Assembly: GCA_026396275.1 (NCBI GenBank)
Contig: JAPLXC010000005.1
Coordinates: 1,615 to 65,614, forward strand
Length of the DNA: 64,000 bases
Reading direction: 5' to 3'
DNA from: Candidatus Moraniibacteriota bacterium
GTDB taxonomy: Bacteria; Patescibacteriota; Minisyncoccia; Moranbacterales; JAPLXC01
Made by a program: the position numbers and the translations under genes. The notes under the pieces were generated by a model. That model was not told the DNA's origin. It saw only the letters and a list, made by a program, of their open reading frames with translations, and did no database searches. This document shows positions 1-64,000 of this stretch, piece by piece; within the stretch, counting starts at the first letter, position 1, and the number at the start of each line of letters is the position of its first letter.

Positions 1-501
1 CTTTTTAAAGATTTCTCGTGTTTCGGCATTCATCAAGAGATCAAGATATCTTCTCCGTAAAAGTTCCTCAATGTCTTTGAGTCCGTAATATTCCGTCGGG
101 ATGGGGCGCATATTCTTTGCCAGTATTTTCCAGTCAAAAACATCCAGTGTTTTTTCCTCTTTTTTGGTCTTAAATAATTTTCCCTTGACTTCAATAAAGT
201 CGCCGATTTCAATGTTGTCAATAAATAATTTATATTTATTCCCTCCGACATTTTTTTTGCTTAAAAATATCTGAATTTTTGCTGTTCCGTCCTCAATATG
301 GGCAAAAGCTGACCCGCCCATTGGCCGAAGGGATTTCACTCGGCCGACCAAATAAATTTCGCTGGCGGCGAGCTTGTCGAAACATTCCAGAGCCTCTCCA
401 TTAGTGAAACTCCGCTGTGACTGTTCCGGGTATGGTTCCATTCCGGCTTTTTTTAGAGCTTCGAGTTTTTGCAATTTAGTTTTAATAATATCTTCGCGCA
501 T
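1..501 (-). CDS. lysS: lysyl-tRNA synthetase (class II), N-terminal anticodon-binding part; continues beyond window start
   Basis: Own translation of the frame open from 501 down to 1: MREDIIKTKLQKLEALKKAGMEPYPEQSQRSFTNGEALECF...GRVKSLRPMGGSAFAHIEDGTAKIQIFLSKK...KGKLFKTKKEEKTLDVFDWKILAKNMRPIP...RRRYLDLLMNAETREIFKK. The KGKLFKTK and RYLDL motifs match the LysRS N-terminus. Track ORF 33..251 is a different, overlapping frame. Confidence 0.85.
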   Translation of the reverse strand, partial: MREDIIKTKLQKLEALKKAGMEPYPEQSQRSFTNGEALECFDKLAASEIYLVGRVKSLRPMGGSAFAHIEDGTAKIQIFLSKKNVGGNKYKLFIDNIEIGDFIEVKGKLFKTKKEEKTLDVFDWKILAKNMRPIPTEYYGLKDIEELLRRRYLDLLMNAETREIFKK

Positions 502-548
502 GCTTATAATTTAACTTATTTAAAGGAAATTGGCAAATAAAAAGGACT

Positions 549-580
549 GCGACTCGCACAGTCCTTTAGCAGCAATCAAT
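549..580 (-). terminator. hairpin GGACTG-loop-CAGTCC followed by a T-run on the minus strand
   Basis: Inverted repeat then TTTTTAT read on the minus strand, just downstream of the small ORF and greA. Confidence 0.45.
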
Positions 581-587
581 GAGCAAT

Positions 588-689
588 TTACTTTTTATCT
601 TTTGCCAGTTCCTTAATTGGGCAAAAGCCGTACCAAGTACATAATTTCATATCGCAACCGCCATAATATCCGCCTTTGCACTTTTCCAT
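588..689 (-). CDS. unannotated 33-aa Cys/Gly/Tyr-rich peptide MEKCKGGYYGGCDMKLCTWYGFCPIKELAKDKK
   Basis: ATG preceded by AGGAGGTG at a 7-nt spacing. Four Cys residues. Lies between greA and the terminator. Too short for the ORF track. Confidence 0.4.
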   Translation of the reverse strand: MEKCKGGYYGGCDMKLCTWYGFCPIKELAKDKK

Positions 690-706
690 TTTCTTCACCT
701 CCTATT

Positions 707-1165
707 TTACTTCACATCCAAAATCTTATACCGAACTCTACCATTGGGCGTTTCCACTTCAACCGCATCTCCTTTGACGCGGCTCATAAAAGCCCGACCC
801 ATCGGGGATTCGTTGGAAATTTTAAATTCGGTCGGATTGGCCTCGTTTGAACCGACAATTTGAAATTCCATCTCACTGCCATTAAATTTCACTTTCACCC
901 GTGATCCAATCTGAATGCCGATAACCGACCTGTCATGCTTCACTATCTGAGAATCCTTGATAATCATTTCCAGCTCCGCTACGCGGGCCTCGTTTTCATT
1001 CTGCTGGCGCTTGGCCTCGGCGTATTCGGCGTTTTCGGATAGATCCCCTTGTTCCTTGGCTTCCTTGATCGCCTGGGCTATTTCCTGCCGCATTACTGTT
1101 TTTCGCCAGTCAAGTTCCTCCTGAAGTTTTTTGAACCCTTCTCTAGTAATGAGTCGTGCCATTTT
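707..1165 (-). CDS. greA: transcription elongation factor GreA
   Basis: MARLITREGFKKLQEELDWRKT...SENAEYAEAKRQQ... is a typical GreA coiled-coil plus FKBP-like domain. Start taken at the internal Met of ORF 707..1246. Confidence 0.85.
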   Translation of the reverse strand, partial: KMARLITREGFKKLQEELDWRKTVMRQEIAQAIKEAKEQGDLSENAEYAEAKRQQNENEARVAELEMIIKDSQIVKHDRSVIGIQIGSRVKVKFNGSEMEFQIVGSNEANPTEFKISNESPMGRAFMSRVKGDAVEVETPNGRVRYKILDVK

Positions 1166-1365
1166 ATTGATTGTCTTTAACTTTTTAAAAGAGGCCGCTG
1201 AAAAAGCAGCAGTCCCCCGAAATAAACCCCGCGGAAATATTGACACTGATTATCTAAAAATACTACTTTTATGGAATTTTATCAAGAGATAATTACTGCT
1301 TCAAAGCAGGTGATTTTCTTGCGGGGCAAAAAAGCAAACCCATCATATCAAATAATGCCAGGATG

Positions 1366-2694
1366 TCAAGCGCCGAAAATATTTTCTATTTTCTCAATCA
1401 CTTCAAAGCGCAAAATGTCGCGCATAGTTACGGCAATCATCAGAACAATGAGCAGAACAAATCCGATTGTATGAACCAGCTGTTCGACTTTCCGACTAAC
1501 TGGAGAACCCTTGAGTTTTTCAATTAAAATGAATAATATCCGGCCGCCGTCCAGCGCAGGAAAAGGAAGTCCGTTTATAATCCCCAAATTTATGCTAAGA
1601 AGAGCCGCGAACTGTAAAATATAAACCAATCCCAGTTCAGTTACTTGCTTGGTAAGGTAGGCAATCCCCACCGGTCCGGACACGTCTACGGCCACTTTTT
1701 CTCCCACGACCAGTCCTTTTATTATGTCAGCCAGAGTCACAAAAATTGTAACAATCAAATCAAAAGTTGTTTCAAAGCCCTTTATCAGCGCCTCGTACCA
1801 CGGATATTTTAACACGGCTGTCTGGACTAATGAGATGCCTAGCGCTCCCTGATCGGCCGGATGTTCTAGACGGGGAGTGCCCTCAAGATCCAGCAGTTTT
1901 TTTCCGCGCTTGATCTCAAATGCGATTTCTCTTCCTTTATGATCATTAATCACTTTCTGAACATCTGAGATTCGAGAAAAGGGAGCCGCGCATTGGGGAA
2001 TATCTATTTTACATCCTACGATTTCATCACCGATCTGCATCCCCATCAGTTCCGCTGGAGAGCCAGGAATAATCTGGGAAATTTGAATTTTTGATCCTTT
2101 GAGCGGCAGCTGTGATTCATCTACCGGCTGGGGAGCGCCAACGGCGTAAACGGCCGCGAGTAAAAGCCAAGCCAGCAAAAAATTCATAATGATTCCGGCC
2201 GCCAGCACCTTAATTCTGGTCCAGGCTGATTTTCCGGCGAAACTGTCCGGATCGGAACGCTCTGAACCATCTTCCCCTTTAATTTTGACAAATCCGCCCA
2301 GAGGAATCCAGTTCAATGAATAGACAGTACCCGCTTTCAATTGACCCTTTTCTATTGCCTCATTAGAAACAGTTTGCTTTTTTCCGAAAATAAAATTCCA
2401 CTTCTTTACCGGAACGATTTGATCAATCTCTTGAATTCTATCTGTCACTTTTTCCTCAATTATTTCTCTTGAGCCAATTTGATAGTCAGAAATTTGAACT
2501 TCTTCTGTTCGCTTTTCGGCTACTTTTTCTATTTTCTGACCAGTTAGAATCTGAAAACCAAAAATCCTGGGAGGAAACCCGAAGCCGAACTCTTCGGCGG
2601 CAATGCCATTTCTCCGCGCCAGCAAAAAATGCCCCAACTCGTGGACGAATATGAGCAAGCCGAGTACAATAATAAAAACTAGCGCCGTAAGCAT
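1366..2694 (-). CDS. rseP: RseP-like site-2 zinc metalloprotease with PDZ domain
   Basis: HELGHFLLAR HExxH motif in a TM helix, a PDZ-like segment, and a C-terminal LDGG motif. Confidence 0.8.
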   Translation of the reverse strand: MLTALVFIIVLGLLIFVHELGHFLLARRNGIAAEEFGFGFPPRIFGFQILTGQKIEKVAEKRTEEVQISDYQIGSREIIEEKVTDRIQEIDQIVPVKKWNFIFGKKQTVSNEAIEKGQLKAGTVYSLNWIPLGGFVKIKGEDGSERSDPDSFAGKSAWTRIKVLAAGIIMNFLLAWLLLAAVYAVGAPQPVDESQLPLKGSKIQISQIIPGSPAELMGMQIGDEIVGCKIDIPQCAAPFSRISDVQKVINDHKGREIAFEIKRGKKLLDLEGTPRLEHPADQGALGISLVQTAVLKYPWYEALIKGFETTFDLIVTIFVTLADIIKGLVVGEKVAVDVSGPVGIAYLTKQVTELGLVYILQFAALLSINLGIINGLPFPALDGGRILFILIEKLKGSPVSRKVEQLVHTIGFVLLIVLMIAVTMRDILRFEVIEKIENIFGA

Positions 2695-2728
2695 AAATTC
2701 ATCTTTTATTGCTAAATCTTGAACTTAA

Positions 2729-2834
2729 AAATCCAAATGTCAAAACCCAAATTATTTCAAATCAAGTCAAAATGCTTAAATTTTTAAAATTTAGTCATTT
2801 GAAATTGATTTGGCCATTTGAACTTTGAACTTTG
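2729..2834 (+). repeat. AT-rich miniature element with terminal inverted repeats AAAATCCAAAT / ATTTGGATTT (copy A)
   Basis: About 105 bp, homologous over its full length to 36186..36298 and to 56983..57113 (inverted). Confidence 0.55.
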
Positions 2835-2838
2835 GATT

Positions 2839-3396
2839 TCATACCGTCATTATCTCTCTTTCTTTCTTATCCCTTAACTCTTCAATCTGTTTATTATATT
2901 CATCAACAACTTTCTGCAATTTGTCTTTGCTCCGAAATTTGTCATCTTCGGAAATCTTTCCTTTCTTTTCCATATCCTGAATTATTTTCCAGACATCTTC
3001 CCGCCCGGTACGCACCGCGATTCTTGCCTCTTCGGCTTTCTGATTGAGTACTTTGACCAATTCTTTCCGGCGCTCTTCGGTGAGAGCCGGAATGGAAACA
3101 CGGACAACTTGACCATCATTAGCAGGATTTAGGCCTAAATCCGATCCTTTGATGGCTGATTCAATTCCAGTAAGAGCGTTTTTATCCCAGGGACTTATGA
3201 CAATGAGGCGCGGTTCGGGAACACTGATGGTGGCTAGTTGATTAAGAGGGGTCTTGGTTCCGTAATAGTCCACTAGAACATTTTCTACCAGGGCGGGGTT
3301 GGCCCTTCCGGTTCGTAGTTTTCCCATTTCTTCTTTAAAGCGTTCAATGGCTTTGTCCAGTTCTTCTTTTTTGTTTTCAATTAAGGATTCGTACAT
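2839..3396 (-). CDS. frr: ribosome recycling factor
   Basis: 185 aa. VDYYGTKTPLNQLA...RVSIPALTEERRKELVK are RRF hallmarks. Confidence 0.9.
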   Translation of the reverse strand: MYESLIENKKEELDKAIERFKEEMGKLRTGRANPALVENVLVDYYGTKTPLNQLATISVPEPRLIVISPWDKNALTGIESAIKGSDLGLNPANDGQVVRVSIPALTEERRKELVKVLNQKAEEARIAVRTGREDVWKIIQDMEKKGKISEDDKFRSKDKLQKVVDEYNKQIEELRDKKEREIMTV

Positions 3397-3411
3397 TATT
3401 TTTGTAGAGAA

Positions 3412-4464
3412 TTAGTTATCCTTTTTCAATCCCAGGTAAATAATCCCCGGGTTTAGTGGATCATATTGAATAACACTGGAAATTTTTGCTGTCTCAAGCT
3501 GTATCGTAAACCATTGTACTCCTCCGTCAATTGACTTATAGACCGCTTGGGCGGCGCTGTAGATCAGTTCCTGGGAATTTTGAGGATTGATCGTCATCGC
3601 CCTCACCGGAAAATTTTTAGAGCTCTCTAGCACGTTAAGCGGCGTCCAGGTCTCCCCAAAATCAGTACTTTTTGCAATTCCCTCATCCAAACCGGCATAC
3701 AAAGTTCCTGATCTTTGCGGATCAGAGGCAAGTGAAAAAACACGGTTGCTCCCGATTTCCGCGCTGCTTTGAAGATTTTTCTCAAGATTTTCAAAACTCT
3801 CCCCGCCATTTTTGGTTCTCAAAATCCCTTGTTCCAAAACTGAAAAGTACACTATATTGCCATCCGCCGAATCGAAGACACTCTGGGTAACTGCTCCTTG
3901 GACTTTAAAGAGATTAAGCCAGGTCTCGCCGCCGTTTTCTGTCTTAAATATCGCTCCCTCGCTGGTGCTGGCGTAAAGCACCTGGAAGTTTGCCGGATTA
4001 ATTGAGAGGGAGATAATAACAGTGCCGTCAGCCGGCTCTGTGTAGATTTCCTTCCAGTTCCCGCCGGCATCCTCGCTTTTGTAAATCTTTCCGCGCTTTT
4101 GCCATACCCCTAAAGCATAAAGAACTTGGGTATTGGATCGGTCGATTGCCAAACCATAAACCTTGCCCGGAGGAAAATTAATTTTTTCCCAATTTTCCCC
4201 TCCATTCTGGCTCAAATAAATTCCATTTTCTCTTGTCCCAATATAAACAATCTGGGAATTCGCGGGATCAATAGCGATTGATAATATTTCAACTGAAGAA
4301 ATGTTTTTTTCTTCACTGATTTTTACTTTCGGCTCCCATATTTTTCCGCCGTCAGTCGACTTTAAAATGCTCGCGCTGGATGGCGAACTATTTCCCGTCA
4401 AACTGCAACCAGAAAGAAAAAAGAGGGAGATGACTAAAAAAGAGAGTGCGATAAATTTTTTCAT
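3412..4464 (-). CDS. lipoprotein with BNR/Asp-box (SxDxGxTW) beta-propeller repeats
   Basis: MKKFIALSFLVISLFFLSGCS lipobox, then seven S-x-D-G-G-x-x-W repeats (STDGGKIW, SQNGGENW, SEDAGGNW, TENGGETW and others). Start taken at the internal Met. Confidence 0.6.
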   Translation of the reverse strand: MKKFIALSFLVISLFFLSGCSLTGNSSPSSASILKSTDGGKIWEPKVKISEEKNISSVEILSIAIDPANSQIVYIGTRENGIYLSQNGGENWEKINFPPGKVYGLAIDRSNTQVLYALGVWQKRGKIYKSEDAGGNWKEIYTEPADGTVIISLSINPANFQVLYASTSEGAIFKTENGGETWLNLFKVQGAVTQSVFDSADGNIVYFSVLEQGILRTKNGGESFENLEKNLQSSAEIGSNRVFSLASDPQRSGTLYAGLDEGIAKSTDFGETWTPLNVLESSKNFPVRAMTINPQNSQELIYSAAQAVYKSIDGGVQWFTIQLETAKISSVIQYDPLNPGIIYLGLKKDN

Positions 4465-4638
4465 GCTGTTATTATAGCACAGAAAAGGCGAAAAAAACAA
4501 AAAGGCGCTAAAAACTGACAACTGCCAAAAAAATTAGCACCTCCGCAAAAAACTTGCTCCAACTTACCAAAATTAACCCGCAGATGCCAAGCACCCGGAT
4601 CCCGGTTACAAACCAGCTTTGAATTATGAAAGGCGGAT

Positions 4639-4911
4639 TTACTCTTCTATTTTGAAGACCATTGCTCCTTCATGAGTGCCCTGGTCAACTTTCACCGCTA
4701 CTTCGTCTCCGCTTTTCCCGGACTGAATCTTTTCGTGTTCCACCTCCATTGACTCGATTTTCTGGGCGACTTCGCTCTCTCCATGGACAAACTTGACCGT
4801 CTCACCGATTGCCAGATTGTCGGTAAGCCGCACCACTGCCACCATCGCCTTGTCAAAATAGTGGATAACTTTGCCAACCTGTTTGCCGGCAGGCATGGTT
4901 TCCTTTTCCAT
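4639..4911 (-). CDS. hypothetical 90-aa protein
   Basis: Track ORF with no recognisable family. Acidic C-terminus. Confidence 0.3.
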   Translation of the reverse strand: MEKETMPAGKQVGKVIHYFDKAMVAVVRLTDNLAIGETVKFVHGESEVAQKIESMEVEHEKIQSGKSGDEVAVKVDQGTHEGAMVFKIEE

Positions 4912-4995
4912 AGGATTTTAACATTTAATTCCCGATAGACCTTTGCATAATGATATCATAAGCGCCACAAAAAAAGCAATAGCGCCGGTCTTTTA

Positions 4996-5023
4996 TTGAC
5001 TAATGAGGATTCTTTGATATAAT
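4996..5023 (+). promoter_or_regulatory. sigma70-like promoter TTGACT-16nt-TATAAT upstream of the tRNA-Lys locus
   Basis: Near-consensus -35 and -10 hexamers with a 16-nt spacer, about 95 nt before the first tRNA-like sequence. Confidence 0.5.
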
Positions 5024-5119
5024 GATATTTGTTTAGCCGCGTTTGTAAAAAAGCCGAGCATCACTTGTCTCGAGAATTTTTACGAATTAAAGCGCCCGCA
5101 CCCAGTTAATTAAGAGAAC

Positions 5120-5138
5120 GCGCTGTTAGCTCAGCTGG
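5120..5138 (+). pseudogene. duplicated 5' fragment (acceptor plus D-arm start, 19 nt) of tRNA-Lys
   Basis: gcgctgttagctcagctgg is identical to 5233..5251, then diverges. No matching 3' acceptor strand. Confidence 0.5.
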
Positions 5139-5189
5139 CCCGCCCGCCATCGCAAGCCTGGCTTGCTCAGGCGTTGCAGGCGGGTAGAA
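5139..5189 (+). repeat. GC-rich hairpin element (CCCGCC...GGCGGGTAG), family member
   Basis: Stem CCCGCC/GGCGGG with a ~30-nt loop. Related to the elements at 8228, 10619 and 34262. Followed by the palindrome AGGGTAAATTTACCCT. Confidence 0.4.
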
Positions 5190-5232
5190 AAGGGTAAATT
5201 TACCCTGAAAGCAATTGCTGAGAAATACAATT

Positions 5233-5305
5233 AAAGAAATGCGCTGTTAGCTCAGCTGGTAGAGCAGCTCCCTTTTAAGGAGACGGTCGGGGGTTCGAAT
5301 CCCTC
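5233..5305 (+). tRNA. tRNA-Lys (anticodon UUU), CCA encoded
   Basis: Cloverleaf: acceptor GCGCTGT/ACAGCGC, D-arm GCTC-AGCTGGTA-GAGC, anticodon loop CTTTTAA, T-loop TTCGAAT, 3' ACCA. Confidence 0.9.
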
Positions 5306-5323
5306 ACAGCGCACCAAAATACT

Positions 5324-6793
5324 ATGTTCAGCTACACGCTACAGCGAGTATTTTTTTGGACCTTGGTCCTCCTCTTTTTTGTCACCACGGGTGTTCTTAT
5401 CTTTTATGCCCTTGGATACCGTTTTAGTTTTGAACGCGGGATTTTTATTCACGCGGGATCAATTTCTGTAAAACCAAATCCCCAGCAGGTAAACATTACC
5501 ATAAACAGTAGTCCTGTTTCCCGAAAAAAACTAAACTACCTCAATAATTCCTATCACATCGACGGGCTCAAGCCGGGAGAATACCAGCTGAAGATTTCTT
5601 CGCCTGGATTCCAGGCGTGGTCAAAAAAAGTTGCGGTTCATAGCGGCACTTCCACTGAATTCTGGAATGTTCTGCTTGCTAAAGAGCAATATCCGCGCAC
5701 CAGTTTTTACACTTCTCAGGCCGGAAAATTTTTTCTTTCACTTAAAAGCAAATACATCGCCTACATCCAGAATCAAGGTCAAGAATTTCTTGTCAACATT
5801 CTCTCTCTTGATTCAGCTCTTTCCGAGACTGTTTTTTCTTCCCCGGACTATGAGTTGGATGAGAAAGAAAGCATCCAGTGGTCGCCGCAAGAACATGCTA
5901 TTATTATTCCAACAAATCAAAAAAATCCGGAAGAAAGAAAAAAGCATTATTTTATCGTTGACATTGACACAAAGCGCGCTATTAATCTTAAGGACCTGGC
6001 CGCGGCTGAAAATATTGAATCCGTCCATTGGAACACGACAAAAAAGAATTTTGTTTACTATCTTACTGAAAGAAATCTTTACCGTCTGGATCTTGGTAGT
6101 CCCCAAGAAAAAAAATTAGTCGCCCAAAATATCAGCGGTTTTAATCTTTCCTCAAGCGGCTTGTATTATTTTCAGCTTCCCAGCGGAATTGTCTACAGGG
6201 CGGATCCGGAAGGAGAAAGACCGCCGGTTCAAATTACCACTTCTCCCCCCGCCGACATGAGCAATACTAACTATCAAATCGTGGTTTATGACGAAAAAAG
6301 AATTGCTTTGCTTAATGAAACCAGCCGGAAAATATTCATTTGGAATCAGGGTGACCATGATAACTACTTTCGAGAACTTTCAGAAAATGCTTCAGGAGCG
6401 CAGTTTTCCGATGATGGAAAAAAGCTCCTGTTTTGGAACGATTGGGAAATATTCGTTTACTTCAGCCGCGACTGGGAGGTCCAGCCAGTTCGATTAGAGA
6501 ATGAACTGATGAATATCACCCGCTTTTCCCAAAAAATAGAGAATGTCCAGTGGTCAAAGGACTATGAACATGTTGTTTTTACCACTGACAAAAAAATAAA
6601 AGTGGTCGAACTTGACCACCGCGATCGCCGCAATATTTTTGATATTACTGCACTTAAAATAGATTATTCCTGGCTCATCAGCGACTTTTCTAATAATAAA
6701 TTGTATTTCACTGACAAGGCAAGCGAAGAAGATCCTTTTTTTGAAATCTATAGCATTGATTTTCCTGAAAAAACGGGAATTTTAGGATTGTAA
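5324..6793 (+). CDS. membrane-anchored hypothetical protein with PEGA-like and beta-propeller-like regions
   Basis: 489-aa ORF with an N-terminal TM helix. No confident family. Confidence 0.5.
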   Translation: MFSYTLQRVFFWTLVLLFFVTTGVLIFYALGYRFSFERGIFIHAGSISVKPNPQQVNITINSSPVSRKKLNYLNNSYHIDGLKPGEYQLKISSPGFQAWSKKVAVHSGTSTEFWNVLLAKEQYPRTSFYTSQAGKFFLSLKSKYIAYIQNQGQEFLVNILSLDSALSETVFSSPDYELDEKESIQWSPQEHAIIIPTNQKNPEERKKHYFIVDIDTKRAINLKDLAAAENIESVHWNTTKKNFVYYLTERNLYRLDLGSPQEKKLVAQNISGFNLSSSGLYYFQLPSGIVYRADPEGERPPVQITTSPPADMSNTNYQIVVYDEKRIALLNETSRKIFIWNQGDHDNYFRELSENASGAQFSDDGKKLLFWNDWEIFVYFSRDWEVQPVRLENELMNITRFSQKIENVQWSKDYEHVVFTTDKKIKVVELDHRDRRNIFDITALKIDYSWLISDFSNNKLYFTDKASEEDPFFEIYSIDFPEKTGILGL

Positions 6794-6835
6794 ACCCCGC
6801 TATATAGTGCGGGGTAAAAGGATAAGTGTCAGAAA

Positions 6836-7303
6836 CTATCGTTTCTGCCATTGCGGGGCGCGTCGGGCTTTTTTCAGTCCTGGCTTTTTGCGTTCCACAA
6901 TCCTCGCATCCCGAGTAAGAAAACCGTTGTCTCTCAAAACTTTTTTTAAGTTCTCATCATAAACCACCAGTGCTCGGGAAATTCCTAGCCGGATTGCTTC
7001 TGATTGTCCCCGAAATCCTCCCCCTCTTACCAGAGCAGACATTCTGAACTTCCCCTGCGTGCCGCTGATCTTAAACGGCGCCAAAACAAGATCCTGAAAA
7101 GACAAGACGGGAAAATAATCTTTCAACTTGCGTTTATTTATGACTAAATCATCTTCCTTAGATTGCACTTTGGAATAAAGTTTTACCTGGGCTACGGATG
7201 TTTTCCTTTTTCCAACCGCATAAAAGTACTTCTCCTTGGGAGCTTCCTTTTTTTCCTCCTTTATAATCTTCTTGTTTTCTTTAACTTTTTTTCTCACTGG
7301 CAT
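6836..7303 (-). CDS. rpsI: 30S ribosomal protein S9 with Lys-rich N-terminal extension
   Basis: C-terminal ...GLKKARRAPQWQKR is an S9 signature. Immediately downstream of rplM. Confidence 0.85.
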   Translation of the reverse strand: MPVRKKVKENKKIIKEEKKEAPKEKYFYAVGKRKTSVAQVKLYSKVQSKEDDLVINKRKLKDYFPVLSFQDLVLAPFKISGTQGKFRMSALVRGGGFRGQSEAIRLGISRALVVYDENLKKVLRDNGFLTRDARIVERKKPGLKKARRAPQWQKR

Positions 7304-7394
7304 ATAGACAGTTTACAAAATTACAAATCTATTGTGAATATTCAAATATATTTTTAAAATTCGTATATTCGTACAGATTCGTAATTCGTAGAGA

Positions 7395-7766
7395 TTAACC
7401 TATTTTGTGCGGATGCTTGTCATCTTTGTATATAAACAGTCTTTTCATCATTAACTTTCGAAGTTTATTTTTCGAAAGCATCCCATATATGGCGTCTTTT
7501 AATACTTTTCTCGAGTCCTTTTTTAGTTGCTCATCTAAAGTAGTTGAAGTTATTCCTCCGGGATAGCCGCTGAAGCGATGATAAATTTTCTTGTGCCGTT
7601 TACTGCCGGTAAAGCCAATTTTGTCCGAATTAATAATCACCACCGCGTCACCTTCATCCCGATGGGGGGCAAAATCCACTTTGTTTTTTCCCCGCAATAT
7701 TACCGCTACCCGGGAAGCTAAGCGTCCTAGGATTTTTCCTTCCGCGTTGAATAAATGATATTTCAT
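7395..7766 (-). CDS. rplM: 50S ribosomal protein L13
   Basis: MKYHLFNAEGKILGRLASRVAVILRGK... matches L13. Confidence 0.9.
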   Translation of the reverse strand: MKYHLFNAEGKILGRLASRVAVILRGKNKVDFAPHRDEGDAVVIINSDKIGFTGSKRHKKIYHRFSGYPGGITSTTLDEQLKKDSRKVLKDAIYGMLSKNKLRKLMMKRLFIYKDDKHPHKIG

Positions 7767-7780
7767 ACAATTATTAGAGA

Positions 7781-8146
7781 TTACACAAACTCTATCACCG
7801 CCATATTAGCGCTATCGCCTCTTCTTCTTCCCAATTTAACCACCCGCACGTAACCGCTTGATCTCTCACTAAATCTATTCAAAAAATCACTAGAGAGTTT
7901 TTTCACTGCCGGCGACGGGATCATATTTTGGAGATCTCTTATAACTTTCACTTTCTTTTTATCATCAACTTTCGCTTGTTTTGCTTTATGAATAATTCTT
8001 TCAACCAATGGCTTCAGTTCTTTGGCCTTGGCTTCGGTGGTGGCAATTTTTTCCCGCATAATCAAACTGGCCAGCAGTGATTTTAAAAGCGACCGGCGCT
8101 GTTTTCTGATCCGACTTAATTTTCTTCCTTTGACTCTGTGTTTCAT
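7781..8146 (-). CDS. rplQ: 50S ribosomal protein L17
   Basis: MKHRVKGRKLSRIRKQRRSLLKSLLASLI... matches L17. Follows rpoA in the alpha operon order. Confidence 0.85.
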   Translation of the reverse strand: MKHRVKGRKLSRIRKQRRSLLKSLLASLIMREKIATTEAKAKELKPLVERIIHKAKQAKVDDKKKVKVIRDLQNMIPSPAVKKLSSDFLNRFSERSSGYVRVVKLGRRRGDSANMAVIEFV

Positions 8147-8227
8147 GCAAATTGTCTACTAATTACGAATCTTGTACTAATGTACGAATTTTGCTTTTTA
8201 TTTTCTGTTATTCGTATATTCGTATGT

Positions 8228-8256
8228 GATTCGCCCGCCTGCCGGCGAGGCAGGTA
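8228..8256. repeat. GC-rich hairpin element CCCGCCTGCC-GGCGA-GGCAGGT
   Basis: A 22-nt core identical to 34262..34283. Stem CCTGCC/GGCAGG. Confidence 0.5.
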
Positions 8257-8281
8257 ATTCTCAGAGTTATTGCGCACAATA

Positions 8282-9274
8282 TTATTCTGATTGTTTTAAT
8301 GTAAGCCCGAACTCTCCGATCGATTTTTTAATTTCTTTAATCCCCTTCTCGCCCATTCCTTCAAGGTTTTTTAAATCCTCTTCCGTCATTTTAATAATAT
8401 TTTTCACCTTGGCGATTTTATTGGTTTCCAGTATGTTTAGTGTCCGGGTGGAAAGTCCTTTCAGTTCGGTAACTTTTATCCTAAGGGGATCATCCGGGAT
8501 GACTTGCTCGCCAGGCACCTCTTCGGTTTTTTCCTTGGCGGAAGAAACAGCTTCCAGCTTCCCAGCTGCCATTTCTGCTTCTTCTGCTGTCTCCACTTCA
8601 AGCAGCAGCGAAAACTGGTCAACCAAAATCTGAACGGCTTTCTGAAAGGCCTCTCGAGGAGTAATGCTTCCATCGGTGACAATCTCCAGCGTGATCTTGT
8701 TATAATCAGTTCTTTTTCCTACCCGCATATTCTCAACCTCGTAATTGACTCTTCTAACCGGTGTGTAGACGGTGTCAATGGCAATGGCGCCAATTTCTTT
8801 TTCTTTTCGCTCCTGCTGTTCAACCGGAACATAACCAATTCCTCCAGCTACTTCTAGTTCCATATCTATTTCTGTCTTTTTGTCGGTGACAGTAGCAATC
8901 AGCTGATCAGTATTAACAACCTCAATACCAGACGGGCATTTAATTTCACCGGCGGTGATTTTTCCTTCTCCTTTATGTTTCAGCACGACCTCCATTGGTT
9001 CATCGCCGTGCATCTTGAATCGAACCTTTTTGATATTAAGAATAATTTGTACCACATCTTCCATTATTCCCGGTATCGTGGAAAACTCGTGTGACACGCC
9101 TTTAATTTTTACCGATGTTACCGCCGCTCCGGAAAGAGATGAAAGCAATACTCTCCTAAGGGCATTCCCCAGCGTTGTTCCGTAGCCCGGATGGCAGTCC
9201 ATAATTTCAAATTTTCCGCTCCGTTCATCTATGGTAGTGTACTTCGGCTTTAGAGGAAGCGATATTGTTAGCAT
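8282..9274 (-). CDS. rpoA: DNA-directed RNA polymerase alpha subunit
   Basis: GTTLGNALRRVLLSS plus dimerisation and C-terminal domains. Start set at internal MLTISLPLKPKY by alignment to RpoA. Confidence 0.9.
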   Translation of the reverse strand: MLTISLPLKPKYTTIDERSGKFEIMDCHPGYGTTLGNALRRVLLSSLSGAAVTSVKIKGVSHEFSTIPGIMEDVVQIILNIKKVRFKMHGDEPMEVVLKHKGEGKITAGEIKCPSGIEVVNTDQLIATVTDKKTEIDMELEVAGGIGYVPVEQQERKEKEIGAIAIDTVYTPVRRVNYEVENMRVGKRTDYNKITLEIVTDGSITPREAFQKAVQILVDQFSLLLEVETAEEAEMAAGKLEAVSSAKEKTEEVPGEQVIPDDPLRIKVTELKGLSTRTLNILETNKIAKVKNIIKMTEEDLKNLEGMGEKGIKEIKKSIGEFGLTLKQSE

Positions 9275-9366
9275 AGTTTTAGCTTTCAGCTTGATTAGTT
9301 TTTTGGCTTTTAGAATTAATATTGATAAATCCCAATAAGCCAGCAAGCTAGTCAAGCTGTTAAAGT

Positions 9367-9999
9367 TTATCTTGAATAATACTCAACAACTAATTGAGGA
9401 TCAATGTTCATTCCCACTTCTTCGCGCTTGGGGATCGCGCTGATTTTTCCTGTCAGGGTGGAAGAATCAAACTGAATCCAGGAAGGAAAGTCCTTCTTAT
9501 TTTTCAAAATTGGAAGCTGCATGATGAAATAGTTTTTATTCTTTTTTGACTCTGAGATTTCTACTTTATCGCCGACTTTAACTTTAAAAGAGGGAATGTT
9601 GACCTTTTTTCCATTTACTAAAAAAGATCCGTGGCGCACTAGTTGGCGCGCGAGCTGCCTAGAACTTGCAAAACCAAGCCGGTAAACTATGTTGTCCAAG
9701 CGCATTTCCAGCCGTTCAAGCAGTAAATCTCCCGTAATCCCGGGTTTATGCTTCACTTCATTAAAGTGCTTCCTGAACTGCCGTTCCATAATGCCATAGA
9801 CCCTTTTAATCTTTTGTTTCATCGCCAACTGCCTTCCATATTCGCTTAATCCCCGCGACTTTTTTTTACCGTGTGCTCCCGGCGGATATGGCTTTCTTAT
9901 CATGGCGCATTTTGGCGAATTGCAGCGATCACCTTTAAGAAAGAGCTTTTCACCGGCTCGGCGGCACATTTTGCATTTGGAATTAAGAATTCTTGCCAT
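9367..9999 (-). CDS. rpsD: 30S ribosomal protein S4
   Basis: MARILNSKCKMCRRAGEKLFLKGDRC zinc-ribbon N-terminus and an S4 domain. Confidence 0.9.
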   Translation of the reverse strand: MARILNSKCKMCRRAGEKLFLKGDRCNSPKCAMIRKPYPPGAHGKKKSRGLSEYGRQLAMKQKIKRVYGIMERQFRKHFNEVKHKPGITGDLLLERLEMRLDNIVYRLGFASSRQLARQLVRHGSFLVNGKKVNIPSFKVKVGDKVEISESKKNKNYFIMQLPILKNKKDFPSWIQFDSSTLTGKISAIPKREEVGMNIDPQLVVEYYSR

Positions 10000-10099
10000 G
10001 ATGCTAATTATGATTCGAATTATATCCGAATTTCAATCCAAATTTTTAATAAAAATCATTCGGATATTTATTCGAATTTAATTCGGATGCTTATTCGAA

Positions 10100-10546
10100 T
10101 TACACCCGGCGCGGTTTCTTGGGCCGACAGCCGTTGTGAGGTATCGGAGTGACATCTTTAATTAAGACCAATTCAAATCCCCTGTTGGCCAAAGCTCGAA
10201 TAGCGGCTTCCCTGCCGCTTCCTACTCCTTTAACATAAACCTCGAGCTCGGAAATCCCGTATTTTTTTACTTTTTCTGTTACATCTCCCGCTACTTGAGT
10301 GGCAGCATAAGGAGTGGCTTTTTTCGCCCCCTTGAAACCCAAAAGACCGGAGCTTGACCAGCCAAGCATCGCGCCATTCAAATCTGTTACTGTTATCAGA
10401 GTATTGTTATAAGTGCACTGAATATAGGCCTTTCCTTTATAAATCTGCTGCCGAATTTTCTTTTTTTTCTTTTTCGGCAGTTCTTGAACGTCGGAGGTCT
10501 CACTCTTTTCTTCCTTATCTTTTCTAACTATATCTTTCCCAGCCAT
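10100..10546 (-). CDS. rpsK: 30S ribosomal protein S11
   Basis: C-terminal ...ALANRGFELVLIKDVTPIPHNGCRPKKPRRV. Confidence 0.9.
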   Translation of the reverse strand: MAGKDIVRKDKEEKSETSDVQELPKKKKKKIRQQIYKGKAYIQCTYNNTLITVTDLNGAMLGWSSSGLLGFKGAKKATPYAATQVAGDVTEKVKKYGISELEVYVKGVGSGREAAIRALANRGFELVLIKDVTPIPHNGCRPKKPRRV

Positions 10547-10618
10547 AAAGTTTCACTAATCACAAATTAAACACTTATGAGCAAATTAAAATTATTTATT
10601 CATACATTCGTACAAAAT

Positions 10619-10668
10619 TCGCCCGTCTGCCTCGATGGTCATCAAGGCATTTCGGGCAGGTATTTCGT
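10619..10668. repeat. GC-rich hairpin element, long-loop variant (CGCCCGTCTGCC...GGGCAGGTA)
   Basis: Flanks match the element at 8228; the loop differs. Confidence 0.4.
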
Positions 10669-10674
10669 AGAGAT

Positions 10675-11064
10675 TTACGTTTTTTCCGCCGCCGACTTGC
10701 GTCCGCTTCCCATAGTCCGTCGGACATTGCCTCTCACTGTTCGGCTGTTTGTCTTTGTCCGCTGGCCCCTGATCGGCAGTCCTTTCTGGTGTCGGCTTCC
10801 CCGGTAACAGCCGATTTCCTTGAGGCGCTTGATGTTCATTCTTACTTCATGCTTTAACTCCCCTTCTATCTTATACTTCTTTTCTATTTCTTCCCTAAGC
10901 TGATTGGCTTGCTCCGCCGTCAAGTCCTTCGCCCGGGTATTACGCGGGATGCTAAGATGATCCAAAATTTTCCCACTGGTAGAATGCCCTATACCAAAAA
11001 TATAGGTTAGCGCTATTTCTATTCTTTTTTCGTCCGGAAGGTTAACTCCCGCAATTCTTACCAT
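10675..11064 (-). CDS. rpsM: 30S ribosomal protein S13
   Basis: MVRIAGVNLPDEKRIEIALTYIFGIG... Confidence 0.9.
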   Translation of the reverse strand: MVRIAGVNLPDEKRIEIALTYIFGIGHSTSGKILDHLSIPRNTRAKDLTAEQANQLREEIEKKYKIEGELKHEVRMNIKRLKEIGCYRGSRHQKGLPIRGQRTKTNSRTVRGNVRRTMGSGRKSAAEKT

Positions 11065-11147
11065 GATACGAATTGTAATACGAATTATATTCGAATTATG
11101 GTCCGAATTCGTTTTTCATTCGGATTTAATTCGGATAATAATTCGTA

Positions 11148-11261
11148 TCACCCTTGGCGCTGCTTATGCTTGGGATTAGAACAAATCACGTAAATTTTTC
11201 CTTTACGCTTGACAATTTTGCATTTGGCGCAAAATCTTTTAACTGATGCCCTTACTTTCAT
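11148..11261 (-). CDS. rpmJ: 50S ribosomal protein L36
   Basis: Own translation gives [37 protein letters not shown] (37 aa). Absent from the track because it is under 60 aa. Confidence 0.85.
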
Positions 11262-11395
11262 AAAGTTAGCTACTAAATACTAATCTTTTACGAATATACC
11301 AATAAGTTTAGATTTTTTCCAAAAAATTCGTATATTAGTATGTGATTCACCACCGCCCTGGCGGGGTCCCGCTACAGCGGGATAATTAGTAGATA

Positions 11396-11611
11396 TTATA
11401 ATCTCTTTACTATTCTTCCTTTCGTCAAATCATAGGGACTTAGCTCCAGCAGAACCCGATCGCCGGGAAGAAGGCGTATATAATTCACCCTCATTCTTCC
11501 TGAAATGTGAGCCATCACCTCATGCCCGTTTTCCAGCTGAACCTTAAAGGTCGTACTAGGGAGGGTCTCAATAATTGTTCCCTCAAGCTTGATTAATTCT
11601 TTGTCCGCCAT
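11396..11611 (-). CDS. infA: translation initiation factor IF-1
   Basis: 71-aa S1-like fold, ...[16 protein letters not shown]... Confidence 0.9.
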
Positions 11612-11849
11612 AGATACTAATTATGATCCGAATTACATTCGAATTATTATCCGAATTCGTATTTCATTTGGATTTAATTCGTATTATCAATTCGGATCAA
11701 TACAAAAATAGAGGAGCTTTTATCCTGCCAACATTGCTCGCCAGATGACGAGAGACAGGAATGTAAGCGTTTCTATCCTAATTCCTGAAGTCCTACAATT
11801 TGCCACCTCTATTTTCCGCGCCTTATTTAGTTTTTCAAATGTCGTGTTT

Positions 11850-11877
11850 ATATTGTAACACCACGCTATTTTTTGTC
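11850..11877 (-). promoter_or_regulatory. sigma70-like promoter TTGACA-16nt-TACAAT for the infA/alpha operon
   Basis: Read on the minus strand: TTGACAaaaaatagcgtggtgtTACAAT, about 240 nt upstream of infA. Confidence 0.5.
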
Positions 11878-11887
11878 AATACCGATT

Positions 11888-13309
11888 TTACAAATTTAAT
11901 GTCCGCAACTCCACCGTGGTCTGTTTTTCGTAAGATGGAATTCGACTGGGAAAAAACTTGGGCCAAAAGTCAACTTCAATCCTCTCGATCTGAGGATAGT
12001 TTTTAAGCGTGTCTTTAATCTGCTCTTCATTCTTGCCCAAAAGATCTTTTTTCAACTGCTCAAGATTCAGTTCGGGATTTAAAATAATTTTCCCGTGGAC
12101 TTTGATCTTGACAATCCGGGCGCTAAAATCGGGAGAAATGTTCCCGTACTCAACTTGAACGGCTACCGGAGCAACTGACTCATTTTCTTCGGATTTTTGC
12201 CAAAATACTCCTGTAATTATTTTCTTAGTGTCGTCCTCTGAAAACGCGATTGCTCGGGCGGTAACTTTTATGTAATAATCAAAATTATCTTTCAGGTCTC
12301 CAACCTTTGCCGCGGGAGCCGCATCTTTTATTTCCTGTTCCAGCGCTCCCGGCAGAAGAATGTATCCGGCCGGAAAATCTTTTTTCAATTCCTCTTCCAG
12401 CTGGGCTTTAATTTCTGTTTCCGCCTTGCGCTTTGCCTCGTCAATATCCTGCTGAGAAACGATGGGAGTCGCAGTCCCTCCTGATCCGCCACTAGTCATT
12501 GGCTTTGTAGAGCGAGCGTAAAATTTTTCGTACTTGGGACCCCCCTCAAATCCGGGGATTGAAAACTCTGAAAGGCCAATGTTATAGGACTCTCCCGACT
12601 CATCCGCTATGACTTCCGCTTCAATCGCTCCTGGTTGGGCCTTGCCCTCCACTGAAGTCATTCCAGGCACAGTTACTCCCTTAACTAGGCGAAAAAGTTT
12701 TCCGTCTGAAGAAAGAAGGCGGGTAGTAGCTACAAGCGGCTGGGAAGAATTGCTATATTCATTGTAAATTACCACTTTCCCCCGAGCTTTCTGCAAAGAA
12801 GAAGCGCTTTTTCCGGTTGTCTGATAAGACACTGTAAGTTCCTTCTCTTTTTCGGTTACCTTTATGGGAATTGTCTGGGACTGCATATCCGCCTCGGAGC
12901 GAGCAGCATCTCCCGTTATTTCCAGATCCATTTCCTGGATCTTATGGCGGGGGTAGATAATAACTTTTGAGCGCGGAATAAATAAATACGCGGCCACTCC
13001 TGATCCGGCAAATAAGCATATAGAAATGAATATCACCAGAAGCTTTTTGGCTTTTCTAGAAATCGGCTCGGAAAGGCGCTCATCGGGTTTGGCAGTTTTT
13101 TTGGAAACCGGTCCAGTAACAGGCGTCTCGGACTCAACAGCTTTTTTGTCAACTTGAAAAAAGCTCTCTAACTTTTTTTCCTTTTGAGGACTGAGTTTTC
13201 TCTCAAACTGAAATCCTTTGGCAAGAGGAATATTTTCCTCGATTCTCTTTCCTCCAGAAGAAACAAGCACGTCATTTATAGCCGGGCTTCTCCTCGGAGT
13301 AGGCGCCAT
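11888..13309 (-). CDS. hypothetical single-pass membrane protein (473 aa)
   Basis: Track ORF with one TM helix (LLVIFISICLFAGSGVAAYLFI). No known family. Confidence 0.4.
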   Translation of the reverse strand: MAPTPRRSPAINDVLVSSGGKRIEENIPLAKGFQFERKLSPQKEKKLESFFQVDKKAVESETPVTGPVSKKTAKPDERLSEPISRKAKKLLVIFISICLFAGSGVAAYLFIPRSKVIIYPRHKIQEMDLEITGDAARSEADMQSQTIPIKVTEKEKELTVSYQTTGKSASSLQKARGKVVIYNEYSNSSQPLVATTRLLSSDGKLFRLVKGVTVPGMTSVEGKAQPGAIEAEVIADESGESYNIGLSEFSIPGFEGGPKYEKFYARSTKPMTSGGSGGTATPIVSQQDIDEAKRKAETEIKAQLEEELKKDFPAGYILLPGALEQEIKDAAPAAKVGDLKDNFDYYIKVTARAIAFSEDDTKKIITGVFWQKSEENESVAPVAVQVEYGNISPDFSARIVKIKVHGKIILNPELNLEQLKKDLLGKNEEQIKDTLKNYPQIERIEVDFWPKFFPSRIPSYEKQTTVELRTLNL

Positions 13310-13317
13310 TTCCTTGC

Positions 13318-13824
13318 TTATTCTCTCCTGGCCCGGTCTTTGCCTTTCGGTAGCCGGACCGCGCCGATTGCCTTCTTGGCTGATTTTCCGGTCTTATCTT
13401 CCTCTTCGTCGAAAAATTCTTGAGAGCCGATATTTTCCAGTCTTTCCCGCTTATCGACTCTTCTGACGGAAATTTCCTTCCCGCCGGTTAACTGCTTGCT
13501 GGCAGAAAGCAAAGTCAAATTCTCATCTTTCTCGCGAGCAGTCTCCAGTCCGTCTAAGTTCGAGCGAACCATTATTCCGACTTTGCGAGCCAGCGTCTCG
13601 CCGGCTTCATCTTGAGTGACAAAAACAATCTGCTTTTTTAACTTTTCTGCTTCCTTCTTAAGTATTTTTAAATTTACAACACTTTGCAAGACCATCGCTC
13701 GTTTGGGAACAACAAAAAAGTTTTCGCTCACCTTGGATTTTCTAAGGCGATCAACTAGGGAAGTAATTTCTTCATCGCCGCCGATGTATAATAACTGGTG
13801 CATAAATTTCCTTAATGTTGGCAA
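13318..13824 (-). CDS. hypothetical protein (168 aa)
   Basis: Track ORF tightly spaced with its neighbours. Confidence 0.4.
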   Translation of the reverse strand: MPTLRKFMHQLLYIGGDEEITSLVDRLRKSKVSENFFVVPKRAMVLQSVVNLKILKKEAEKLKKQIVFVTQDEAGETLARKVGIMVRSNLDGLETAREKDENLTLLSASKQLTGGKEISVRRVDKRERLENIGSQEFFDEEEDKTGKSAKKAIGAVRLPKGKDRARRE

Positions 13825-13871
13825 TTATTGAATTTAGGGAGAAAATTAGCCAAACCCGAATTTGGCTTGCG

Positions 13872-15137
13872 TTAGTTCTGAATGGATTGCACAGCCCTTC
13901 TTAAAATTCCGGCCATTACTTTTTCCTCCCCCGCGATATCCAGAGTCAAATTGGCCAGCCCCATCGGAGTCACATCTTGCGGACTGCGAAGCTCTCCCGT
14001 GCTGTCAATAATCCGGACCACGTCCCGGGGCTGTAAAAAATTTACCGCCGGTGCTTTAGCGAAAGGAAGGTTTTTCGTCCACTCCTTTGAGGAAAGTATC
14101 TTCCGAATACCCGGCAGAGCTGATCCTCCTCCGCAGAGCAAAATTTTTGAAGGCAAAACATCGGAACCGGCGAATTCCTCCAGTGAAAGCTCGACGCCGC
14201 TCAGCCAAACCAGATAATCATTCCTCAAAATCTGCTCGATTTTCAAACCGACATCAGCGCCTAATTTCCCTTCGGAGTATTTTATTTTGAGTACCTCGGC
14301 TTCGTCAAAACTGACCCCCAGTTCCTGGGCAAGCCGTTTGGTAAAAGCTATCCCGCCGAGAGCAAACATTTTTGTCCCTTCCAGGCCTCCATTGCGAACA
14401 ACAGCAATGTCCGTCGTTCCGCCGCCCATATCAATGAAAATAGCGCTAAAATCCAGAATGTCTTCATAATCCACTGATCGGGCAACAGCGTATGGCTCCG
14501 CCACTATGCTTAAAAGGTTGATTTCTAATTCATCGGCAATTGTCTGAAGGGCGCCCAGATGAATCATTGGCGCGTAAGCATTAAAAACGCTTATGGAAAC
14601 GTCTTTCCCTTGAAAGCCGGAAGGATTAGTTATTTGATAGCCATCAATTCGCGTGTCAACAATGGCAGCGTTAATAAGACGCACCTCGATGTCATTCTGT
14701 CCTGTTTCCCAAGCCAGCTGTTTCTGAATCCGTTCAAATGCCTTAACTTGGACTTTTTGGATAATGTTTTTCAGTTCTGGAAGATCGATCTTCGCTTCCG
14801 GATTGGCCCGCTCGTAATGAACAGTGGTGGTAGTGCCCTTTACCAATTCTCCGGCAATGCCGACAATGGCTTTTTTTATCTTTTTTACTCCCGCCTGCTT
14901 GAGAGCCGCGCTGATCGCCTCCTGGCAAGTGGCGATTACTCCACTTATGTCCGAGACCGCTCCGCTTTGCATGTTTCCGTGTTTCTGGAACGCCTTTCCC
15001 ACTCCGATAACTATTCCTTTCACTTCCTCTGAATACAATTCAAAAACCAGCGCTTTAACCACCCCGGTGCCGATGTCCAGCGCTAAAACTAAGTCGGAAT
15101 ATCCTTTGCCCTTAAAAATTTTCGAAAGAAAACTCAT
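13872..15137 (-). CDS. ftsA: FtsA/PilM-family actin-like ATPase
   Basis: LALDIGTGVVKALVFE phosphate-1 motif and an actin-like fold over its length; 421 aa fits FtsA. Confidence 0.65.
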   Translation of the reverse strand: MSFLSKIFKGKGYSDLVLALDIGTGVVKALVFELYSEEVKGIVIGVGKAFQKHGNMQSGAVSDISGVIATCQEAISAALKQAGVKKIKKAIVGIAGELVKGTTTTVHYERANPEAKIDLPELKNIIQKVQVKAFERIQKQLAWETGQNDIEVRLINAAIVDTRIDGYQITNPSGFQGKDVSISVFNAYAPMIHLGALQTIADELEINLLSIVAEPYAVARSVDYEDILDFSAIFIDMGGGTTDIAVVRNGGLEGTKMFALGGIAFTKRLAQELGVSFDEAEVLKIKYSEGKLGADVGLKIEQILRNDYLVWLSGVELSLEEFAGSDVLPSKILLCGGGSALPGIRKILSSKEWTKNLPFAKAPAVNFLQPRDVVRIIDSTGELRSPQDVTPMGLANLTLDIAGEEKVMAGILRRAVQSIQN

Positions 15138-15151
15138 TGTTTTTTAAATTT

Positions 15152-16162
15152 CTAAAGCCCTATGGCTCTTGCCTTTATCTCCTTGATTTTTTCGCTCATT
15201 TCCGCCTCGTTCAAAAGTCCCCCATGCGCTCCATAAAACTTAACTGAACTTCCTCCATTGGCAATTCCCCACCGCAGCGATTCATTAAGATCTTTTCCTT
15301 TTATTGTCGCCGCCAAAAAACCGCTGGAGAAAGCATCGCCGGCTCCTGTGGTTTCCAGTGGTTCAGTCACGATTGCTTCCGCCTGGAATATTTTATCTCC
15401 GCCGTATGACCAGGCCCCCCTGGCTCCGTCGGTTAAGGCCACTATCCGCGGACCCAGCTCCTTCAGAGTTCTGATTAGCGTCACTTCATCATTTAATTGA
15501 TCAGTGGAAAATCCTTTGCCTAAAGAGGAAACGATTTCAATTGATTCATCCTTATTTAAAAGCAGCAGATCGCAGGAGTGGACGGCTTCAATTACTTTTC
15601 CCACATTATCATGAATGGTTTTTTGTCGGGGATTAAAAGCCAGATGAACTTTATTTTTAGCAGCAAACTCAATAATCTTTGCGAGATTTTCTTTCCATTT
15701 TCCACTAAGATCGCCGATAAAAATCCATTCGGGATTTTCTATTTTTTCCGGAATAAATTCCAGTTTCGCGTTGGCTTTCTGGTTAGAAAATATGACGCGC
15801 TCCCCGCTCTCTTTATCCACCACAATCGCCGAAAGATCGCTTTGGCAATCATTTTCCCGTCTTAGATAACTGGTGTCTACTCCCACTTTTTTAAACTCAT
15901 TTTTTATCCATTCTCCCGCCAGATCATCGCCGATCGTAGTGTAGCAAGAGGCGCCCAGTCCTAGGCGCGCTAATCCGCCGGCGACATTAGCCGCGCATCC
16001 TCCCAGCGCCTCAAAGCGATCATCAATGTGATATTTAGCGCCCAGCTCAAAAGCTATTTTCCTTTGAGACGTTAAGTCCTCCGGGGTATCAAGAATAATC
16101 CCATCGCTGGTGGGAAAAAAGATGTCTTTTGAGGTGGAACCAATGCAGATAATTCGCGCCAT
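15152..16162 (-). CDS. PfkB-family carbohydrate kinase (ribokinase-like)
   Basis: GGCAANVAGGLARLG and TGAGDAFSSGF motifs. Confidence 0.8.
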   Translation of the reverse strand: MARIICIGSTSKDIFFPTSDGIILDTPEDLTSQRKIAFELGAKYHIDDRFEALGGCAANVAGGLARLGLGASCYTTIGDDLAGEWIKNEFKKVGVDTSYLRRENDCQSDLSAIVVDKESGERVIFSNQKANAKLEFIPEKIENPEWIFIGDLSGKWKENLAKIIEFAAKNKVHLAFNPRQKTIHDNVGKVIEAVHSCDLLLLNKDESIEIVSSLGKGFSTDQLNDEVTLIRTLKELGPRIVALTDGARGAWSYGGDKIFQAEAIVTEPLETTGAGDAFSSGFLAATIKGKDLNESLRWGIANGGSSVKFYGAHGGLLNEAEMSEKIKEIKARAIGL

Positions 16163-16186
16163 AAATTAAAAATCAAATATCAAAAA

Positions 16187-16382
16187 TCAAAATGTCAATG
16201 CAAAATGTAAAAATGGTTTTATTCTTTTTGATTTTTAATTTATCATTTTGCCTGCCCGAAATGCCCTCTATATTAAACTGACCAGTTTTGTTTGATTTCA
16301 TAAGAACGCAATTTTTCTAAATTATTTAAAGATTTCAAGGCAGGCGGGCATTTTGATTTTTGCATTTTGATTTCTTATGTTT
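16187..16382. repeat. AT-rich element bounded by inverted repeats CAAAAATCAAAATG(C/T)AAAA (family 2)
   Basis: Inverted 25-30-nt arms at 16187..16235 and 16335..16382. Homologous arms occur at 59779..59925 and 23470..23556. Confidence 0.45.
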
Positions 16383-16396
16383 GAAACTTTAATTGA

Positions 16397-17731
16397 CTAT
16401 TTATCCAGTAAATCCTCCTCTATTTTTAATAATCTGTTATATTTAACTATTCTCTCTCCTCTGGAAAGTGATCCTGATTTGATGAAGTCCGCTCCGGCGC
16501 CCACTGCCAGATCGGCAATGAAATCATCCGTTGTTTCTCCCGAACGATGAGAGATAATTATTTTCATTTTATTTTTTCTAGCCAGTTCTATGCAAGAGAG
16601 CGTTTCGCTTAATGTTCCTATTTGATTAACCTTAATTAATGCGCTGTTACATGCTTTTTCGGCAATAGCTCGCTTAAGACGCTTGATGTTAGTTACCAGC
16701 AGATCATCTCCAATAATCATATGCTCTTTTAAGATACTGCGCTGGATTCCCTGAAAAAGCGGCTTCTGGCCAACTCGTTCCATTAAGTAAGCCCATCCAT
16801 CCCAATCTTCCTCCTGCAGTCCGTCCTCAATAGAAACAACGTAATATTTATCAATGAATTCACGGTACAAATTAACCAAACCCTCCCGTCCCAACGATAC
16901 TCCTTCCGGTTTGAGAACATACTGGTTATCCTCTCTTTGATAAAAAGAAGTGGCCGCCGCATCCAGTCCCAAAACGATGTGAGCGCCTAGCAGATATTCG
17001 CTTTCCTTAACCGCCCGGGTAATGAATTCCAGTGCCTGGCTGTTGCTTTCCAGCCGGGGGGCAAAACCGCCTTCGTCTCCCACTCCGATGCTATAATCGC
17101 CTCTTCCCAAGAGGTCTTTAAGGTTCCAAAAAATCTCGCTTCCCGCCCGGAGTTGTTCAGAAAATGATTTAATTCCCGTTGGAATTATCAAAAATTCCTG
17201 AATGCTTAAGCCCGAGTCGCTGTGACGGCCGCCATTGAGCACATTAAACATCGGGATGGGTAGTTTTAGTTTTTGTTTGCCCACTGAATCTTTACCACCG
17301 AAAAGATTTTTAGGGTTTGAGATTTTATTTATATATTCGTAAAGAGGTACCTTTTCACTTTGAGCTGCCGCTCGGCAAACCGCCAGCGACACACCCAAAA
17401 TGGCGTTGGCTCCCAGACGGGATTTGTTCTCCCTTCCATCCAGCTCAATCATTGCTTTGTCAATTTTCTCCTGATCACCGGCAGGCATTCCCTTAAGCGA
17501 CTTAAAAATCTCCGTGTTCACATTCTCTACGGCTTGCCTTACTCCCTTTCCCTGATAGCGCGATTTGTCACCGTCGCGCAACTCAACGGCTTCAAAAGTA
17601 CCTGTCGAAGCACCTGAAGGAACAGCGGCTACTCCGATTTCCCCATTGTCCAGTTCAATTTCTACCTCAATGGTGGGATTCCCCCGCGAGTCCAGAATTT
17701 CCCGCGCCTGTATTTTTTTAATTTTTGACAT
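16397..17731 (-). CDS. eno: enolase
   Basis: MSKIKKIQAREILDSRGNPTIEVE... full-length enolase. Confidence 0.95.
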   Translation of the reverse strand: MSKIKKIQAREILDSRGNPTIEVEIELDNGEIGVAAVPSGASTGTFEAVELRDGDKSRYQGKGVRQAVENVNTEIFKSLKGMPAGDQEKIDKAMIELDGRENKSRLGANAILGVSLAVCRAAAQSEKVPLYEYINKISNPKNLFGGKDSVGKQKLKLPIPMFNVLNGGRHSDSGLSIQEFLIIPTGIKSFSEQLRAGSEIFWNLKDLLGRGDYSIGVGDEGGFAPRLESNSQALEFITRAVKESEYLLGAHIVLGLDAAATSFYQREDNQYVLKPEGVSLGREGLVNLYREFIDKYYVVSIEDGLQEEDWDGWAYLMERVGQKPLFQGIQRSILKEHMIIGDDLLVTNIKRLKRAIAEKACNSALIKVNQIGTLSETLSCIELARKNKMKIIISHRSGETTDDFIADLAVGAGADFIKSGSLSRGERIVKYNRLLKIEEDLLDK

Positions 17732-17745
17732 AATTATTACTATTA

Positions 17746-18822
17746 TTATACCATAAGAACCTTGATTCCTGGCAGAGAAATTCCGCTTAGATACTCCAGC
17801 ATCGCGCCACCCCCGGTGGAAACAAAAGAAATCTGATCCAGGGCCGCGTTTTCTTCAAGAACCTGAACTGACTCCCCGCCCCCCACTAAACTAAATGATT
17901 GGCTGGCAATGACGGCCTCTAAAATCTTTTTCGTCCCGTTATCAAATGGTTTTTCTTCAAATTTTCCCAGCGGGCCATTCCAAACGAGAGTTTTAGCAGT
18001 TTCAATAATTTCAGTAAATTTCTGAATGGTTTTCCCGCCAATATCCCGGCGGCCGTTAATATAATCGGAGGGCAAAATAACTTTTTTTGAAAACGCCACA
18101 TGCTGGTCCTGCGCTTCAGTAGCTATCTTTCCTCCTACCAGCACATGGTCGTAGGTTTTTTCCAAATTCCTAATAAGCGGCAATTTGGTTTCGATTTTTG
18201 CTCCGCCAATGATAGCCACGGCGGGACGGTCGGGATTATTTCTCACTTTGGAAAGATTCTCAATTTCTTTCTGCAGCCGAAGACCGGCATAACTGGGCAA
18301 AAATTTGGTCACTCCGGTAACGGACGCTTGATCGCGGTGGCAGACGCTGAAAGCGTCATTGACGAAGATATCAAACGGCTTAGCTAAAGCTTTGGAAAAT
18401 TCTTCATAGTTTTTCTCTGCCCCGTGATCTGCCGCCTCGGCGAATTTTACGGGGTCCTCCCCGGGATAAAACCGGACGTTTTCCAAAAGCAACACCTCGC
18501 CTTCTTTAAGTTCCTCGATACTTTTTTTAACTTCTTCATCAATGCAGCTTTCGGCAAATTTTATTTTTCTTCCTAAAATATTTTCCACATCGTCAATAAT
18601 CTGGCGCAGCGAATATTTTTCGTCAACTTTTCCCTCCGGCCGTCCTAGATGGCTAACTAAGGCAAGTTTTGCGCCCTTTTGTCCTAAAATATGCTCTACC
18701 GTCTCACAGCAGGACTTGATCTTGAATTTTTCCATTACGTCCTCATTTTCCAGTTCCACGTTAAAGTCAACTCGTAGTAAAACTTTCTTATTTTCTAAAT
18801 TTACTTCTTGAATTTTTCGCAT
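17746..18822 (-). CDS. pgk: phosphoglycerate kinase
   Basis: N-terminal RVDFNV and C-terminal GGGESVQ...STGGGAMLEYL motifs. Confidence 0.9.
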   Translation of the reverse strand: MRKIQEVNLENKKVLLRVDFNVELENEDVMEKFKIKSCCETVEHILGQKGAKLALVSHLGRPEGKVDEKYSLRQIIDDVENILGRKIKFAESCIDEEVKKSIEELKEGEVLLLENVRFYPGEDPVKFAEAADHGAEKNYEEFSKALAKPFDIFVNDAFSVCHRDQASVTGVTKFLPSYAGLRLQKEIENLSKVRNNPDRPAVAIIGGAKIETKLPLIRNLEKTYDHVLVGGKIATEAQDQHVAFSKKVILPSDYINGRRDIGGKTIQKFTEIIETAKTLVWNGPLGKFEEKPFDNGTKKILEAVIASQSFSLVGGGESVQVLEENAALDQISFVSTGGGAMLEYLSGISLPGIKVLMV

Positions 18823-18832
18823 TTTTGTATTA

Positions 18833-19585
18833 TCAGATTTTTATTATTAAATCATCCTTGGCAAAAACAGTGTTTTTGAAAATCTTTCTGGCTTCTTTTT
18901 GTGCTCTTCTTCTGTCCTGAAGCGACAAATACTGATTAGCGGAAAAGTGGGTGAGGATTAATTTTTTAACCCTGGCTTTCTTGGCAATGCTTGCTGTCTC
19001 CTGGGGATTAGTGTGTCCCCATTTTCCGGAAAAAACGCCGGGTGATGCTGAACACTCATGAATGAGAAAATCGCTTTCTTTTGCTAAATTAACAACATTT
19101 CTCGTCGGACCAGTGTCAGAACAGTAAGTAATAATTTTGCCTTCGATCTCCAAGCGATATCCCAATGAAGGATCGGCATGATAAAGCTTTTTCGCCGTGA
19201 AAGGAAAGGGTGATTTGTTTTTGCCTTCGGAAATTTCCACAATTTTTATTGGAAAAGGCCGTTTCTTGAACGGAACAGTGAAGGGGCTTCGGATAATTAA
19301 GTCCAAAAATTTTTTATTTCCCTTTCCAGTAAAAATAAAAAATGGTTTTTTTCTGCCAAGCTTGTCAAGTTTGTTGATAGCATGAAAACCGATAATATGA
19401 TCAAGGTGCAAATGACTCAAAAATAAATAAATCGGCTTATCCTTTTTCGCATACCTATTCAGTTTATGGATACCGTCACCGGCATCAAAAACCACATAAA
19501 AATTTTTGCTTTCAATAAGAGTACAAACAGTGTTTCCGCTTTTTGTCGCGTACCAGCCATTTGTTCCTAAAAAAGTTATTCTCAT
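18833..19585 (-). CDS. metallo-beta-lactamase-fold hydrolase (RNase Z-like)
   Basis: HLHLDHIIGF HxHxDH motif. Confidence 0.7.
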   Translation of the reverse strand: MRITFLGTNGWYATKSGNTVCTLIESKNFYVVFDAGDGIHKLNRYAKKDKPIYLFLSHLHLDHIIGFHAINKLDKLGRKKPFFIFTGKGNKKFLDLIIRSPFTVPFKKRPFPIKIVEISEGKNKSPFPFTAKKLYHADPSLGYRLEIEGKIITYCSDTGPTRNVVNLAKESDFLIHECSASPGVFSGKWGHTNPQETASIAKKARVKKLILTHFSANQYLSLQDRRRAQKEARKIFKNTVFAKDDLIIKI

Positions 19586-19791
19586 AAGTCGCGCTTAGAT
19601 TTATTTTTCCAATCTGAAATAATTATGTTTTTTCTTTTAATTTTTATGCTGATTTTCTGCTTTTCTTTCCACTTTAATTTCTTTACAAAATCTTTGGGAA
19701 TTACCGCCCCGTAGCTGTAGCGGCTCATTTTCATCAATTTCCCCGTTTCTTTTTCCATATTATTATATAGTATATACGTCGTACATATCAC
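19582..19791 (-). CDS. small AbrB/MazE-like (SpoVT/AbrB swapped-hairpin) protein
   Basis: MSRYSYGAVIPKDFVKKLKWKEKQKISIK resembles an AbrB-type DNA-binding fold. Overlaps the MBL gene by 4 nt. Confidence 0.35.
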   Translation of the reverse strand: MICTTYILYNNMEKETGKLMKMSRYSYGAVIPKDFVKKLKWKEKQKISIKIKRKNIIISDWKNKSKRDL

Positions 19792-19873
19792 GTCTATACC
19801 AAGTATATACCAAATTTATTTTAACAGCATCCGGATTGTAATTCGGATATAATTCGGATTTAAATTCGTATCA

Positions 19874-20971
19874 TTACCCCATTCCCAAAATTCCGATCAT
19901 CACACCAATAAGCGCCGTGACGGCGGTGAAAACCCAAGCCCGCATAGTTACTTTCGGCTCCGGCCAGCCCTTGGCCTCAAAATGATGATGGATTGGCGCT
20001 GCCAGAAATATCTTCCGACCCAGGAAACGTTTACTTAAAAGTTGAAGTGCCGCGCTTCCCGATTCTAAAACATACAAAAATACAATGATGAATAAAATGA
20101 TTGCTGAATTAGTAAGCATAGCCACTACTCCAAGGGTTATTCCCAGAGAAACCGCTCCAGTATCCCCCATAAAAAATCGCGCCGGATAGATATTGAACCA
20201 CAAAAAAGCCAGAAGCGCTCCGGCTAGCGCTGCGCAAAACGCCGCCAGATCCACCTTATTGTGAAGGAAGGCGATAAGTCCAAATGAAGAAAAGGCCATA
20301 AGGAGCACCCCGCCGTTAAGGCCGTCCAGCCCGTCCGTCTCATTGGAGGAAATAGCGGTAAAAATAATGACAAACATAAAAAGCGGAATATACCACCAGC
20401 CGATCGAAAAGTCGCCGACGGCCGGAATGTGAATCCGGTCCCAACCGAGTTTCCAAAAAAACCACCAGGCGCCTACTCCGGCAATAGTCAACAGCCACCA
20501 GAAGCGTGCGATAAACCGTATCCCTCCCCCCTTATTTTTCCCGCAACCGCGGACGCTCATAATGTCATCAAAAAGACCCAGCACGCCCGCCGCAACTAAG
20601 GCGAATAAAGGAAGCCATACCTGCTTTCGGCTTAAAAAATCAAGCCGGGCAATGAAATTAATGTTTAACCATTTGGCAATGATAGGAAAAAGATAATGGG
20701 AGGAAAAAACAAGAATAAGAACAGAAATCCAGACCAGCACTCCGCCCATCGTCGGAGTACCGGCTTTTCTGGCATGAAGCTTGCTCACAAAAGTAAGTTT
20801 TTCTCCGTCCACTGACTGATCTTTTATTTTAATTCCGATCCGGTACTTATACAGGATTTTTGTCCACAGCGGAGTAATTAAAAACGCCAGCAAAAATGCC
20901 AGTAGTCCCGTGACTAGCACCTTGATTATGTCAACCACTACTGGGATAGTTTGAATTTGCGCAAGTTGCAT
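19874..20971 (-). CDS. mraY: phospho-N-acetylmuramoyl-pentapeptide transferase
   Basis: Polytopic membrane protein with GT4 MraY/WecA motifs. Confidence 0.85.
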   Translation of the reverse strand: MQLAQIQTIPVVVDIIKVLVTGLLAFLLAFLITPLWTKILYKYRIGIKIKDQSVDGEKLTFVSKLHARKAGTPTMGGVLVWISVLILVFSSHYLFPIIAKWLNINFIARLDFLSRKQVWLPLFALVAAGVLGLFDDIMSVRGCGKNKGGGIRFIARFWWLLTIAGVGAWWFFWKLGWDRIHIPAVGDFSIGWWYIPLFMFVIIFTAISSNETDGLDGLNGGVLLMAFSSFGLIAFLHNKVDLAAFCAALAGALLAFLWFNIYPARFFMGDTGAVSLGITLGVVAMLTNSAIILFIIVFLYVLESGSAALQLLSKRFLGRKIFLAAPIHHHFEAKGWPEPKVTMRAWVFTAVTALIGVMIGILGMG

Positions 20972-21055
20972 ATCCGAATTTTAATCCTAATTATATCCGA
21001 ATAATAATCCGAATTCACATAACAATTCGGATATAATTTGGATTTTAATTCGCAT

Positions 21056-22069
21056 CTACCGCCATTCATAGGAACGCCACGCCCAGTCAACCATTGTCTT
21101 AATATCCTGCCAGCGATAAGGATCATCAAGCACTACTGCCACAATTTTGTGTTTTTTAGAAGGATCGGTTGAAGCCAGAAGCAACGAGTGGCCAGCCAGT
21201 GGAGTAAAGCCGGTTTTTCCTCCCAGGCAATTAGGTACCTGATCGAGCACCAGATCGGTATTCAAGATAGTGTGGGAATATTTACCGTCGGCGGATGTAA
21301 CAATGGTATTGGTGGGAAGCCGGAAAATATGCCAGATAAGATCGTATTTCATTGAGTAGGCGGCGATTCTGGCAACATCGTAGGCGGAAGAATGGCATTC
21401 TGATTCCCGGCCGTCTATTTCCAGTCCCGAAGGCGTGCAAAATCGGGAGTCCCCTAGTCCAAGCTCACGCGCTTTTTCGTTCATAAGTTTGGCAAATTCT
21501 TCCTGGGAGCCGCTGATATGTTTTCCTAAAGCTATAGCCGCGTCATTGGCACTGTTCATAAGCATCGCTTTTAAAAGACCAGACACGGTGATTTTTTCCC
21601 CTGCTTTAAGCCGCTGGCTGATGCAATAACCCGAACGGGGACAGCCGATTTTCGTTCCCTCGGCATAAACCGCTTCTTCATCCACTGTCACTTCTTCATT
21701 AAGATTGGAAATTCTTTCCATCACAATTACGGCGGTCATCAATTTTACCAGAGAAGCAATGGGGCGGTGCTCCCGTCCATTTTGATAGTGAAGGATAGTT
21801 CCTGATTCAACGTCTAAAATAAGAGAAGAGTGGGCATTGGGGATAGCCAGGTCCGTTGCCGCCTCTTTTTTTGTCGGTAAAACAGCAGGCGGAAGAGGAT
21901 TTTTTTTGGGGAAAAGCCCTTCCTGGGATTTTTCCGCTCCCTGAATTTCTTTGGCATAATTTTCCAAAATATTTTTTTTATTCTGACCATCGCTAATCCA
22001 CGGCGTCGTAATCCAAAAAAAATTCAGCGGGAAAATGATAATTGTGACTAGGGTAATAATACTGCTCAT
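21056..22069 (-). CDS. D-alanyl-D-alanine carboxypeptidase (peptidase S11, PBP5-like)
   Basis: SLVKLMT (SxxK), SAND and KTG-like motifs. Confidence 0.8.
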   Translation of the reverse strand: MSSIITLVTIIIFPLNFFWITTPWISDGQNKKNILENYAKEIQGAEKSQEGLFPKKNPLPPAVLPTKKEAATDLAIPNAHSSLILDVESGTILHYQNGREHRPIASLVKLMTAVIVMERISNLNEEVTVDEEAVYAEGTKIGCPRSGYCISQRLKAGEKITVSGLLKAMLMNSANDAAIALGKHISGSQEEFAKLMNEKARELGLGDSRFCTPSGLEIDGRESECHSSAYDVARIAAYSMKYDLIWHIFRLPTNTIVTSADGKYSHTILNTDLVLDQVPNCLGGKTGFTPLAGHSLLLASTDPSKKHKIVAVVLDDPYRWQDIKTMVDWAWRSYEWR

Positions 22070-22073
22070 TCTG

Positions 22074-22655
22074 CTATTCTTTAGTGATTATTGACTGGAC
22101 TCGCTCATCGGAAGAAAGACGCTCGTAATCAGGAAGTTTTTTAACATCGTCCATTCCCAAGACCTTCAGAAAATCAAACGATATCTGATAAATGTATCCT
22201 CGCGCGTCTTTGGGATTTTCTTCCCTTCTCACCAGGCCCCGGAGCAGCAGGTTTCGCAGCGTATAGGTGCAGTTTACTCCGCGGATGGACTCAATTTCTG
22301 AACGGGTAATTGGTCCCCGATAAGCGACAATTGAAAGCACTTCCAGCGCCGCCGAGGAAAGTGATTCCTGGAGTTCTCCCCGGATTAGCTGCTTAACAAA
22401 CTGGGCGTTATCCGGCTGGGTGGCCATCTGGACTTCGTCTCCGCTGCGCACTAAAATTAGTCCGCTTTTTTTCGTCGAATATTCAGCCGACAGCATCATC
22501 AGGGCGTTCTCCACCTCCGGCTTTAGGGCTTGCGTTATTTTTGCCAGGCGGGATAATTTCACCGGCTCGCCGCTGACAAACAACAAACTTTCAATGATGG
22601 ATTTTAATTTATTAATTTCCATATGGATGAACACAGATAAGAAACTGATTTTCAC
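22074..22655 (-). CDS. scpB: segregation and condensation protein B
   Basis: Two winged-helix repeats; LLFVSGEPV motif. Confidence 0.8.
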   Translation of the reverse strand: MKISFLSVFIHMEINKLKSIIESLLFVSGEPVKLSRLAKITQALKPEVENALMMLSAEYSTKKSGLILVRSGDEVQMATQPDNAQFVKQLIRGELQESLSSAALEVLSIVAYRGPITRSEIESIRGVNCTYTLRNLLLRGLVRREENPKDARGYIYQISFDFLKVLGMDDVKKLPDYERLSSDERVQSIITKE

Positions 22656-22727
22656 AGATCACAGATCATATTTTTCCATCCGTGATCCGTATTAATCTGT
22701 AAAATTAGTGTAATCGGTTTTATCACC

Positions 22728-23432
22728 TTAATCAGTTTTATACTTCATCTTTATCTCTTTAAACATTCCGCTTTGCTCGACATTTATTATCTTCTGCTTC
22801 ACCAGCTCCAGCATTGCCAGAAAAGAAACAATCACCTCGATTTTGTCCCGCGCGCCGGAAGCCACTTCCGCAAACGACACTTCAATTCTTTCACGCAGCA
22901 CTTTCTGCAAATGGGATATTTTTTCTTCCAGAGTCACAATCTCCCGGACTATTTCTTCTTCCAGTTTTTCCACCAGCGGAATTTCCTTCAAAACTTTGAG
23001 GAAGGACTCTTTAAGGGAAAACGCGCTGACTCCGGGGGGAGGATAAAAAAAGGGTGTGATGCCCAGAAAACTTTCGCGGGAAAAGCTGGATTTCGGAGAA
23101 TGAAAAAGGGCGCTGATTTGACGGGAGACATCCTTGAATTTTTTATATTCGGCTAGCTGGTACTCTAGATCCTTGATTTCTTTTTCTTCCTCATCGCTTA
23201 GCGCCAGCGTCGGCAGGAGTGCTTTGGACTTAATAAGAATGAGCCGGGAAGCAATTGACAGGAACTCCGCCAGGTTTTCCAGGGTGATGTTTTCTTGGCA
23301 CTCAACATATTTTAGGTACTGGTCTGCCACCTTTGCTAAACTGACCCGGGTGACATCCAGTTTCTGCTCTTCAATCAACGCCAAAAGAAGCTCCATCGGC
23401 CCTTCGAATTGTTCTAATTTTATCTTATACAC
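22728..23432 (-). CDS. scpA: segregation and condensation protein A (kleisin)
   Basis: FEGPMELLLALIEEQKLDV N-terminus. Confidence 0.8.
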   Translation of the reverse strand: MYKIKLEQFEGPMELLLALIEEQKLDVTRVSLAKVADQYLKYVECQENITLENLAEFLSIASRLILIKSKALLPTLALSDEEEKEIKDLEYQLAEYKKFKDVSRQISALFHSPKSSFSRESFLGITPFFYPPPGVSAFSLKESFLKVLKEIPLVEKLEEEIVREIVTLEEKISHLQKVLRERIEVSFAEVASGARDKIEVIVSFLAMLELVKQKIINVEQSGMFKEIKMKYKTD

Positions 23433-23555
23433 TACTTTACTTTAGCTCAAAATTTAAAGCTTAAATCTCAAAACTACAGCGAAAAGCTAAAAAATATTTT
23501 ATTATTTTTGAGTTTTGAGTTGTGACTTTGCGCTTTGCATTTTGCGTTTTACGCT

Positions 23556-24053
23556 TTACTTTTTCACACTGAAACTTCCGATAATCGGTTTTTCCTTTTT
23601 CACATACTGGTTAACAGCCACTCGAATAGAGATATCGTATTCTCCCGATCCCAGATAAACCTTTTTATTTTTAAGCAGCAACTTGTCAATATAGATGTCT
23701 TTTTTCAGAATTCCTCGGAAAGGAGGAGTGGCTCCTATTTTCCCCGGAGCATTTTTTTTCATCCAGGGTTCTTTGGCCAGTTCAATTCCCCGCTGCATTT
23801 TTTCGCCCTTCTTTTTCATTTCCGCGTTAACCGCCTTCAGGAATTTTGCTTTGTCCAGTTTTCTATCAGACGGCAGAAGCGCTACCATCCAGTCATTACC
23901 GGATTTCAGCACCAGCGCCTTGGCGACTTCTTGCGGTTTGACATGCTCGGTTTGAGCCGTGTCCCAAGCCGTATAGGTAGTGCGATGGCTAATAACTTCA
24001 TATTTATATCCGCTTTTTACTAAATAACCAGCGATTTTTTTGGAAATGGGCAT
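23556..24053 (-). CDS. ybaK: YbaK/ProX-type aminoacyl-tRNA deacylase
   Basis: 165-aa YbaK-like fold. Consistent with the ProRS here lacking an editing domain. Confidence 0.7.
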   Translation of the reverse strand: MPISKKIAGYLVKSGYKYEVISHRTTYTAWDTAQTEHVKPQEVAKALVLKSGNDWMVALLPSDRKLDKAKFLKAVNAEMKKKGEKMQRGIELAKEPWMKKNAPGKIGATPPFRGILKKDIYIDKLLLKNKKVYLGSGEYDISIRVAVNQYVKKEKPIIGSFSVKK

Positions 24054-24192
24054 AGGTTTTTATTATGAAATTACTTAGCCATTATAACATTTGGCTTGAA
24101 AAATTCAAATTCCCGAAGCCACGCTTCGGGAATTATTTTCCACTCCGGGAACTGCTATCTGCGATCCGCGTTCATCCGCACATAAATCTGCG

Positions 24193-27100
24193 TTAATCCG
24201 TAGTTTTAACTATCCACCAGCTAAATTCTAATTCTTCATCAACTGTTTTTTCTACTTCAACTTTGAAACTTTCGCTTTCTTTTATTTTGGTAACAGCCAG
24301 GGGTTGTTTGGCTACTTTTTTAGCCGTGACAAAAATCTCACATTTATCCGTCACTGCCTTGGTTTTCACTGTCACGCTTTTCCCGTCGGATCCCGTCTCG
24401 TCGTCTTTGCCGTCTTCGTCTTCGTCTTTTTCCACGGGGAGGATTTTGGCAGTGCCAAGAGTTCTTTTTTCTTCATCAGAAACCTTGACGGTAAACGCTC
24501 CGGCTACTATTCCTTCCGCCTCTACCTTGCCCAAGACGCTGATGTCGCCGGGATTTTGCACCTGATCAATACCCAGAACCAGCTTAATGTAGTCAATATC
24601 ATTTTTATTGGCTTCCATCTGGGCGACATTCAGTTCCTGGTTAGTGAGCGCCTTCAGTTCGTCAATTTGGGCCTGGAGCGTAACCGTGAGATTTTCCAGA
24701 GCGGCAACCCGGCTTTCCAAGTTGCTGTTTTGGGCTTCCAAATCCACAACCTTATCTTGAACATTATTGATATTATCACTAACAATTGAGAGTTGTTCGT
24801 CCACCGAGGTCTGCAGTTCCGCCAGATTAGTGACGCTTTCGTCCGTCTTGAGAGCCAGTGTCTCCACATTAGTTGATATCCGCTGGTCTTCGGTTTGCAA
24901 TCCGCCGATTTGTGTCTGCTGCTCCTGCATAGACTTTACTATCAAGGGAGTCAGCTTGGAATAATCCACCTGCCAGTATTTGGTGTCGTTTTCGGGAATG
25001 GTGACGGCTTGAGGGTATACATCATATAACTCCTGGGCGATGACGCCGTAGACAATTTCTTTGGTTGGATCGGACTTGAAGTTGAACTGGCGGATTTGGA
25101 TATTCATCAAATTATTGATGCCGATGTTGGCCAGAGTGACGTTTTCCTTCAGCCGGACGTCTGAAGAAGTGTTGTAATAAGTCTGGGTGTTGTTGTAAGT
25201 GATGGATCCAACGGCGGTGCCGTCACCGTCGTTGAACTGGATCAAGGTGTTGGTTCCGGCGGGAGTGTCTTCACCGGCTTGGATGAGCAAACCGTAGCGG
25301 TCGGTGTTGTTGCCGTCATTGTAAAATTCGGCGGCGTAATCTGCGGAAGCGTTGTCATAAACATGAAGCGCCGCTCCAGGCCCCGTCGTCCCGATGCCGA
25401 CATTGCCGGCGAAATATGACTGGCCGCCGGCTGAATAAATCGCATAATTTATGGCGCTCCCCCTACTTTGGTTCTCCAAGTAAAAGCCGTAGTTGTTTGT
25501 TATTGGCCCGGCGCCTGTTGGATTGGGAATATATAGAGCATACCCATCTGTTATGGTTCCTGCTCCTTCATTATGAATAGCGGTATATGTACCATATGCA
25601 GCAGTTACGGCCCCGGTACTCATATTCCCGGCACGATTCCAACTACCGTATGCAGTTGTAATAGTACTGGATGACCAGTTATGAGATTTATTCCTTGCCC
25701 CATATGATGTGGTCACATTTCCTGCTCCTGCGTAACTATTGGCAGTATGAGTGCCACCTACTAAGTCAGTTACGGTTCCAGACCCATAGTGCAAAGCAGA
25801 GTGATCCGACCCTTCAAGGCGCGGGAAGTTCTGCGCATTCCCGCTCTGCGTTGCAACTTCAAAATTGGAACCATATGCTTCAGAGGAGGGTGCGCTGGAA
25901 GGGTTAAGCGTGAGTCTTAGATAATGGCCTATGACATAACTAGTGCTGAGACTCGTCAGTATATCTCGACTGTCAATTAACGTTAGCGATGATGCTCCAT
26001 CTATTGCTTTGTTTATGCCACTGTCGGAACCAATGGCCGCCCTTTGAGAGACGGTGAAATTCCCATTGACTTCAAGTTTTTCCACCGGACTCGTCGTCCC
26101 AATGCCGACATTGCCGCCCTCAAATATAGCCGAATAATTAGTTGTTCCTCCAGTGGCATTTACATAAAGTCCGCGGTTGACAGCCGAGGTTCCGTCCCAG
26201 GTTCCGGTTGATGTTACCGATAAGCCCGTTTTTGTTATCGAGGCGGTTGAAGATGTGGCCGTGTTGGTAAGAAGATTGCCTATGTAATCGGCGGTTTTAG
26301 ACCCGCTGGCTATGGTGTGTAAAATGGAAGTTGGTGAAGTCGTCCCGATGCCGACTTTACCACCGAAATAAGATGGATTCCCGTCTGCTGCATATAGCGA
26401 ATATCTGGCACCAGAACCAGAATTGGTGTCATTTTCAATATAAAGCGCGGCTGTGCCGTATGAAGGGGATGTATCATTAGTCAGAATAAACTCACCAGCA
26501 TAATTAACTGACGCGTTACTGCCAACAACACTAAGAGCTTGTCCTGGACTCGTCGTCCCAATCCCCACAAGGCCATTGGAATTAATCACCAATCTATCAT
26601 TTGTCCCCAGAGCCGTGGTGGAAATCTTGAATTTGTCCGAGTCGGAATCGTCCACACCCATAGTGAATTTTACGGAAGGGGTGGCACCGACGCGGAACTG
26701 GAGAGAGGGATCGTAGGTGGTATCAGAAAGATTAGTGAGAGTTAATACCGGATTGGCGTCAGTGTCTTGGATTTCAAGAAGAGAGGCCGGACTCGTCGTC
26801 CCAACGCCGACGTTGCCGGCGAAATAGGACTGGCCGCCAGCCGAATAAATGGCGTAGCTGGTGGTGCCAAAGGCCTGGTTCTCAAGATAAAGGCCGTAGT
26901 GAGTGCCAATCGAGCCATTAGAGTAAGGAGAACGAATATAAAGACCATAGTCAGTCGTGACTGAAGAACCAGCCCGGTAGGCGCCGCTTCTGATTCTGGC
27001 TCCGTAATTGTTGGTGACTGTGCCGTCAGTGGCGACATCAAGGTCAATGCCATAGTTGTTGGTAATAGAACCTAAATTTGAAGCGTTATAGATGCAGGAA

Positions 27101-28344
27101 TAAACATATAATCCCGTCATCTCTCTGACATCGCCTCCTCCGACCGAAGTGGCCCATATAGTACCGCTGGTAAGATAATCTATTGTTCCGCTTCCATAAT
27201 GATTCGCTCCCGCTCCCAGTGCAGAGACGAAAGCAATATTTTTAGTATTGCCGGAAGGAATTTGGGTTTCAAAGTAGGCGCCGGTAGCTCCTCCCCAATC
27301 TGCTCCGGTCAGATCAATGGTCGGATCAACTTTGATAGTAGAATTGAGAGGATTCCAATATTTATAAGTGGAGAAATCAGTCAGGGTTTGGGAAAAATCA
27401 AAAAGTAAAGGCCAGTCCCAGTCATTCGTCACTCTTCCCATCGCATCATTGCCAGCCGAGATCCGGCCGGTGGCGACAAAATCGCCACTCACCGTGAGCT
27501 TGGCTAGAGGAGAGGTAGTCCCGATTCCCAGCCAGTCGTTGGTGTCATCCCAGTACATTCCGGAGAAGGCCGTCCAGGAGCCGGCGTTATTGTAGAGCAT
27601 CTGGCCTTCGGTGCCGTTGGGGAGTGAACCGCCGCCGGAGAGATTAGTTGTTCCCCAGTAAAGATTTCCGCCGGAGTTGTAAAGCGTGGCAGTGGTAGTT
27701 GAAGGAGCGGCGTCATTGAGATAGATTCCGGCCGACCCTCCGTCTGTGCCTTGGACGTGAAGCTTATTAGAAGGAGAAGAGGTGCCGATGCCGACGTCGC
27801 CTTGAGCAACCAAGTTCCCGTCAGAAGTGATGCCACTGGCGGCATAGAGAGTATTAACGGTGAGGTCAATGTCGTCGTCAATGTCTTCGTTTTTAATGGA
27901 TTCGTTTTTAATTTCGCGGGAATCCACCGCTCCGGTGATAATCCGGACAAGGCCGTTGGATTTGATCTGGATGTCTCCGGTTTTGTATTTTGTCGTTCCG
28001 TCTTCGGAGATGACCGGGGTGAAGATTATTCGGGAAAGGATTCTATCGTTTTGTGAGGAGGGATCAAAATAAAGGGTATCGAGAGTATTATCGTTAGAGG
28101 CCATACCTCTTAGAGTTGTTGATGTTAAGAGAGGTGCTGTCTCTTGATTGGATTCTTCTCCGAGGATATTTTCGTTGCTGTTAGTATCCAGACTGTTAGT
28201 ATTCAGCTCTTTCTGGAGATATTGGAAAAAAACAAAAAAAATAATCAGGATTATTATGAGGAATATCAAAATCATTCTTCCGGGGAAGGAAAACCGGGAT
28301 GATGGCTGGGGAGAATTTTGGGAATGCGGATATGAAGAAATCAT
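24193..28344 (-). CDS. giant repetitive surface protein with phage tail-fibre-like C-terminal intramolecular chaperone (peptidase S74-like) domain
   Basis: 1383 aa with an N-terminal TM/signal region and many GN(V)GIGTTSP-type repeats. NTSSDVRLKENV...GVIAQELYDVYPQAV matches the tail-fibre chaperone/endosialidase auto-processing motif. A C-terminal coiled coil follows. Confidence 0.7.
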   Translation of the reverse strand: MISSYPHSQNSPQPSSRFSFPGRMILIFLIIILIIFFVFFQYLQKELNTNSLDTNSNENILGEESNQETAPLLTSTTLRGMASNDNTLDTLYFDPSSQNDRILSRIIFTPVISEDGTTKYKTGDIQIKSNGLVRIITGAVDSREIKNESIKNEDIDDDIDLTVNTLYAASGITSDGNLVAQGDVGIGTSSPSNKLHVQGTDGGSAGIYLNDAAPSTTTATLYNSGGNLYWGTTNLSGGGSLPNGTEGQMLYNNAGSWTAFSGMYWDDTNDWLGIGTTSPLAKLTVSGDFVATGRISAGNDAMGRVTNDWDWPLLFDFSQTLTDFSTYKYWNPLNSTIKVDPTIDLTGADWGGATGAYFETQIPSGNTKNIAFVSALGAGANHYGSGTIDYLTSGTIWATSVGGGDVREMTGLYVYSCIYNASNLGSITNNYGIDLDVATDGTVTNNYGARIRSGAYRAGSSVTTDYGLYIRSPYSNGSIGTHYGLYLENQAFGTTSYAIYSAGGQSYFAGNVGVGTTSPASLLEIQDTDANPVLTLTNLSDTTYDPSLQFRVGATPSVKFTMGVDDSDSDKFKISTTALGTNDRLVINSNGLVGIGTTSPGQALSVVGSNASVNYAGEFILTNDTSPSYGTAALYIENDTNSGSGARYSLYAADGNPSYFGGKVGIGTTSPTSILHTIASGSKTADYIGNLLTNTATSSTASITKTGLSVTSTGTWDGTSAVNRGLYVNATGGTTNYSAIFEGGNVGIGTTSPVEKLEVNGNFTVSQRAAIGSDSGINKAIDGASSLTLIDSRDILTSLSTSYVIGHYLRLTLNPSSAPSSEAYGSNFEVATQSGNAQNFPRLEGSDHSALHYGSGTVTDLVGGTHTANSYAGAGNVTTSYGARNKSHNWSSSTITTAYGSWNRAGNMSTGAVTAAYGTYTAIHNEGAGTITDGYALYIPNPTGAGPITNNYGFYLENQSRGSAINYAIYSAGGQSYFAGNVGIGTTGPGAALHVYDNASADYAAEFYNDGNNTDRYGLLIQAGEDTPAGTNTLIQFNDGDGTAVGSITYNNTQTYYNTSSDVRLKENVTLANIGINNLMNIQIRQFNFKSDPTKEIVYGVIAQELYDVYPQAVTIPENDTKYWQVDYSKLTPLIVKSMQEQQTQIGGLQTEDQRISTNVETLALKTDESVTNLAELQTSVDEQLSIVSDNINNVQDKVVDLEAQNSNLESRVAALENLTVTLQAQIDELKALTNQELNVAQMEANKNDIDYIKLVLGIDQVQNPGDISVLGKVEAEGIVAGAFTVKVSDEEKRTLGTAKILPVEKDEDEDGKDDETGSDGKSVTVKTKAVTDKCEIFVTAKKVAKQPLAVTKIKESESFKVEVEKTVDEELEFSWWIVKTTD

Positions 28345-28409
28345 TTCCTTTGGTGAAAATTTTTACTATTTGTCCGATTATGCTTTAATTTTACCAACTT
28401 TGGAAAAAT

Positions 28410-29651
28410 TTACAAATCCCTCTCTGTTTCTCCCTTTGTTAAAGGAGGAACTCTTATTTCCCTCTCGCTTCTGTTATCCACCAGCCGGAAAGCCGGATAA
28501 AGGGCGGAAAAAGCGACCAGCGCTGTCAGGAGGAAAATCGATTTAAGCGGAAAAATGAACAGAAAAGGCGTTGAAATAATGGCGGCTGCGATGTAAGCTG
28601 CCGCCCGCGAAGTCCGGAAAAAGTCAATGACATCTATGTCAGTGCTTTCAATCCTTTTATAAAAATAAGAATCGCGCAAAATTTCAACCAGTGACGCCCC
28701 GATTCTGGTGGCAAAAAGCACGAGCGCCCAAACGGCAACCGAAGTGGAGCTTATGAAGTAGACAGAAAATGTGGCGATTGCCATAACAATGAGAGAAAAA
28801 ATAATAAGTTCTTTCTCTCCGGTTTTTTTGTCGGCGATCAGTCCGGCCGGATATTGAAACAAGACAAACGGAACAAGCATCACGGTAAAGACAATTCCGA
28901 TTTGATCCCATCCCAAACCCAAGTTGCGAAGATAAATCGGCGTGTAAATCACCATCAGCGCATAGAAAAATTCAAGTACAAATGAGATGTAGTAAGCGCG
29001 TAAAACATTCTTTCGCAGGGACACTTTTTTTAAAATTTCCATTATGGTGGGGCGGTATTTCACGTTTTCTCTTAAATTACGCAGCCCTAAAAGAGCAAAT
29101 AAAAATATGAAAGAATAAAGGATAATTAAAAAAATAAAAATTCCATGAAATCCGAATTTGTCCAGGAGCCGGGTGGAAAGAAGCGGTCCGAAAACGTAAC
29201 CGGTGTTCATAATGGTAAGGTGCAGCCCCCGGATTCTTCCGGAAAATCGGTCAGTCGAGCAGGACTCCAGAATCATATCCAGCGCTACCCAGGCCAAACT
29301 GCCGGCAATGAGATATAAAATAAGCGGTATCAGGGCAAGAAAATTCGGAGGCAAAAAAACAAGTAATAGAATAATTGGAATTTTACAGAGCAGAATGAAA
29401 AGAAACGCCCGGGATCTCCCGTAGGCGGCGACGACTTTGTGAAAATTAAGAAGGATAATAAGCTCGATGGCGTAAGCGACTAAATAAAACACTCCGACAT
29501 TTTCCGTTCCCGAAATGTTCTTGAAGTACGTTGACAAAATGTAAATCAGGACTGCCTGGCCGAATCCCAATAAAAAAGAAATAAAACTGATCAGTTTTAT
29601 CTTTTCTTCGTTTAAGTGCTCTTTGTGAAAACAAAATTCGCTGTCGGACAT
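28410..29651 (-). CDS. MFS-family transporter
   Basis: About 12 TM helices. Confidence 0.7.
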   Translation of the reverse strand: MSDSEFCFHKEHLNEEKIKLISFISFLLGFGQAVLIYILSTYFKNISGTENVGVFYLVAYAIELIILLNFHKVVAAYGRSRAFLFILLCKIPIILLLVFLPPNFLALIPLILYLIAGSLAWVALDMILESCSTDRFSGRIRGLHLTIMNTGYVFGPLLSTRLLDKFGFHGIFIFLIILYSFIFLFALLGLRNLRENVKYRPTIMEILKKVSLRKNVLRAYYISFVLEFFYALMVIYTPIYLRNLGLGWDQIGIVFTVMLVPFVLFQYPAGLIADKKTGEKELIIFSLIVMAIATFSVYFISSTSVAVWALVLFATRIGASLVEILRDSYFYKRIESTDIDVIDFFRTSRAAAYIAAAIISTPFLFIFPLKSIFLLTALVAFSALYPAFRLVDNRSEREIRVPPLTKGETERDL

Positions 29652-29679
29652 TGTGTTTTAGTTTTCTGACCAAGTATTA

Positions 29680-31089
29680 TTAGAAAATTTTTCTTTTCGT
29701 CTTTCTTTTGATTACTTTTATACCCACTTCTTCTAACTGCTCTTTGCCTAACTCGCTCGGGGCTTTCATCATTAAATCTTCCGCTTCTCCAGTTTTTGGA
29801 AAAGCTATCACCTCTCTAATATTAGGCTCATTCATAAGGATCATGATTAATCTATCAATACCGGGAGCAATACCGCCATGAGGAGGAGCGCCATATTCGA
29901 AAGCTTCAAGCATGTGACCAAATCTTTCTTTAATCGTTTCTTCATCCAGTCCTAAAAGCCGGAAGATCTTATGTTGAATTTCCTTTTTATGAATTCTGAT
30001 ACTCCCCCCTCCTATTTCACATCCATTTAGTACAATATCGTAAGCCCGAGCACGTACTTTATCTGGATTCGTTCCAAGTAGCTTAATGTCTTCTTCAAGA
30101 GGGGCTGTGAAAGGATGATGAGATGAGGTACGTCGGCCGTTCTCGTCCTTCGTAAAAAGTGGAAAGTGTAAAATCCAGCAGAATGCTAACTTATTTCTGT
30201 CATTTTTGTCAGTTCGAAGATCCGGTTTATCAGTTCCATATCTTTCCATTGCATCTTGATAATTTAATTCGGGAAAAGGTATCTGGGTGATTTTTTTCTC
30301 TGGAAAGTGTTTCTTAACAAGTTGAATAAGACACTCCTCATACAGATCTCTAATTTCCTTTTCGTCTGCAAAACTCATCTCCACATCAAGTTGAGTAAAT
30401 TCCGGCTGGCGATCACCTCTTTGGTCTTCATCGCGAAAGCATCTCGCAATTTGGAAGTACCTTTCAAATCCTGCCACCATTAACAACTGTTTAAACTGCT
30501 GGGGCGACTGAGGAAGAACATAAAATTTACCTTTATGAAGGCGTGAAGGAACAATATATTCTCTTGCTCCTTCAGGAGTTCCTTTTGTAAGAATAGGGGT
30601 TTCTATCTCTAAGAATCCTTTTTCCAGATAAAAATCTCTTATAAATTTTATCACCCTACTTCGTATTATTATGTTATTTCTCATTCTATCTGTACGAAGA
30701 TCCAGATAGCGATATTTTAGTCGAATCTCTTCCTGTACTTCAGAAGTATCTTTTTCTATTTCAAAGGGAGGAGTTTTTGATTCATTCAAGATCTCTATTT
30801 TCTCTACCGTTATTTCCACTCTCCCTGTAGAAATTTTTTCATTAACAGCGCTACGTGGTCTTTCCTTAATTATTCCCTCCAGCTCTATGACATACTCACC
30901 GCGCAGTCCTTTGGCGGCTTCATAGGCCTCCTTTTTGTCGGGAATAATCACGCATTGAACGATGCCGCTCCGGTCGCGAAGATCAATGAAAATAAGCTTG
31001 CCGTGATCACGGCGCCGGTGTACCCAGCCCTTGAGAAACACTCGCTCTCCTATTTTTTTCGGCGTGTCAATGATTAAAGTTCGCTGCAT
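29680..31089 (-). CDS. aspS: aspartyl-tRNA synthetase (short form lacking the GAD insertion)
   Basis: N-terminal OB fold and class II motifs [18 protein letters not shown]...GGGSIRIH. Confidence 0.85.
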
Positions 31090-31184
31090 AAATTAAACTA
31101 AAAAAACTGAGAAGCTGAAGAACAGAGAAACATTTTTAAGCTTCTTGGTTTCTCAGTTGCTTAGTTTTTTAGTTGCTTAGTTGC

Positions 31185-31988
31185 TCAGTTATTTAATATT
31201 TCTTCAACTTTTTTTGACAAATCGCTCGGTACGATCCGGGTTTTGACAAAAAAATCAGAAATTCCCATCGCCTGAACTTTTTTTAATTCTTCATCATCAA
31301 CTGAAGCGGAAAGAACGATCAGAGGAATATTTTTCGTTTTTTCTTCCAGTTTCAGCCGCTCGATTAATTCGCTTCCGGTCATCGCCGGCATTATCACATC
31401 CAGAATGATGAGGTCAAAATTTTTAGCCAGCGCTTCTTTGAGTCCCCAGGCGCCGTTTCTGGCAAATTCCACTTCATAGCCGTCCGTGCGCAGTTTCTCT
31501 CCAAACATTTCCAAAAAAATTTCTTCGTCCTCAATAAAAAGAATTCTTTTCTTCTCTCCCTCTTTCTCTTCAGAAGAAGGGTTCCCTCTTCTCTGCTCAT
31601 TCTTTTTTTCTTCCTCATACTCACTAAGCATTCGCTGAATTTCCTTTACTAGATCTGATGGGGTGTAGCGGGTTTTGGGAATGAATCCGTCCGCCCCGGC
31701 CTCAAACGCTTTATCTTGATCCTCTTTTTCGTCCAGGTTGCTGAAGATTATCACTTTCATTTCCGGGTTGTATTTCCCGCTTTGCTTGAGCTCTTTTAAC
31801 ACGCTCAAACCGCTCATGTCCGGAAGCACCATATCAAGAAGGACAAGATCAAACTTATCATCCCGGGCTTTTTTAAGAACCTCGGCTCCGCTGGCCGCCA
31901 CGCCAACCTCAAAACCGGCCGCGGAAAACTTACGCTCGTAAATTTCCGAAATCATCGGATCGTCTTCAACAATAATGATTTTGGACAT
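31185..31988 (-). CDS. response regulator with two tandem receiver (REC) domains, no output domain
   Basis: Two D-D...D...K receiver patterns (LLDMVLPDMSG and ILDVIMPAMTG). Confidence 0.8.
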   Translation of the reverse strand: MSKIIIVEDDPMISEIYERKFSAAGFEVGVAASGAEVLKKARDDKFDLVLLDMVLPDMSGLSVLKELKQSGKYNPEMKVIIFSNLDEKEDQDKAFEAGADGFIPKTRYTPSDLVKEIQRMLSEYEEEKKNEQRRGNPSSEEKEGEKKRILFIEDEEIFLEMFGEKLRTDGYEVEFARNGAWGLKEALAKNFDLIILDVIMPAMTGSELIERLKLEEKTKNIPLIVLSASVDDEELKKVQAMGISDFFVKTRIVPSDLSKKVEEILNN

Positions 31989-32020
31989 ATGTTTACATTT
32001 TATCTAAAACAAGCAAAAAA

Positions 32021-32899
32021 TCAAGTTCCGTTTTTCCTGAAATATTCCACTACTTCCTGAATTACCCATTGCGGAGTTGAGGCGCCAGCGGTAATGCCGA
32101 CTTTTTCAATTTTTCTAAGCCATTCTTTTTTAATCTGATCAGCTCTTTCGATAAAATAGGACCGCGGATTGATTCTTTTGGCAATTTCCCAGAGCCGAGT
32201 GGAATTGGCGGACTCCGAAGAGCCAATTACCACTACCGCGTCGCTTTGGCGGGCGATTTTTTTCACTTCATTCTGGCGATCATGAGTTGTGCGGCAAATG
32301 GTATTGATGACCTTAACATCAGGGCAGAAGTTATGGACGAAGGAACTCACGATTTCGGCGAGATCCAGATCCTGGGTTGTCTGGAATAAAACAGTGACGC
32401 GCTTAAACGAATTTAATTTCAGTTCTTTTAATTCTTTTACCTTTTCCACGATTATGGCGGTATTTTTAGACCATTCTCTGATGCCTTTCGTTTCTTTATG
32501 GTCTTTGTCGCCAATGATGACAAGCTTGTGCATTTTTTCAGCGAATACTTTGGCGAGCCGCTGCACCCTTATCACTCTCGGGCAGGTTGTGTCAATAAGC
32601 CAGATTTTTTCTTTGCGGCAAAATTCATAAAGCGCCGGTCCGATTCCATGAGCAGTGATTACTAGCGTGCCGATCTTGCTTTTAAGGTTTCGTAAATTTT
32701 TGAAAAGATTTCGGTCAACCTGGATTTTTTTCACTCCCAGATCTTCCAAATTCTTCACGACATCGGCATTGTGAACCAGCGATCCCAAAACATAAATTGG
32801 TTTTTTGACTTGAGGATTGCCAACAGCGCTCACGATCATATCATAAGCGCGCCTTACTCCCTCGCAAAACCCGGCGTGTTTAGAAAGTGTAATCTTCAT
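32021..32899 (-). CDS. ispH: 4-hydroxy-3-methylbut-2-enyl diphosphate reductase
   Basis: MKITLSKHAGFCEGVRRA; full-length LytB. Confidence 0.9.
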   Translation of the reverse strand: MKITLSKHAGFCEGVRRAYDMIVSAVGNPQVKKPIYVLGSLVHNADVVKNLEDLGVKKIQVDRNLFKNLRNLKSKIGTLVITAHGIGPALYEFCRKEKIWLIDTTCPRVIRVQRLAKVFAEKMHKLVIIGDKDHKETKGIREWSKNTAIIVEKVKELKELKLNSFKRVTVLFQTTQDLDLAEIVSSFVHNFCPDVKVINTICRTTHDRQNEVKKIARQSDAVVVIGSSESANSTRLWEIAKRINPRSYFIERADQIKKEWLRKIEKVGITAGASTPQWVIQEVVEYFRKNGT

Positions 32900-33016
32900 G
32901 AAATAAATAATTTACCCCAAACTCAATTCAGGGGTCTATTAAAGCCATCCTAACAAAAATGGCTGTTTTTTACTTATTCTCAAAGTTATTTTACCAAACT
33001 TTTCGCCAAAATAAAA

Positions 33017-33046
33017 GGAGATGTAACAATTCGCTGTTACATCTCC
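33017..33046 (-). terminator. perfect hairpin GGAGATGTAACA-loop-TGTTACATCTCC followed by T-run
   Basis: A 12-bp stem then TTTTATTTT on the minus strand, after the gene at 33071..33637. Confidence 0.6.
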
Positions 33047-33070
33047 AATTCTAAGGATCAAAATAAAGTA

Positions 33071-33637
33071 CTAACTTGCGAGCAACGCCGCGGGATTGAA
33101 GTCGCTCCAGTCGTCGTCAAGCCAGCGGCCGTGCCAGTGCCACCTGCCGCCGTGCCAGTCGAGGTAACGGACGCTGAGGTAGCCAGTGGAGTCGCGATAA
33201 ATCGTTCCCCAAAAAAACACGTATTTGTCTTTCCATTCCTCAGGAATAAGGTGTGGATTGGCAAGTAGATAATCAAGGACGTTGGCGTTGAGAACTGGCA
33301 TTTTTTCCAATTCCTTGTGCAGTATGTTTCCCTCGATCACTTTTCTATCCCTTTGCTTCTTAGAAAGATAAAGTGAGATTTCTGTCGGATCCCACTTTAA
33401 CTGCCTGCCCTTTTTGTGCCTAATCACATTCCATCCGCTTGGGACGAAGGGATCCGCATCACAGTTGATTACATGGTCGATAAGCTTAATTTCTGCATAA
33501 CCAAGTATTACCTGACGAACTTGAGCAAGGATATCGCCCTCACTTAATTTTTTTATCTCTGCATTTGTCCAATCTCCGCGCCGAAACGCGGCTTTTAACT
33601 CCCCAGCCTGGTCAACATCGAGCATTATTTCGCTCAT
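33071..33637 (-). CDS. hypothetical protein with His/Trp-rich GC-rich C-terminal tail
   Basis: 188-aa ORF. The last ~40 codons (...WHGGRWHWHGRWLDDDWSDFNPAALLAS) are about 60% GC, against ~38% locally. Confidence 0.5.
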   Translation of the reverse strand: MSEIMLDVDQAGELKAAFRRGDWTNAEIKKLSEGDILAQVRQVILGYAEIKLIDHVINCDADPFVPSGWNVIRHKKGRQLKWDPTEISLYLSKKQRDRKVIEGNILHKELEKMPVLNANVLDYLLANPHLIPEEWKDKYVFFWGTIYRDSTGYLSVRYLDWHGGRWHWHGRWLDDDWSDFNPAALLAS

Positions 33638-34002
33638 CGTTAACTCCTTTCTTTTTGCAACAGTGTTCTTGCGAACGTGTTGCGGTTATTAAGAACATTT
33701 ATCCCGCTAATGCGGAATACCGGCCATTTTTATGACCAACGCTTAATTGTACACCTAAACCGGCCGACTGTCAAATGCCGGAGTCAATTTTTGGTTTAAA
33801 TGAAGTATTTATTAGCTCAGATTTTAAATTATATTCACTAAAAGCATATCTTAAGATATTTTATTACACTTCCAAACTTTAAAAAATCAATAACTCCCAT
33901 GGATTGCGACCGCAATTTATGGCAACCATAAGAAAAATTCTAAAATCTTTTGACACTTTGCTCCGATCGGGGCATACTGTCAAATAAATTATTTTTGGCG
34001 AG

Positions 34003-35280
34003 CTACTTTTTACTCTTTATAAGCTCTACTAATTTTTGAATATCGAAAAGTGTCGGTTTATTTTCATTTCTCTTCTTCACTTCCACTCCCCCGGCTTTCA
34101 ATGATTTTTCACTTACCACAACACGATATGGAATACCGATAAGATCCGCGTCGGCAAATTTCTCCCCGGCGCTCGCTTCACGATCGTCATGCAGCACTTC
34201 AATTCCATTGTCCTGCAATAATTTATATATTTTATCAACCTCTTCATCAATTTTGATTTTTGACCCGCCTGCCGGCGAGGCAGGTTTTTGATTTTTGATT
34301 TTGAGCAGGTGCACCTGGTAAGGTGCAACTGCGATTGGCCAGATGATTCCTTTTTCGTCATGATGAAGCTCAACAATCGTTCCCATAAGGCGATTAAGGC
34401 CGATGCCATAACAACCCATGGTAATTAATTTGTCTTTTCCGACTTTGTCTTTGACAGTCAAATTAAACGGCTTGGTAAATTTATCCCGAATCTTGAAAAT
34501 ATTCCCGACTTCAATTGCTTTTTCAGTTCTGAACTTATCAGTGCCGCACTGGGGGCATTGGGGCGTTTCATGTTTAATTTCTTTGTTAATCGCCACCTTG
34601 CATTTATCGCAGATATATATGGTATCTTCGCCGGCTTCGGAGAGGGTCTGAAATTCATGGGAATATTTGGAAAAAGTGCCGCCGGTGGCAAAAGTAAGGT
34701 GGGTTTTTCCGCCAATGCCTGCTTTATTAAAGATGTTAAAGTAACTTTTCTTTACTTTTTCGTAGTAATTATTAAGATCATCCTCATTAAGATGAAAAGA
34801 ATAGAGATCTTTCATTAAAAATTCCCTTCCCCGCAGCAGCCCGGACTTTGGCCGCAGCTCCATCCGGAATTTGTTCTGAATCTGATAAGCGTAAAAAGGG
34901 ATATCTTTGTAGGAATGGATGTATTTTTGAACAAGGGGAACAATCACCTCCTCATGAGTTGGCCCCAGGGCGAATTCACGCCCGCCCGAATCCTTGACTT
35001 TATACAAATCATCCATCGTGTTCCAACGTCCGGTTTTTTCCCAATTTTCCTTAGGCTGAAGCGCCGGCATAAAAATTTCCTGCCCGCCGACAGCGTTTAT
35101 TTCTTCCCGGATTATATTCTCTATCTTTTTCATTACCCGGAGCCCTAGTGGAAGAAAAGAATAAACCCCGGCCATTAATTTCTCCACAAAACCGGCTCGA
35201 ATTAGAAGCTGGGCATTGGCGCTCGTCTCGTCCTTCGGTGCCTCTTTTTGGGTTTTAGTGAAAAGCTTGGACTGCAACAT
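34003..35280 (-). CDS. proS: prolyl-tRNA synthetase (no editing domain; Zn-ribbon insertion)
   Basis: Class II motifs and an anticodon-binding domain. CDKC...CPQCG ribbon. Confidence 0.9.
   Translation of the reverse strand: MLQSKLFTKTQKEAPKDETSANAQLLIRAGFVEKLMAGVYSFLPLGLRVMKKIENIIREEINAVGGQEIFMPALQPKENWEKTGRWNTMDDLYKVKDSGGREFALGPTHEEVIVPLVQKYIHSYKDIPFYAYQIQNKFRMELRPKSGLLRGREFLMKDLYSFHLNEDDLNNYYEKVKKSYFNIFNKAGIGGKTHLTFATGGTFSKYSHEFQTLSEAGEDTIYICDKCKVAINKEIKHETPQCPQCGTDKFRTEKAIEVGNIFKIRDKFTKPFNLTVKDKVGKDKLITMGCYGIGLNRLMGTIVELHHDEKGIIWPIAVAPYQVHLLKIKNQKPASPAGGSKIKIDEEVDKIYKLLQDNGIEVLHDDREASAGEKFADADLIGIPYRVVVSEKSLKAGGVEVKKRNENKPTLFDIQKLVELIKSKK
34262..34306. repeat. GC-hairpin plus TTTTGATTTTTGATTTTG element embedded in-frame in proS
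   Basis: Identical 22-nt core to 8228..8256. Read on the minus strand it encodes ...KIKNQKPASPAGGSK... inside ProS. Confidence 0.5.
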
Positions 35281-35321
35281 AACTTTATTTTTTATTTGCC
35301 TTGGTTATTTGGCTTAACTCT

Positions 35322-35774
35322 TTACCTCAATAATTCTTCTACTATTTTTTTCACCATGTTTCCATCTGCTTGACCTTTGAGGCGTCCCATGGCGGCGCCC
35401 ATCACGCGTCCCATATCGGCTTTCGACGCCGCGCCGGTACCCGCGATAACTTCCTTCACGATTTCCCTGATTTTATCTTCACTCAACTGCTCCGGCATAT
35501 AAGCGGAAAGGATCTCAATTTCTTTTTTTTCTTTTTCGGCAAGGTCGCTCCTCCCACCTTTTTCGTATTGTTCGACACTGTCGCGGCGCTGTTTGATCGA
35601 GCGGGCAATAACCTCGACAACTTCCTCGTCGGATAGTCCTTCATCCTGCTTCTTTTTTTCAATTTCAGCGTTGTGGATAGCGCTGCCAAGAAGGCGCAAA
35701 ACATCGCGGCGAAACGCGTCGCCGGTTTTCAGCGCTTCTTTTAGATCATTGGAAATTTTTTCCTTTAAATTCAT
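35322..35774 (-). CDS. yqeY: GatB/YqeY-domain protein
   Basis: 150-aa YqeY-like. Confidence 0.75.
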   Translation of the reverse strand: MNLKEKISNDLKEALKTGDAFRRDVLRLLGSAIHNAEIEKKKQDEGLSDEEVVEVIARSIKQRRDSVEQYEKGGRSDLAEKEKKEIEILSAYMPEQLSEDKIREIVKEVIAGTGAASKADMGRVMGAAMGRLKGQADGNMVKKIVEELLR

Positions 35775-35882
35775 ATTCTTGTTTACGAATTACTAATTCC
35801 ATACGAATATACGAATATACGAATTACTTTTTGAATATTAGTATATTCGTAAAAGCGAAGCGCATTAGTAATTAGTAAATAC

Positions 35883-36134
35883 TTATTCCATTTTACGTTT
35901 AATATCTTTCAGTGTTTCTTCGTCAAATTTTCCTAATTTTTTCAGTTTATCAATTTCCTTGCGGATTCGGACTTTATATAGCGCTTCTTTTCTCTTTTCC
36001 CTTTTGCTTTTTTCTTCAGCCCGAAACCGCGTCCGGCGGGCGCGAACAAGAATGCCGCTCTGCTGAACCCGGCGGGAAAATCGGCGGATTAAACTTTCCG
36101 CTGTCTCTCTTTCCTTTTTTCGCACTTCAATCAT
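35883..36134 (-). CDS. rpsU: 30S ribosomal protein S21-like
   Basis: Basic 83-aa protein, ...ESLIRRFSRRVQQSGILVRARRTRF... Confidence 0.65.
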   Translation of the reverse strand: MIEVRKKERETAESLIRRFSRRVQQSGILVRARRTRFRAEEKSKREKRKEALYKVRIRKEIDKLKKLGKFDEETLKDIKRKME

Positions 36135-36185
36135 CTAAAACCTCCAATCTAGAAATTTCTAATTACCAACTTCTAATTTCCAATA

Positions 36186-36298
36186 AAAATCCAAATGTCA
36201 AAATCTAAATTGTTCCAAGTCAAGCCCAAAATCTAAATTTTTAAAAATTTAAACATTTGAAATTGATTTGAAATTTGAGCTTTGGAATTTGGATTTTT
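36186..36298 (+). repeat. AT-rich miniature element with TIRs AAAATCCAAAT / ATTTGGATTTT (copy B)
   Basis: Aligns end to end with 2729..2834. Confidence 0.55.
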
Positions 36299-36304
36299 AA
36301 TAAA

Positions 36305-36652
36305 TTAAACTGGTCTTATTTCTTCATACAATTTTGCTCCTCCGATGAGATGCAAATGAACATGAGGAACCTCCTGTCCCCCGTCTTTTCCCGTTCGAAA
36401 CAACAGCTTGTATCCCTTTCCCGCAATTCCCGTTTGCCGGGCAATGTTTCGAGCGGTAATTATCAATTTTCCAATGAGCTCTTTGTCATTTTCCTCTAAA
36501 TCATTGGTGCTGGCGATATGCTTTTTGGGAATAATCAAAATATGGACTGGTGCAATAGGATGAATATCTTTGAACGCCAAGACATCGTTATTTTCATAAA
36601 CAATCTCTGCCGATATTTCTTTGGCAACAATTTTGCAAAAAATACAATCCAT
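36305..36652 (-). CDS. HIT-family hydrolase
   Basis: HVHLHLIGG histidine triad. Confidence 0.85.
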   Translation of the reverse strand: MDCIFCKIVAKEISAEIVYENNDVLAFKDIHPIAPVHILIIPKKHIASTNDLEENDKELIGKLIITARNIARQTGIAGKGYKLLFRTGKDGGQEVPHVHLHLIGGAKLYEEIRPV

Positions 36653-36685
36653 AATTCCTGAATTATCCGCTGCGCAATACCACGC

Positions 36686-38098
36686 TTATTGTTTTAAAAC
36701 AATTACCGGACTTTTGAGAATTTTTCTCACTGCTGTGATTAGCTTTTCGCCGGTAACTGTCTCTTGAGTTCCGCTTACCATGTCTTTTACGATTACTGTT
36801 CCGTCCAAGGCCTCTTTCTGGCCGATAATAAGGGTAATTTCCACTCCCAATCGATCAGCTATCCGCAACTGCGATTTTAAACTGCCTCTGCCAAAACTTT
36901 CTGCTACGAGGATGCCGTTTTTCTCCAATTCGGAAAACAGCCGCAAGCTTTTCTTTTTAGCTAGATCCCCGAGTTGTGCCAGAAAGATTCTGGGTTTGGG
37001 TTCCCGGTATGGTTTGGCGTTCACCCTTTTCATTTCCAGCACCAGACGGTCCAGTCCCAGGCCAAAACCAATGGCTGGGGTGGATTCGCTTCCGAGCAGT
37101 TTAATGAGATCATCATATCTTCCTCCGCCCCCAAGGGAATATTTTCGTCCTTCTTCTTCCTCTGACCAAATTTCAAAGACGGTTTTCGTGTAATAATCTA
37201 GCCCTCTTACCAATCGCGGATTAATAAAGTACGGGAGATCCAGCTCGTCCAGATATTCCAGAAGATTCTTAAAATGCACGCGGCACGGCGCGCACAAGTG
37301 ATCAACTGATTGGGGCGCGGCCGCCGCCAACTGAGCACATTTGTCCTCTTTGCAGTCCAGAATGCGCAAGGGGCTGACTTCTAATCTTTTCCTGCAGTTT
37401 TGGCACAGTTTATGTTTTTTTGATTCCAGATAGGAAACCAGGAGTTTTTGGTACCCCGGACGACATTCCCCGCAGCCGATGCTATTAACCTGAAACTGGA
37501 TGTTTTTTATTCCCAAACTGCTAACTACTCGCTGGGCCAGCTGAATGACTTGAGCGTCCAGGATGGGATCCTGCTCGCCAAAGACATCAAAATTTGCCTG
37601 CCAGTGTTCCCGATAACGTCCTTCCTGGGGACGATCGTAGCGGTAAACCTGGCCCACTGAAAAAAGCTTTACCGGTTTCGGCCACACGTTCATCCCATGC
37701 TGAATATAAGCCCGCGCTATCCCGGCCGTAAATTCCGGGCGAAGCGCTACTTTATCCCCGCCCTTAGTGACGAAGGTGTACATTTCTTTTTCCACAATAT
37801 CAGTTCCTCGGCCAATCGAACGGGCAAAAAGATTGGAATATTCCAGCACCGGCGTGTCAATTCTTTTAAATCCGAATTCCTGTGCCGCCCGACCAACAAC
37901 TCTCCTCACCTGATTCCAATAGGGCTGTTCCCCCGGCAAAATGTCGCGCATTCCTCTAGGCGGCTGAAGAAAAATAATTTCTTCCGTCGGAAGTTCCTTT
38001 TTCTTCCTGACGCTTTTTTTCGCCACAGGTCTCCTCGGCGCTTTGGCTCGACGCTTTGTTTTTTTCGAATTTTTTCTCCTGTCTTTGCCTTTCACCAT
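36686..38098 (-). CDS. hisS: histidyl-tRNA synthetase with Lys/Arg-rich N-terminal extension
   Basis: Class II HisRS motifs and an anticodon-binding domain. The first ~40 aa are highly basic. Confidence 0.9.
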   Translation of the reverse strand: MVKGKDRRKNSKKTKRRAKAPRRPVAKKSVRKKKELPTEEIIFLQPPRGMRDILPGEQPYWNQVRRVVGRAAQEFGFKRIDTPVLEYSNLFARSIGRGTDIVEKEMYTFVTKGGDKVALRPEFTAGIARAYIQHGMNVWPKPVKLFSVGQVYRYDRPQEGRYREHWQANFDVFGEQDPILDAQVIQLAQRVVSSLGIKNIQFQVNSIGCGECRPGYQKLLVSYLESKKHKLCQNCRKRLEVSPLRILDCKEDKCAQLAAAAPQSVDHLCAPCRVHFKNLLEYLDELDLPYFINPRLVRGLDYYTKTVFEIWSEEEEGRKYSLGGGGRYDDLIKLLGSESTPAIGFGLGLDRLVLEMKRVNAKPYREPKPRIFLAQLGDLAKKKSLRLFSELEKNGILVAESFGRGSLKSQLRIADRLGVEITLIIGQKEALDGTVIVKDMVSGTQETVTGEKLITAVRKILKSPVIVLKQ

Positions 38099-38149
38099 AT
38101 TTTTTTCTTAACTTATCGCTAAAAATTGACTGTGAATTTACGGACCGAG

Positions 38150-38788
38150 TTAAAAAACCGATGCTTTCTCAAGCGGCCAGGCGCGGAGAATAACTTTCCC
38201 GATAACTTCATCACTTTTGAGCGGCCCCCAGGAACGCGAGTCGTGGCTGGACGAACGGTTGTCTCCTAATACAAAATACTCATCGCCTCCCAGCTGGAGC
38301 ACAACACTGCCGGCGGTCTTTACGCCAGAAGCCAGATATTCACTTTCATCCAAAATGGAGCCACCCGGATTTCTCGCATTGTAGATTAAAACTTCTCCAT
38401 TTTCTATTGCTATCTTTTCTCCAGGAAGACCAATCACCCGTTTGATAAAATACTGCTGGTGATTTTTAGGATAGCGAAACACAATCACATCTCCTCTTTT
38501 AAGTTCCTTGAAGGGACGGATTGAAAAAAAGTGAATTTTATCAAAACCGACATCCGTCTTTTTATATCCCAGCTCATTAATAATAAGATATTCACCATCT
38601 TCAAAAGACGTTTCCATTGAAGCGCCCTGAACAAAAAATGGCTGAAAAAGAAAGACCCTGATCGGCACGATAATCACCAGCGCCCAGAGGAAAACTTTAA
38701 CAACTTCCACAATAAAACTGCCTACTCCGTAGTATGATTCTTTCCGGCTGTGGCCAGCGTAATTTTTTCCCGGATTGTCTTTTTTCAC
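38150..38788 (-). CDS. lepB: signal peptidase I
   Basis: GASMETSF and ...GDNRSSSHDSR S26 motifs. Confidence 0.85.
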   Translation of the reverse strand: MKKDNPGKNYAGHSRKESYYGVGSFIVEVVKVFLWALVIIVPIRVFLFQPFFVQGASMETSFEDGEYLIINELGYKKTDVGFDKIHFFSIRPFKELKRGDVIVFRYPKNHQQYFIKRVIGLPGEKIAIENGEVLIYNARNPGGSILDESEYLASGVKTAGSVVLQLGGDEYFVLGDNRSSSHDSRSWGPLKSDEVIGKVILRAWPLEKASVF

Positions 38789-38878
38789 GGTTATTTCCCT
38801 AAAAAGATGCTAAACATACTCATCTTATCATCTTTTTTCTGTCTTTGCAAGGGCGGTCTCCGGCGTAACTTTTGACAT

Positions 38879-40390
38879 TTGCCTCCAAGCTGGGATACTA
38901 TGAAAACGATGGATGTGATCAATATCAAAAGTGACAAAAAGAGTAAAAAAAATGTAATACTGCTGGTTGTTGCAGTTCTCTTTTTAATAATCGCATTGGG
39001 GGGGATATATTTCGGCTGGAAAATCCACGCGGTTAGCAAAAGAATTAATATCAGCAACAGCACTGGTGTTTCTTTTACTGATAATGTCCAAGCGGTGGCT
39101 TCTTTAGTTGTTCCCTCCTCGCGTCAAGTTCTCAAAGGGGAAGAAGAAGGCAGGATAAACGTTCTGCTGCTTGGAACAGCCGGTGAAAATCAGCCGGGCA
39201 AAAACTTGACCGACACGATAATGATTATGAGCATCAACACCGCCAGTAAAAAAGTGGCTCTTCTGTCTCTTCCTCGTGATTTATATGTCTCTGCTCTCGG
39301 AAAATCCTGCGCGACAAGAATTAATGAAGTCTACCATTGCGGTCTCCTCCACGGCGAAGGGGTTGATCCGATCAAAAGCGTCGTAGAAGAGATTACCGGA
39401 ATTCCGATTCACTATTTCCTGGCTTTGGATTTTGAGGGATTTAAAAAAATTATTGATGATATTGGAGGGATCAATATTATGGTTGAGCGCGACATTTATG
39501 ATCCCCGCTATCCCGGGCCAAATTACAGCTACGAGACCTTCGAAATAAAAAAAGGCCTCCACCATATAGATGGAGCAACAGCATTGAAATACGCCCGGGA
39601 GCGCCATGCTGACCCTGAAGGCGATTTTGGCCGGGCTCGCCGCCAACAACAGATCATTCAAGCGTTTAAAAATAAAGTGTTCTCCCTGCAAACCTTCCTC
39701 AATGTTTTCAAATTAAACAGTCTGCTCAACACTTTAGAAAAAAATATAAAAACTAATGTCTCGCTGGAGAAAATTGAAAGTTTTATCCACTTAAGCAAAC
39801 AAGTTGATAGCCAGAACGTCACCAATATTGTAGTTGATGCCTGGAAAAAAGACAGTCTTTTGAAAGTATCCCATCTGCAAAGAGGAGACCTGCGCGTGTT
39901 TATCTTGATCCCACGAGTGGGAAATTTCAGCGAAATTCAGGAATTAGCGCAAAATATATTCGATGTTGAGAAAATACGCGAGCGCTGGGCGGAAATTGAG
40001 AAAGAAAAGGCAAGTATCGCGATAATAAATCAAAGCAGCGACAAAAACCTGGCAGTCAAGATTCAAAATTTGTTAAGGGAAAAGCTGAAGCTTACTGATG
40101 TCAAACTGATTACCTCTCGTAGCACAATCAGCAGAGACAATACAATAATTATCGATAATACTTCAGGAAAAAAACTTTTTTCTCTTGACGAATTGATCAA
40201 AAAACTGCCGGCTACTTTAGGCAAAGAAAGAAATGATATAATAAGCGTGAGCACAGATTCAGATTTTGTTATCCTGTTAGGAAAAGACCTGGAGAAAACC
40301 TACGCTTTTGAGGAGGACAGTATTGAGGAGTTTAACAAAGCAAGCGAGGATCAGGAATATTTCTTAAATAATCAGCAAACTAAATACTAA
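38879..40390 (+). CDS. LytR-CpsA-Psr (LCP) family protein with C-terminal extension
   Basis: LLLGTAGENQPGKNLTDTIMIM...LPRDLYV LCP core. Confidence 0.8.
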   Translation: MPPSWDTMKTMDVINIKSDKKSKKNVILLVVAVLFLIIALGGIYFGWKIHAVSKRINISNSTGVSFTDNVQAVASLVVPSSRQVLKGEEEGRINVLLLGTAGENQPGKNLTDTIMIMSINTASKKVALLSLPRDLYVSALGKSCATRINEVYHCGLLHGEGVDPIKSVVEEITGIPIHYFLALDFEGFKKIIDDIGGINIMVERDIYDPRYPGPNYSYETFEIKKGLHHIDGATALKYARERHADPEGDFGRARRQQQIIQAFKNKVFSLQTFLNVFKLNSLLNTLEKNIKTNVSLEKIESFIHLSKQVDSQNVTNIVVDAWKKDSLLKVSHLQRGDLRVFILIPRVGNFSEIQELAQNIFDVEKIRERWAEIEKEKASIAIINQSSDKNLAVKIQNLLREKLKLTDVKLITSRSTISRDNTIIIDNTSGKKLFSLDELIKKLPATLGKERNDIISVSTDSDFVILLGKDLEKTYAFEEDSIEEFNKASEDQEYFLNNQQTKY

Positions 40391-40394
40391 CAAA

Positions 40395-40934
40395 ATGAAA
40401 ATAATAATCGGTCTGGGTAATCCCGGAAAAAAATATGCGAATACCCGCCATAATGTCGGGTTTATGATAGTGGATAAATTGCGGGAAGCGTGGGACTTCT
40501 CTGCTTTTGAATTAAATAAGAAATTTAATTCTGAAATTTTAGAAGGAAATATAGATGGAAAAAAAATAATGCTCGTCAAACCGCAAACTTTCATGAATTT
40601 ATCCGGCGAAGCAGCAAGAAAGATTTTAGATTTCTATAAATTGACGCCGGCCGACATTATTGTTATTCACGACGATTTAGATATTGATCTTGGAAAATTC
40701 AAAATTTCCGACGATTCCTGCGCAGCAGGACATAACGGTGTGCAGGATATTATTGATAAATTAAGCACACAAAAATTTAAAAGAGTAAGAATTGGAATCG
40801 AGGGCGAAGAAAAAAATAAAAGCCGGACAGTCCCCAGCGAAGATTTCGTGCTTCAAAAATTTGAAGATGTAGAATTAGGAAAAATAGAAAAAGTTTTAGA
40901 AGAAATTCTAGAAGAGCTAAGAAACTCTTTATAA
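40395..40934 (+). CDS. pth: peptidyl-tRNA hydrolase
   Basis: MKIIIGLGNPGKKYANTRHNVGF. Confidence 0.9.
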   Translation: MKIIIGLGNPGKKYANTRHNVGFMIVDKLREAWDFSAFELNKKFNSEILEGNIDGKKIMLVKPQTFMNLSGEAARKILDFYKLTPADIIVIHDDLDIDLGKFKISDDSCAAGHNGVQDIIDKLSTQKFKRVRIGIEGEEKNKSRTVPSEDFVLQKFEDVELGKIEKVLEEILEELRNSL

Positions 40935-40971
40935 TAATCTAGTCACTTTATAATAACCAAAATAAAAGTCA

Positions 40972-41000
40972 TATTACACTATCTGTCGGCCGACATAAGG
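40972..41000. promoter_or_regulatory. 28-bp palindromic operator-like site ACAC-N5-GTCGGCCGAC-N5-GTGT (copy 1)
   Basis: Imperfect palindrome. Two related copies sit upstream of the wHTH gene. Confidence 0.45.
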
Positions 41001-41052
41001 TGTCAAAAGATATTAAATATGCAAATCCATAACTTCCGAATTTATGTTCTGT

Positions 41053-41634
41053 TTAGATAATATTTTTATAAACTTTTTCTACAAGCAAATAATTGACATA
41101 ATTTCCTATTTTTCTTCTTTTTATTTCTTTTATCAAGTCCTCTGTTAAAGAATGCTTGCTTATAAAAACGCTCTCCTGTAATTTTCTGTAGTTTAGAAGA
41201 TATAATTCTTGCCTTAACCAGTTGCGTATTTTTCTTTTATCTTCAGGAATATCAAAAATGACTACTCTGAACTTATTGTCCCATTTTTTATCTAGGGTCT
41301 TTTTTCGATTTAAAACATATTTGGCCAGTATTTTCCCCATTTTTGTTAACACATACTTGTTCCCCCTTTTTTCCACGAAGCCCTGTTTTTGTAATCTTCG
41401 AATGCTCTGTCTTATTGTATTCTCTTTAAAACTGGTCTTTTTTGAAGAGGGTCCTGGCCAATCAAATGATGAGGCGGGAAGATCCGCATAAATTGATGGC
41501 GATAAGAAAGCATTAATAGTTAATTCTCCCATTTGGATTAAGGCAACAAATACCCAGGCCGAAGCATTGAGGGAATTTCTCACAACATTCCTGGTTATAG
41601 CTCTTACCAGTTTCAAGTTTTTCTTCTTTGTCAT
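41053..41634 (-). CDS. winged-helix DNA-binding protein fused to a Cas2-like (VapD/Cas2 fold) C-terminal domain; putative regulator
   Basis: N-terminal wHTH-like (...IRRLQKQGFVEKRGNKYVLTKMG...). C-terminal FRVVIFDIPEDKRKIRNWLRQELYLLNYRKLQESVF...GNYVNYLLVE follows the Cas2 pattern (YDV...RRR...YGxRVQxSVFE...R.YLL). Confidence 0.5.
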   Translation of the reverse strand: MTKKKNLKLVRAITRNVVRNSLNASAWVFVALIQMGELTINAFLSPSIYADLPASSFDWPGPSSKKTSFKENTIRQSIRRLQKQGFVEKRGNKYVLTKMGKILAKYVLNRKKTLDKKWDNKFRVVIFDIPEDKRKIRNWLRQELYLLNYRKLQESVFISKHSLTEDLIKEIKRRKIGNYVNYLLVEKVYKNII

Positions 41635-41679
41635 ATAACCATCTTTTAAAATTAATTCTATATTCCCGCTAGCTATATT

Positions 41680-41708
41680 ACACTATCTCACGGCCGGAGT
41701 AAAGTGTC
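41680..41708. promoter_or_regulatory. 28-bp palindromic operator-like site (copy 2), overlaps the putative promoter of 41053..41634
   Basis: ACACTATCTCACGGCCGGAGTAAAGTGT. On the minus strand a TAATAT -10-like hexamer follows directly. Confidence 0.45.
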
Positions 41709-41754
41709 ATATGACACACTATTTTAGTATTGCTTGTTAAATTAATATTAATTA

Positions 41755-41783
41755 TGTTACATAATCTGGCGGCCGGCGTCAAG
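41755..41783. promoter_or_regulatory. 28-bp palindromic operator-like site (copy 3)
   Basis: ACATAATCTGGCGGCCGGCGTCAAGTGT. Confidence 0.4.
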
Positions 41784-41831
41784 TGTAGTATAATTTATAC
41801 TCTATTATTTCTGAACGCTATTTTGGAAAAT

Positions 41832-42127
41832 AAAAAAGGCAGGTCTTGGTTTCCTAGATCTGCCTTTAAAGATTACTTTCTTTTGCCTTCCACAATTCCA
41901 CCCGCAGTGGCATCCTCACCTGAAAATTCAGGATCAGATACGCTTAACTACTTGCGGACATTAAGGAGGATCGCCCGCTTTGGACTGCGAGCAGAACCAT
42001 GGAAAGCAAACGACGAAGTCGTCCTGAACCCACCTTTGGCGGGTGAAGGATCTCGCAATAATACCGCGAATGGCGTTATTTATTAGATTCATCGACTTCG
42101 TTTGGAATGACAGATTGTTAGGAACTA
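41832..42127 (-). ncRNA. candidate ~300-nt structured transcript of unknown class (own promoter and terminator)
   Basis: Minus-strand promoter TTGACA-17-TATACT at 42134..42162 and an intrinsic terminator hairpin plus T-run at 41832..41866. About 48% GC. No ORF of 60 aa or more. tmRNA, RNase P and SRP hallmarks not found. Confidence 0.35.
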
Positions 42128-42133
42128 ACAATA

Positions 42134-42162
42134 CAGTATAGCAAATTACCGATCATTTGTCA
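42134..42162 (-). promoter_or_regulatory. consensus sigma70 promoter TTGACA-17nt-TATACT (minus strand)
   Basis: Read directly from the sequence. Divergent from dprA. Confidence 0.5.
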
Positions 42163-42193
42163 ACCCTCAAATTTGTGCTAAGATAAAGGCATT

Positions 42194-43297
42194 ATGGAGA
42201 ACAAAAATGACCTAAAACATTTAAACGCTTTGAATAAAATCCCAGGCGTCGGTTCCCAGAAAATGAAAATGCTCCTGAAATTTTTTAAAAGTTCCGAAAA
42301 TATCTGGAAAGCGGATTTGAAAAATCTCAAGGAAAGCAAAATTGGCGAGGCATTGGCTCAAAAAATTATCACGGAAAGAGAAAAAATAAATCCCAGCCTG
42401 GAATGGGAAAAATTAGAAAAAGAAAATATCAGAATAACAACCTTCACTGATGATAATTATCCCAAGCTTCTTAAAGAAATTATCAGCCCGCCGTATATAT
42501 TATATGTAAAGTCCGCCGATATGAATTTTAATTGGAATTCACAGCCGATGGTTGCCATAGTGGGTTCGAGAAAATTCACCCAGTATGGAAAACAGGTGGC
42601 GGAAAATTTCGCCAGAGAGCTGGCGAGAGCCGGAATTTACATTGTGAGCGGAATGGCTTATGGCATTGATTCATTCGCCCACAGGGGAGCGCTGGAAGGC
42701 GGAGGAAAGACCGTTGCCGTGCTGGGTAGCAGTTTAGAAGACAAAAATATCGGCCCGCGGTCCAATTATGAATTATCCCGGGAAATTATGGAAAACGGCG
42801 CGCTAGTTTCTGATTTTCCGACCGGCATTGTCTCTCTTCCCGGCAATTTTCCGGCGCGCAATCGAATTATGGCAGGACTGTCTCTTGGGACAATTGTAAT
42901 TGAAGCGGCGCTTGACAGCGGGAGTTTAATTACGGCCAATTTAGCGCTTGAAGCCAACCGCGAGGTCTTCGCCGTTCCCGGCTCTATCTTTTCTCCCCAG
43001 TCGGAAGGAACGAATAAATTGATTAAAAGCGGCGCCAAATTAGCCGCCAGCGTCACCGATATTCTAGAAGAATTAAACATTGAAAAGAAAGCCAGCGAGG
43101 AAAAAATTAAAAACATAATTCCGGCCACTCCCGAAGAAGAAAAAATTATCAAAAACTTGACGCATGAACCGACTCATATTGACACAATCACCAAACTTAC
43201 TAAACTGGAAGCAAGTGTCGTCTCTGGGACGCTCGCAGTGATGGAAATGAAAGGAATGATAAGGAATATCGGGGGGCAGAATTACATTGTTATATAA
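42194..43297 (+). CDS. dprA: DNA processing protein DprA (Smf)
   Basis: Rossmann-like DprA core (VAIVGSRKFTQYG...VSGMAYGIDS) and a C-terminal wH domain. Confidence 0.85.
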   Translation: MENKNDLKHLNALNKIPGVGSQKMKMLLKFFKSSENIWKADLKNLKESKIGEALAQKIITEREKINPSLEWEKLEKENIRITTFTDDNYPKLLKEIISPPYILYVKSADMNFNWNSQPMVAIVGSRKFTQYGKQVAENFARELARAGIYIVSGMAYGIDSFAHRGALEGGGKTVAVLGSSLEDKNIGPRSNYELSREIMENGALVSDFPTGIVSLPGNFPARNRIMAGLSLGTIVIEAALDSGSLITANLALEANREVFAVPGSIFSPQSEGTNKLIKSGAKLAASVTDILEELNIEKKASEEKIKNIIPATPEEEKIIKNLTHEPTHIDTITKLTKLEASVVSGTLAVMEMKGMIRNIGGQNYIVI

Positions 43298-43372
43298 CAT
43301 ATAACATGAAACATATAACAAATTTTAAAAAATGATTTGTTAGATTGTTACATGTTACGTGTTTCATGTTTC

Positions 43373-45601
43373 ATGAAACTGATTATCGTCGAATCTCCCA
43401 CTAAAGCCAGAACTATTTCCAAATTTTTGGAAAAAATTTATACTGTAAAATCCTCTTATGGCCATGTTCGCGATCTTCCCAAAAGCGAGATGGGAATTGA
43501 CATTGAAAATGATTTTAATCCCCGCTATATTATTCCTACTAAAGCCCGGACCAAAGTTTCAGAGCTTAAAGAACTTTCTAAAAAATCGGATGAGGTGATT
43601 CTGGCCACTGACGAAGACCGCGAAGGAGAAGCAATCGCATGGCACTTGGTTGAGGCACTCGGCCTAAATGCCAGCCGAGATACAAACGTTAAACGTATTG
43701 CATTTCACGAGATTACTAAGAATGCCATATTAAAGGCCTTAGAAAGTCCAAGGAATATTGACATGGATTTGGTCGATGCCCAGCAGGCGCGAAGGATTTT
43801 GGATCGCTTAGTCGGCTATGAACTTTCGCCGTTTTTGTGGAAAAAAGTGAAAAGAGGATTATCAGCCGGACGCGTGCAATCAGTCGCGCTAAGAATCATC
43901 GTGGAAAGAGAAAGGGAAATTGAAAAATTTGAAAAAGAAAATTATTGGGCGATAACCGCTGTACTTTCTAGGGATAAAAATAATTTTGAAGCCGGCCTCG
44001 CAAAAATCGGAGAAAAAAACGTTGAAGAAATCGTCACGCTAAAACTTTTCGCCGGTGACTACAAAACCAAAAAAACTGTCATCGACAGCGAGGCAAGGGC
44101 CAGAGAAATTATTGCCGATTTAGAAAAAGCAAATTACAAAGTAAAAAATATCACCGAAAAGGAAACTTCGCGCTATCCTTCCGCGCCTTTTACCACTTCT
44201 ACTTTGCAGCAGGCGGCCAATGCCAATTTGGGATTTTCCGCCAAGTTCACGATGAGCGTGGCGCAAAAACTTTACGAGCAAGGGCATATTACTTATATGA
44301 GAACCGATAGTGTGAATCTTTCTCTCGAATTAATGCTCGCGGCCAAAAAAATTATTACAAAACTTTTTGGAAAAAACTATGCTCTTCCCAATCCGAGATT
44401 TTATAAAACCAAATCCAAGGGCGCCCAGGAAGCCCATGAAGCCATCCGGCCGACTTATCCCGGCGAGACCCCGGAGGATTTAAAAAACAAGCTAGATCCG
44501 GCCGAATATAAATTGTATAACTTGATTTGGAAAAAAATGATTGCCTGCCAGATGCAGCCGGCAATTTTCGATTCAGTGAAAGCGGAAATTGAAGCCAGTT
44601 ATAAAGGCAATTATCTTTTACGAGCCAATGGTTCAACGCTTAAATTTGACGGGTTTCTGAAGGCATATAACAGCAAAGCACCAGGCGAAAACATTCTGCC
44701 GAAAATGAAAATTGGAGATAAATTAAATTTAATAAAAATTAATTTCGAGGAGAAAGCCACCACCCCTCCGCCGCGATATTCCGAAGCGACATTAATTAAA
44801 GTCCTGGAAGAAAACGGAATCGGCCGGCCGTCCACCTACGCGCCGATTATTTCTACCATCATTGAACGCAAGTATGTTGACAAGAACGAAGAGAAGCGTC
44901 TTTGCCCTCTGGAAATCGGGAAAGTGGTCAATGATCTTCTGGTAGAACATTTTCCCGAAATCGTGGATATTAAATTTACGGCAAACATTGAGGAATACTT
45001 TGATGAAATCGCGGAGGGAAAAAATGAGTGGGTTCCGGTCATTCGCAAATTTTATACGCCTTTTCATAAACACCTGGAGGCGAAAACCAAAGAAGTGAAA
45101 AGAGAAAATGTTCTAGAAAAACTTGATCGTCCTTGCCCTGATTGCGGCGGCGATCTTATTGTAAAATTCGGCCGTTTCGGAAAGTTCATAGCCTGCGCTA
45201 ATTTTCCAAATTGCAAATACACCGAAAAAACAGCCGAGGAAAAAAAGGTGGACGAAGAAAACTCTGGCGTTGTCTGCGACTTGTGCGGCGCCCCGATGAC
45301 AGTCAAGCGCGGAAGATATGGGACTTTTCTAGGATGCTCAAAATATCCTGAATGCAAGGGCATCAAGAAAATTGAAAACAAGATCGGCATGAAGTGCCCG
45401 AAATGCGAAAAGGGAGAAATAGTTGAGCGAAAATCCAAGCGGGGAAAAACCTTTTACGGCTGCAACCGCTGGCCGGAGTGCGATTTCGCGCTTTGGAATA
45501 AACCAACTGGCGAAACTTGCCCGCAATGCGGATCGCTTCTTGGCTATTCTTTCAAAAATAAAATAAAGTGTTCCAGAAAAGAGTGCGATTTTGAAAAGTA
45601 A
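43373..45601 (+). CDS. topA: DNA topoisomerase I with C-terminal zinc ribbons
   Basis: TOPRIM (MKLIIVESPTKARTI, DEDREGE), an active-site Tyr region and four C4 ribbons. Start set at the internal Met. Confidence 0.9.
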   Translation: MKLIIVESPTKARTISKFLEKIYTVKSSYGHVRDLPKSEMGIDIENDFNPRYIIPTKARTKVSELKELSKKSDEVILATDEDREGEAIAWHLVEALGLNASRDTNVKRIAFHEITKNAILKALESPRNIDMDLVDAQQARRILDRLVGYELSPFLWKKVKRGLSAGRVQSVALRIIVEREREIEKFEKENYWAITAVLSRDKNNFEAGLAKIGEKNVEEIVTLKLFAGDYKTKKTVIDSEARAREIIADLEKANYKVKNITEKETSRYPSAPFTTSTLQQAANANLGFSAKFTMSVAQKLYEQGHITYMRTDSVNLSLELMLAAKKIITKLFGKNYALPNPRFYKTKSKGAQEAHEAIRPTYPGETPEDLKNKLDPAEYKLYNLIWKKMIACQMQPAIFDSVKAEIEASYKGNYLLRANGSTLKFDGFLKAYNSKAPGENILPKMKIGDKLNLIKINFEEKATTPPPRYSEATLIKVLEENGIGRPSTYAPIISTIIERKYVDKNEEKRLCPLEIGKVVNDLLVEHFPEIVDIKFTANIEEYFDEIAEGKNEWVPVIRKFYTPFHKHLEAKTKEVKRENVLEKLDRPCPDCGGDLIVKFGRFGKFIACANFPNCKYTEKTAEEKKVDEENSGVVCDLCGAPMTVKRGRYGTFLGCSKYPECKGIKKIENKIGMKCPKCEKGEIVERKSKRGKTFYGCNRWPECDFALWNKPTGETCPQCGSLLGYSFKNKIKCSRKECDFEK

Positions 45602-45868
45602 CATCACGACAGTGTCTGACGAAATCGGGAGTGCTACAATTAATTTTCACTTCAGTATCCTGAAAGATCCTGAAGTTTTTTCATTTACCCACACCAATTC
45701 TTATAAAGACCTTTGGCAATCAATTACTAAAGTCAATAGGCGGCTTCGCCTTACGGCTTTAAATTACCTTGGGGTTTCCCTGGAATTGGTGCGGGGATAT
45801 GCCCAGCATAATTTCTATAACTTTCTTTAAACTTGCTCCTTTCTCCTCTTTCGTATAATCTAAAATAT

Positions 45869-47350
45869 ATGCTTGTCCTAGACGACATTTTAAAGTCCTT
45901 CAAGTTAGAGCTTACCGATGAGCGGCGGAAAATGATTACCGAGACCTATGAATTTGCCGCATCGGCCCACACCGGGCAAAAAAGAAAGTCCGGCGAGGAT
46001 TACATCCAGCACAGCTTGGAAACCGCCAAAACCCTGGCTGATATCGGCATGGGCTCACGCACTATTTCAGCAGCGCTTCTTCATGATGTTCCCGAAGACA
46101 CTGCCGTGGGACTTGAAGAAATAGAGAAAAAATTCGGAAAAGAAATCGCCAAAATTGTTGACGGCGTCACCAAACTGGGAAAACTGCGCTTGCGGGGATC
46201 GCAAAAGGAATTTTATCTTGAGAATCTCCGCAAGATGTTTTTCGCCATGGCGGAAGACATCCGCGTCGTGATTATAAAACTGGCTGACCGGCTTCATAAT
46301 ATGCGCACGCTGGAGCATCTTCCTCCCGAAAAACGAAAGCGGATTGCCCGGGAGACAATGGAAATCTTTGTGCCAATCGCCAACCGGTTAGGAATCGGCG
46401 AGATTAAAGGCCGACTTGAAGACCTGGCTTTTAAATACCTTGATCCTGAAAACTACGAATACGTAAAAAATCTTGAAGCCAAATACTACCAAGAAATAGA
46501 AAAATACATCAATCAGGCCATTAAAGAATTAAAAAAAGAACTTAAAAATGAAGGGATTGAAGTAATTGATATTTACGGCAGGGCCAAGCATCTATATCGG
46601 CTGTTTCTCAAGCTCCAACGCCACGATATGGACATAAGCCAGGTTTACGACTTAGCGGCTATTCGCATTATTGTCTCCGAGGTGGCTGATTGCTATGAAA
46701 CACTCGGCATCGTTCACAAAAAGTATCACCCGATGATCGGAAGAATAAAAGACTACATATCGCTTCCCAAGCCCAATGGCTATCAGTCCATCCACACCAC
46801 CGTTTTCGGCCCGGAAGGAAAAATTTTGGAAATCCAGATACGAACCAAGAGAATGAACGATGAAGCTGAATTCGGAATCGCCGCTCACTGGACCTACAGT
46901 GAAAAAGAAAAGAAGGGATGGAGAAAATACTTTTTCCCCAGAAAAAAGAAAGTTCCTGATGAAGAAATTGCCTGGGTCGGACAGCTTCAGGAATGGCAAA
47001 AGGAAATCGGCAGAGACGGCGAAGAATTTATGGAGGGGCTAAAGATCGACTTTTTTAAAAATCACATCTTTGCCTTCACTCCTAAGGGAGATATCATTGA
47101 TCTTCCGGAGGAAGCTACTCCCATTGACTTTGCTTATGCTATTCACAGCGAAATCGGAGAGAGGGCCGTAGGCGCCAAGGCCGACGGGAAAATGGTTCCT
47201 CTTGATTACTGCATCAAAAATGGTCAGGTGATTGAAATTCTTACTACCAAAGAATCCAAGCTCCCCAGCCGCGACTGGCTCAACTTCGTCAAAACATCAG
47301 TAGCCAGATCTCATATCGGAAGACGCTTGAGAAAAGAAGGGAAGCTGTAA
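45869..47350 (+). CDS. bifunctional (p)ppGpp synthetase/hydrolase, RelA/SpoT family (short, no TGS/ACT)
   Basis: HD domain (HDVPEDT) and synthetase motifs (YxSLH, RIKDYIS...GYQSIHT). Start at the internal Met, directly after a TATAAT box. Confidence 0.85.
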   Translation: MLVLDDILKSFKLELTDERRKMITETYEFAASAHTGQKRKSGEDYIQHSLETAKTLADIGMGSRTISAALLHDVPEDTAVGLEEIEKKFGKEIAKIVDGVTKLGKLRLRGSQKEFYLENLRKMFFAMAEDIRVVIIKLADRLHNMRTLEHLPPEKRKRIARETMEIFVPIANRLGIGEIKGRLEDLAFKYLDPENYEYVKNLEAKYYQEIEKYINQAIKELKKELKNEGIEVIDIYGRAKHLYRLFLKLQRHDMDISQVYDLAAIRIIVSEVADCYETLGIVHKKYHPMIGRIKDYISLPKPNGYQSIHTTVFGPEGKILEIQIRTKRMNDEAEFGIAAHWTYSEKEKKGWRKYFFPRKKKVPDEEIAWVGQLQEWQKEIGRDGEEFMEGLKIDFFKNHIFAFTPKGDIIDLPEEATPIDFAYAIHSEIGERAVGAKADGKMVPLDYCIKNGQVIEILTTKESKLPSRDWLNFVKTSVARSHIGRRLRKEGKL

Positions 47351-47448
47351 TAATTTCTAATTGATCTAATTATTCTAATTGACCTAAAAAATTTCCAAAA
47401 TTTTTTATTGGGATTTGAGAATTGGAGATTAATTAGAAATTAGATCAA

Positions 47449-48372
47449 TCAGGAATTAGAAATTTTGTTCAAGATGTTATTCAATTCTTCTTCTGAATAA
47501 TATTCAATAATAATTCTTCCTCCGCCTCCGGACTTGGCAATTTTGACTTTCGTTCCAAGAAATCCTACCAACTTATCTTCCAATTCTTTAATTTGAGGAT
47601 CAATGTTTAAAATCCGCTTATGAGGCCGGACAGAAATTTCCCTGGTCTTGTTTTCTGTTTGCCTCACCGTCAGATTTTGCTTTATAATAAGCTCGAACAG
47701 GACCCGCTGCTTTTCCGGATTGTCCATCGCTAAAATGGCTTTGGCGTGCCCTTCGGTAATTTGCCCCCCAGCAAGCGCTCGCTGAATTTCAACCGGTAAT
47801 CCTAAAAGGCGAATCTTGTTGGCGACCGAACTGCGACTTTTTCCTATCCGCAGCGCCACCTCTTCCTGGCTCATCTGAAAATCATCAGTGAGTTTTTTGT
47901 AGGCCCTGGCTTCTTCTACAGCATTGAGATCATATCGTTGGACATTCTCTACTAGAGCCAGTTCTAGCTTCTCTTTTTCTTTTGCCTCGCGAATTACAAT
48001 CGGGACAGTTGAGAGTCCCACTTGCTTGGCGGCTTGGAATCTTCTTTCTCCGGCGATGAGTTCAAATCGTGAACCGTTCTGGCTCACTACTAATGGTTGA
48101 ATAATTCCGTGCTGTTTAATTGATTGGGCTAGCCCTACTAGTTTCTCCTCGTCAATCTGAAGACGGGGCTGGTGAGGATTGGAATCAATTAAATTAATGT
48201 CGATCTCTGATACTTTACTTTGCATGAAACTTTCCTCTGAATTTCTGTTTACTTGCTCCTTTATTTCTCCGTTTTTCTGTTCTTTTGTTTCTCGGTTTTT
48301 TTGTTCTTGCGTTCCTTTATTTTTTTGAGGTATCAACGAGGCCAGGCCGCGCCCTAATCCGTAATTTTGCAT
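47449..48372 (-). CDS. parB: chromosome partitioning protein ParB
   Basis: GERRFQAAKQVGL and an HTH. Lys/Glu-rich N-terminal extension. Confidence 0.85.
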   Translation of the reverse strand: MQNYGLGRGLASLIPQKNKGTQEQKNRETKEQKNGEIKEQVNRNSEESFMQSKVSEIDINLIDSNPHQPRLQIDEEKLVGLAQSIKQHGIIQPLVVSQNGSRFELIAGERRFQAAKQVGLSTVPIVIREAKEKEKLELALVENVQRYDLNAVEEARAYKKLTDDFQMSQEEVALRIGKSRSSVANKIRLLGLPVEIQRALAGGQITEGHAKAILAMDNPEKQRVLFELIIKQNLTVRQTENKTREISVRPHKRILNIDPQIKELEDKLVGFLGTKVKIAKSGGGGRIIIEYYSEEELNNILNKISNS

Positions 48373-48395
48373 AAAATTGTTACATTGCTAAATTG

Positions 48396-49181
48396 TTACA
48401 CTGTAAATTTTTTATTTTCTTTTTCCTTTTCCAATATTTCTCTCGTCAGATTTTTATAGGCCCTGGCTCCTCCGGAAAAAGCGTCAAAATGCAAAATAGA
48501 TTTTCCGAAACTGGGAGCTTCGGCTAGACGCACGCTGCGAGGAATAACGCTGTCAAAAACATGACCAGGGAAATGATCGCGCACTTCGCGCACTACTTGG
48601 CGAGCCAGACGATTACGGCGATCATACATCGTGAGCACTGCTCCCATTACACTCAACTGCGGCTGGAGATTTTCCTTCACTAAATTAATCGTCTCGAGCA
48701 ATTGGCTCAAGCCCTCCAAAGCGTAATATTCCGTCTGGACCGGTATGATTACTTCGTCGCTGGCTGCCAGTCCGTTGATTGTGAGCAGCCCCAAGCTGGG
48801 GGGACTGTCGATAATAATATAATCGTATTCGGTGCGAATTTGGCGAAGAACATCATAAAGTTTAAACTCGCGGTTTTCAATGTGAACCAGTTCAATATTT
48901 GCTCCTGCCAGATCCTGCGAGGCTGGCATGACATCATGCCCGAAACTTTCCGTTTTCATGATAATTTCACGGGGGTGATGACCCATTATCATCGCATGGT
49001 ATAGGCTTTTAGAGAGTTCGCGAGTGTTAATACCCAGTCCTGATGAAGCATTTCCTTGCGGATCAAGATCAACCAGAAGCACAAACTTACCCGCCGCCGC
49101 AAGATACGTAGCTAAATTAATAGCTGTGGTGGTTTTTCCCACTCCGCCTTTTTGATTGACGAGAGATATGATTTTCGCCAT
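48396..49181 (-). CDS. parA: chromosome partitioning ATPase ParA/Soj
   Basis: KGGVGKTTTAINLA deviant Walker A. Confidence 0.9.
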   Translation of the reverse strand: MAKIISLVNQKGGVGKTTTAINLATYLAAAGKFVLLVDLDPQGNASSGLGINTRELSKSLYHAMIMGHHPREIIMKTESFGHDVMPASQDLAGANIELVHIENREFKLYDVLRQIRTEYDYIIIDSPPSLGLLTINGLAASDEVIIPVQTEYYALEGLSQLLETINLVKENLQPQLSVMGAVLTMYDRRNRLARQVVREVRDHFPGHVFDSVIPRSVRLAEAPSFGKSILHFDAFSGGARAYKNLTREILEKEKENKKFTV

Positions 49182-49205
49182 AATTAGCTATAGTATACAT
49201 CAAAA

Positions 49206-49221
49206 GCCGCTGTGGCGGAAT
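49206..49221 (+). pseudogene. orphan 5' tRNA fragment (acceptor plus D-stem start) complementary to the 3' half at 49443..49478
   Basis: gccgctgtggcggaa follows the pattern of the tRNA-Leu 5' end gccgaagtggtggaa. Its acceptor strand pairs with cagcggc at 49471..49477. Confidence 0.4.
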
Positions 49222-49268
49222 CCATGCACCAATCCCGACAAACGGGGTGGTGCGGGACAAGCTGGCAG

Positions 49269-49351
49269 ATTTACCCCGCACTAATTTTGCCGAAGTGGTG
49301 GAACGGTAGACACGTACGACTCAAAATCGTATGAGCTTATGCTCATGTGGG
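49269..49351 (+). tRNA. tRNA-Leu (anticodon CAA), long variable arm
   Basis: Acceptor GCCGAAG/CTTCGGC, anticodon loop CTCAAAA, a 17-nt variable arm, T-loop TTCGATT. Flanked by 18-bp inverted repeats CCCCGCACTAATTTTGCC / GGCAAAATTTAGTGCGGGG. Confidence 0.85.
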
Positions 49352-49442
49352 TTCGATTCCCACCTTCGGCACAATTTAGGCAAAATTTAGTGCGGGGCGC
49401 GCGACTCCCCAAACCAAATTCTCTTTCAGCGAATTGGTATGG

Positions 49443-49478
49443 GGCAGGCAAAATCGTGTGGGCTTACGCTCATATCGG
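49443..49478 (+). pseudogene. tRNA-Leu-like 3' half (anticodon loop to 3' end) lacking a contiguous 5' half
   Basis: caaaatcgtgtgggcttacgctcatatcggttcgactccgatcagcggca parallels the 3' half of the adjacent tRNA-Leu. No 5' acceptor strand within 200 nt except the fragment at 49206. Confidence 0.45.
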
Positions 49479-49596
49479 TTCGACTCCGATCAGCGGCACA
49501 TGTTTTGAACATGCTTCGTTGCTTGACTTTTTATCAATTCTGTACTAATATGATATATCGGACTTGTACAAGGTTTATTTAAAAAAGGAGGAAAAA

Positions 49597-49707
49597 GTGA
49601 AGAAATACGAGGAAAAAAACGGAGACCAGACACTTTTCGAAAAAATAAAAGAGAAGCTGGAATCGCTCTTGGCAACGATAATATTATGGAAGGGAGGACA
49701 TTTCTAA
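49597..49707 (+). CDS. unannotated 36-aa ORF (MKKYEEKNGDQTLFEKIKEKLESLLATIILWKGGHF)
   Basis: GTG start 6 nt after AAGGAGG. Followed by a perfect hairpin terminator at 49718..49751. Confidence 0.3.
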   Translation: MKKYEEKNGDQTLFEKIKEKLESLLATIILWKGGHF

Positions 49708-49717
49708 TTCCTACTGT

Positions 49718-49751
49718 CAGCCGCTTGTTCTAGATTTCTAGACAAGCGGCT
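49718..49751. terminator. bidirectional hairpin CAGCCGCTTGT(T)CTAGA-TTCTAGACAAGCGGCT
   Basis: A 16-bp inverted repeat between the convergent small ORF and tatD. Confidence 0.55.
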
Positions 49752-49767
49752 TTAATTTTCGAACTAT

Positions 49768-50628
49768 TTATAAATTGAAAAGTATTCGGGCATTTTGGGT
49801 GGTTATCTTAGCTATTTCTTTAACATCCAAGTTTTTCACTTCCGCAATTTTTTGAGCCGTGTACTTTACATAAACCGGTTCGTTTCTTTCTCCTTTTTTC
49901 GGAACCGGAGCAAGATAAGGGCAATCGGTTTCCAGCAGCACATTTTCTAAGGCGACTTCTTTAATCAGACGATTAAAGCTGTTTGAATAAGTTATCACTC
50001 CATTGAGGCCGATTTTATAGCTAAGTTCTGTGAATTGACGGGCGGTTTTGTAGCCGCCGACGAAACTGTGAATCACTCCTCTTTTTTCCACCGGATTATT
50101 TTCCAAAATTTCGTAAAGATCGTCGTAGGCATCCCAGCAGTGGATTATCATTGGCTTTCCAGTTCCATTGGCTAATCTTATTCCCTCTAAAAAAACTTTC
50201 TTTTGCTTCTTCTTCAATTCTTCTACGTTATCGCTTTCCTCAAAATGGTGATAATCCAGTCCCATTTCTCCAATTGCCACCATCTTACTATTTAAAGTGA
50301 GGGTCCTGTATTTATCATAATCAAAATTTTCTCCATTGAGAATAATTTCTTCACTTTCCCATTCTTCACTGCCGCTATATTCAATTTTACTTTTCTCAAG
50401 ATGAAGCGGATGAATTCCCACTGCCGCCCAAACTCCGCTTTCATATCTTTCGGCAATTTCCACTGCCCGCTGGCTTGTTGAATATTGTGAGCCAACATTA
50501 ATAACGAGCACATCATTATCGAGTGCCCGTTTTAAAACTTCGTCGGCGTCTTCGCGGAATGCTTTGAAATTTACGTGAGCGTGGGTGTCGATGAGCATGG
50601 CGTTGTCATGCTGAACTTGTTTCAGCAT
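49768..50628 (-). CDS. tatD: TatD-family metal-dependent DNase/hydrolase
   Basis: MLIDTHAHVNF; TIM-barrel TatD motifs. Confidence 0.85.
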   Translation of the reverse strand: MLKQVQHDNAMLIDTHAHVNFKAFREDADEVLKRALDNDVLVINVGSQYSTSQRAVEIAERYESGVWAAVGIHPLHLEKSKIEYSGSEEWESEEIILNGENFDYDKYRTLTLNSKMVAIGEMGLDYHHFEESDNVEELKKKQKKVFLEGIRLANGTGKPMIIHCWDAYDDLYEILENNPVEKRGVIHSFVGGYKTARQFTELSYKIGLNGVITYSNSFNRLIKEVALENVLLETDCPYLAPVPKKGERNEPVYVKYTAQKIAEVKNLDVKEIAKITTQNARILFNL

Positions 50629-50670
50629 CTAATTAGATCCCGAAACAAGTTCGGGATGACATTAATGATG

Positions 50671-52179
50671 TCATTTTATCCTTTGAAAAAGCGGTCCTGT
50701 CTTTTTAGTTTCCAAGGCGGTCTTAATTTTTTGAGATGTTTCGGGCATGAAGGGCATCAGTAAATCAGAATAAAGCATTAGATGAGAAAACAATTTTACT
50801 ACACTTTCTTTTAATTGTTTACTGTTTTCTTTGAATTCCCATGGTTTAGTTTTTTCAATATACTCGTTCATTTGTTTAATTCCTTTAAGCGTCCAATGGC
50901 TAACAAGTTTTCCTTTCTCATAATAGCCTCCTGATGTTCCCAACCAAATACCATAAAGTACTTGTTCTAATTTAAACTCAAAAAAAATAGATTGATACCA
51001 TTTTTTTATTTCGTCTAGGTCTATATCTTTTTCTGTGTAGTTATTAATTTCCTTAAATAGTTCCTTACCGTTTAATTGCAGTTTTTCGCTCATTTTTATC
51101 ACACGTGAAAGTAAATTTCCTAATCCATTGGCAAGTTCCGCATTATATTTTTCCGTAAATTTTTCCCAGCTGACATCCATATCCTCTCCAAAATTTCCAA
51201 AACTCAAAAGTAAGTAGCGCGTTCCATCTACACCAAATTTTTCAATCATTTCAAAAGGAGAAATTACATTTCCGAGAGATTTGCTCATTTTTTGGCCGTC
51301 AACCCCGATAAATCCGTTAATAAATATCTGTTTGGAAGAGGAAATTCCAGCTGACATTAACATTGCCTGCCACATAGCCACTTGCTGACGCAAATTATCT
51401 TTTCCAGCTAATTGCACTACCGGCCACCATTTTCGAAATTTTTCCATATCATCCGGCCAGCCAATAGCTGAAATGTAGTTTACCAGCGCTTCAAACCAGA
51501 CGTACATTACTTGTTCTGAATCGCCTGGCACTTCTACTCCCCATGGCATTTTGCTTTTGACCCGCGATATACTAAAATCTTCCAGTCCCTTTTCAACAAA
51601 TTTTTTCACTTCATTTAATCTCTTCCTGGGCAAAACAAATTCAGGATTCTTTTCGTAAAGAGCCAGTAAATCTTTCTGATATTTTGAAAATCGAAAGAAA
51701 TAATTTTCTTCCTCAATGATTTCCATTTCCTGATCCGGGTGAAGCGGGCATTTGCACCCGCCAATTAATTCTGACTCAGTTTTTTCCAATTCGCAGCCAA
51801 CACAGTATTTAATTTTATACTTCTTTTTATAAATATCTCCGTTGCTGTTACATCTTTCCCAAAATTCCTGTGCCGCTTTCACGTGATGCTCGTCTGTTGT
51901 TCGAATAAAATTATTAAAGCTCAAATTTAAAGTTCCTTTCAATTTTTTGAAAGATTCAGCTTGTTCATCACAGTATTTTTGAGCATCCATTTTTAATTCT
52001 TCGGCCTTTCTGAAGATTTTGAGTCCATGTTCGTCAGTGCCGGTATTAAAAAAAACTTCATCCCCTATTTGACGATGAAATCTGGCCAAGACATCCGCTT
52101 CAATAATTTCCAGCGCAAAACCAATATGCGGTTCGGCATTTACATATGGTAATGTGGTTGTTATGTAGAATTTATTCAT
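50671..52179 (-). CDS. metG: methionyl-tRNA synthetase (short form)
   Basis: LPYVNAEPHIGFALE aligns to the MetRS HLGH region. KMSKS and a CxxC...CxC zinc knuckle present. Confidence 0.9.
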   Translation of the reverse strand: MNKFYITTTLPYVNAEPHIGFALEIIEADVLARFHRQIGDEVFFNTGTDEHGLKIFRKAEELKMDAQKYCDEQAESFKKLKGTLNLSFNNFIRTTDEHHVKAAQEFWERCNSNGDIYKKKYKIKYCVGCELEKTESELIGGCKCPLHPDQEMEIIEEENYFFRFSKYQKDLLALYEKNPEFVLPRKRLNEVKKFVEKGLEDFSISRVKSKMPWGVEVPGDSEQVMYVWFEALVNYISAIGWPDDMEKFRKWWPVVQLAGKDNLRQQVAMWQAMLMSAGISSSKQIFINGFIGVDGQKMSKSLGNVISPFEMIEKFGVDGTRYLLLSFGNFGEDMDVSWEKFTEKYNAELANGLGNLLSRVIKMSEKLQLNGKELFKEINNYTEKDIDLDEIKKWYQSIFFEFKLEQVLYGIWLGTSGGYYEKGKLVSHWTLKGIKQMNEYIEKTKPWEFKENSKQLKESVVKLFSHLMLYSDLLMPFMPETSQKIKTALETKKTGPLFQRIK

Positions 52180-52181
52180 AT

Positions 52182-53420
52182 TTAATCCAATAACCTCTCA
52201 TAATTATTCGCCCAATAGAGGACTCGCTGGCAGTACCAGTTGTATTTGGACGAGGTTGTTCCTGACAAATACAATTTGGCCGCGTTGCACTCGCCTGATT
52301 TTTTGGTCGCTCCGCCCTTTGCTAATTTAAGCCCCATTGCCACCACTCCGTCAGTAAGATTCCAAGGATCCGGCGGATTGTGGCCGGTGACAGAAGCGAT
52401 TCGGCTTTTATATCCTATCCAGGTATCGGACATAAATTGCGCCACGCCCATCGCCCCGCCGGTTCCAGAATAGGAGCTGGGTGGGCAGGAAACTTTTCTC
52501 TTTTTCCATTCATAATCCAGTTCATCGCAAATGTCTTTGAATAATTCCAGTCTTCTTCCGCTCATCCGGCTGTCTTTTGCATAACATCCACCGGTGAATC
52601 TTCCTAGGTCCGATTCTACCACCAGCATTCCCATAATGAAATCTTTTCTCACACCGGATACTTTTGAAGCAAACCTTGCGGCGTCCTCAATGTCTTTGGC
52701 ATTATATGATTTTCCCAAATATCCAGAAAGATTGCTCCGCAATTTATACAGCTTGGCGTTAAGTTCGGCAATGGTCGCCTCTTTTTCCTGAATGTCGCCC
52801 TGCGTTTCATATTTTTCGGAAAGAAGTGCTTGCTGCTGATCTTGTTTAAGCGCCAGCAAACGCTCGTGATCTTTTTTGAGCTCTTCAAACTTTACTTTTT
52901 CCCCTTCAAGCTTCCCTTTGGAGGACTTAATATCCTCAATCAGGCCAAAAACTTTCTGCTGAATTAGGGCAATGTGATCAAGGCCGCCAAGAAATTGAGA
53001 AAAATTACTTTTGTCTAAAAGCGCTACTACCGGCGAATTGCTCCGGCTATAGTACATTTCCCGAACCAAGCTGGCCAGCACTCTCCTTTGAAAATTCATT
53101 TTTTCATTAGCCAGTTCTATTTCACTTTCGGCGCGGGAAATGTCTTCTCTAGTCCCTTGTACAAATGATTCGGTTTTTCTGACTTCTCCTTGAGTATAAT
53201 TGACGGATTGCTGAATCTGGCCGAGTTCTTGCTCCAATTTTTCTCTTTCTGCTTGCTCCTTTTCAATTTTGCTCTCGATATTTTCAATATCCTCCTTTAT
53301 TTCCGCTTGATTGGCTGGATCCTCGGCCACGACTACCCTGCCAGAAAGCACCATTAAGAGAAGCGACAACAAACAAACAAGAAGAAAGGGTGTAATCTTT
53401 TTTTCCTTCAGATTCCCCAT
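52182..53420 (-). CDS. secreted coiled-coil protein with C-terminal lytic transglycosylase (SLT-like) domain
   Basis: Signal/TM region, a long coiled coil, then MGMLVVESDLG...GTGGAMGVAQFM fitting the SLT catalytic Glu and GAxGxMQ motif. Confidence 0.65.
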   Translation of the reverse strand: MGNLKEKKITPFLLVCLLSLLLMVLSGRVVVAEDPANQAEIKEDIENIESKIEKEQAEREKLEQELGQIQQSVNYTQGEVRKTESFVQGTREDISRAESEIELANEKMNFQRRVLASLVREMYYSRSNSPVVALLDKSNFSQFLGGLDHIALIQQKVFGLIEDIKSSKGKLEGEKVKFEELKKDHERLLALKQDQQQALLSEKYETQGDIQEKEATIAELNAKLYKLRSNLSGYLGKSYNAKDIEDAARFASKVSGVRKDFIMGMLVVESDLGRFTGGCYAKDSRMSGRRLELFKDICDELDYEWKKRKVSCPPSSYSGTGGAMGVAQFMSDTWIGYKSRIASVTGHNPPDPWNLTDGVVAMGLKLAKGGATKKSGECNAAKLYLSGTTSSKYNWYCQRVLYWANNYERLLD

Positions 53421-53452
53421 TCTTTTATTTTACCACTGATTATTGCCAAGTC

Positions 53453-53485
53453 AAAAGCAGGACAAACGTCCTGCTTTTTTCTCTT
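53453..53485. terminator. hairpin GCAGGAC-aaac-GTCCTGC with flanking T-runs
   Basis: Inverted repeat between lytic transglycosylase gene and the GC-rich block downstream of rplY. Confidence 0.5.
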
Positions 53486-53634
53486 ATCGAAAAACAATTT
53501 GCCCACGCACCAGAAAGCCACGAACGCCGACTCGTGAGATGAATGACCTTCAGGCGGCTTTCGGTGCGGGGTTCCGCGCTTCCGAAAACCGAAAGGGCTG
53601 AAAACCCCGACCGTAAGGTCGAGGAGTGCTTCAC

Positions 53635-54330
53635 CTACTCTTTCTTTTCTACTGCTACTGCTTCTTCTTCCTTGCTCGCTACTTCCTCCACTGGAGCTTT
53701 TTCCGCTACTCCCTCAATGGCCGCTACGTCCTCCTCTACTTTTTCTTCAAGTTTTGCCAGTTCTTCCTCACTGCGCGGAGGAGCAACATTGGCTACTACT
53801 GTTTCTGTATCAACTAGTATTTTTACTTTGTCAGAAATATTAAGATCACTTATTTTTATTACATCGTCAAAGGTTTTAAGAGCGCCGGTATCAACTTCTA
53901 TTTTGGCTGGAAGATCAGCTGGAAGACAGTTTATGGGAATGGCATCAATACTTTTTACCAGAACTCCCCCCAATGCTTTAACCGCTTCTGATTCCCCGAT
54001 AAATTCAAGCGGGATTTCGGTTTCGATTTTTTGATCCATCCGGACCTGGAAGAAATCAATATGGGAAAATTTTTCGGATAGAGGGTCGATTTGAACGTCG
54101 TGAATCAGGACATTGGCTTTATTTTTTCCGTCGATGTCCAGCTCCAGGATAGTGCTTTCACCCGCTTGATCATAGGATTTCTCAAAATCCGAATAATTAA
54201 CCCAGAGCGGCCGGGAGGTAATTTTATTTCCGTAAAGAACAGCCGGAATCAGGCCCGCTTTTCGATGGACTTTTATTTTCTTTCCCATTACTTCCCTAAT
54301 CTTGGATTTTAAAATTATTTTTTCAGTCAT
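53635..54330 (-). CDS. rplY: 50S ribosomal protein L25/general stress protein Ctc
   Basis: N-terminal L25 beta-barrel (KVHRKAGLIPAVLYG) and an acidic C-terminal tail. Confidence 0.8.
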   Translation of the reverse strand: MTEKIILKSKIREVMGKKIKVHRKAGLIPAVLYGNKITSRPLWVNYSDFEKSYDQAGESTILELDIDGKNKANVLIHDVQIDPLSEKFSHIDFFQVRMDQKIETEIPLEFIGESEAVKALGGVLVKSIDAIPINCLPADLPAKIEVDTGALKTFDDVIKISDLNISDKVKILVDTETVVANVAPPRSEEELAKLEEKVEEDVAAIEGVAEKAPVEEVASKEEEAVAVEKKE

Positions 54331-54405
54331 TATTTTGCAAAACGAAATTAGTTACCAATCCAGTTTACATCAGCTTTGAAGAAAACGCAAGCCAATACAC
54401 TTTTT

Positions 54406-55512
54406 TTATTCTTTTTTTTCTTCACTATATTCTCTCCGGCCGCTTATGCCGAGCAGTATTCCTAAGGCGGCAAAAGCCGTGAGTAAAAAACTTCCTCCGT
54501 AACTTAAAAAAGGGAGCGGAATGCCGGTTACTGGTATGATTCCTATGTTCATTCCTATATTCACCAGAACCTGGATAAAATACATAATTAGAATTCCGCT
54601 AGCCAGGAGATAACCAAAGTTATCCGGAGCACGGGAAGCAATTCTTTTTATCCGGTAAAAAGCAACAAGAAACAGAAAAATAACCAGCCAGGAGCCAAAA
54701 AGCCCCAGCTCTTCAGACACCACTGCGAAAATGAAGTCGGTGTGTTTTTCCGGAAGAAAATTCAGCTGTGACTGCGAGCCATGGCCGATGCCTTTTCCAA
54801 TAAGCCCTCCTGATCCAACGGCTACCATTGACTGAATTACGTTATAGCCGCTTCCCCGCGGGTCGGATTCGGGACTGACCAGGCTTATGACCCTAGCTTT
54901 TTGGTAATCACCAAGATAAATCCAGCCGCTAGAAGCAAGAATAGCACCCGCTAAAATCAGGATGACGAGAGTCCTTTTGCTTATTCCCGAAATGAGAATC
55001 ATCCCCAGCCAGATTCCCGCCAGCACCATAGCCGATCCCAGGTCTGGCTGACGAAGAACCAGAAAAATCATAGCCGCGGTTAGAATCAGCGACGCGATTA
55101 ATCTGCCGGTTTCTCCCAGTTCCATTTTCTTTTGGGAAATAAAACTGGCCAAAAAAATGATGAGGGAGAGCTTTGCTATTTCCACCGGTTGAATATGAAA
55201 AGGCCCAAGACCGATCCATCCCACGGTGCCGCGGACAGTGCTTCCCAAAAAAAGAACCGCCGCCAAAAGAAATAGCATGGCAAAGTAAATGGCAGTGCTG
55301 TATGATTTGAGATAATGATAGTCGGAAAAAGCAAAAAAAAGCATTACTGCTGCTCCCAGTGCGGAAAATACGCACTGCCGGACAAAAACATTTAATCCGC
55401 CATTTGACTGGCCAGTCGCAGAAATGCTATAGAGCGAAAGAAGGCCGATGCCGAGAAGGAGAAGCACTGAAATAAGTAATATCCAATCAAATTTTAAAAG
55501 CTTATTAAGCAT
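54406..55512 (-). CDS. SEDS-family peptidoglycan polymerase (RodA/FtsW)
   Basis: 10-TM FtsW/RodA pattern. Confidence 0.85.
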   Translation of the reverse strand: MLNKLLKFDWILLISVLLLLGIGLLSLYSISATGQSNGGLNVFVRQCVFSALGAAVMLFFAFSDYHYLKSYSTAIYFAMLFLLAAVLFLGSTVRGTVGWIGLGPFHIQPVEIAKLSLIIFLASFISQKKMELGETGRLIASLILTAAMIFLVLRQPDLGSAMVLAGIWLGMILISGISKRTLVILILAGAILASSGWIYLGDYQKARVISLVSPESDPRGSGYNVIQSMVAVGSGGLIGKGIGHGSQSQLNFLPEKHTDFIFAVVSEELGLFGSWLVIFLFLVAFYRIKRIASRAPDNFGYLLASGILIMYFIQVLVNIGMNIGIIPVTGIPLPFLSYGGSFLLTAFAALGILLGISGRREYSEEKKE

Positions 55513-55598
55513 GATTTTATACTAAGCAACAAAAGAACAGAGAAACTAAAGAACCGCGGAACATTTTTTGTTTTTTAGTTCTTTAGTTTTTTAGTTCT

Positions 55599-56411
55599 TT
55601 AGTATTCTTGAAATTTTCCCCCCGGAAGATATTGCTTGATAAAGTTTTGAGAGTTATATACGTCGGCCTCGGCTTCCATTTCGACAATTTCCACCTCTCC
55701 TGGAAAGCTAAATGGCCACAGCAGGCGAAAGTCCCTTTGTTCGCGAGAATTTACCGTCCTCATATCTGTTGAATTTAAAGCCACCGGTTTTTTTCCAGAG
55801 TCCCTCAAAATCACATTTATTTTGATAAAGTTAAAGTCAAAAGGGCTGTCGTTTCGGAGCAGCCCATAGGCCTCACTGTATCCTACTCCTCCCGAAATTA
55901 GATTATAACGCTTGTTGTAAATGTCGAGTCGCGGCTTTTCGTAGTTCGAAAATTCCGCCCATTCAGTGCTCGCAATTATTACTTCCACTTCCTGGGGACC
56001 GACCGCCTCTAAATTGCTCTCAATAATATACTTCGTCTCCGCCGGAAGAATAAACCCTTTTCCGGAACGCCTGTCTATTTCTTTTCCGGAGGAATCCTTC
56101 AAAATAAATTCATAGGAAAAATCCGGGCTGCCGTACTCACTATTGGGATTTGATATTTTCGTCATTACATCATACCGGCCCGGCCCGCCGTAAATGAAAG
56201 CTTTTTCGGCAACTGCCAGCGGCTGCGCCATAAAAACTTTTTTGCAAGGGGCGCAAGGCCCGCCACAGTCAGTTCCCTCTTCTCTCTGATTTTTTTTCCC
56301 ATCAAAGCAGGTGGGAGCCGGTTTTGTCATTTGATAAATCAGCAGGCCAACAAGAAAAAAGATAACCAGGTAAACCGCGATAATAATAAGTCGCTTATAG
56401 TTTCGGGTCAT
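55599..56411 (-). CDS. membrane-anchored hypothetical protein with Cys-rich segment
   Basis: TM helix then CFDGKKNQREEGTDCGGPCAPCKK; the rest has no known family. Confidence 0.5.
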   Translation of the reverse strand: MTRNYKRLIIIAVYLVIFFLVGLLIYQMTKPAPTCFDGKKNQREEGTDCGGPCAPCKKVFMAQPLAVAEKAFIYGGPGRYDVMTKISNPNSEYGSPDFSYEFILKDSSGKEIDRRSGKGFILPAETKYIIESNLEAVGPQEVEVIIASTEWAEFSNYEKPRLDIYNKRYNLISGGVGYSEAYGLLRNDSPFDFNFIKINVILRDSGKKPVALNSTDMRTVNSREQRDFRLLWPFSFPGEVEIVEMEAEADVYNSQNFIKQYLPGGKFQEY

Positions 56412-56469
56412 TTTTTAGGCCTAATGCTTAATGCGTACTTCTGAAGATGCATTTTTATTATAATCAAAA

Positions 56470-56540
56470 ACAAAAAAACAAGCTAGTTTACCCCGCTCTT
56501 ATGGGCGTACGCTCATAGGCGGGGTAAAGATGGCTTGTTT
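56470..56540 (-). terminator. long imperfect hairpin plus T-run downstream of 5S rRNA
   Basis: AACAAGC...TACCCCGC...GCGGGGTA...GCTTGTTTTTTTG read on the minus strand. Confidence 0.5.
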
Positions 56541-56571
56541 TCCAAAAGCATTGTTCTAGCAACGACCCGAT

Positions 56572-56786
56572 GACTAAACTCACAATCTTGGCGACGGCCT
56601 ACTCTCCCCCCACACCAATTTCAACTACAGACCGCAATAATATTTCGCGTGCAAGTGAAGCGACTTCGCTTTCACAACTAAAATACCATAGCGACGTACC
56701 AAAAATTGGTGTGGGGGTACCATCGGGGCTGAAGTGCTTAACGGCCGAGTTCGGAATGGGATCGGGTGTACCCACTTCGCAAAAAT
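56572..56786 (-). rRNA. 5S rRNA with ~87-nt insertion in the helix IV terminal loop
   Basis: Aligned by eye to E. coli 5S. A 13-bp helix I (CAAUCUUGGUGAU / GUCGCCAAGAUUG), loop C CCGAACUC, ...CCGAUGGUA, then extended helix IV CCCCCACACCAA...UUGGUGUGGGGG enclosing ~87 nt, then GAGAGUAGG. Confidence 0.7.
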
Positions 56787-56982
56787 CACCAAGATTGTAA
56801 GTTCAGATCAAAATTTGAACTTCAAATTTATTTTAAGTAACTGCTAACTGCTAACTTGAAAAACGAGAAAGGTTTAATAGTTTATTAGTACTTCTTGGCT
56901 GAATCCCTCTCGGGACTTACACCTGAAGCCTATCAACCTCGTCTTCTTCGAGGAAACCATACCGCGCACAGCGCGGAAGTTC

Positions 56983-57113
56983 AAATTTCAAAGCTCAAAT
57001 TTTCCCGCCAAAGCGAGATCCCGCCGTGGCGGTGGCAAATCAATTTCAAATGGCTAAATTTCAAAAAAATTTTGTCATTTGGATTTTGGGCTTGATTTGT
57101 CATTTGGATTTTT
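56983..57113 (-). repeat. AT-rich TIR element (copy C) at the helix-98-equivalent variable site of 23S
   Basis: Its reverse complement aligns with copies A and B. Flanked by duplicated CGUGCGCAGCACG-like hairpins. Confidence 0.5.
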
Positions 57114-57162
57114 GATTTTGACATTCCGTGCTGCGCACGACAGTTGCCTAATCTTGGGGTGA

Positions 57163-57193
<31 letters not shown>

Positions 57194-57273
57194 TCGTCCG
57201 AACATAGCTACTCGGCGTTGCTCCTGGCGGAACAGCCGATACACCAGAGGTTCGTTCTTCTCGGTCCTCTCGT

Positions 57274-58042
57274 CACATATTCCCTTATTTCTAAGAGTGT
57301 AGACTATATCTTCATCCCCGATGGACATCGAGGAGCCGACGTGTTATAGCAACACATTTCCATATATTTTCCGTTGCTATCCTATCCCGCCTTGGCGGGA
57401 TAAAGTCGTTACGGGGTCAATCCTAAAATTTTTAGCAATTTTCTTTTGGTTCTTTTTTTCTTAGTAACATAATTTTCTTTCTGAATTTTCATCACGCAAT
57501 TAATAAGTTTAATGTAATCCTTCTTTTCAAGGTTCTTTTTACTAAGAATTTTTATAGCTTTTAATATTTCTTGGCACTGGATCTTTTTGAATTTAATAAA
57601 TGGCTTTAGTTTTTCGAGAATACTTTTTGCCTTATTATAGCCATTAATTCGTAGTTCGGTTATGCTATCATTTCTTCTGGAAATATAACCAATGCCGATT
57701 TTTTTCCTAATCCAGTACAAGGGTTTTTCGTGGCGCGAATCCTGATAAAAGCAAATAGTAACCATGAAGCGGCTTTTTCCATTGTCGCTTCGTTTTTTTA
57801 TTTGCAACATTAAGCTTCCATCGCCATCAAGAAAACCTGCAATATAAGCTAAATTAATTTTAGAACGACTTCCCACGGTATTATCTTAATTATTTATCCG
57901 GTCCTCAAGTAACTTTATCATATCACAAAATTCGCTGGACCGCAAATCATTTTGTGATCCCACAAACCGGAAAATAAATGAAGACTTCACCGTTATTAGT
58001 CGGATTTTCAATTCCGCTTGCGCGGAAAAGTAGCAATCTTCT
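57274..58042 (-). mobile_element. group-I-like intron in 23S rRNA at the sarcin-ricin loop (between E. coli U2656/A2657 equivalents), encodes a LAGLIDADG endonuclease
   Basis: Exon junction reconstructs CUCUAGU|ACGAGAGGACC. 5' exon ends in U and the intron ends in G. Shares blocks (AUCCGACUAAUAACGGUGAAG, AUACCGUGGGAAGUC) with the intron at 59118..59358. Confidence 0.7.
57409..57876 (-). CDS. LAGLIDADG-family homing endonuclease (intron-encoded)
   Basis: LAYIAGFLDGDGS motif near the N-terminus. 155 aa, single-motif type, inside intron A. Confidence 0.8.
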   Translation of the reverse strand: MGSRSKINLAYIAGFLDGDGSLMLQIKKRSDNGKSRFMVTICFYQDSRHEKPLYWIRKKIGIGYISRRNDSITELRINGYNKAKSILEKLKPFIKFKKIQCQEILKAIKILSKKNLEKKDYIKLINCVMKIQKENYVTKKKRTKRKLLKILGLTP

Positions 58043-58105
58043 TACTAGAGAAGACTCCCCTCAAGCAACAACGCCTACGGCAGATAGAGACCAACCTGTC
58101 TCACG

Positions 58106-58389
58106 CATATTTGTTCACTTATTACTAAGTGTATGGACTATAACTTAATCCTTTTTTATTTTGTACAAAATTAGGATTGCTAACATTTAGTCTCTACGGG
58201 TTTGTAATTATTTACAATTCCCTCGGTATTGTCCAAACATATTTTGGATTTTACCGAAATTAGTTAGCTTCTCTTTTAACATTACTGTTAAAAGCCGCCA
58301 TGAATGATGTCATTAAATATCCTCGGGTTCAAACAGTAAAATCTCCTTTAACTAAAAAGCTAATGAAGCTAATAGCTAAAAGCTGCTTT
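58106..58389 (-). mobile_element. group-I-like intron in 23S rRNA at the I-CreI-type site (E. coli ~2593; AACCGU|CGUGAGACAG)
   Basis: A 284-nt insertion in the invariant GUCGUGAGACAG segment. Intron ends in G. No ORF. Confidence 0.65.
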
Positions 58390-58453
58390 ACGGTTTGAAC
58401 CCAGCTCGCGTACCGCTTTAATTGGCGAACAGCCAAACCCTTGGGAGCTTCTC

Positions 58454-58493
<40 letters not shown>

Positions 58494-58720
58494 TCCTCCG
58501 TCGATATGGACTCTTGGGAGGAATAAGCCTGTTATCCCCGGGGTAACTTTTATCTGATGATCTTCCACCCTCCTATGAGGGATGGTCGGTTCACTAAATT
58601 CCACTTTCGTGACTGATTGACTTATGGGTCTTTCAGTAAAGCTGGCTTGTGCTTTTGCGCTACCGGCCCGATTTCCATCCGGACCTAGCCAACCTTAGTA
58701 AACGCCTCCGTTGCATTTTG

Positions 58721-58751
<31 letters not shown>

Positions 58752-59117
58752 AGGCACTGTTCCCAACCCGGTACCAATAACCAACAACTTACAACTCACA
58801 ACTAAAATAACATTAAAAGAAATGTTATCAGTTGTTTGTTATCAGTTAGTCATTAGTAACGGGTTAGGGTTAGAACTAAAACTTCAGCAGGGTGGTATTC
58901 CACTGTTGCCTCCATCCCGACCAGAATCGGGACTTCATCGGCTCCCACCTAAGCTCGGCAGCTAAAACTCTAATCCAATGCCAAGTTGTAGTAAAGCTCC
59001 ACGGGGTCTTTTCGTCTTGCCGTAGGTCGACGGCATCTTTACCGTCATTGCGATTTCACCGGGTCCTTCGTCGAGACAGTTACCAAGTCGTTACGCCTTT
59101 GATGCGGGTCAGAATTT

Positions 59118-59358
59118 CATTTTTGCTGTTTTGCTTTCGCAAACAATAGACTATATCTTCACCCCGATATTATATCGGGGGCCGACGTGTTACCCACAAT
59201 AATTGTGAGTCCAGATTAAATAAATAATCTGAGTCGTTACGGGGTCACTAGGACTTCCCACGGTATTACCATATCCTTCAAGGACTTAGGCTTCACCGTT
59301 ATTAGTCGGATTGCTCATGCCGCATTGCTGCGGCATTCAGGCAAATGTCTGACACTTT
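59118..59358 (-). mobile_element. group-I-like intron in 23S rRNA near E. coli position 1951 (CCUUGUCAGGU|AAAUUCUGACC)
   Basis: A 241-nt insertion. 5' exon ends in U and the intron ends in G. Homologous to intron A. No ORF. Confidence 0.65.
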
Positions 59359-59778
59359 ACCTGACAAGGAATTTCGCTACCTTAGGACGATTATAGTTAT
59401 CGCCGACGTTCACTGGCGCTTCGGGAACAAGCTTTCACCCGCTCCGTTAACGTTCCAGCACTGGTCAGGCGTCAGCCCCTATACTTCCCCTTGCGGGTTT
59501 GCAGAGACCTGTGTTTTTGGTAAACAGTCGCCTGGTAAACTTTCGCTGCGTCCCGCCCTTTTGGACTAAAATTTTAAGGCTTCATGAATTTTATTTTCAC
59601 AAGCTTAAAATTCATTCCCAAAAGGGCGGGAAAGACATTTCGCGAACTTACGTCTAGTTTTTTTGCCGAGTTCCTTAACGAAGGTTCTCCCGTTCACCTT
59701 GGGCTACTCGCCCAGTCCACCTGTGTCGGTTTTCGGTACGGACGCTGTTAGATTCGCTCGTATCGCGCTTCGCGCGAT

Positions 59779-59925
59779 ACATCGCTAAATTCAAAAATCA
59801 AAGTGCAAAATGCAAAATTAAGGAACTCGCTACACTCGTAATTTTTTATATTTTAAATATAAAATAATCAGTCGCGAAACGACACCAAAATTTTGATTTT
59901 TGATTTTTGCATTTTGAATTTGAGT
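59779..59925. repeat. AT-rich family-2 inverted-repeat element inside a 23S variable region (domain III)
   Basis: Arms CAAAAATCAAAGTGCAAAATGCAAAA / TTTTGATTTTTGATTTTTGCATTTTG, like 16187..16382. Confidence 0.45.
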
Positions 59926-61085
59926 GAGTATCACACGAAAGGTGATACGAACGACATAGAGGTTTTTCCTGGTAGCGCGCTCGTTCAGCTTCCCCTGATA
60001 AAATCAGAGTTCGCCGCGTTTCTTGAAGTAATGCCCTGCGGATTTGCCTGCAGAGCCCTCTTAAAACGCGGACGTTAATCCAATAAATCGCCTGAATTAC
60101 TGCACTACGTCACCTCATTTATAAACTAATAGCGGTGCCGGAATATTAACCGGCTGTCCATCGACTACGCCTTTCGGCCTCGCCTTAGGACCGACTAACC
60201 CTGGGATGATCGTCATTGCCCAGGAAACCTTGGACTTGCGGTGTGCCGGGTTTTCACCGGCATTGTGGTTACTCATGCCAACATTCTCACTTCCATAAAC
60301 TCCAGTCCGACTCACATCGAACCTTTGCTGCTTATGGAACGCTCTCCTACCGCCAATGCAAAGCATTGGCCCATATCTTCGGTACCATGTTTAGCCCCGT
60401 TACATTTTCGGCGCGAATCTTCTGGTCTAGTGAGCTGTTACGCACTCTTTAAAGGGTGGCTGCCTCTAAGCCAACCTCCTAGATGTATAAGAAAATTCAC
60501 TTCCTTTCCCACTTAACATGGATTTAGGGACCTTAGATGATGATTTGGGCTGTTTCCCTTTTGAGATCCGACCTTAGCGCCGGATTTCTGACTGCCTCGG
60601 TAAATATCGCAAGAATTCGGAGTTTGGTTGAGAACCCTGCGGCGAACCGCGAGTCCTCATTCAGTAGCTCTACCTCTTGGATACAATGTCGAGACGCTAG
60701 CCCTCAAGCTATTTCGGAGAGAACCAGCTATTGCCAAGCTCGGTTGGAATTTCTCCTCTACACACAAGTCATCTCCCAGTTTTGCACGGCTGGTGAGTGC
60801 GGGCCTCCCCCCGATTTTACTCGGGGTTCACCCTGCTCATGTGTAGCTCGCCTGGCTTCGGGTCTAGTCCGCGCGACACGCCTTGTACCACAATGGTACA
60901 AGGCAAAGCCCATTTAAGGCTCGCTTTCACTGTGCATATCCTCCAAAGGAGTTTATACAAGTCACGCAAAACTAACTCGTTGGCTCGTTCTACAAAAAGC
61001 ACGCAGTCACCCCGACTTGCGTCGGGGCTCCTACTCTTCGTTTGCATATGGTTTCAGGTTCTATTTCATCTCCCTCACCGGGATA

Positions 61086-61122
<37 letters not shown>

Positions 61123-62180
61123 ATCTCGCACAATATTTAGCCTTGGAAGATTAGTGCTCCCAGATTCAGACGGGATTTCTCCGGTCCCGCCCTACTTGAG
61201 AATAATAACCGTAAAGATGTTTTCTTTTTATGTACAGGGCTATTACCTTCTATGGCCGCTCTTTCCAGAGACGTTCTATTAAAAAAACATTTTATAACTC
61301 TACCTCCGCAGAATGTAACACGTTGAGAAAAATCTCAAGATGTTACAAACTCGGAGCGTTACCATCCCGCAACGCCGCAATCACCAAAGTAATTACGGTT
61401 TTGGCTTTTCCCCTTTCGCTCGCCACTACTTGGGGAATCACTATTGTTTTCTTTTCCTCCTGGTACTAAGATGTTTCAATTCCCAGGGTGCGCCATACGC
61501 ACCTATGAATTCAGCGCGTATTAATCCCGCCGAGGCGGGATTGGATTGCTCCATTCGGATATCCCCGGATCAAAGCTTGCTTGGCAGCTCCCCGAGGCTT
61601 ATCGCAGCCTGCTACGTCCTTCATCGCTTGTACGAGTCAAGGCATCCACCATATGCATGAGTAAACCTTTCTCTTTGTTAGCAGTTAGCAATTACTTAAC
61701 TTTAGCTAACTTTTTCTTAATTTACGACCTACTTAAAACTTACCACTTTTCACTGACTCATCTTTCCGCAAAACGCGAACAAGCCAATGACAGTTGGTTA
61801 AGACCTATTCAGTTTTCAAGGAGCGATTACTGCGGAAATAAATTAGAACAATATTATTCAAACTTATTTCAACACTAATCATCAACCTGTCACCCACTCA
61901 CCAGTTTCGAAAGCATTCTGGTGATTTCCTAAAACTGGATACACAGTCGCGCCTTCGGCTTGATCTGAAAAAATATTAAATATTGATAAAAACTGGTGAG
62001 GGATTTGTTTCTCTTATCAAAATCAAAGATTTTGAAGAGAAACAAAAAACCGCTTGTTCGGCGGGCTGTCTCCTCAAGAACAACTTAAAAATAAAGAATT
62101 TACCCGCTTCTTTTTCCAATATGCTTTTTTCGAATTGTCTTTACTATATGTTTGAAAAAATAATTAGTTAGTCAGTTTTC

Positions 62181-62223
62181 GACAACGTGTTGTCATATTA
62201 ACAATTCCCGAAAAGGATGTCAA
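62181..62223 (-). promoter_or_regulatory. rRNA promoter TTGACA-17nt-TAATAT with adjacent 14-bp palindrome GACAACGTGTTGTC
   Basis: On the minus strand: -35 at 62218..62223, -10 at 62195..62200, palindrome 62181..62194 at the predicted start site, about 510 nt upstream of mature 23S. Confidence 0.45.
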
Positions 62224-62305
62224 GAGGTCACACCAGAAGTTCTGTGAATAACTCATGCCTTTTGTTGTCCACTCTGTATTACAAACTTAATTACAACAAA
62301 TTTCA

Positions 62306-62331
62306 AACAAAAACAGCTTAGATAAGCTGTT
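62306..62331 (-). terminator. hairpin AAAAACAGCTTATCTAAGCTGTTTTT
   Basis: Perfect inverted repeat with T-run immediately after 62352..63044. Confidence 0.55.
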
Positions 62332-62351
62332 TTTGAAATTTCTAAATTTTT

Positions 62352-63044
62352 CTACTGGTTTCTTTCGGAAATTTCCTCCCGCAGTTTTTTAAGTATCGCC
62401 GCCGCTTCGTCTTTGCCACCCAGACCGAAAGCCAGTCCTACTGCCAGAGACAGCGCCGCTATCAAGCCAATGAATATGGTGTTAACCAAGGAGACCGCGA
62501 TTCCTAATTGAACGAGAGCCGCCAGCAACCCGAAAACCACAATCGCCCATTTGGAAATTGTCGCAAGCAACGTCGCGCTCATTATTCCCGCCGCCCGGGT
62601 GCTATGACGGACCACGTTATAGACGAAATTACCGAGCAAAAAGGCGATGGCCAAAATGATCGTGGCTACCACGAGATTGGGAATATAGAGAATGACGTTA
62701 TTGAGAAAGCCAGTTACTTGGCTAAGGCCAAGAATGTCAGTCGCCGCCATCAAAAATACCAAAATCAAAAACCATTTCACCAGCTCGCCGAAAAACCGGG
62801 AGACGCTTATCCGAAGACCTGTTCCCTTGAACTTTTCCCCTATCCCCATCTTATCCAGCGCTTGATCAATGCGAAGAACCATGATAATTTTTTCAGCCGC
62901 TTTTCCCAAGGCAACCGCTGCAATAAGTCCGAAAAGGAAAACAAGCAGTGCCCCGATAAGAGCAGGAAGAAAACTGATAAACCTCGCCCACAATTCAAGC
63001 AGGGACATTGTTATTGCTTCCCCCCATGTTTGTACCGGATTCAT
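62352..63044 (-). CDS. polytopic membrane protein (small mechanosensitive-channel-like / TM-helix repeat protein)
   Basis: About 5 TM helices and a charged C-terminus. Weak resemblance to the MscS N-terminal region only. Confidence 0.4.
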   Translation of the reverse strand: MNPVQTWGEAITMSLLELWARFISFLPALIGALLVFLFGLIAAVALGKAAEKIIMVLRIDQALDKMGIGEKFKGTGLRISVSRFFGELVKWFLILVFLMAATDILGLSQVTGFLNNVILYIPNLVVATIILAIAFLLGNFVYNVVRHSTRAAGIMSATLLATISKWAIVVFGLLAALVQLGIAVSLVNTIFIGLIAALSLAVGLAFGLGGKDEAAAILKKLREEISERNQ

Positions 63045-63156
63045 TTATTCACCTCCCGTCTAGTAAGCCCCTACACCCTTATGGATGTGGGGGTAAAAAT
63101 TATAAATCCTAAAAACTTTTAATGAAGTTCGGAGTCAGTGACAATTTTTCAAAACC

Positions 63157-63729
63157 CTACCGATTCAGTTCTTTCTTGAATTCTTCATAAATCTTTTCCA
63201 ACACTCCCAGCTCCGGCTGGCCGTCAACTGACAAAACCTTCATCCGGGCCTTAAAAAGCCGTTCTTTGGCTTCATTCAAAGCCAGTCCTTCTTTTTCCGC
63301 TTCTAGAAAGATTAGAGAAATATCTCCCAGATAGTGAATAAACTCCTGGCATTCCTTGCAGTCCTTATACTTTTCCAGCAGTTTTTCAGTTACGGAATAC
63401 ACCTGGCCGATACTGGCATAAAGAGAGTGAAAGTCGTCATAGATCGCCCTGAAAACCTTATCGTCCACGCCGGTTTCCAGTGACATTAAATAGATTTCTT
63501 TTTTAATCAGATCCTCCTTTGTCTGATCATCACTCCAGCTTTTCACTCTGGCTTCAATAAAAACCTCCTCGGCTGACCGCAGGTAGTCAACAAATTCCAC
63601 CAGTTCTTGATAGGGACTGTACTTTTCCTTGAGTTTCGTGCTGATCAGTTCAATTTTTTCTATCTCCTTTTGCATCCGTACTTCCTTTTCATATTGAGAC
63701 GACAAATTTTCCGGTGACTCAATTGACAT
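63157..63729 (-). CDS. hypothetical protein (190 aa)
   Basis: Track ORF with no family recognised. Confidence 0.4.
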   Translation of the reverse strand: MSIESPENLSSQYEKEVRMQKEIEKIELISTKLKEKYSPYQELVEFVDYLRSAEEVFIEARVKSWSDDQTKEDLIKKEIYLMSLETGVDDKVFRAIYDDFHSLYASIGQVYSVTEKLLEKYKDCKECQEFIHYLGDISLIFLEAEKEGLALNEAKERLFKARMKVLSVDGQPELGVLEKIYEEFKKELNR

Positions 63730-63768
63730 ATTTTCTAATTAAATCCTTTTTGCTCCTATGATTTTTTG

Positions 63769-64000
63769 TTAGGGTGCCGGGGTCTCTTGAGGGGCTTGTT
63801 CGGCGGATTGTTCCGGCGTCTGAACAGGCGGCTGGCTCTCATTGGCTCCACGGAGATTATTGGTAATGTTGGTGCCTCCGCTTTCAATATTGGCAATCAT
63901 CTTTTCTATCTGCTGCTTCGCGTCTTGCGATCCTTCCGGGAGCAGATCCAGCACGGTTCGATATTCACTAATAGCATCGCTCTTCCTCTGCGTCTTTTCA
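63769..64000 (-). CDS. hypothetical protein, N-terminus outside window
   Basis: Frame stays open upstream of the GTG at 63954 to the window end. Pro/Gln/Glu-rich C-terminus. Confidence 0.35.
   Translation of the reverse strand, partial: EKTQRKSDAISEYRTVLDLLPEGSQDAKQQIEKMIANIESGGTNITNNLRGANESQPPVQTPEQSAEQAPQETPAP

What the first reader, a model, noticed from the sequence alone, without database searches (positions are those of the whole stretch)
2729..2834. MITE-like AT-rich element with 11-bp terminal inverted repeats, present in intergenic spacers and inside the 23S gene
Three copies align end to end and share the termini AAAAATCCAAATG...ATTTGGATTTT and an internal CATTTGAAATTGATTTG core. 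They are 2729..2834 (rseP promoter region), 36186..36298 (between HIT and rpsU) and 56983..57113 (inverted, at the helix-98-equivalent variable site of the 23S 3' domain). An element that lands both in promoters and in a tolerated rRNA expansion site looks like a small non-autonomous mobile element, or an RNase III-excised intervening sequence family.
Basis: seen in the sequence. Interest (0 to 1): 0.6.

Follow-up and report, generated by a model that had tools for sequence, protein, structure and literature searches.

The report
Palindromic repeat family invading 23S rRNA
A small non-coding, hairpin-forming AT-rich repeat sits in two gene-to-gene spacers and at the tip of a surface helix (H98) of the 23S rRNA gene of an uncultured Moranbacteria (CPR) bacterium. 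Relatives show such repeats being gained and lost at the same sites, which ties rRNA "intervening sequences" to a family of dispersed intergenic repeats.

Summary
The three copies are related far beyond AT-rich chance: A-B z=23 and A/B-C z≈11 against shuffles, and a reversed-profile decoy gave 0 hits against 28. Each copy is a whole-length imperfect palindrome of about 110-150 nt whose arms are built from ~7-nt TCAAA/TTTGA words.

A fills the frr→rseP spacer and B fills the HIT→S21-like spacer. C is the distal part of a 174-nt insertion that replaces the loop of 23S helix 98. It sits inside a GC-rich clamp stem.

The source is a Candidatus Moranbacteria MAG. About half of its larger spacers hold similar "word palindromes" from several families.

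In relatives the frr→rseP spacer is empty (3 or 10 nt), holds the same family, or holds a different family. A related 23S (L050) carries the same clamp in H25, H45 (89% identical paralogues with long AT-rich tips) and H98 (short tip). H25 and H45 are the classical sites of RNase III-excised intervening sequences.

My best reading is an insertional, non-autonomous palindromic repeat family whose rRNA copy is an IVS-type insertion. No target-site duplication, sharp ends or transposase were found. Excision from the rRNA is inferred, not shown.

The parts
2727..2839 (.). Copy A. A whole-length imperfect palindrome (43-bp unbranched hairpin) filling the spacer between the frr stop (2839) and the rseP start (2694), both on the - strand. 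It begins 0 nt after the stop codon.
36185..36298 (.). Copy B. The same family, 82% identical to A. A 53-bp hairpin in the spacer between the HIT stop (36305) and the S21-like ORF start (36134), both on the - strand.
56980..57125 (-). Copy C. The AT-rich distal palindrome of the 23S H98 insertion, inverted relative to A and B. It is homologous to A/B over about 90 nt (73%, E~1e-10).
57126..57143 (-). 5' arm (RNA sense) of the GC-rich clamp stem that extends H98 and carries copy C: CUGUCGUGCGCAGCACGG.
56961..56979 (-). 3' arm (RNA sense) of the clamp: CUUCCGCGCUGUGCGCGGU. It pairs with 57126-57143. One pair is C-G here and U-A in the orthologous H98 clamp of L050.
57004..57035 (-). GC-rich double-hairpin branch inside the 3' arm of copy C. 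A similar module (74% over 54 nt) sits in an intergenic element of another word family at 11334-11387.
56864..61672 (-). 23S rRNA gene hosting copy C, with three group I introns and several other non-intron insertions.
59785..59930 (-). Second AT-rich palindromic insertion in the 23S, between E. coli ~1400 and 1600. It belongs to the TTTTGATTTTTGCATTTTGA word family, which is shared with the intergenic spacer 16163-16396. Its core, TTACGAGTGTAGCGAGT, recurs in the L001 intergenic stretch 3057-3452.
58771..58859 (-). Third AT-rich word-palindrome insertion in the 23S, at E. coli ~2210.
11334..11387 (.). GC double-hairpin module related to the one in copy C. It is embedded in an intergenic TACGAAT-family element in the IF1→S13 spacer.

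Best explanation
A, B and C belong to one family of short (about 110-150 nt), non-coding, AT-rich elements. Each is an imperfect palindrome from end to end, with arms made of roughly 7-nt TCAAA/TTTGA-type words. The family is one of several sister "word-palindrome" families that occupy gene boundaries in this Candidatus Moranbacteria genome and in other Patescibacteria.

They behave as insertional, non-autonomous repeats. They appear, disappear and are swapped for other families at orthologous stop-to-start spacers, in the 23S-5S spacer, and at the tips of rRNA hairpins.

Copy C is an intervening-sequence (IVS) type insertion. An older GC-rich clamp stem extends 23S helix 98, a surface helix that many CPR bacteria lack. 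The AT-rich palindrome forms the distal part of that stem.

Once transcribed, each copy should fold into a duplex of about 45-55 bp with bulges. I infer that this duplex is a substrate for RNase III. In the 23S precursor, cleavage would excise the distal hairpin and leave a nicked but functional 23S. In polycistronic mRNAs it would cut or stabilise the message between cistrons.

**Shown**
- Family relationship.
- Palindromic anatomy.
- Exact positions.
- Gain, loss and turnover in relatives.
- Paralogous clamp-bearing copies at H25, H45 and H98 in a relative.

**Inferred**
- The mode of movement. It is probably aimed at hairpins or spacers and leaves no target duplication; the enzyme is unknown.
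- RNase III processing.
- Excision from mature rRNA.
For: **Family is real**
- blastn, shuffle and decoy controls.

**Whole-length hairpins**
- Fold z-scores of -4.1 to -4.7.
- Word period of about 7 nt.

**Site in the 23S**
- A 174-nt insert sits in the H98 loop.

**The relative L050**
- Its 23S is 81-98% identical to the window's in conserved blocks.
- It has the same clamp, GTGCGYAGCRCGGAA...UUCCGYGCURUGCGCGG, at H25, H45 and H98.
- Its H25 and H45 copies are 89% identical over 125 nt, so they are paralogues.
- Its H98 copy keeps the clamp and only a ~32-nt tip.
- One clamp pair is C-G in the window, U-A in L050 H98 and U-G in L050 H25/H45. This is read directly from the sequences.
- The AT-rich part of its IVSs matches the L001 frr-rseP intergenic element (71% over 130 nt, E 7e-15).

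**Orthologous frr→rseP spacer**

| Locus | Spacer length | Content |
|---|---|---|
| window | 144 nt | AAATCC family |
| L001 | 150 nt | same family |
| L142/L143 | 94 nt | TACGAAT family |
| L140 | 10 nt | empty |
| L144/L145 | 3 nt | empty |

**Wider gain and loss**
- The same patchiness appears at nine further orthologous boundaries.
- L066 and L103 have about 98-99% identical rRNA flanks. The 23S-5S spacer holds a family member in one and a GC hairpin in the other.
- More rRNA examples: L112 23S and the 16S genes of L140 and L142.

**Shared descent rather than RNA-level selection**
- A and B fold better on the - strand, while the inverted copy C folds better on the + strand. The asymmetry is therefore inherited with the element and is not set by the direction of transcription.

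**Literature**
- Classical IVSs replace the loops of H9, H25 and H45, are cut by RNase III, and are of unknown origin (PMC4990558).
- Short non-intron insertions at IVS sites are noted in CPR 23S genes and are "probably" IVSs (PMC11270868).
- H98 is often missing in CPR (PMC9297842).
Against: - No target-site duplications, and no sharply conserved termini across members.
- No transposase or RAYT-like gene among the window ORFs I read or scanned.
- The source genome outside the window could not be reached, so its genome-wide copy number is unknown.
- A vs B shows no compensatory pair changes, and RNAalifold finds no shared register among members. There is therefore no direct evidence that the hairpin of this family is under selection.
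- Across 18 palindromes in the window, the sense strand does not fold better than the antisense strand.
- The limited word vocabulary could inflate similarity between distant genomes.
- The closest relatives share only 60-67% RseP identity. "Empty" sites could therefore be deletions rather than never-occupied sites.
- Excision from the rRNA was not tested. C might be kept as an expansion segment.
Confidence: 0.6

Rival explanations
1. Classical MITE. A deletion derivative of an IS element, moved in trans by a transposase that recognises the terminal inverted repeats and makes target-site duplications.
For: - Small, non-coding and multi-copy.
- 12-13-bp perfect terminal inverted repeats in B and near-perfect ones in A.
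- Presence/absence at orthologous sites.
Against: - No TSD at A, B, C or nine other members.
- Ends differ between members.
- The complementarity runs through the whole element rather than being terminal.
- No transposase in the 64-kb window or in the roughly 1 Mb of fetched loci that I inspected.
- At rRNA sites and in L066/L103 the event looks like replacement of a hairpin tip, not a simple insertion.
Confidence: 0.15
2. Palindromes generated in place. Spacers and hairpin tips grow by slippage of ~7-8-nt words and by template switching. Similarity between loci comes from a shared word vocabulary or from gene conversion, not from movement of a defined element.
For: - Arms are degenerate tandem words.
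- Hairpin registers differ between members.
- Ends are fuzzy.
- Many sister families have different words.
- A known analogue, the LIMP palindromes of an algal mitochondrion, is built of unit repeats (PMC4524435).
Against: - A and B align colinearly over 112 nt at 82%, including the non-repetitive loop region.
- The L050 H25 and H45 copies are 89% identical and include a GC clamp that is not word-like.
- The same GC double-hairpin module occurs in C and at 11334-11387.
- These features need copying from one locus to another.
Confidence: 0.15
3. Conserved functional gene-boundary hairpins, such as unusual intrinsic terminators or obligatory mRNA processing sites. These would be vertically inherited, and the 23S copy would be an unrelated expansion segment of similar composition.
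For: - Elements start a median 5.5 nt after the stop codon and end 12.5 nt before the next start.
- The polarity is an A-rich 5' arm and a U-rich 3' arm on either strand.
- L001 has a same-family element at the orthologous frr-rseP spacer.
Against: - The same boundary is 3-10 nt long in two relatives and holds another family in a third.
- There is no GC stem plus T-run terminator pattern and no promoter pattern.
- There is no sense-strand folding advantage.
- C is specifically related to A and B (z≈11) and not to the other AT-rich palindromes.
Confidence: 0.07
4. Chance resemblance of low-complexity AT-rich DNA.
For: - GC content is only 21-25%.
- The word vocabulary is restricted.
Against: Shuffle z-scores of 11-23, an empirical null from 16 other AT-rich palindromes, and a reversed-profile decoy with 0 hits.
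Confidence: 0.01

Closest known systems
23S rRNA intervening sequences (IVS) of Salmonella, Yersinia, Campylobacter, Leptospira, Coxiella and alpha-proteobacteria (PMC4990558, PMC2801512)
   Same: - It replaces the loop of a peripheral 23S hairpin with a long extended stem-loop formed by complementary ends.
- It is AT-richer than the host rRNA.
- Its distribution among relatives and among helices is sporadic.
- A relative carries copies at H25 and H45, the classical sites.
   Different: - The site here is H98, which PMC4990558 does not list among the common IVS sites (helices 9, 25 and 45).
- There is no ORF.
- The distal part belongs to a repeat family that also occupies ordinary intergenic spacers. 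As far as I know and as far as my searches reached, this has not been described for classical IVSs.
- Excision was not tested.
Short non-intron insertions in CPR rRNA genes (Tsurumaki et al. 2024, PMC11270868)
   Same: - Same clade.
- Same class: under 200-250 nt, no ORF, no group I or II intron signature.
- Those authors suggest that the ones at sites 23IS2 and 23IS4 are IVSs.
   Different: - That survey did not describe their palindromic word structure, the shared GC clamp, or their kinship with intergenic repeats. The words "palindrom" and "repeat" have no occurrences in its main text.
- The frequent-site positions given in the part of the text I read reach 2657. I did not see Fig. S1, so whether H98 is among the numbered sites is unchecked.
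Bacterial palindromic MITE-like repeats transcribed within operons: Correia/NEMIS (Neisseria), ERIC/IRU and YPAL (enterobacteria, Yersinia), and REPINs (Pseudomonas). This comparison rests on my own knowledge.
   Same: - Whole-length imperfect palindromes of about 100-170 bp.
- They sit in intergenic, co-transcribed positions and fold into long RNA hairpins.
- Correia element RNA is cut by RNase III.
- Many copies, with filled and empty sites.
   Different: - Correia elements have 26-bp terminal repeats and a TA duplication.
- REPINs have a conserved GTAG-type REP core and a RAYT partner.
- None of these marks is present here.
- Those families are not known as rRNA insertions.
Organellar palindromic mobile elements: double-hairpin elements of Allomyces mtDNA, GC clusters of yeast mtDNA (both from my own knowledge), and LIMP palindromes of Lobosphaera mtDNA (PMC4524435)
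   Same: - Short palindromes whose arms are built of repeated units.
- They spread through intergenic regions and, for the double-hairpin elements and GC clusters, into variable regions of rRNA genes.
- LIMPs coincide with sites of low transcript coverage.
   Different: - Different sequences and different hosts (organelles).
- No kinship was tested.
Rickettsia palindromic elements (RPE), from my own knowledge
   Same: Palindromic repeats in a reduced genome that are tolerated inside functional genes, including a structural RNA (tmRNA).
   Different: RPEs mostly insert in frame into protein-coding genes. No coding insertion was seen here.
H98 expansion segment ES39 of eukaryotes and Asgard archaea, from my own knowledge
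   Same: The same helix is the growth point, and it is surface-exposed and tolerant of insertions.
   Different: ES39 is retained in the mature rRNA and is not a dispersed repeat. Whether C is retained is unknown.

Membership tests
MITE | Small (under ~500 bp) and non-coding | tested here: met
   The elements are 110-150 nt and are full of stop codons in all frames.
MITE | Defined terminal inverted repeats conserved among copies | tested here: inconclusive
   A and B share AAAAATCCAAAT / ATTTGGATTT(TT) ends. In C and in members from other genomes the outer words differ. Complementarity spans the whole element.
MITE | Target-site duplication flanking each copy | tested here: not met
   No direct repeats flank A, B, C or nine other members. 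No close filled/empty strain pair was available for the window's own copies.
MITE | Multiple dispersed copies in one genome | tested here: met
   There are 3 copies in 64 kb. There are 2-3 hits per 6-8 kb in L005, L006 and L013. The genome-wide count for the source could not be obtained.
MITE | A cognate autonomous IS or transposase with matching ends | not testable with these tools
   None was seen in the window ORFs. The rest of the MAG is not in the searchable collections.
23S rRNA intervening sequence (IVS) | Lies inside the 23S gene and replaces the terminal loop of a peripheral helix | tested here: met
   A 174-nt insert sits in the H98 hairpin loop. L050 has copies at the H25 and H45 loops.
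23S rRNA intervening sequence (IVS) | Complementary ends form a long stem that extends the host helix | tested here: met
   A clamp of 14-16 bp plus an AU-rich stem. The MFE is -70.3 kcal/mol with z -4.4. One clamp pair changes in a compensatory way relative to L050.
23S rRNA intervening sequence (IVS) | Sporadic distribution among relatives, operons or helices | tested here: met
   The window has it only at H98. L050 has it at H25, H45 and H98 with different tips. Nearly all of the other 23S fragments with the same flanking sequence have a standard or absent H98.
23S rRNA intervening sequence (IVS) | Excised by RNase III without religation, giving a fragmented 23S | not testable with these tools
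   This needs RNA data or an in vitro cleavage assay.
REP/REPIN (RAYT-mobilised) | Conserved REP core with a GTAG-type 5' motif, arranged as inverted doublets, plus a RAYT gene | tested here: not met
   There is no GC-rich REP core or GTAG motif in A or B, and no Y1-transposase-like ORF was recognised in the window. The whole genome was not available.
Group I intron | Matches the catalytic core covariance model | tested here: not met
   Rfam reports group I introns at 59128-59368, at 58115-58316 and weakly at 57281-57408, but nothing at copy C.
TIGR array (Tas-associated) | Tandem ~36-nt units with box C/D-like motifs next to a Nop-domain Tas gene | tested here: not met
   These are single dispersed palindromes, not tandem units. 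No such gene was recognised by eye among the translations of the window's larger ORFs; only 13 of them were scanned against Pfam. The features of the family are taken from PMC12045711.

The most novel reading that the evidence does not exclude
Bacterial rRNA intervening sequences originate from, and keep exchanging sequence with, a cross-phylum superfamily of AT-rich "word palindromes". These spread without a conventional transposase by replacing the tips of existing hairpins: rRNA helix loops, 23S-5S spacer hairpins and gene-end hairpins. The GC clamp is the old landing stem and the AT-rich distal part is the turnover cassette. Members with the same words occur in Patescibacteria, in a Thermodesulfovibrionia contig (L008) and in an rRNA operon with a standard H98 whose taxon I did not establish (L066).
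Probability: 0.25. Interest if true: 0.8.

Novelty: new variant of a known kind. Interest (0 to 1): 0.6.

Why it matters
The origin of rRNA intervening sequences has been unclear since 1990, and a "remnant of transposition" was only a guess (PMC4990558). In this window, one repeat family is caught both in ordinary gene spacers and as the distal part of an IVS-type insertion. In a relative, paralogous copies with the same basal stem sit at H25, H45 and H98.

That makes the idea that IVSs are dispersed palindromic repeats which landed in tolerant rRNA loops directly testable. Tests could use complete CPR genomes, strain-resolved metagenomes and metatranscriptomes.

It also shows that a streamlined genome of about 1 Mb can carry a heavy load of such repeats. 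About half of the spacers of 65 nt or more in this window hold one. This matters for CPR genome annotation, for operon and terminator prediction, and for rRNA-based surveys.

Tried and rejected
1. **Reaching the rest of the source MAG.**
   - Exact-protein look-ups for RRF, HIT and RseP found nothing on record.
   - The genome-contig scan returned 16 loci, none from the source.

2. **Sense vs antisense folding test for RNA-level selection (G-U vs A-C).** There was no bias across 18 palindromes.

3. **Covariation.** RNAalifold on 7 members gave no consensus structure, because the registers slip. A vs B shows 0 double compensatory changes.

4. **Promoter or terminator reading.** No sigma-70 or GC-stem/T-run pattern lies in or next to A or B beyond shuffle expectation.

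5. **TIGR-Tas arrays.** This was a lead from the literature search. I rejected it because the architecture is different.

6. **Rfam.** No family matches the elements. The only overlap is a sub-threshold snoU19 hit at E 0.71.

7. **Other collections.** Viral contigs, plasmids and phages gave no match.

8. **Search for TSDs.** None were found by inspecting 30-nt flanks of 12 members.

9. **The -35-like (TTGACA) word idea.** The promoter scan did not support it.

10. **The 7-nt TGA-word idea.** A 7-nt period would place stop codons in all three frames. This is speculation and I did not pursue it.

11. **Brown et al. 2015.** The paper is not held in the library.
Full report
**1. The observation**

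The three stretches are present as described.
- A MAFFT alignment of the three has 70% mean column identity and an invariant block, CATTTGAAATTGATTTG.
- In a self-BLAST of the window, A hits B at 81-82% over 106-112 nt (E 2e-22 to 7e-25). Both hit C at 73% over 90 nt (E ~1e-10 to 4e-11). Nothing else in 64 kb comes close.
- In a shuffle control, A-B scores 64 against a shuffle mean of 13.6 and maximum of 22. A-C and B-C both score 34 (z≈11). Sixteen other AT-rich palindromes from the same window score at most 23 against A, B or C.
- A profile of the three finds 28 hits at E<0.01 in the ~1 Mb of sequence I collected. The same profile reversed finds none.

**2. Anatomy**

- Each copy is an imperfect palindrome over its whole length, not only at its ends.
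- As RNA, A and B fold into single unbranched hairpins of 43 and 53 bp, with z -4.1 to -4.7 against dinucleotide shuffles on either strand.
- The arms are degenerate tandem words with a period of about 7: TTTGAAC x2.6 in A, AAATTTG x7 in B, and TTCAAAT and ATTTTG in C. The 5' arm reads TCAAA-like words and the 3' arm reads TTTGA-like words on both strands.
- A vs B shows 31 unchanged pairs, 5 one-sided changes that keep pairing, 4 that break it, and no double compensatory change. The two copies look like decaying duplicates rather than a structure under visible selection.
- A and B fold about 5 kcal/mol better on the - strand. C, which is inverted, folds about 10 kcal/mol better on the + strand. 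The asymmetry travels with the element, which argues for common descent and not for selection by the direction of transcription.

**3. Context of A and B**

- The window comes from a MAG named Candidatus Moranbacteria bacterium. The RseP protein is 100% identical to an NCBI record on a 78,347-nt contig, and the next relatives share only 60-67% identity.
- A fills the 144-nt spacer between the stop of frr (RRF, Pfam E 4e-64) and the start of rseP (Peptidase_M50, E 7e-56). Both genes are on the - strand.
- B fills the spacer between HIT (E 4e-27) and a small basic ORF that is only weakly S21-like.
- Both hairpins begin 0 nt after the upstream stop codon and end 35-44 nt before the next start.
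- Neither region has a sigma-70-like promoter or a GC-stem/T-run terminator beyond shuffle expectation. "Promoter region" is not supported.

**4. A genome full of word palindromes**

Of 32 spacers of 65 nt or more in the window, about 15 contain a long AT-rich hairpin built of short words, and these fall into several families.

| Word family | Positions in the window |
|---|---|
| ATTCGAATT / ATCCGAATT | 10000, 11065, 11613, 19828, 20972 |
| TACGAATATACGAAT | 7304, 8147, 10598, 11249, 35775 |
| TTTTGATTTTTGCATTTTGA | 16163-16396, 23433 |
| TTAGTTGC | 31090, 55513 |
| Singleton | 47351-47448 |

Some carry GC-rich hairpins. One of these, at 11334-11387, resembles the GC module inside C (74% over 54 nt).

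Across 22 such spacers in the window and in relatives, the hairpin starts a median 5.5 nt after the stop and ends 12.5 nt before the next start. They fill spacers that are otherwise only a few nucleotides long.

**5. Gain, loss and turnover in relatives**

I fetched the rseP neighbourhood from four relatives.

The orthologous frr→rseP spacer differs between them:

| Locus | Spacer length | Content |
|---|---|---|
| window | 144 nt | AAATCC family |
| L001 | 150 nt | palindrome matching the A/B/C profile end to end (E 8.5e-5, 4e-4 against the larger set) |
| L142/L143 | 94 nt | palindrome of the TACGAAT family |
| L140 | 10 nt | empty |
| L144/L145 | 3 nt | empty |

The same patchiness holds at nine further orthologous boundaries:

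| Boundary | Window | Relatives |
|---|---|---|
| S4→rpoA | 11 nt | ~100-nt hairpins in three relatives |
| rpoA→L17 | 135 nt | 10 nt in L140 |
| L17→L13 | 14 nt | 157 nt in L001; 2-5 nt elsewhere |
| BNR→frr | 15 nt | 127 nt, with a 37-bp hairpin, in L140 |

The elements are therefore not required features of these boundaries. They are inserted, lost and replaced.

**6. The family outside this genome**

An exact-pattern scan of one genome per species (TTTARNCATTTGAAATTGATTTG) returned 16 loci.
- Three are coding-sequence coincidences.
- About ten are spacer-filling AT-rich palindromes in Saccharibacteria, Nealsonbacteria, Moraniibacteriota, Paceibacterota and unnamed Patescibacteria MAGs.
- One lies on a contig labelled Thermodesulfovibrionia. 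Its neighbours are two threonine synthases and a phosphoglycerate mutase.
- Full-length profile matches include L005 (E 6e-16, the closest to C), L004, L008, L018 and L006.
- No flanking direct repeats are seen, and the outer words differ from member to member.

Because the word vocabulary is small, I treat similarity between phyla as suggestive of shared origin or transfer, not as proof.

**7. The 23S copy**

- The 23S gene runs from 56864 to 61672 on the - strand.
- Alignment to E. coli and Rfam show three group I introns. They lie at E. coli 1952, at 2593, and at ~2630-2657. The last contains a LAGLIDADG ORF.
- There are also non-intron insertions at ~268-304, ~1400-1600, ~1679-1770, ~2210 and H98.
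- cmscan places a 174-nt insert (56964-57137) in the 7-nt H98 hairpin.
- In the fold, a GC-rich clamp (57126-57143 pairing with 56961-56979) extends H98. It carries the AU-rich palindrome with a GC double-hairpin branch. The MFE is -70.3 kcal/mol, z -4.4.
- Two further insertions in the same gene (59785-59930 and 58771-58859) are also AT-rich word palindromes. The first shares words with the intergenic element at 16163-16396 and a core with an intergenic stretch of L001.

**8. The key comparison**

I scanned metagenome contigs for the 23S sequence just 5' of H98.
- Of 120 fragments, almost all have a standard H98, with about 51 nt to the next conserved block, or none at all (~33 nt).
- L050 is a real relative, 81-98% identical in conserved blocks. 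It has the same clamp at H98 but only a ~32-nt tip.
- Its clamp motif GTGCGYAGCRCGGAA occurs three times in that 23S and in no other fetched locus. By alignment to E. coli, the other two sites are the loops of H25 and H45.
- Those two copies carry AT-rich word palindromes of about 150 nt, one with a GC hairpin branch. They are 89% identical to each other over 125 nt.
- The clamp shows one pair that is C-G in the window, U-A in L050 H98 and U-G in L050 H25/H45, read from the sequences.
- The AT-rich part of the L050 insertions matches the intergenic frr-rseP element of L001 (71% over 130 nt, E 7e-15).

Further cases:
- L112 has a clamp, an AT palindrome and a GC double hairpin inside its 23S at 1230-1470.
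- The 16S genes of L140 and L142 carry AT-word palindromes with GC clamps.
- L066 carries a family member in its 23S-5S spacer. L103 has about 98-99% identical flanking rRNA but a GC hairpin in that place.

**9. Interpretation**

H25 and H45 are, together with H9, the classical sites of bacterial 23S intervening sequences. Such sequences replace a small loop with a long stem-loop, are cut out by RNase III without religation, are sporadically distributed, and are of unclear origin (PMC4990558). For CPR, Tsurumaki et al. noted many short non-intron insertions at these sites and called them probable IVSs (PMC11270868). The same group found H98 often missing in CPR, so it is dispensable and lies on the surface (PMC9297842).

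Copy C therefore has the anatomy and the relatives of an IVS, at an unusual helix. What the window adds is that the distal part of this insertion belongs to the same repeat family as two ordinary intergenic elements, and that the same link holds in relatives.

I conclude that these are insertional, non-autonomous palindromic repeats that are tolerated wherever a long hairpin does no harm: after stop codons, in rRNA spacers and at rRNA hairpin tips. In all of these settings the transcript is a long imperfect duplex, the natural substrate of RNase III. That step, and excision from the 23S, are inferences.

How the elements move is unknown. The absence of target duplications and the hairpin-for-hairpin swap in L066/L103 point away from a cut-and-paste transposase. 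They point toward recombination or template switching at hairpins, but this is speculation.

**10. Comparison and novelty**

- The element works like an IVS in the rRNA.
- In spacers it works like Correia, ERIC or REPIN-type palindromic repeats.
- It recalls organellar palindromic elements that invade both spacers and rRNA variable regions.
- It fails the MITE test on target duplications, and cannot be tested for a partner transposase.
- It fails the REP/RAYT, group I intron and TIGR tests.
- It meets three of the four IVS criteria. The fourth, excision, is untestable here.

Literature searches found no description of palindromic intergenic repeats in CPR, or of IVSs that belong to a dispersed repeat family. 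The library is limited, so this is absence of evidence only. I rate the finding as a new variant of a known kind.

**11. Limits**

- The relatives are distant, so empty sites may be deletions.
- Similarity between distant genomes may be inflated by the small word vocabulary.
- No RNA data were available.

Noticed in passing
window 57281-58060, 58115-58316, 59128-59368: The 23S gene carries three group I introns, at E. coli ~2630-2657, 2593 and 1952. The first holds a single-domain LAGLIDADG ORF (57409-57876, Pfam E 2.7e-9). The relative L050 lacks the 2593 and 2630-2657 introns but has other large insertions.
   Followed up: partly
window 7304-7394, 8147-8281, 10000-10099, 10547-10674, 11065-11395, 11612-11705, 16163-16396, 19828-19873, 20972-21055, 23433-23555, 31090-31184, 35775-35882, 47351-47448, 55513-55598: About half of the larger intergenic spacers hold long AT-rich palindromes built of 7-11-nt words. 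They fall into at least four other families (ATTCGAATT, TACGAATATACGAAT, TTTTGATTTTTGCATTTTGA, TTAGTTGC). Several carry GC-rich hairpins at one side.
   Followed up: partly
window 59785-59930 and L001 3200-3330: A 23S insertion between E. coli ~1400 and 1600 has AT-rich arms around a core, UUUGGUGUC...GAC...UUACGAGUGUAGCGAGU. The same core lies in L001 3057-3452, downstream of the called rpoA, where the gene calls look broken.
   Followed up: partly
window 58771-58859 and 59560-59640: There are two more hairpin insertions in the 23S, at E. coli ~2210 and ~1679-1770. The first is an ACTAAC/GTTAGT word palindrome. The second has a GC clamp (CCCGCCCUUUUGG...CCAAAAGGGCGGG) around an AU-rich tip.
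   Followed up: no
L050 (reverse complement) 8603-8820, 9424-9643, 13472-13550: A related 23S from a JGI metagenome carries three insertions with one shared GC clamp, at H25, H45 and H98. The H25 and H45 copies are 89% identical.
   Followed up: yes
L066 215-335 versus L103 1170-1245: Two rRNA operons with about 98-99% identical 23S 3' ends and 5S genes differ by a swapped cassette in the 23S-5S spacer. One has a TCAAA/TTTGA word palindrome and the other has a GC-rich hairpin. The host has a standard H98; its taxon was not established.
   Followed up: partly
L140 20188-20350; L142 17995-18117: The 16S rRNA genes of two Moranbacteria-like relatives contain AT-rich word palindromes enclosed by GC clamps. 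The phenomenon is therefore not limited to the 23S.
   Followed up: no
window 40971-41010, 41675-41714, 41754-41793: Three copies of a 40-nt motif (ATATTACACTATCT..GGCCG..AAGGTGTCA) flank an ORF (41053-41634) with a PaaX central / Cas2-like domain and a winged helix. They may be operator sites.
   Followed up: no
window 50604-50661: Two abutting 29-nt inverted-repeat arms (86% complementary): TGTCATGCTGAACTTGTTTCAGCATCTAA / TTAGATCCCGAAACAAGTTCGGGATGACA. They lie at the junction between the metG-like ORF and the tatD-like ORF.
   Followed up: no
window ~49440-49500: Downstream of tRNA-Leu (49289-49372) lies a stretch with a tRNA-like T-arm (GGTTCGACTCCGATC). ARAGORN and Rfam do not call it. 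It may be a degenerate tRNA copy.
   Followed up: no
window 24193-28344: A 1383-aa ORF with internal DNA repeats of about 80 nt (25379, 26333, 26789 and others). It is probably a repetitive surface protein.
   Followed up: no
L008 6305-6412: A full-length member of the A/B/C family fills the spacer just upstream of thrC. The contig is labelled Thermodesulfovibrionia and has non-CPR-like gene content (two threonine synthases, iPGM).
   Followed up: partly

Follow-up and report, generated by a model that had tools for sequence, protein, structure and literature searches.

Phage-like fibres and the S74 domain

Peptidase_S74 domains classically terminate endosialidases and tailspike depolymerases and, in the eukaryotic myelin regulatory factor (MyRF), S74 cleavage is able to separate two functional parts. 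The closest characterised system to the locus described here is that of the Bdellovibrio mosaic adhesive trimer (MAT) fibres of the S74 subgroup, for example Bd3182 (Caulton et al. 2024, PMC10769870; PDB 8OJN/8ONB/8ONC). Bd3182 is a trimeric beta-helix that undergoes S74 self-cleavage at S782 and has a cleft that was compared with the P22 tailspike (PMC10769870). A signal peptide and a conserved, beta-rich N-terminal domain of ~130 aa are present in all 21 B. bacteriovorus MATs, whose capping-loop motif is defined as V-G-G/N-pi-x-x-P-x-x-x-L, and the published list of the MAT survey is without a CPR entry (PMC10769870). Across all S74 systems studied, the part of the chain C-terminal to the serine assists folding and then leaves the mature fibre (PMC10769870).

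A gene ending in an S74 domain was analysed in a 64,000-nucleotide stretch of DNA (i.e. the window). This gene probably encodes a cell-surface fibre made by the tiny, symbiotic Candidatus Moranbacteria (Patescibacteria/CPR) bacterium itself, and analogy suggests that the fibre is most likely a surface adhesin resembling the prey-grabbing fibres of Bdellovibrio. An adhesin had been proposed in an earlier reading of the DNA (i.e. the sequence-only reading), which did not cite the MAT fibres that now supply an experimental precedent for this putative function (PMC10769870).

The fibre gene and its signals

Translation showed the 1383-aa ORF of the sequence-only reading to be real and placed it on the minus strand.

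24193..28344, minus: complete CDS of a membrane-anchored, S74-terminated fibre protein (1383 aa plus stop, ATG start; ORF list and translation)
28388..28415, minus: sigma-70-like promoter match ahead of the CDS, TTGTAA-16-TAAAAT with TG (consensus scan only)
24108..24134, minus: intrinsic-terminator-like hairpin, a 12-bp stem then a T-rich tail, ~60 nt past the stop (consensus scan and sequence reading)

The identical protein in NCBI is named 'MAG: tail fiber domain-containing protein [Candidatus Moranbacteria bacterium]'. This naming, together with 36,307 protein clusters matching the C-terminal query at E <= 1e-3, makes the gene less exceptional than had been implied. Reading of the intergenic sequence placed a purine-rich AAGGAA directly against the ATG, an unusually short spacing that leaves the exact start of the CDS uncertain between M1 and M24, both of which lie ahead of the transmembrane (TM) helix. 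The gene has, as predicted from consensus matches, a promoter-like site and a terminator-like hairpin of its own. Its G+C content is 0.47-0.50 as compared to ~0.42 in the flanks and its GC skew also differs, deviations that could stem from amino-acid composition or from past horizontal acquisition.

N-terminal membrane anchor

28216..28275, minus: N-terminal TM helix, aa 24-43, probable uncleaved signal anchor, N-in/C-out (hydropathy)
27832..28215, minus: membrane-proximal region, aa 44-171, lineage-specific (BLASTP and Pfam)

The N-terminal membrane anchor that had been noted from the sequence corresponds to one strongly hydrophobic stretch (aa ~24-43) whose Kyte-Doolittle 19-aa mean reaches 3.16, no other segment of the protein exceeding 1.6. 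Arginines R17 and R23 precede this segment, and an N-in/C-out topology is predicted from the positive-inside rule. The N-termini of homologues are likewise TM anchors or signal-peptide-like. The adjoining 128-aa region had no Pfam match and no BLASTP similarity to any of the 94 other matches from the first search; together with the TM helix, this suggests an anchoring solution other than that of the MATs.

The Peptidase_S74 domain

24955..25164, minus: Peptidase_S74 intramolecular chaperone core, aa 1061-1130 (Pfam and profile search against PDB)
25162-25164 and 25147-25149, minus: codons of the catalytic Ser1061 and Lys1066, respectively

The S74 chaperone signature recognised earlier near the C-terminus was borne out by a significant Pfam HMM match to PF13884 Peptidase_S74 over aa 1061-1115 and profile positions 1-58 of 58 (E 6e-10; 39.7 bits, gathering score 22). 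The segment ...YYNTSSDVRLKENV... holds the SDxxxK dyad (i.e. S1061-D-V-R-L-K1066), whose Ser and Lys were invariant in all 23 diverse homologues aligned (32-59% identical to the query), and the motif aligns with SSDRRIK in S16 gp37 and SDERLK in 8jov. Among solved structures, the family profile matched phage S16 gp37 (1.8e-14) and the MyRF intramolecular chaperone domain (ICA; 1e-8), and also T5 and phi29 gp12. The AF2 model of the core had a pLDDT of 81-93 and its best PDB fold match was MyRF ICA 7dc3_B (TM 0.63 on target, rmsd 2.8 A, 115 columns), at a weak E of 6e-3, whilst 208 viral S74 models matched the fold at E <= 1e-3 over ~130 aligned columns with an rmsd of 2.3-3 A. Self-cleavage at Ser1061 upon trimerisation is predicted for this protein.

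A conserved extension beyond the S74 core

24574..24954, minus: long coiled-coil extension, aa 1131-1257 (heptad score and AF2 helices)
24196..24573, minus: linker and C-terminal beta domain, aa 1258-1383, confident core ~1290-1380 (AF2)

The fragment following the cleavage serine comprises the S74 core, a ~125-aa coiled coil and a confident beta domain, and its length of 322 aa, as compared to the usual ~90-150 aa, is the standout variant feature of this fibre. The heptad coiled coil described after the S74 signature was corroborated by a strong heptad pattern in aa 1135-1225 (score of 0.61 versus 0.20 in the shaft) and by long AF2 helices over aa ~1128-1257 (model residues 98-131 and 144-227). 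The beta domain (AF2 pLDDT 85-92) contains an acidic D-x-D-x-DG-x-DD-x-TGSDG loop and ends in ...F(S/D)WWIV, and no Pfam, NCBIfam or PDB sequence match was found for it or the linker. At least 72 protein clusters share the C-terminal module, with the beta domain kept to the very C-terminus. The coiled-coil and beta-domain extension was present in none of 134 phage records and in none of the best 80 of >343 viral-contig matches. A conserved 250-aa extension on a fragment destined for release is unaccounted for by a simple chaperone model.

Comparison with the paralogue P0002 on the same contig revealed patches of 77-94% identity within a background of 20-43%. Identity was 67-90% over most of aa 1131-1340 and 20-43% in the S74 core. 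In 30-aa windows across aa 1131-1257, identity ranged from 37 to 90%, with 77-90% in aa 1131-1190 and 1221-1250 and 37% in aa 1191-1220.

These data bear on whether the 322-aa piece is a disposable chaperone at all. It might instead function as the distal head, or be released as a factor that acts separately, in which case S74 cleavage would be a release or activation switch as in MyRF, the best PDB fold match and a protein whose cleavage separates two functional parts. Conservation of the extension to its last residue across those clusters, the confident model of the beta domain, the paralogue identity outside the S74 core and a weak resemblance of the extension fold to the beta-sandwiches in which tailspikes and pyocin fibres end all point in this direction. 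However, the post-serine fragment is a folding aid that leaves the fibre in every S74 system studied (PMC10769870), no ligand-binding family matches the beta domain, and high paralogue identity may simply reflect recent gene conversion, so that a functional head is considered distinctly unlikely.

Fibre shaft and putative tip

25165..27831, minus: fibre shaft and tip, aa 172-1060, G/T/S/A/N-rich, with seven capping-loop motifs GxVGIGTTSPxxxLxV (composition and motif positions)
27772-27795, 27508-27531, 26788-26811 and 26545-26568, minus: capping-loop motifs 1-4
26332-26355, 26086-26109 and 25378-25401, minus: capping-loop motifs 5-7
26764..27531, minus: large module A, aa 272-527, all-beta with a ~20-aa xxYG sub-periodicity, paralogous to module B (BLASTP)
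25354..26109, minus: large module B, aa 746-997, the other copy of the duplication, adjoining the cleavage site

The motif [VLI]G[IV]G[TS][TS]xP occurs at aa 184, 272, 512, 593, 664, 746 and 982. These seven copies compare to a mean of 0.0005 and a maximum of one in 20,000 shuffles of the shaft, indicating that the GN(V)GIGTTSP...L motifs said to punctuate the shaft are far above chance. The claim of ~900 aa of degenerate 60-70-aa repeats did not hold, as the motifs are spaced by 88, 240, 81, 71, 82 and 236 aa. In pairwise comparisons, modules were similar over just 12-47 aa around the motif, bar one large internal duplication of aa 272-514 and 746-984 (37% identity over 249 aa, E 2e-31; modules A and B by BLASTP, 37%, E 5e-36). 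Given this irregular spacing and the shortness of the module similarities, the shaft is a mosaic with a recurring short motif and no regular tandem array.

Module B is presumed to be the distal tip of the mature fibre because it adjoins the cleavage site. An AF2 monomer model of aa 740-1062 was of moderate confidence (mean pLDDT 63.8, rising to 70-85 in the all-beta core), and a search of PDB folds with this model produced nothing significant, the resemblances being to beta-helix proteins alone. PHROGs tail-fibre families matched aa 578-1164 (E 1e-20 to 6e-28). The shaft motif aligns with the solved Bd3182 tip 8ojn_C in a whole-sequence match that is weak (E 0.02) and essentially motif-level.

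A surface-displayed enzyme (i.e. a depolymerase or tailspike-like glycanase/lyase), as opposed to a passive adhesin, would also account for such a tip, with the two ~250-aa beta modules acting as catalytic beta-helices that degrade partner capsule or wall or a food polymer. This idea draws on the classical place of S74 domains at the end of endosialidases and tailspike depolymerases, on the P22-like cleft of Bd3182, on the stacked beta strands modelled for module B, with its non-significant pectinase-like and LbH beta-helix resemblances, and on a weak resemblance of the C-terminal model to the C-terminal portions of depolymerases from Klebsiella phages. However, neither sequence nor fold searches gave a significant match to a glycosidase or lyase family, fold matches having E > 1, and no catalytic residues were identified. 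An enzyme is accordingly thought rather unlikely, and the adhesin reading is preferred.

Cellular context and homologues

A 23S rRNA that carries group I introns, along with the NCBI label, points to a Moranbacteria (CPR) chromosome. The neighbourhood scan covered ORFs of >=100 aa (not every one) from ~9.4 to 63.7 kb, with ~14 kb of the contig lying outside the window. Among the scanned ORFs, there was no match to a phage, integrase or baseplate family and every Pfam match was cellular, in line with the earlier statement that no other phage genes lie nearby. The flanking ybaK, MFS and aspS genes named in the sequence-only reading were recovered by Pfam as YbaK-type tRNA_edit, MFS and AspS. Other neighbours were MraY, an S11 carboxypeptidase, ScpA/B, LytB and ribosomal proteins, as well as enolase, PGK, TopA, DprA, RelA, ParB and MetRS. 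The cluster of phage structural or assembly genes expected around a prophage-encoded virion tail fibre was not found among the ORFs scanned in this ~9.4-63.7 kb interval.

Homologues in other Patescibacteria adjoin ATP synthase, ComEA/ComEC and TsaDE genes. The surroundings of the homologues P0004, P0018 and P0072 are likewise cellular, with a tandem pair in one case, and tandem fibre genes are seen in L002 and L006-L009. The C-terminal module is retained in relatives whose shafts are unrelated. Alongside the P0002 comparison, these sequence patterns are read as mosaic or chimeric evolution, in which segments can be exchanged and a genome carries several paralogues.

The gene might still belong, as a remnant or as cargo, to a prophage, tailocin or contractile-injection-system cluster, that is, a genuine phage tail fibre unused by the cell. 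The S74 core and the ~30 preceding residues share 40-49% identity with proteins from hundreds of viral contigs and from cyanophage and pelagiphage genomes, PHROGs tail-fibre families match, and the G+C content and GC skew depart from those of the flanks. Set against these likenesses are the lack of phage, integrase or baseplate families among the scanned ORFs, an intact gene of 1383 aa with its own transcription signals, a TM anchor in place of a virion-attachment domain, the recurrence of relatives in cellular contexts across Patescibacteria, and an extension that the phage records and best viral-contig matches lack. Such a remnant is therefore highly improbable, and the view of a host-encoded gene, as first proposed, is upheld by the housekeeping flanks and by the cellular settings of homologues.

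Proposed mechanism

In the favoured reading of a fibre made by the cell, the Sec pathway would insert the protein, the N-terminal TM helix would hold it in the cytoplasmic membrane and the remaining ~1340 aa would lie outside the cell. The S74 intramolecular chaperone would bring three chains into register at the C-terminus, reinforced by the ~125-aa coiled coil and beta domain, and the beta-rich shaft would then fold as a trimeric fibre punctuated by GxVGIGTTSPxxxL 'capping loops' as in solved MAT fibres. In a correctly folded trimer, the Ser1061/Lys1066 dyad would cut before Ser1061 and free the 322-aa C-terminal fragment. The distal tip (module B, aa ~746-1060) would thereby be exposed to bind ligand at the end of a fibre of roughly tens of nanometres. 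The mature fibre may serve in adhesion or recognition, with surfaces or partner cells as its putative targets, and segment exchange among same-genome paralogues would generate a mosaic repertoire.

A broader proposal, put forward tentatively and judged doubtful, is that Patescibacteria (CPR) domesticated the phage fibre and S74 toolkit into membrane-anchored, recombining host-recognition fibres whose CPR-enriched C-terminal module is more than a throw-away chaperone. This module (i.e. S74 core, ~125-aa coiled coil and beta domain) could be a second functional part, set free or repositioned through self-cleavage, such as a cap masking the adhesive tip until contact or a secreted trimeric factor. 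If this proposal is true, fibres would decide, alongside type IV pili, which host an episymbiont can attach to.

Comparison with known systems

Like the Bdellovibrio MATs, this protein is chromosomally encoded and is predicted to be a phage-like fibre of ~1000 aa displayed on the cell's own surface, in an organism living by attachment to other bacteria. Both have a C-terminal S74 domain with an SDxxxK motif, self-cleaving in Bd3182 and predicted to be so here, a recurrent capping-loop motif (Bd3182 VGVGTTAPTSALHV aligns with VGIGTTSPGQALSV of this protein) and a mosaic, swap-prone architecture with several paralogues per genome. They differ in that the organism is a Patescibacteria/CPR bacterium, that the N-terminus appears to be a TM anchor as opposed to a signal peptide and invariant ~130-aa domain, that 322 aa, including a coiled coil and a beta domain, make up the post-serine fragment versus ~140 aa in Bd3182, and that sequence similarity beyond the motif and S74 domain is insignificant.

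Phage fibres and tailspikes (i.e. K1F endosialidase, the T5 pb1 L-shaped fibre, S16 gp37 and phi29 gp12) share the S74 core by profile and fold, and the pre-S74 beta strands ('LIQFNDGDG..VGSIT') are 40-49% identical in viral proteins. The logic of C-terminal trimer nucleation followed by autocleavage is also common to them, as predicted for this protein. In contrast to phage fibres, there is no virion context, a membrane anchor occupies the N-terminus in place of a baseplate adaptor, and none of the phage or viral sequences searched carries the long coiled-coil and beta-domain extension. Among solved structures, the S74 part is best matched by the ICA of eukaryotic MyRF, a cellular, membrane-associated protein that uses S74-type, trimerisation-dependent self-cleavage. 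In MyRF, a transcription factor is freed from a membrane anchor at the C-terminus, whereas the anchor of the present protein is at the N-terminus and its N-terminal product would stay on the cell.

Fibre gene, predicted anchor and shaft

A giant repetitive surface protein had been proposed at 24193-28344 from a sequence-only reading of the window. Apart from the strand and the way the repeats were described, this observation was essentially right. The gene is on the minus strand (stop codons interrupt the plus-strand frame throughout), and promoter-like and terminator-like matches on either side of the ORF fit a monocistronic unit. An identical protein is present in NCBI on a 78-kb contig under the name 'MAG: tail fiber domain-containing protein [Candidatus Moranbacteria bacterium]'.

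Features of the fibre gene and its product
28415-28388, minus: sigma-70-like match with an extended -10, upstream of the CDS (consensus match only)
24193-28344, minus: fibre CDS (one ORF, 1383 codons, ATG start)
24134-24108, minus: 12-bp GC-containing hairpin and T-rich tail, ~60 nt past the stop codon (consensus match only)
aa 1061-1130: S74 core (Pfam PF13884, 39.7 bits versus a cutoff of 22)
aa 1131-1257: coiled coil with strong heptad periodicity, modelled by AF2 as long helices
aa ~1290-1380: beta domain (AF2 pLDDT 85-92)

The sole strongly hydrophobic segment of the protein (i.e. aa 24-43) has arginines on its N-terminal side and is predicted to be an uncleaved signal anchor, a topology that would leave most of the chain outside the cell. 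No relatives of aa 44-171 were observed among the other hits of the first homologue search. The shaft (i.e. aa 172-1060) is rich in Gly, Thr, Ser, Ala and Asn and carries seven copies of the motif [VLI]G[IV]G[TS][TS]xP, mostly as GNVGIGTTSPxxxLxV, at aa 184, 272, 512, 593, 664, 746 and 982, as compared to 0.0005 copies expected for shuffled sequence. Degenerate repeats of 60-70 aa had been described for this region. Distances between successive motifs were 88, 240, 81, 71, 82 and 236 aa, and pairwise BLAST of the inter-motif segments detected similarity over just 12-47 aa around the motif, so that regular tandem repeats of this length were ruled out. One large internal duplication was observed (aa 272-514 versus 746-984, 37% identity over 249 aa); self-BLAST of the whole protein returned the identity HSP only. 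The uneven spacing and local similarity indicate a shaft of mosaic build in which a short loop motif recurs.

An extended C-terminal module

The S74 domain anticipated near the C-terminus was confirmed by the Pfam match. The core opens with a catalytic-type dyad, S1061-D-V-R-L-K1066, whose serine and lysine are invariant across an alignment of 23 homologues. A profile of these homologues matched the autochaperone domains of S16 gp37 (1.8e-14) and MyRF (1e-8) and also the 8jov tail fibre, the T5 L-shaped fibre and phi29 gp12. An AF2 model of aa 1031-1383 had a mean pLDDT of 75.9, and its closest PDB fold was the MyRF ICA domain (TM 0.63 for the target, rmsd 2.8 A). Comparison of this model with predicted viral structures produced 208 matches at E <= 1e-3, each covering ~120-180 columns that correspond to the S74 part and, at times, the start of the helix. 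An acidic loop, DEDEDGKDDETGSDG, precedes the beta domain and was modelled with low confidence, whilst an NCBIfam search of the fibre protein gave coiled-coil matches at noise level only. Most other S74 hits have just ~90-110 aa between the serine and the C-terminus, as compared to a 322-aa fragment here.

The same combination of S74 core, coiled coil and beta domain is carried by a paralogue, P0002, encoded outside the window on the same 78-kb contig and partial at the contig end (at least 2331 aa). Alignment of the two proteins exhibited patches of 77-94% identity amid a background of 20-43%, including 94% over 50 aa (window 26068-26217) and 81% over 57 aa (27625-27795). Such near-identical patches in a diverged background suggest, at the level of sequence, an exchange of segments between the paralogues by gene conversion. 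The coiled coil and beta domain are better conserved between the paralogues than is the S74 core. A conserved coiled coil and a confidently modelled beta domain do not fit neatly with a fragment that is supposedly discarded. The extended module may strengthen the nucleation of trimers where fibres are very long, or it may act in its own right, whether by capping, as a released factor or in retention; its conservation between the paralogues may also reflect recent gene conversion. A defined and conserved post-cleavage module of this type might point to a new role for the S74 self-cleavage switch.

Genomic setting of the fibre gene

A part of the ORFs of >=100 aa between ~9.4 and 63.7 kb of the window was scanned, and those with a Pfam match had a cellular function in every case. 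On one side are genes for ribosomal proteins S4/S11/S13, an FtsA-like protein, a PfkB kinase, enolase, PGK and MraY, followed by an S11 D-Ala-D-Ala carboxypeptidase, ScpB, ScpA and a YbaK-type editing protein up to the fibre gene. Beyond the fibre gene are an MFS transporter, AspRS, a response regulator and LytB; farther on are ProRS/HisRS-type synthetases, a signal peptidase, an LCP protein, Pth, DprA and TopA, and then RelA/SpoT, ParB and MetRS. No phage, integrase or baseplate families were detected among the ORFs scanned, and the claim that the gene sits amid housekeeping genes without phage genes held over this range. Five ORFs of 168-473 aa had no Pfam match at E <= 1e-3 (11888-13309, 13318-13824, 33071-33637, 55599-56411 and 63157-63729, all minus), two of which lie immediately downstream of an FtsA/PilM-like gene (13872-15137).

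The G+C content of the fibre gene is 0.47-0.50 versus ~0.42. The GC skew, mostly negative across the window, is ~0 at 24-26 kb and positive at 26-30 kb, where the MFS gene is also located. The extreme G/T/S/A-rich amino-acid composition of the protein could produce these shifts in G+C and skew, and past horizontal acquisition of the fibre gene may also have contributed.

The far end of the window contains rRNA genes and intron matches, as follows.

rRNA genes, introns and an associated ORF
58333-61672, minus: 23S rRNA
59128-59368, minus: group I intron inside the 23S rRNA
58115-58316, minus: second group I intron match, just beyond the 23S 3' end
57409-57876, minus: LAGLIDADG homing-endonuclease ORF, after the second intron match
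56686-56793, minus: 5S rRNA, ~1.5 kb further

Intron-containing rRNA genes are common in CPR bacteria. A 16S rRNA gene was not detected in the window, the 2.3 kb 5' of the 23S rRNA being occupied by protein-coding ORFs.

Relatives and distribution

The first homologue search returned 95 proteins, mostly with PF13884. Named relatives were from Moranbacteria, Parcubacteria, Paceibacteria, Kaiserbacteria and Omnitrophota, with a few further lineages (Elusimicrobia, Anaerolineae, an archaeon) and one Hymenobacter. The contigs of three homologues had cellular surroundings (i.e. ATP synthase genes, twice, ComEA/ComEC, TsaD/TsaE and a PilB-like ATPase) and one of these contigs carried a tandem pair of S74 fibre genes. 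A full-length orthologue was not found, the best match being a homologue, P0096, with 42% identity over aa 661-1380 only; shafts upstream of the common module were unrelated or patchily similar among the relatives.

A HMMER search with the last 343 aa matched 36,307 representative clusters at E <= 1e-3 and 77 at E <= 1e-30. Near end-to-end matches, defined as starting within 25 residues of the module start and running through S74, coiled coil and beta domain, were observed for 72 of 244 sequences examined, with the C-terminus ...FDWWIV. The named clusters with the full module were 'tail fiber domain-containing proteins' of Parcubacteria or Patescibacteria. Among 50,697 phage genomes searched by tblastn, 134 records matched the C-terminal module; none of these reached 80% coverage of the extended module and most ended at ~aa 130. 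Relatives were encoded by >343 IMG/VR contigs, and in the best 80 of these the match was confined to module residues 1 to ~128-150.

Among GTDB representative genomes, a Moraniibacteriota MAG and 'Bacterium BMS3Abin15' carried the full module, as did three MAGs whose records bear the label 'uncultured Bdellovibrionales' (four loci). If this label is correct, the extended module is common to CPR and predatory bacteria. At these four loci (i.e. L006, L007, L008 and L009) the module lies in ORFs of 1500-2300 aa, and immediately after each comes a second giant ORF, cut off by the end of the locus (>=1000 aa in L007, ~2000 aa in the others). Few ORFs are listed for these loci; a change of genetic code was considered and rejected, as the second giant ORF leaving the locus explains this. 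Genomes labelled Saccharibacteria, Paceibacteria and Patescibacteria matched only the S74 part of the query, most with other post-serine extensions of 211-689 aa. The S74 fibre encoded at one further locus, L016, on a 1.08-Mb contig (JACKFW010000001.1), is at least 2719 aa long and has 12 capping motifs, and 689 aa follow its serine; the title of the contig, 'Pseudomonadales bacterium', looks at odds with 'PATE' in the isolate name.

Proposed assembly and comparison with known fibres

A sequence of assembly steps can be proposed. The protein would be inserted by Sec and anchored by its N-terminal transmembrane helix. From what is known of the family, the S74 domain, aided by the coiled coil, would bring three chains into C-terminal register, and the shaft, in which the loop motif is observed, would fold into a trimeric beta-rich fibre with capping loops. 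The invariant Ser1061/Lys1066 dyad would then cut the chain and free the 322-aa fragment, exposing, by analogy, module B (aa ~746-1060) as the distal tip. A monomer model of this putative tip was all-beta with moderate confidence only, and a fold search with the tip module detected no significant structural relative. Finally, the mature fibre may bind a ligand on a surface or partner cell, as do mosaic adhesive trimer (MAT) fibres and phage receptor-binding proteins; it is from this analogy that we infer an adhesive function.

Host recognition and binding by CPR/Patescibacteria episymbionts are described as largely unknown, type IV pili being the main factor studied to date (PMC12206443). By analogy, the fibre gene is a good candidate host-recognition factor in a group whose attachment mechanisms are poorly known, and the locus and its relatives, including those in Saccharibacteria-labelled genomes, provide concrete candidate determinants of host specificity. 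Automatic annotation already names products of this gene class 'tail fiber domain-containing protein', and S74-bearing cellular proteins are very numerous. A full-text literature search detected no paper tying Patescibacteria/CPR to S74 or tail-fibre domain proteins.

The nearest characterised system is that of Bdellovibrio bacteriovorus, which has 21 MAT fibres; in 13 of them the C-terminus is an S74 domain that carries SDxxxK (Caulton et al. 2024, PMC10769870). These fibres, shown in 2024 to be prey-recognition adhesins, are on the predator surface and contribute to prey handling (PMC10769870). The published table of MATs in 'predator-associated lifestyles' covers Oligoflexia, the PVC group, Alpha-/Deltaproteobacteria, the FCB group and Omnitrophica, with no CPR entry (PMC10769870). 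A weak PDB sequence match of the fibre protein was to 8ojn, a 'cell wall surface anchor family protein'. In the solved example, Bd3182, self-cleavage occurs at S782 and is abolished by S782A, and the tip, a trimeric beta-helix of intertwined chains, has capping loops that follow the consensus V-G-G/N-pi-x-x-P-x-x-x-L (PMC10769870).

The interpretation of the gene as a host-encoded, fibre-like adhesin is supported as far as analysis of the sequence goes: by analogy of function, the protein belongs, as a CPR representative, to a recently characterised class of adhesive fibres that are phage-like, S74-terminated and encoded by the cell. It is not categorically new, but its anchor and its post-cleavage module, the latter absent from the phage and viral sequences searched, are distinct, and in both it is unlike the MATs; the post-serine length is ~140 aa in Bd3182 (PMC10769870) versus 322 aa here. 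The Bd3182 capping loop VGVGTTAPTSALHV aligns directly with VGIGTTSPGQALSV of the fibre protein, and the shaft architecture, mosaic and recombining, resembles that of phage receptor-binding proteins.

Follow-up and report, generated by a model that had tools for sequence, protein, structure and literature searches.

The small dispersed repeats (SDRs) of Nostocaceae, SDR4, SDR5 and SDR6, were reportedly described by Elhai et al. in 2008 (Genome Res 18:1484) as repeats of 21–27 nt, and are said to have hairpin potential, to be nested and to insert into heptameric tandem repeats. They are dispersed and apparently mobile (PMC5861425, PMC4390886, PMC3116915), with SDR5 inserting precisely inside another short motif, HIP1 (PMC4390886), and are described as restricted to Nostocaceae (PMC5861425). 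REPs are short GC-rich imperfect palindromes with a conserved 4-nt tag by the stem, present in many mostly intergenic copies and belonging to species- or genus-specific families (PMC3733652, PMC2817692, PMC3116915). The tag is a GTAG or CGTC tetranucleotide at one end, and some REPs lie inside ORFs, notably in repair genes such as UvrABCD, where they occupy loops or linkers (PMC3733652). RPEs (Ogata et al., 2000) are about 100–150 bp long, code for a conserved peptide of ~30–50 residues and occur only in Rickettsia (PMC10969869, PMC3733652), while MITEs measure 70–300 bp or more and have terminal inverted repeats and target-site duplications (PMC10969869).

The window, that is, the whole 64,000-nt stretch of Candidatus Moraniibacteriota DNA that was analysed, contains a 21-nt hairpin in the proS gene. 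The sequence-only reading had pointed to a 22-nt string, CCCGCCTGCCGGCGAGGCAGGT, which is indeed exact on the + strand at 8234–8255 and 34264–34285, but the boundaries of the element had to be corrected: the shared element is 21 nt long and the 22nd base (T) belongs to the flank. When the 22-nt match was compared with shuffled sequences, none matched even with 3 mismatches allowed, and 0 matches were expected by chance. The G+C content of the window is about 42% and not ~38% as had been stated. In the fold of the 21-mer, a 6-bp GC stem (CCTGCC/GGCAGG) encloses a 5-nt loop and is followed by the 4-nt tail CGGG, and the element is open in all six reading frames. The coordinates of all features are collected in Table 1.

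Table 1. The proS hairpin, its host array and the related elements of the window
Feature	Coordinates	Strand	Basis or remark
proS, prolyl-tRNA synthetase	34003..35280	-	Intact ORF, 425 aa; PDB ProRS matches
21-nt hairpin element, CCTGCCTCGCCGGCAGGCGGG (coding strand)	34264..34284	-	Exact repeat; same site empty in L001, L243, L244
Upstream half (gene orientation) of host heptamer array, CAAAATCAAAAATCAAAAA on coding strand, encodes KIKNQK	34285..34303	-	
Downstream half (gene orientation) of host heptamer array, TCAAAAATCAAAATTGAT on coding strand, encodes SKIKID	34246..34263	-	
Identical 21-nt copy, rpoA-rplQ spacer, between TA and CGAAT of TACGAAT array	8234..8254	-	Neighbour genes by Pfam
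39-nt relative, CCTGCCCGAAATGCCTTGATGACCATCGAGGCAGACGGG, rpsM-rpsK spacer, between TA and CGAAT	10622..10660	-	
98-nt relative, AT-rich interior, with the ends of the 21-mer (CCTGCCCGAAATGCC ... GGCAGGCGGG)	16251..16348	+	
46-nt GC hairpin ending GCAGGCGGG	5139..5184	+	Breaks duplicated 5' tRNA-Lys piece in its D-loop

Since the relatives with available DNA (L001, L243 and L244) keep the heptamer tract uninterrupted, with CAAAATCAAAAATCAAAAA joined directly to TCAAAAATCAAAATT, the window carries a clean insertion: exactly 21 extra bases are found at this joint, between A and T, without target-site duplication. The array has a period of 7 according to TRF, and the relatives' counterpart of the split array is the uninterrupted CAAAATCAAAAATCAAAAATCAAAAATCAAAATTGAT. 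The adjacent tract TTTTTGATTTTTGATTTTG had been counted with the element, which does not stand, as relatives carry that heptamer array without the hairpin. The T-rich tract beside the hairpin is an older (AAAAATC)n heptamer array, which is the insertion target and not a part of the element; its upstream half supplies the T-run located 3′ of the hairpin on the + strand.

The view that a palindromic element was inserted into a coding region with the frame kept was supported by all three checks suggested for it (orthologues, further copies and structure). The 21-nt insertion leaves the 425-aa ORF intact, and the hairpin is carried in frame by an essential gene. The encoded ProRS belongs to the short bacterial type, which lacks the INS editing domain; an identical protein is annotated in a Candidatus Moranbacteria MAG, and there are 8000 homologues. 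The element would be translated as P333-A-S-P-A-G-G339, adding 7 residues, and the protein reads ...LLKIKNQK-PASPAGG-SKIKID... across the insert. Alignment of the orthologues identified PASPAGG as an insertion, since the segment occurs in 0 of 119 ProRS orthologues (65–79% identity), whose commonest lengths are 407–409 aa and which show ...HLLSLGK-N-EE-AEKIY at the corresponding place; no orthologue carrying the same segment without the DNA repeat was found. The ProRS P0043 contains a 22-residue insert at the same site, which starts with PARNA like the long forms of the window. As had been anticipated, the insert falls into a predicted surface loop. In the AlphaFold AF2 model, pLDDT drops below 50 in the anticodon-binding domain only at residues 333–338 (PASPAG), which form a loop between the strand 323–327 and the helix 344–357, and the Pseudomonas enzyme (5ucm) shows a gap of 9 residues at the corresponding position. 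According to the model, the only effect of the insert is to extend a disordered surface loop that links the first strand to the first helix of the anticodon-binding domain, and the enzyme is presumably still functional. We regard the insertion as a tolerated event, selfish or neutral, and not as an adaptation. It could be tolerated because the element has exactly 7 codons, lacks stop codons in all six frames and is read in the mildest frame (PASPAGG), so that only the disordered surface loop would become longer.

Apart from the proS copy, the spacers of the window hold a second, identical copy as well as two to three related elements. At the site of the identical copy, the relatives L246 and L247 have the TACGAAT array without the hairpin. 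The element listed by the sequence-only reading at 10619..10668 is a relative with the same ends as the 21-mer (CCTGCC...GGCAGACGGG), but its extent was given too large, as it comprises only the 39 nt at 10622–10660. Both spacer elements inserted between TA and CGAAT (8234 and 10622) break arrays that are left intact in relatives. The 39-nt relative was also considered as a hammerhead or other ribozyme owing to its GAAA ... UGAUGA motifs, and this was rejected because it folds as a plain hairpin and has no match in Rfam. The 98-nt relative, which was missing from the earlier list of copies, lies between the enolase and PfkB-kinase genes and is flanked by TTTTGAT-type arrays. The supposed diverged copy at 5139..5189 has only the 3′-end GCAGGCGGG in common, and the kinship of this 46-nt hairpin with the 21-mer family is weak. 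Covariance models of Rfam 15 gave no match at any of the elements, and elsewhere in the window they detected only rRNA, tRNA and group I introns.

The search for further copies was extended to other genomes, more than 100 of which contain exact copies. The exact 21-mer was found in at least 120 stretches of species-representative genomes with unrelated flanks, where about 0.27 would be expected by chance, and the matched loci listed include at least 129 exact copies. Judged by record titles, the carriers listed are Patescibacteria, Bacteroidota, Omnitrophota, Acidobacteriota, Gammaproteobacteria and others, with no cyanobacterium among the matches listed; they include cultured isolates, namely Aureibaculum, Agriterribacter humi, Namhaeicola litoreus and Lutimonas vermicola. 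Orthologous sites of different species have retained a common insertion (L050/L097, L004/L062 and L076/L101). With the loop left free, CGTCC or TCGCC was present in 71 of 133 metagenome matches. The 21-mer belongs to a family, CCTGCC-N5-GGCAGGCGGG, with CGTCC and TCGCC as the commonest loops, which is present in many bacterial phyla. Phage was rejected as a vector, as a collection of 2.9 million viral contigs gave just 1 match, and a BLAST search of plasmids with a 42-nt dimer query resulted in partial matches only, in GC-rich replicons. A 50-kb part of the Nostoc punctiforme plasmid pNPUN01 contained heptamer arrays, and neither a copy of the 21-mer nor a dispersed short repeat was detected there. 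No published description of the family was found in the literature searched by sequence, peptide and concept.

A period-7 array was present at 8.0% of the insertion sites versus 0.3% of random positions, and the junction was inside the loop of a flanking hairpin at 8.9% of sites versus 1.4% of random positions; nested copies of the element also occur. The family prefers hairpin loops, its own included, and the borders between the units of period-7 tandem arrays, although most sites in other genomes lie outside arrays. At 89% of sites, a pyrimidine follows the element. The copies of the window are singletons, and inverted pairs are seldom seen elsewhere (L033). Orientation showed no clear bias (42:58) relative to gene strand or local GC skew, the latter being a noisy proxy when calculated over 6 kb.

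About 40% of the copies are in long ORFs among the matches listed, and on contigs below 50% G+C the proportion is 58 of 154 (about 38%). The host genes of these copies include those encoding UvrB, Era, RsmA, UvrA, TopA and Cu-ATPases. The frame giving PASPAGG or PPAGEAG was used in 42 of the 58 ORF-embedded exact 21-mers listed, where one third would be expected (p about 1e-9), and in 37 of 58 ORF-embedded copies on contigs below 50% G+C (again one third expected, p about 2e-6). In coding regions, the family survives mainly in two frames giving Pro/Ala/Gly-rich peptides. Such a bias, as seen in the DNA, points to inserts that are translated and to selection that would act at the peptide level. 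Peptides that would mark translated inserts are NQKPASPAGGSK and the PASPAGG or PPAGEAG junctions, for example in UvrB and Era.

Like the SDRs, the 21-mer is very small and dispersed and has empty orthologous sites in relatives (at proS and in two spacers); as is said of the SDRs, it also occurs in period-7 arrays and hairpin loops and as nested copies. Unlike the SDRs, it is identical in many non-cyanobacterial phyla and often lies inside genes. The resemblance to REPs consists in the 21-nt GC-rich imperfect palindrome with a 6-bp stem, a 5-nt loop and a 4-nt tag next to the stem, in the many copies, mostly intergenic with some inside ORFs, and in the presence of UvrA, UvrB and TopA among the hosts. 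The differences are as follows: the tag is CGGG/CCCG instead of GTAG or CGTC, with the ends being CCTG... and ...CGGG, the CGTC of the commonest variant is in the loop and not at the end, copies are mostly single rather than inverted doublets, 58 of 154 on contigs below 50% G+C are in long ORFs, the 21-mer is identical across phyla, and a cognate RAYT was not found in the 20 window ORFs, in 1.75 Mb of loci or by neighbour clustering. RPEs share with the 21-mer that a palindromic repeat sits in frame within housekeeping genes unrelated to each other and leaves room for the fold and function of the protein, while the 21-mer has only 21 nt and 7 residues and occurs in many phyla. The mobile GC clusters of yeast mitochondria are also short GC-rich hairpins in AT-rich DNA and occasionally lie in frame (var1), but they are organellar, fungal and of other sequence, and no relation is implied. 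The 21-mer is non-autonomous and dispersed with terminal inverted symmetry, as are MITEs, which are occasionally fused in frame (PMC10969869); unlike these, it makes no target duplication and consists of nothing but one 21-nt hairpin.

Considering these results, we concluded that the proS sequence is probably one copy of a dispersed, non-autonomous family of 21-nt hairpins, inserted into a pre-existing heptamer tract and tolerated there. The insertion, the empty sites, the family, the target preference, the frame bias and the location in a loop are shown by the data, and how the family moves is what we infer. Our best guess is that a trans-acting enzyme, comparable to the HUH/Y1 transposases of the IS200/IS605-RAYT type, would recognize the folded hairpin together with its 4-nt tail where the DNA is single-stranded or extruded, and that the hairpin would be pasted into DNA easily made single-stranded, such as slipped arrays and hairpin loops. 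No Y1/HUH domain is present in the 20 window ORFs. A tblastn search of 1.75 Mb of element-bearing loci with IS200 TnpA and RAYT queries (approximate sequences) gave one match, a RAYT-like gene flanked by its own, different REP; RAYT or IS200 was thus rejected as the mobilizer. A recurrent neighbour gene was rejected as well, as the 1167 ORFs located up to 2.5 kb from about 240 sites yielded housekeeping families only when clustered all-against-all. Further observations also count against the preferred explanation: a lagging-strand ssDNA mechanism is expected to leave a strand bias, of which none was clear, and the identity of the 21-mer across phyla is unlike ordinary REP/RAYT pairs.

The same identity across phyla would also fit if the copies were written rather than transposed, that is, if an enzyme carrying a template, for example a telomerase-like reverse transcriptase with a built-in RNA template, acted at DNA breaks or stalled forks and laid the 7-nt arrays by the same process. 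The tight link of the element to period-7 arrays, its length of 3 × 7 nt, the 35- and 98-nt lengths of some relatives and the lack of target duplication, nearby transposase and strand bias agree with such writing. Nevertheless, we consider it very unlikely: no such enzyme or RNA was seen, the heptamer units vary by locus and genome while the hairpin is constant, two relatives have lengths (39 and 46 nt) that are not divisible by 7, and the variation of the loop (CGTCC, TCGCC and others) and the existence of longer relatives fit the copying of diverging DNA copies at least equally. Within a genome, the hairpin could also spread without a dedicated enzyme, if scattered arrays that have the same short unit undergo recombination or gene conversion; the proS copy would then be a conversion product. 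Arrays around the copies could provide the flanking homology, and the junction of TA and CGAAT is common to two window elements and to a copy in another Parcubacterium (L109). However, AAAAATC units surround the copy in proS while the identical one at 8234 sits among TACGAAT units, so the window offers no visible homologous donor. Moreover, the 16251 element has the reverse orientation with respect to its TTTTGAT array, the majority of sites in other genomes are free of arrays, and the presence across phyla is left unexplained, which together make conversion very improbable.

Similarly little probability is given to the hairpin being kept in proS for a nucleic-acid function, either as an antisense terminator or as an mRNA structure tuning the translation or decay of ProRS. 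The site at 34267–34285 followed by TTTTTGATTTT scores as intrinsic-terminator-like, yet this match is restricted to the + strand, where it is antisense to proS and lies within the gene, and the T-run is older than the insertion. Processing or attenuation hairpins would be plausible for the two spacer copies between ribosomal-protein and rpoA genes; on the other hand, a T-run is missing from both strands at the 8234 copy, the hairpin is absent in relatives at all three sites, the same element is found at unrelated places in unrelated genes, and the frame bias would suggest selection on the peptide rather than an RNA role. The proS insertion comes from an assembled MAG, and many other carriers are also MAGs, some with very low coverage (cov 1.1–3 in record names), which raises the question of a foreign oligonucleotide or chimeric read in the contigs. 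Such a sequencing or assembly artefact appears extremely unlikely, as the element occurs in many projects, in short-read and long-read assemblies and in cultured isolates, is kept at the above orthologous sites of different species, and an artefact would not favour two of six frames or period-7 arrays.

In-frame colonization of essential genes by tiny palindromic repeats is already known from Rickettsia RPEs and intragenic REPs, so proS by itself adds one more example. The remarkable point is the scale: one exact 21-mer in more than 100 species-representative genomes of many phyla, about 40% intragenic among the matches listed. We tentatively suggest, as a possibility somewhat short of an even chance, that CCTGCC-N5-GGCAGGCGGG is an undescribed 21-nt family of mobile DNA present in many phyla and among the smallest mobile elements, which would be spread by a widely shared mechanism targeting heptamer arrays and hairpin loops and would be harmless in essential genes by design (7 codons, six open frames, Pro/Ala/Gly-rich peptides); the cyanobacterial SDRs and STRR heptamer arrays may be a local case of it. 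Should the family prove to be mobile and new to the literature, widespread mobile DNA would extend to smaller sizes than known so far. Its copies would then provide a natural catalogue of permissive loop sites in conserved proteins (aaRS, UvrA/B, Era and TopA), and heptamer tandem arrays and very small dispersed repeats, both long unexplained, would be tied to a common, testable mechanism. On the practical side, the inserts would represent lineage-specific 7-residue indels in marker proteins, relevant to phylogeny and annotation.

The repeated string on which the sequence-only reading was built, CCCGCCTGCCGGCGAGGCAGGT, is real: it is present exactly at 8234–8255 and 34264–34285 of the window (G+C approximately 42%), while shuffled sequences gave no match even with three mismatches allowed. 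The hairpin that the 21-mer forms as a single strand has a 6-bp stem (CCTGCC/GGCAGG) and a 5-nt loop, followed by the 4-nt tail CGGG. In the coding direction of proS (− strand) it reads CCT GCC TCG CCG GCA GGC GGG, which gives PASPAGG in the ProRS context ...VHLLKIKNQK-PASPAGG-SKIKIDEE... This ProRS is presumably functional, judging from its intact ORF, and an NCBI protein from a Candidatus Moranbacteria MAG is identical to it. The protein was aligned with 119 orthologues of 65–79% identity, and PASPAGG was found in none of them (0/119). Most frequently they were 407–409 aa long with HLLSLGK-N-EE-AEKIY at the insert site, while one subclade had HLLKIKNQK-SKIKIDEE. The DNA of three loci from that subclade (L001, L243, and L244) reads CTC AAA ATC AAA AAT CAA AAA/TCA AAA ATC AAA ATT GAT with nothing at the slash, where the window has exactly 21 extra bases between A and T and the target is not duplicated. 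The alignment and the empty site show that the proS segment is an insertion. The T-rich tract, earlier assigned to the element, is instead a host (AAAAATC)n heptamer array: relatives without the hairpin carry it uninterrupted, so the ancestor already had it in frame. At this very point, an orthologue from another lineage (P0043, 448 aa, known from protein) carries 22 inserted residues. They start with PARNA, which on back-translation gives CCTGCCCGAAATGCC, the sequence at the 5′-end of the window's longer relatives.

The heptamer array resembles an older in-frame addition (orthologues P0006, P0008, P0010, P0022, P0024, and P0070), the array-encoded KIKNQKSKIKIDEE (14 residues) standing in place of SLGKNEE (7 residues), that is, 21 nt or three heptamers more. 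Its DNA is identical between L001 and L243, while the flanking codons are not. On the antisense strand, the 21-mer and the older T-run beside it make up an intrinsic-terminator-like site, which is regarded as a by-product of the insertion.

In the alignment with Pseudomonas ProRS (5ucm), a 9-residue gap lay opposite KPASPAGGS. The AlphaFold2 model (48 sequences, mean pLDDT 81.7) showed a strand (323–327, VHLLK), a loop (328–343), and a helix (344–357). PASPAG (residues 333–338) falls in this loop, as had been suspected, and nowhere else in the anticodon-binding domain does pLDDT drop under 50. According to the model, the insert is a disordered lengthening of a surface loop.

Features of the window related to the element, with other features observed
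Feature	Position	Context
proS	34003–35280 (− strand)	ProRS, 425 aa
21-nt element	34264–34284	within proS
Heptamer array	34246–34303	within proS
Identical 21-mer copy	8234–8254	between rpoA (8282–9355) and rplQ (7781–8146)
39-nt relative, CCTGCCCGAAATGCC...GGCAGACGGG	10622–10660	between rpsM and rpsK
98-nt relative, ends as in the 39-nt relative	16251–16348	between enolase and PfkB-kinase genes
46-nt GC hairpin, ending GCAGGCGGG	5139–5184	splits duplicated 5′ fragment of tRNA-Lys in the D-loop
Duplicate of first 19 nt of tRNA-Lys	5121–5139	tRNA sequence continues for 4 nt (TAGA) after the hairpin
tRNA-Lys	5241–5316	
Spacers with inverted arrays	7300–11700; 19830–21060; 35780–35880	units of 7–12 nt (TACGAAT, ATTCGGAT); rpsM-rpsK-rpsD-rpoA-rplQ operon especially
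ORF, 188 aa	33071–33637	between proS and ispH; no Pfam match; missing there in L001, L243, L244
40-nt motif ATATTACACTATCTGTCGGCCGACATAAGGTGTCAAAAGA, three times	40971–41793	around PaaX/Cas2-like-domain ORF (41053–41634); possibly operator sites
23S rRNA	58333–61672 (− strand)	two group I introns, 58115–58316 and 59128–59368
LAGLIDADG endonuclease ORF	57409–57876	
5S rRNA	56686–56793	

The elements of the rpoA–rplQ and rpsM–rpsK spacers both lie at TA/CGAAT of TACGAAT arrays; together with the proS array, this means that all three well-defined insertions of the window went into short tandem arrays. The corresponding ribosomal-operon spacers of two relatives (L246 and L247) contain inverted TACGAAT arrays as in the window, without the GC hairpin. 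The inverted-array architecture is common to these relatives (approximately 73% RpoA identity), their units having diverged. Element lengths of 21, 35 (L001, 21053–21087), and 98 nt are all divisible by 7, which is also the period of the favoured arrays; this may be due to chance, since the 39- and 46-nt relatives do not fit.

Besides the identical copy in the window, at least 120 stretches with the exact 21-mer were detected when GTDB species were scanned, each represented by one genome; chance predicts about 0.27 in total, or perhaps a few where genomes are very GC-rich. Among the matches listed, at least 129 exact copies with unrelated flanks were verified, and the carriers by record name were Saccharibacteria, Moranbacteria, Gottesmanbacteria, other Patescibacteria, Bacteroidota (including the cultured Aureibaculum sp., Agriterribacter humi, Namhaeicola litoreus, and Lutimonas vermicola), Omnitrophota, Acidobacteriota, Gammaproteobacteria, Elusimicrobia, Planctomycetia, Nitrospirae, Armatimonadota, a Bathyarchaeote, and others. 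Several genomes each contributed several contigs, thus the 21-mer is multi-copy where present; only 1 in 2.9 million viral contigs carried it. A metagenome scan with free loop (CCTGCC-N5-GGCAGGCGGG) returned the loops CGTCC (52) and TCGCC (19), a few each of CGACC, CGTTC, CGCTC, TGTCC, and CTGCC, and singletons mostly from GC-rich contigs, which were read as chance matches. By these counts, the proS element (TCGCC) is the second commonest member of the family.

The 21-mer has no stop in any of the six frames (PASPAGG, xLPRRQAG, xCLAGRRx, PACRRGR, xRLPARQx, and xPPAGEAG). Long ORFs can be trusted on contigs with less than 50% G+C; there, 58 of 154 copies lay inside an ORF that ran on for 60 codons or more to either side. 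The Pro/Ala/Gly-rich frames (PASPAGG/PARPAGG or PPAGEAG) accounted for 37 of the 58, one third being expected (p = 2e-6; chi-square over six frames, p = 5e-5), and for 42/58 when the exact 21-mer alone was counted among the matches listed. Such a bias speaks for an insert that is translated and screened by selection. An assembly artefact is countered by the frame bias, the cultured isolates, and the orthologous insertions common to different species (L050/L097, L004/L062, and L076/L101). The host genes include UvrB, Era, RsmA, two Cu-ATPases, UvrA, topoisomerase I, and a second, unrelated ProRS. The latter (L218, 6424–8151; 575 aa, with editing domain) holds the CGTCC variant at a different position, near residue 270, read RLPDGQ. 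In L227 (4221–4991 and 5216–7630), which also holds a RAYT-like gene, two adjacent YkuD-type paralogues carry the 21-mer at homologous positions, read PPAGEAG, hence this insertion is older than the gene duplication.

Target preference was measured at 213 sites, from which the element was removed and the flanks rejoined, in comparison with 7155 random positions of the same loci. Period-7 tandem arrays were found at 8.0% of sites vs 0.3% of random positions (odds ratio ~29), and junctions within the loop of a flanking hairpin (stem ≥6 bp) at 8.9% vs 1.4% (odds ratio ~7). Arrays of differing units (CAAAGTC, TTTCCAA, TCACCAA, TACGAAT, and AAAAATC) were entered at unit boundaries, copies in L035, L042, L051, L056, and L068 were nested in or adjoined the loop of other family members, and the 3′ neighbour base was C or T at 89% of sites. 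Another repeat (gtcattgcgag...cccgcgc..tggcggaga/cgcggcaatc...), common to L005, L091, and L121 (also L146), has the 21-mer in its loop, as does the Acidobacteriota repeat CCCGGCAC...GTGCCGGG (L032, L043, L104, L107, and L110).

The results demonstrate that the 21-nt hairpin unit is copied to new sites without target duplication, favours DNA able to slip or extrude, and is retained within genes where its translation is a flexible peptide. By analogy, its mobiliser would most likely be an HUH/Y1-class enzyme (IS200/IS605 TnpA, RAYT), as suggested by the conserved tag of 4 nt that adjoins a short GC hairpin, the lack of duplication, and the probably single-stranded targets. Several results count against this class. 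No HUH/Y1 gene was found in 20 ORFs of the window, and in 1.75 Mb of DNA from element-bearing loci approximate query sequences detected a single RAYT-like gene, with a different REP of its own (CCCTCACTTCCGATGTGAGGGTAAAATGGTTA, on both sides, L227). Moreover, no gene family recurred next to the elements, and their orientation showed no clear bias when compared with GC skew. Two rival readings seem improbable: that the copies are written from a template by an enzyme which also produces the heptamer arrays, and that they spread by conversion between arrays.

In-frame palindromic inserts in loops are known from intragenic REPs, which frequently occupy repair genes, UvrABCD among them (PMC3733652), and from Rickettsia RPEs (PMC3733652, PMC10969869). 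Of the REP traits compared, the 21-mer departs in its end tag (not GTAG/CGTC), in the cognate RAYT, in its not being confined to extragenic sites, and in the arrangement as doublets; from MITEs it differs in lacking their duplications. The nearest match in behaviour is the small dispersed repeats (SDRs) of Nostocaceae, and the 21-mer is filed as a REP/SDR-like very small repeat. According to Elhai et al. 2008, SDRs reportedly insert into heptamer repeats and hairpins. SDRs are described as very small, mobile, and precisely inserted into other short motifs (PMC4390886), and as absent outside Nostocaceae (PMC5861425). The literature searched yielded no description of the 21-mer, its peptides, or the concept. 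The sequence-only reading of an in-frame palindromic insertion was right in substance, and the proS locus by itself adds a new case to events of a type already known. More interesting than this single locus is the 21-base family, which extends over many phyla, is frame-filtered in essential genes, prefers heptamer arrays and hairpin loops as targets, and appears to be undescribed.
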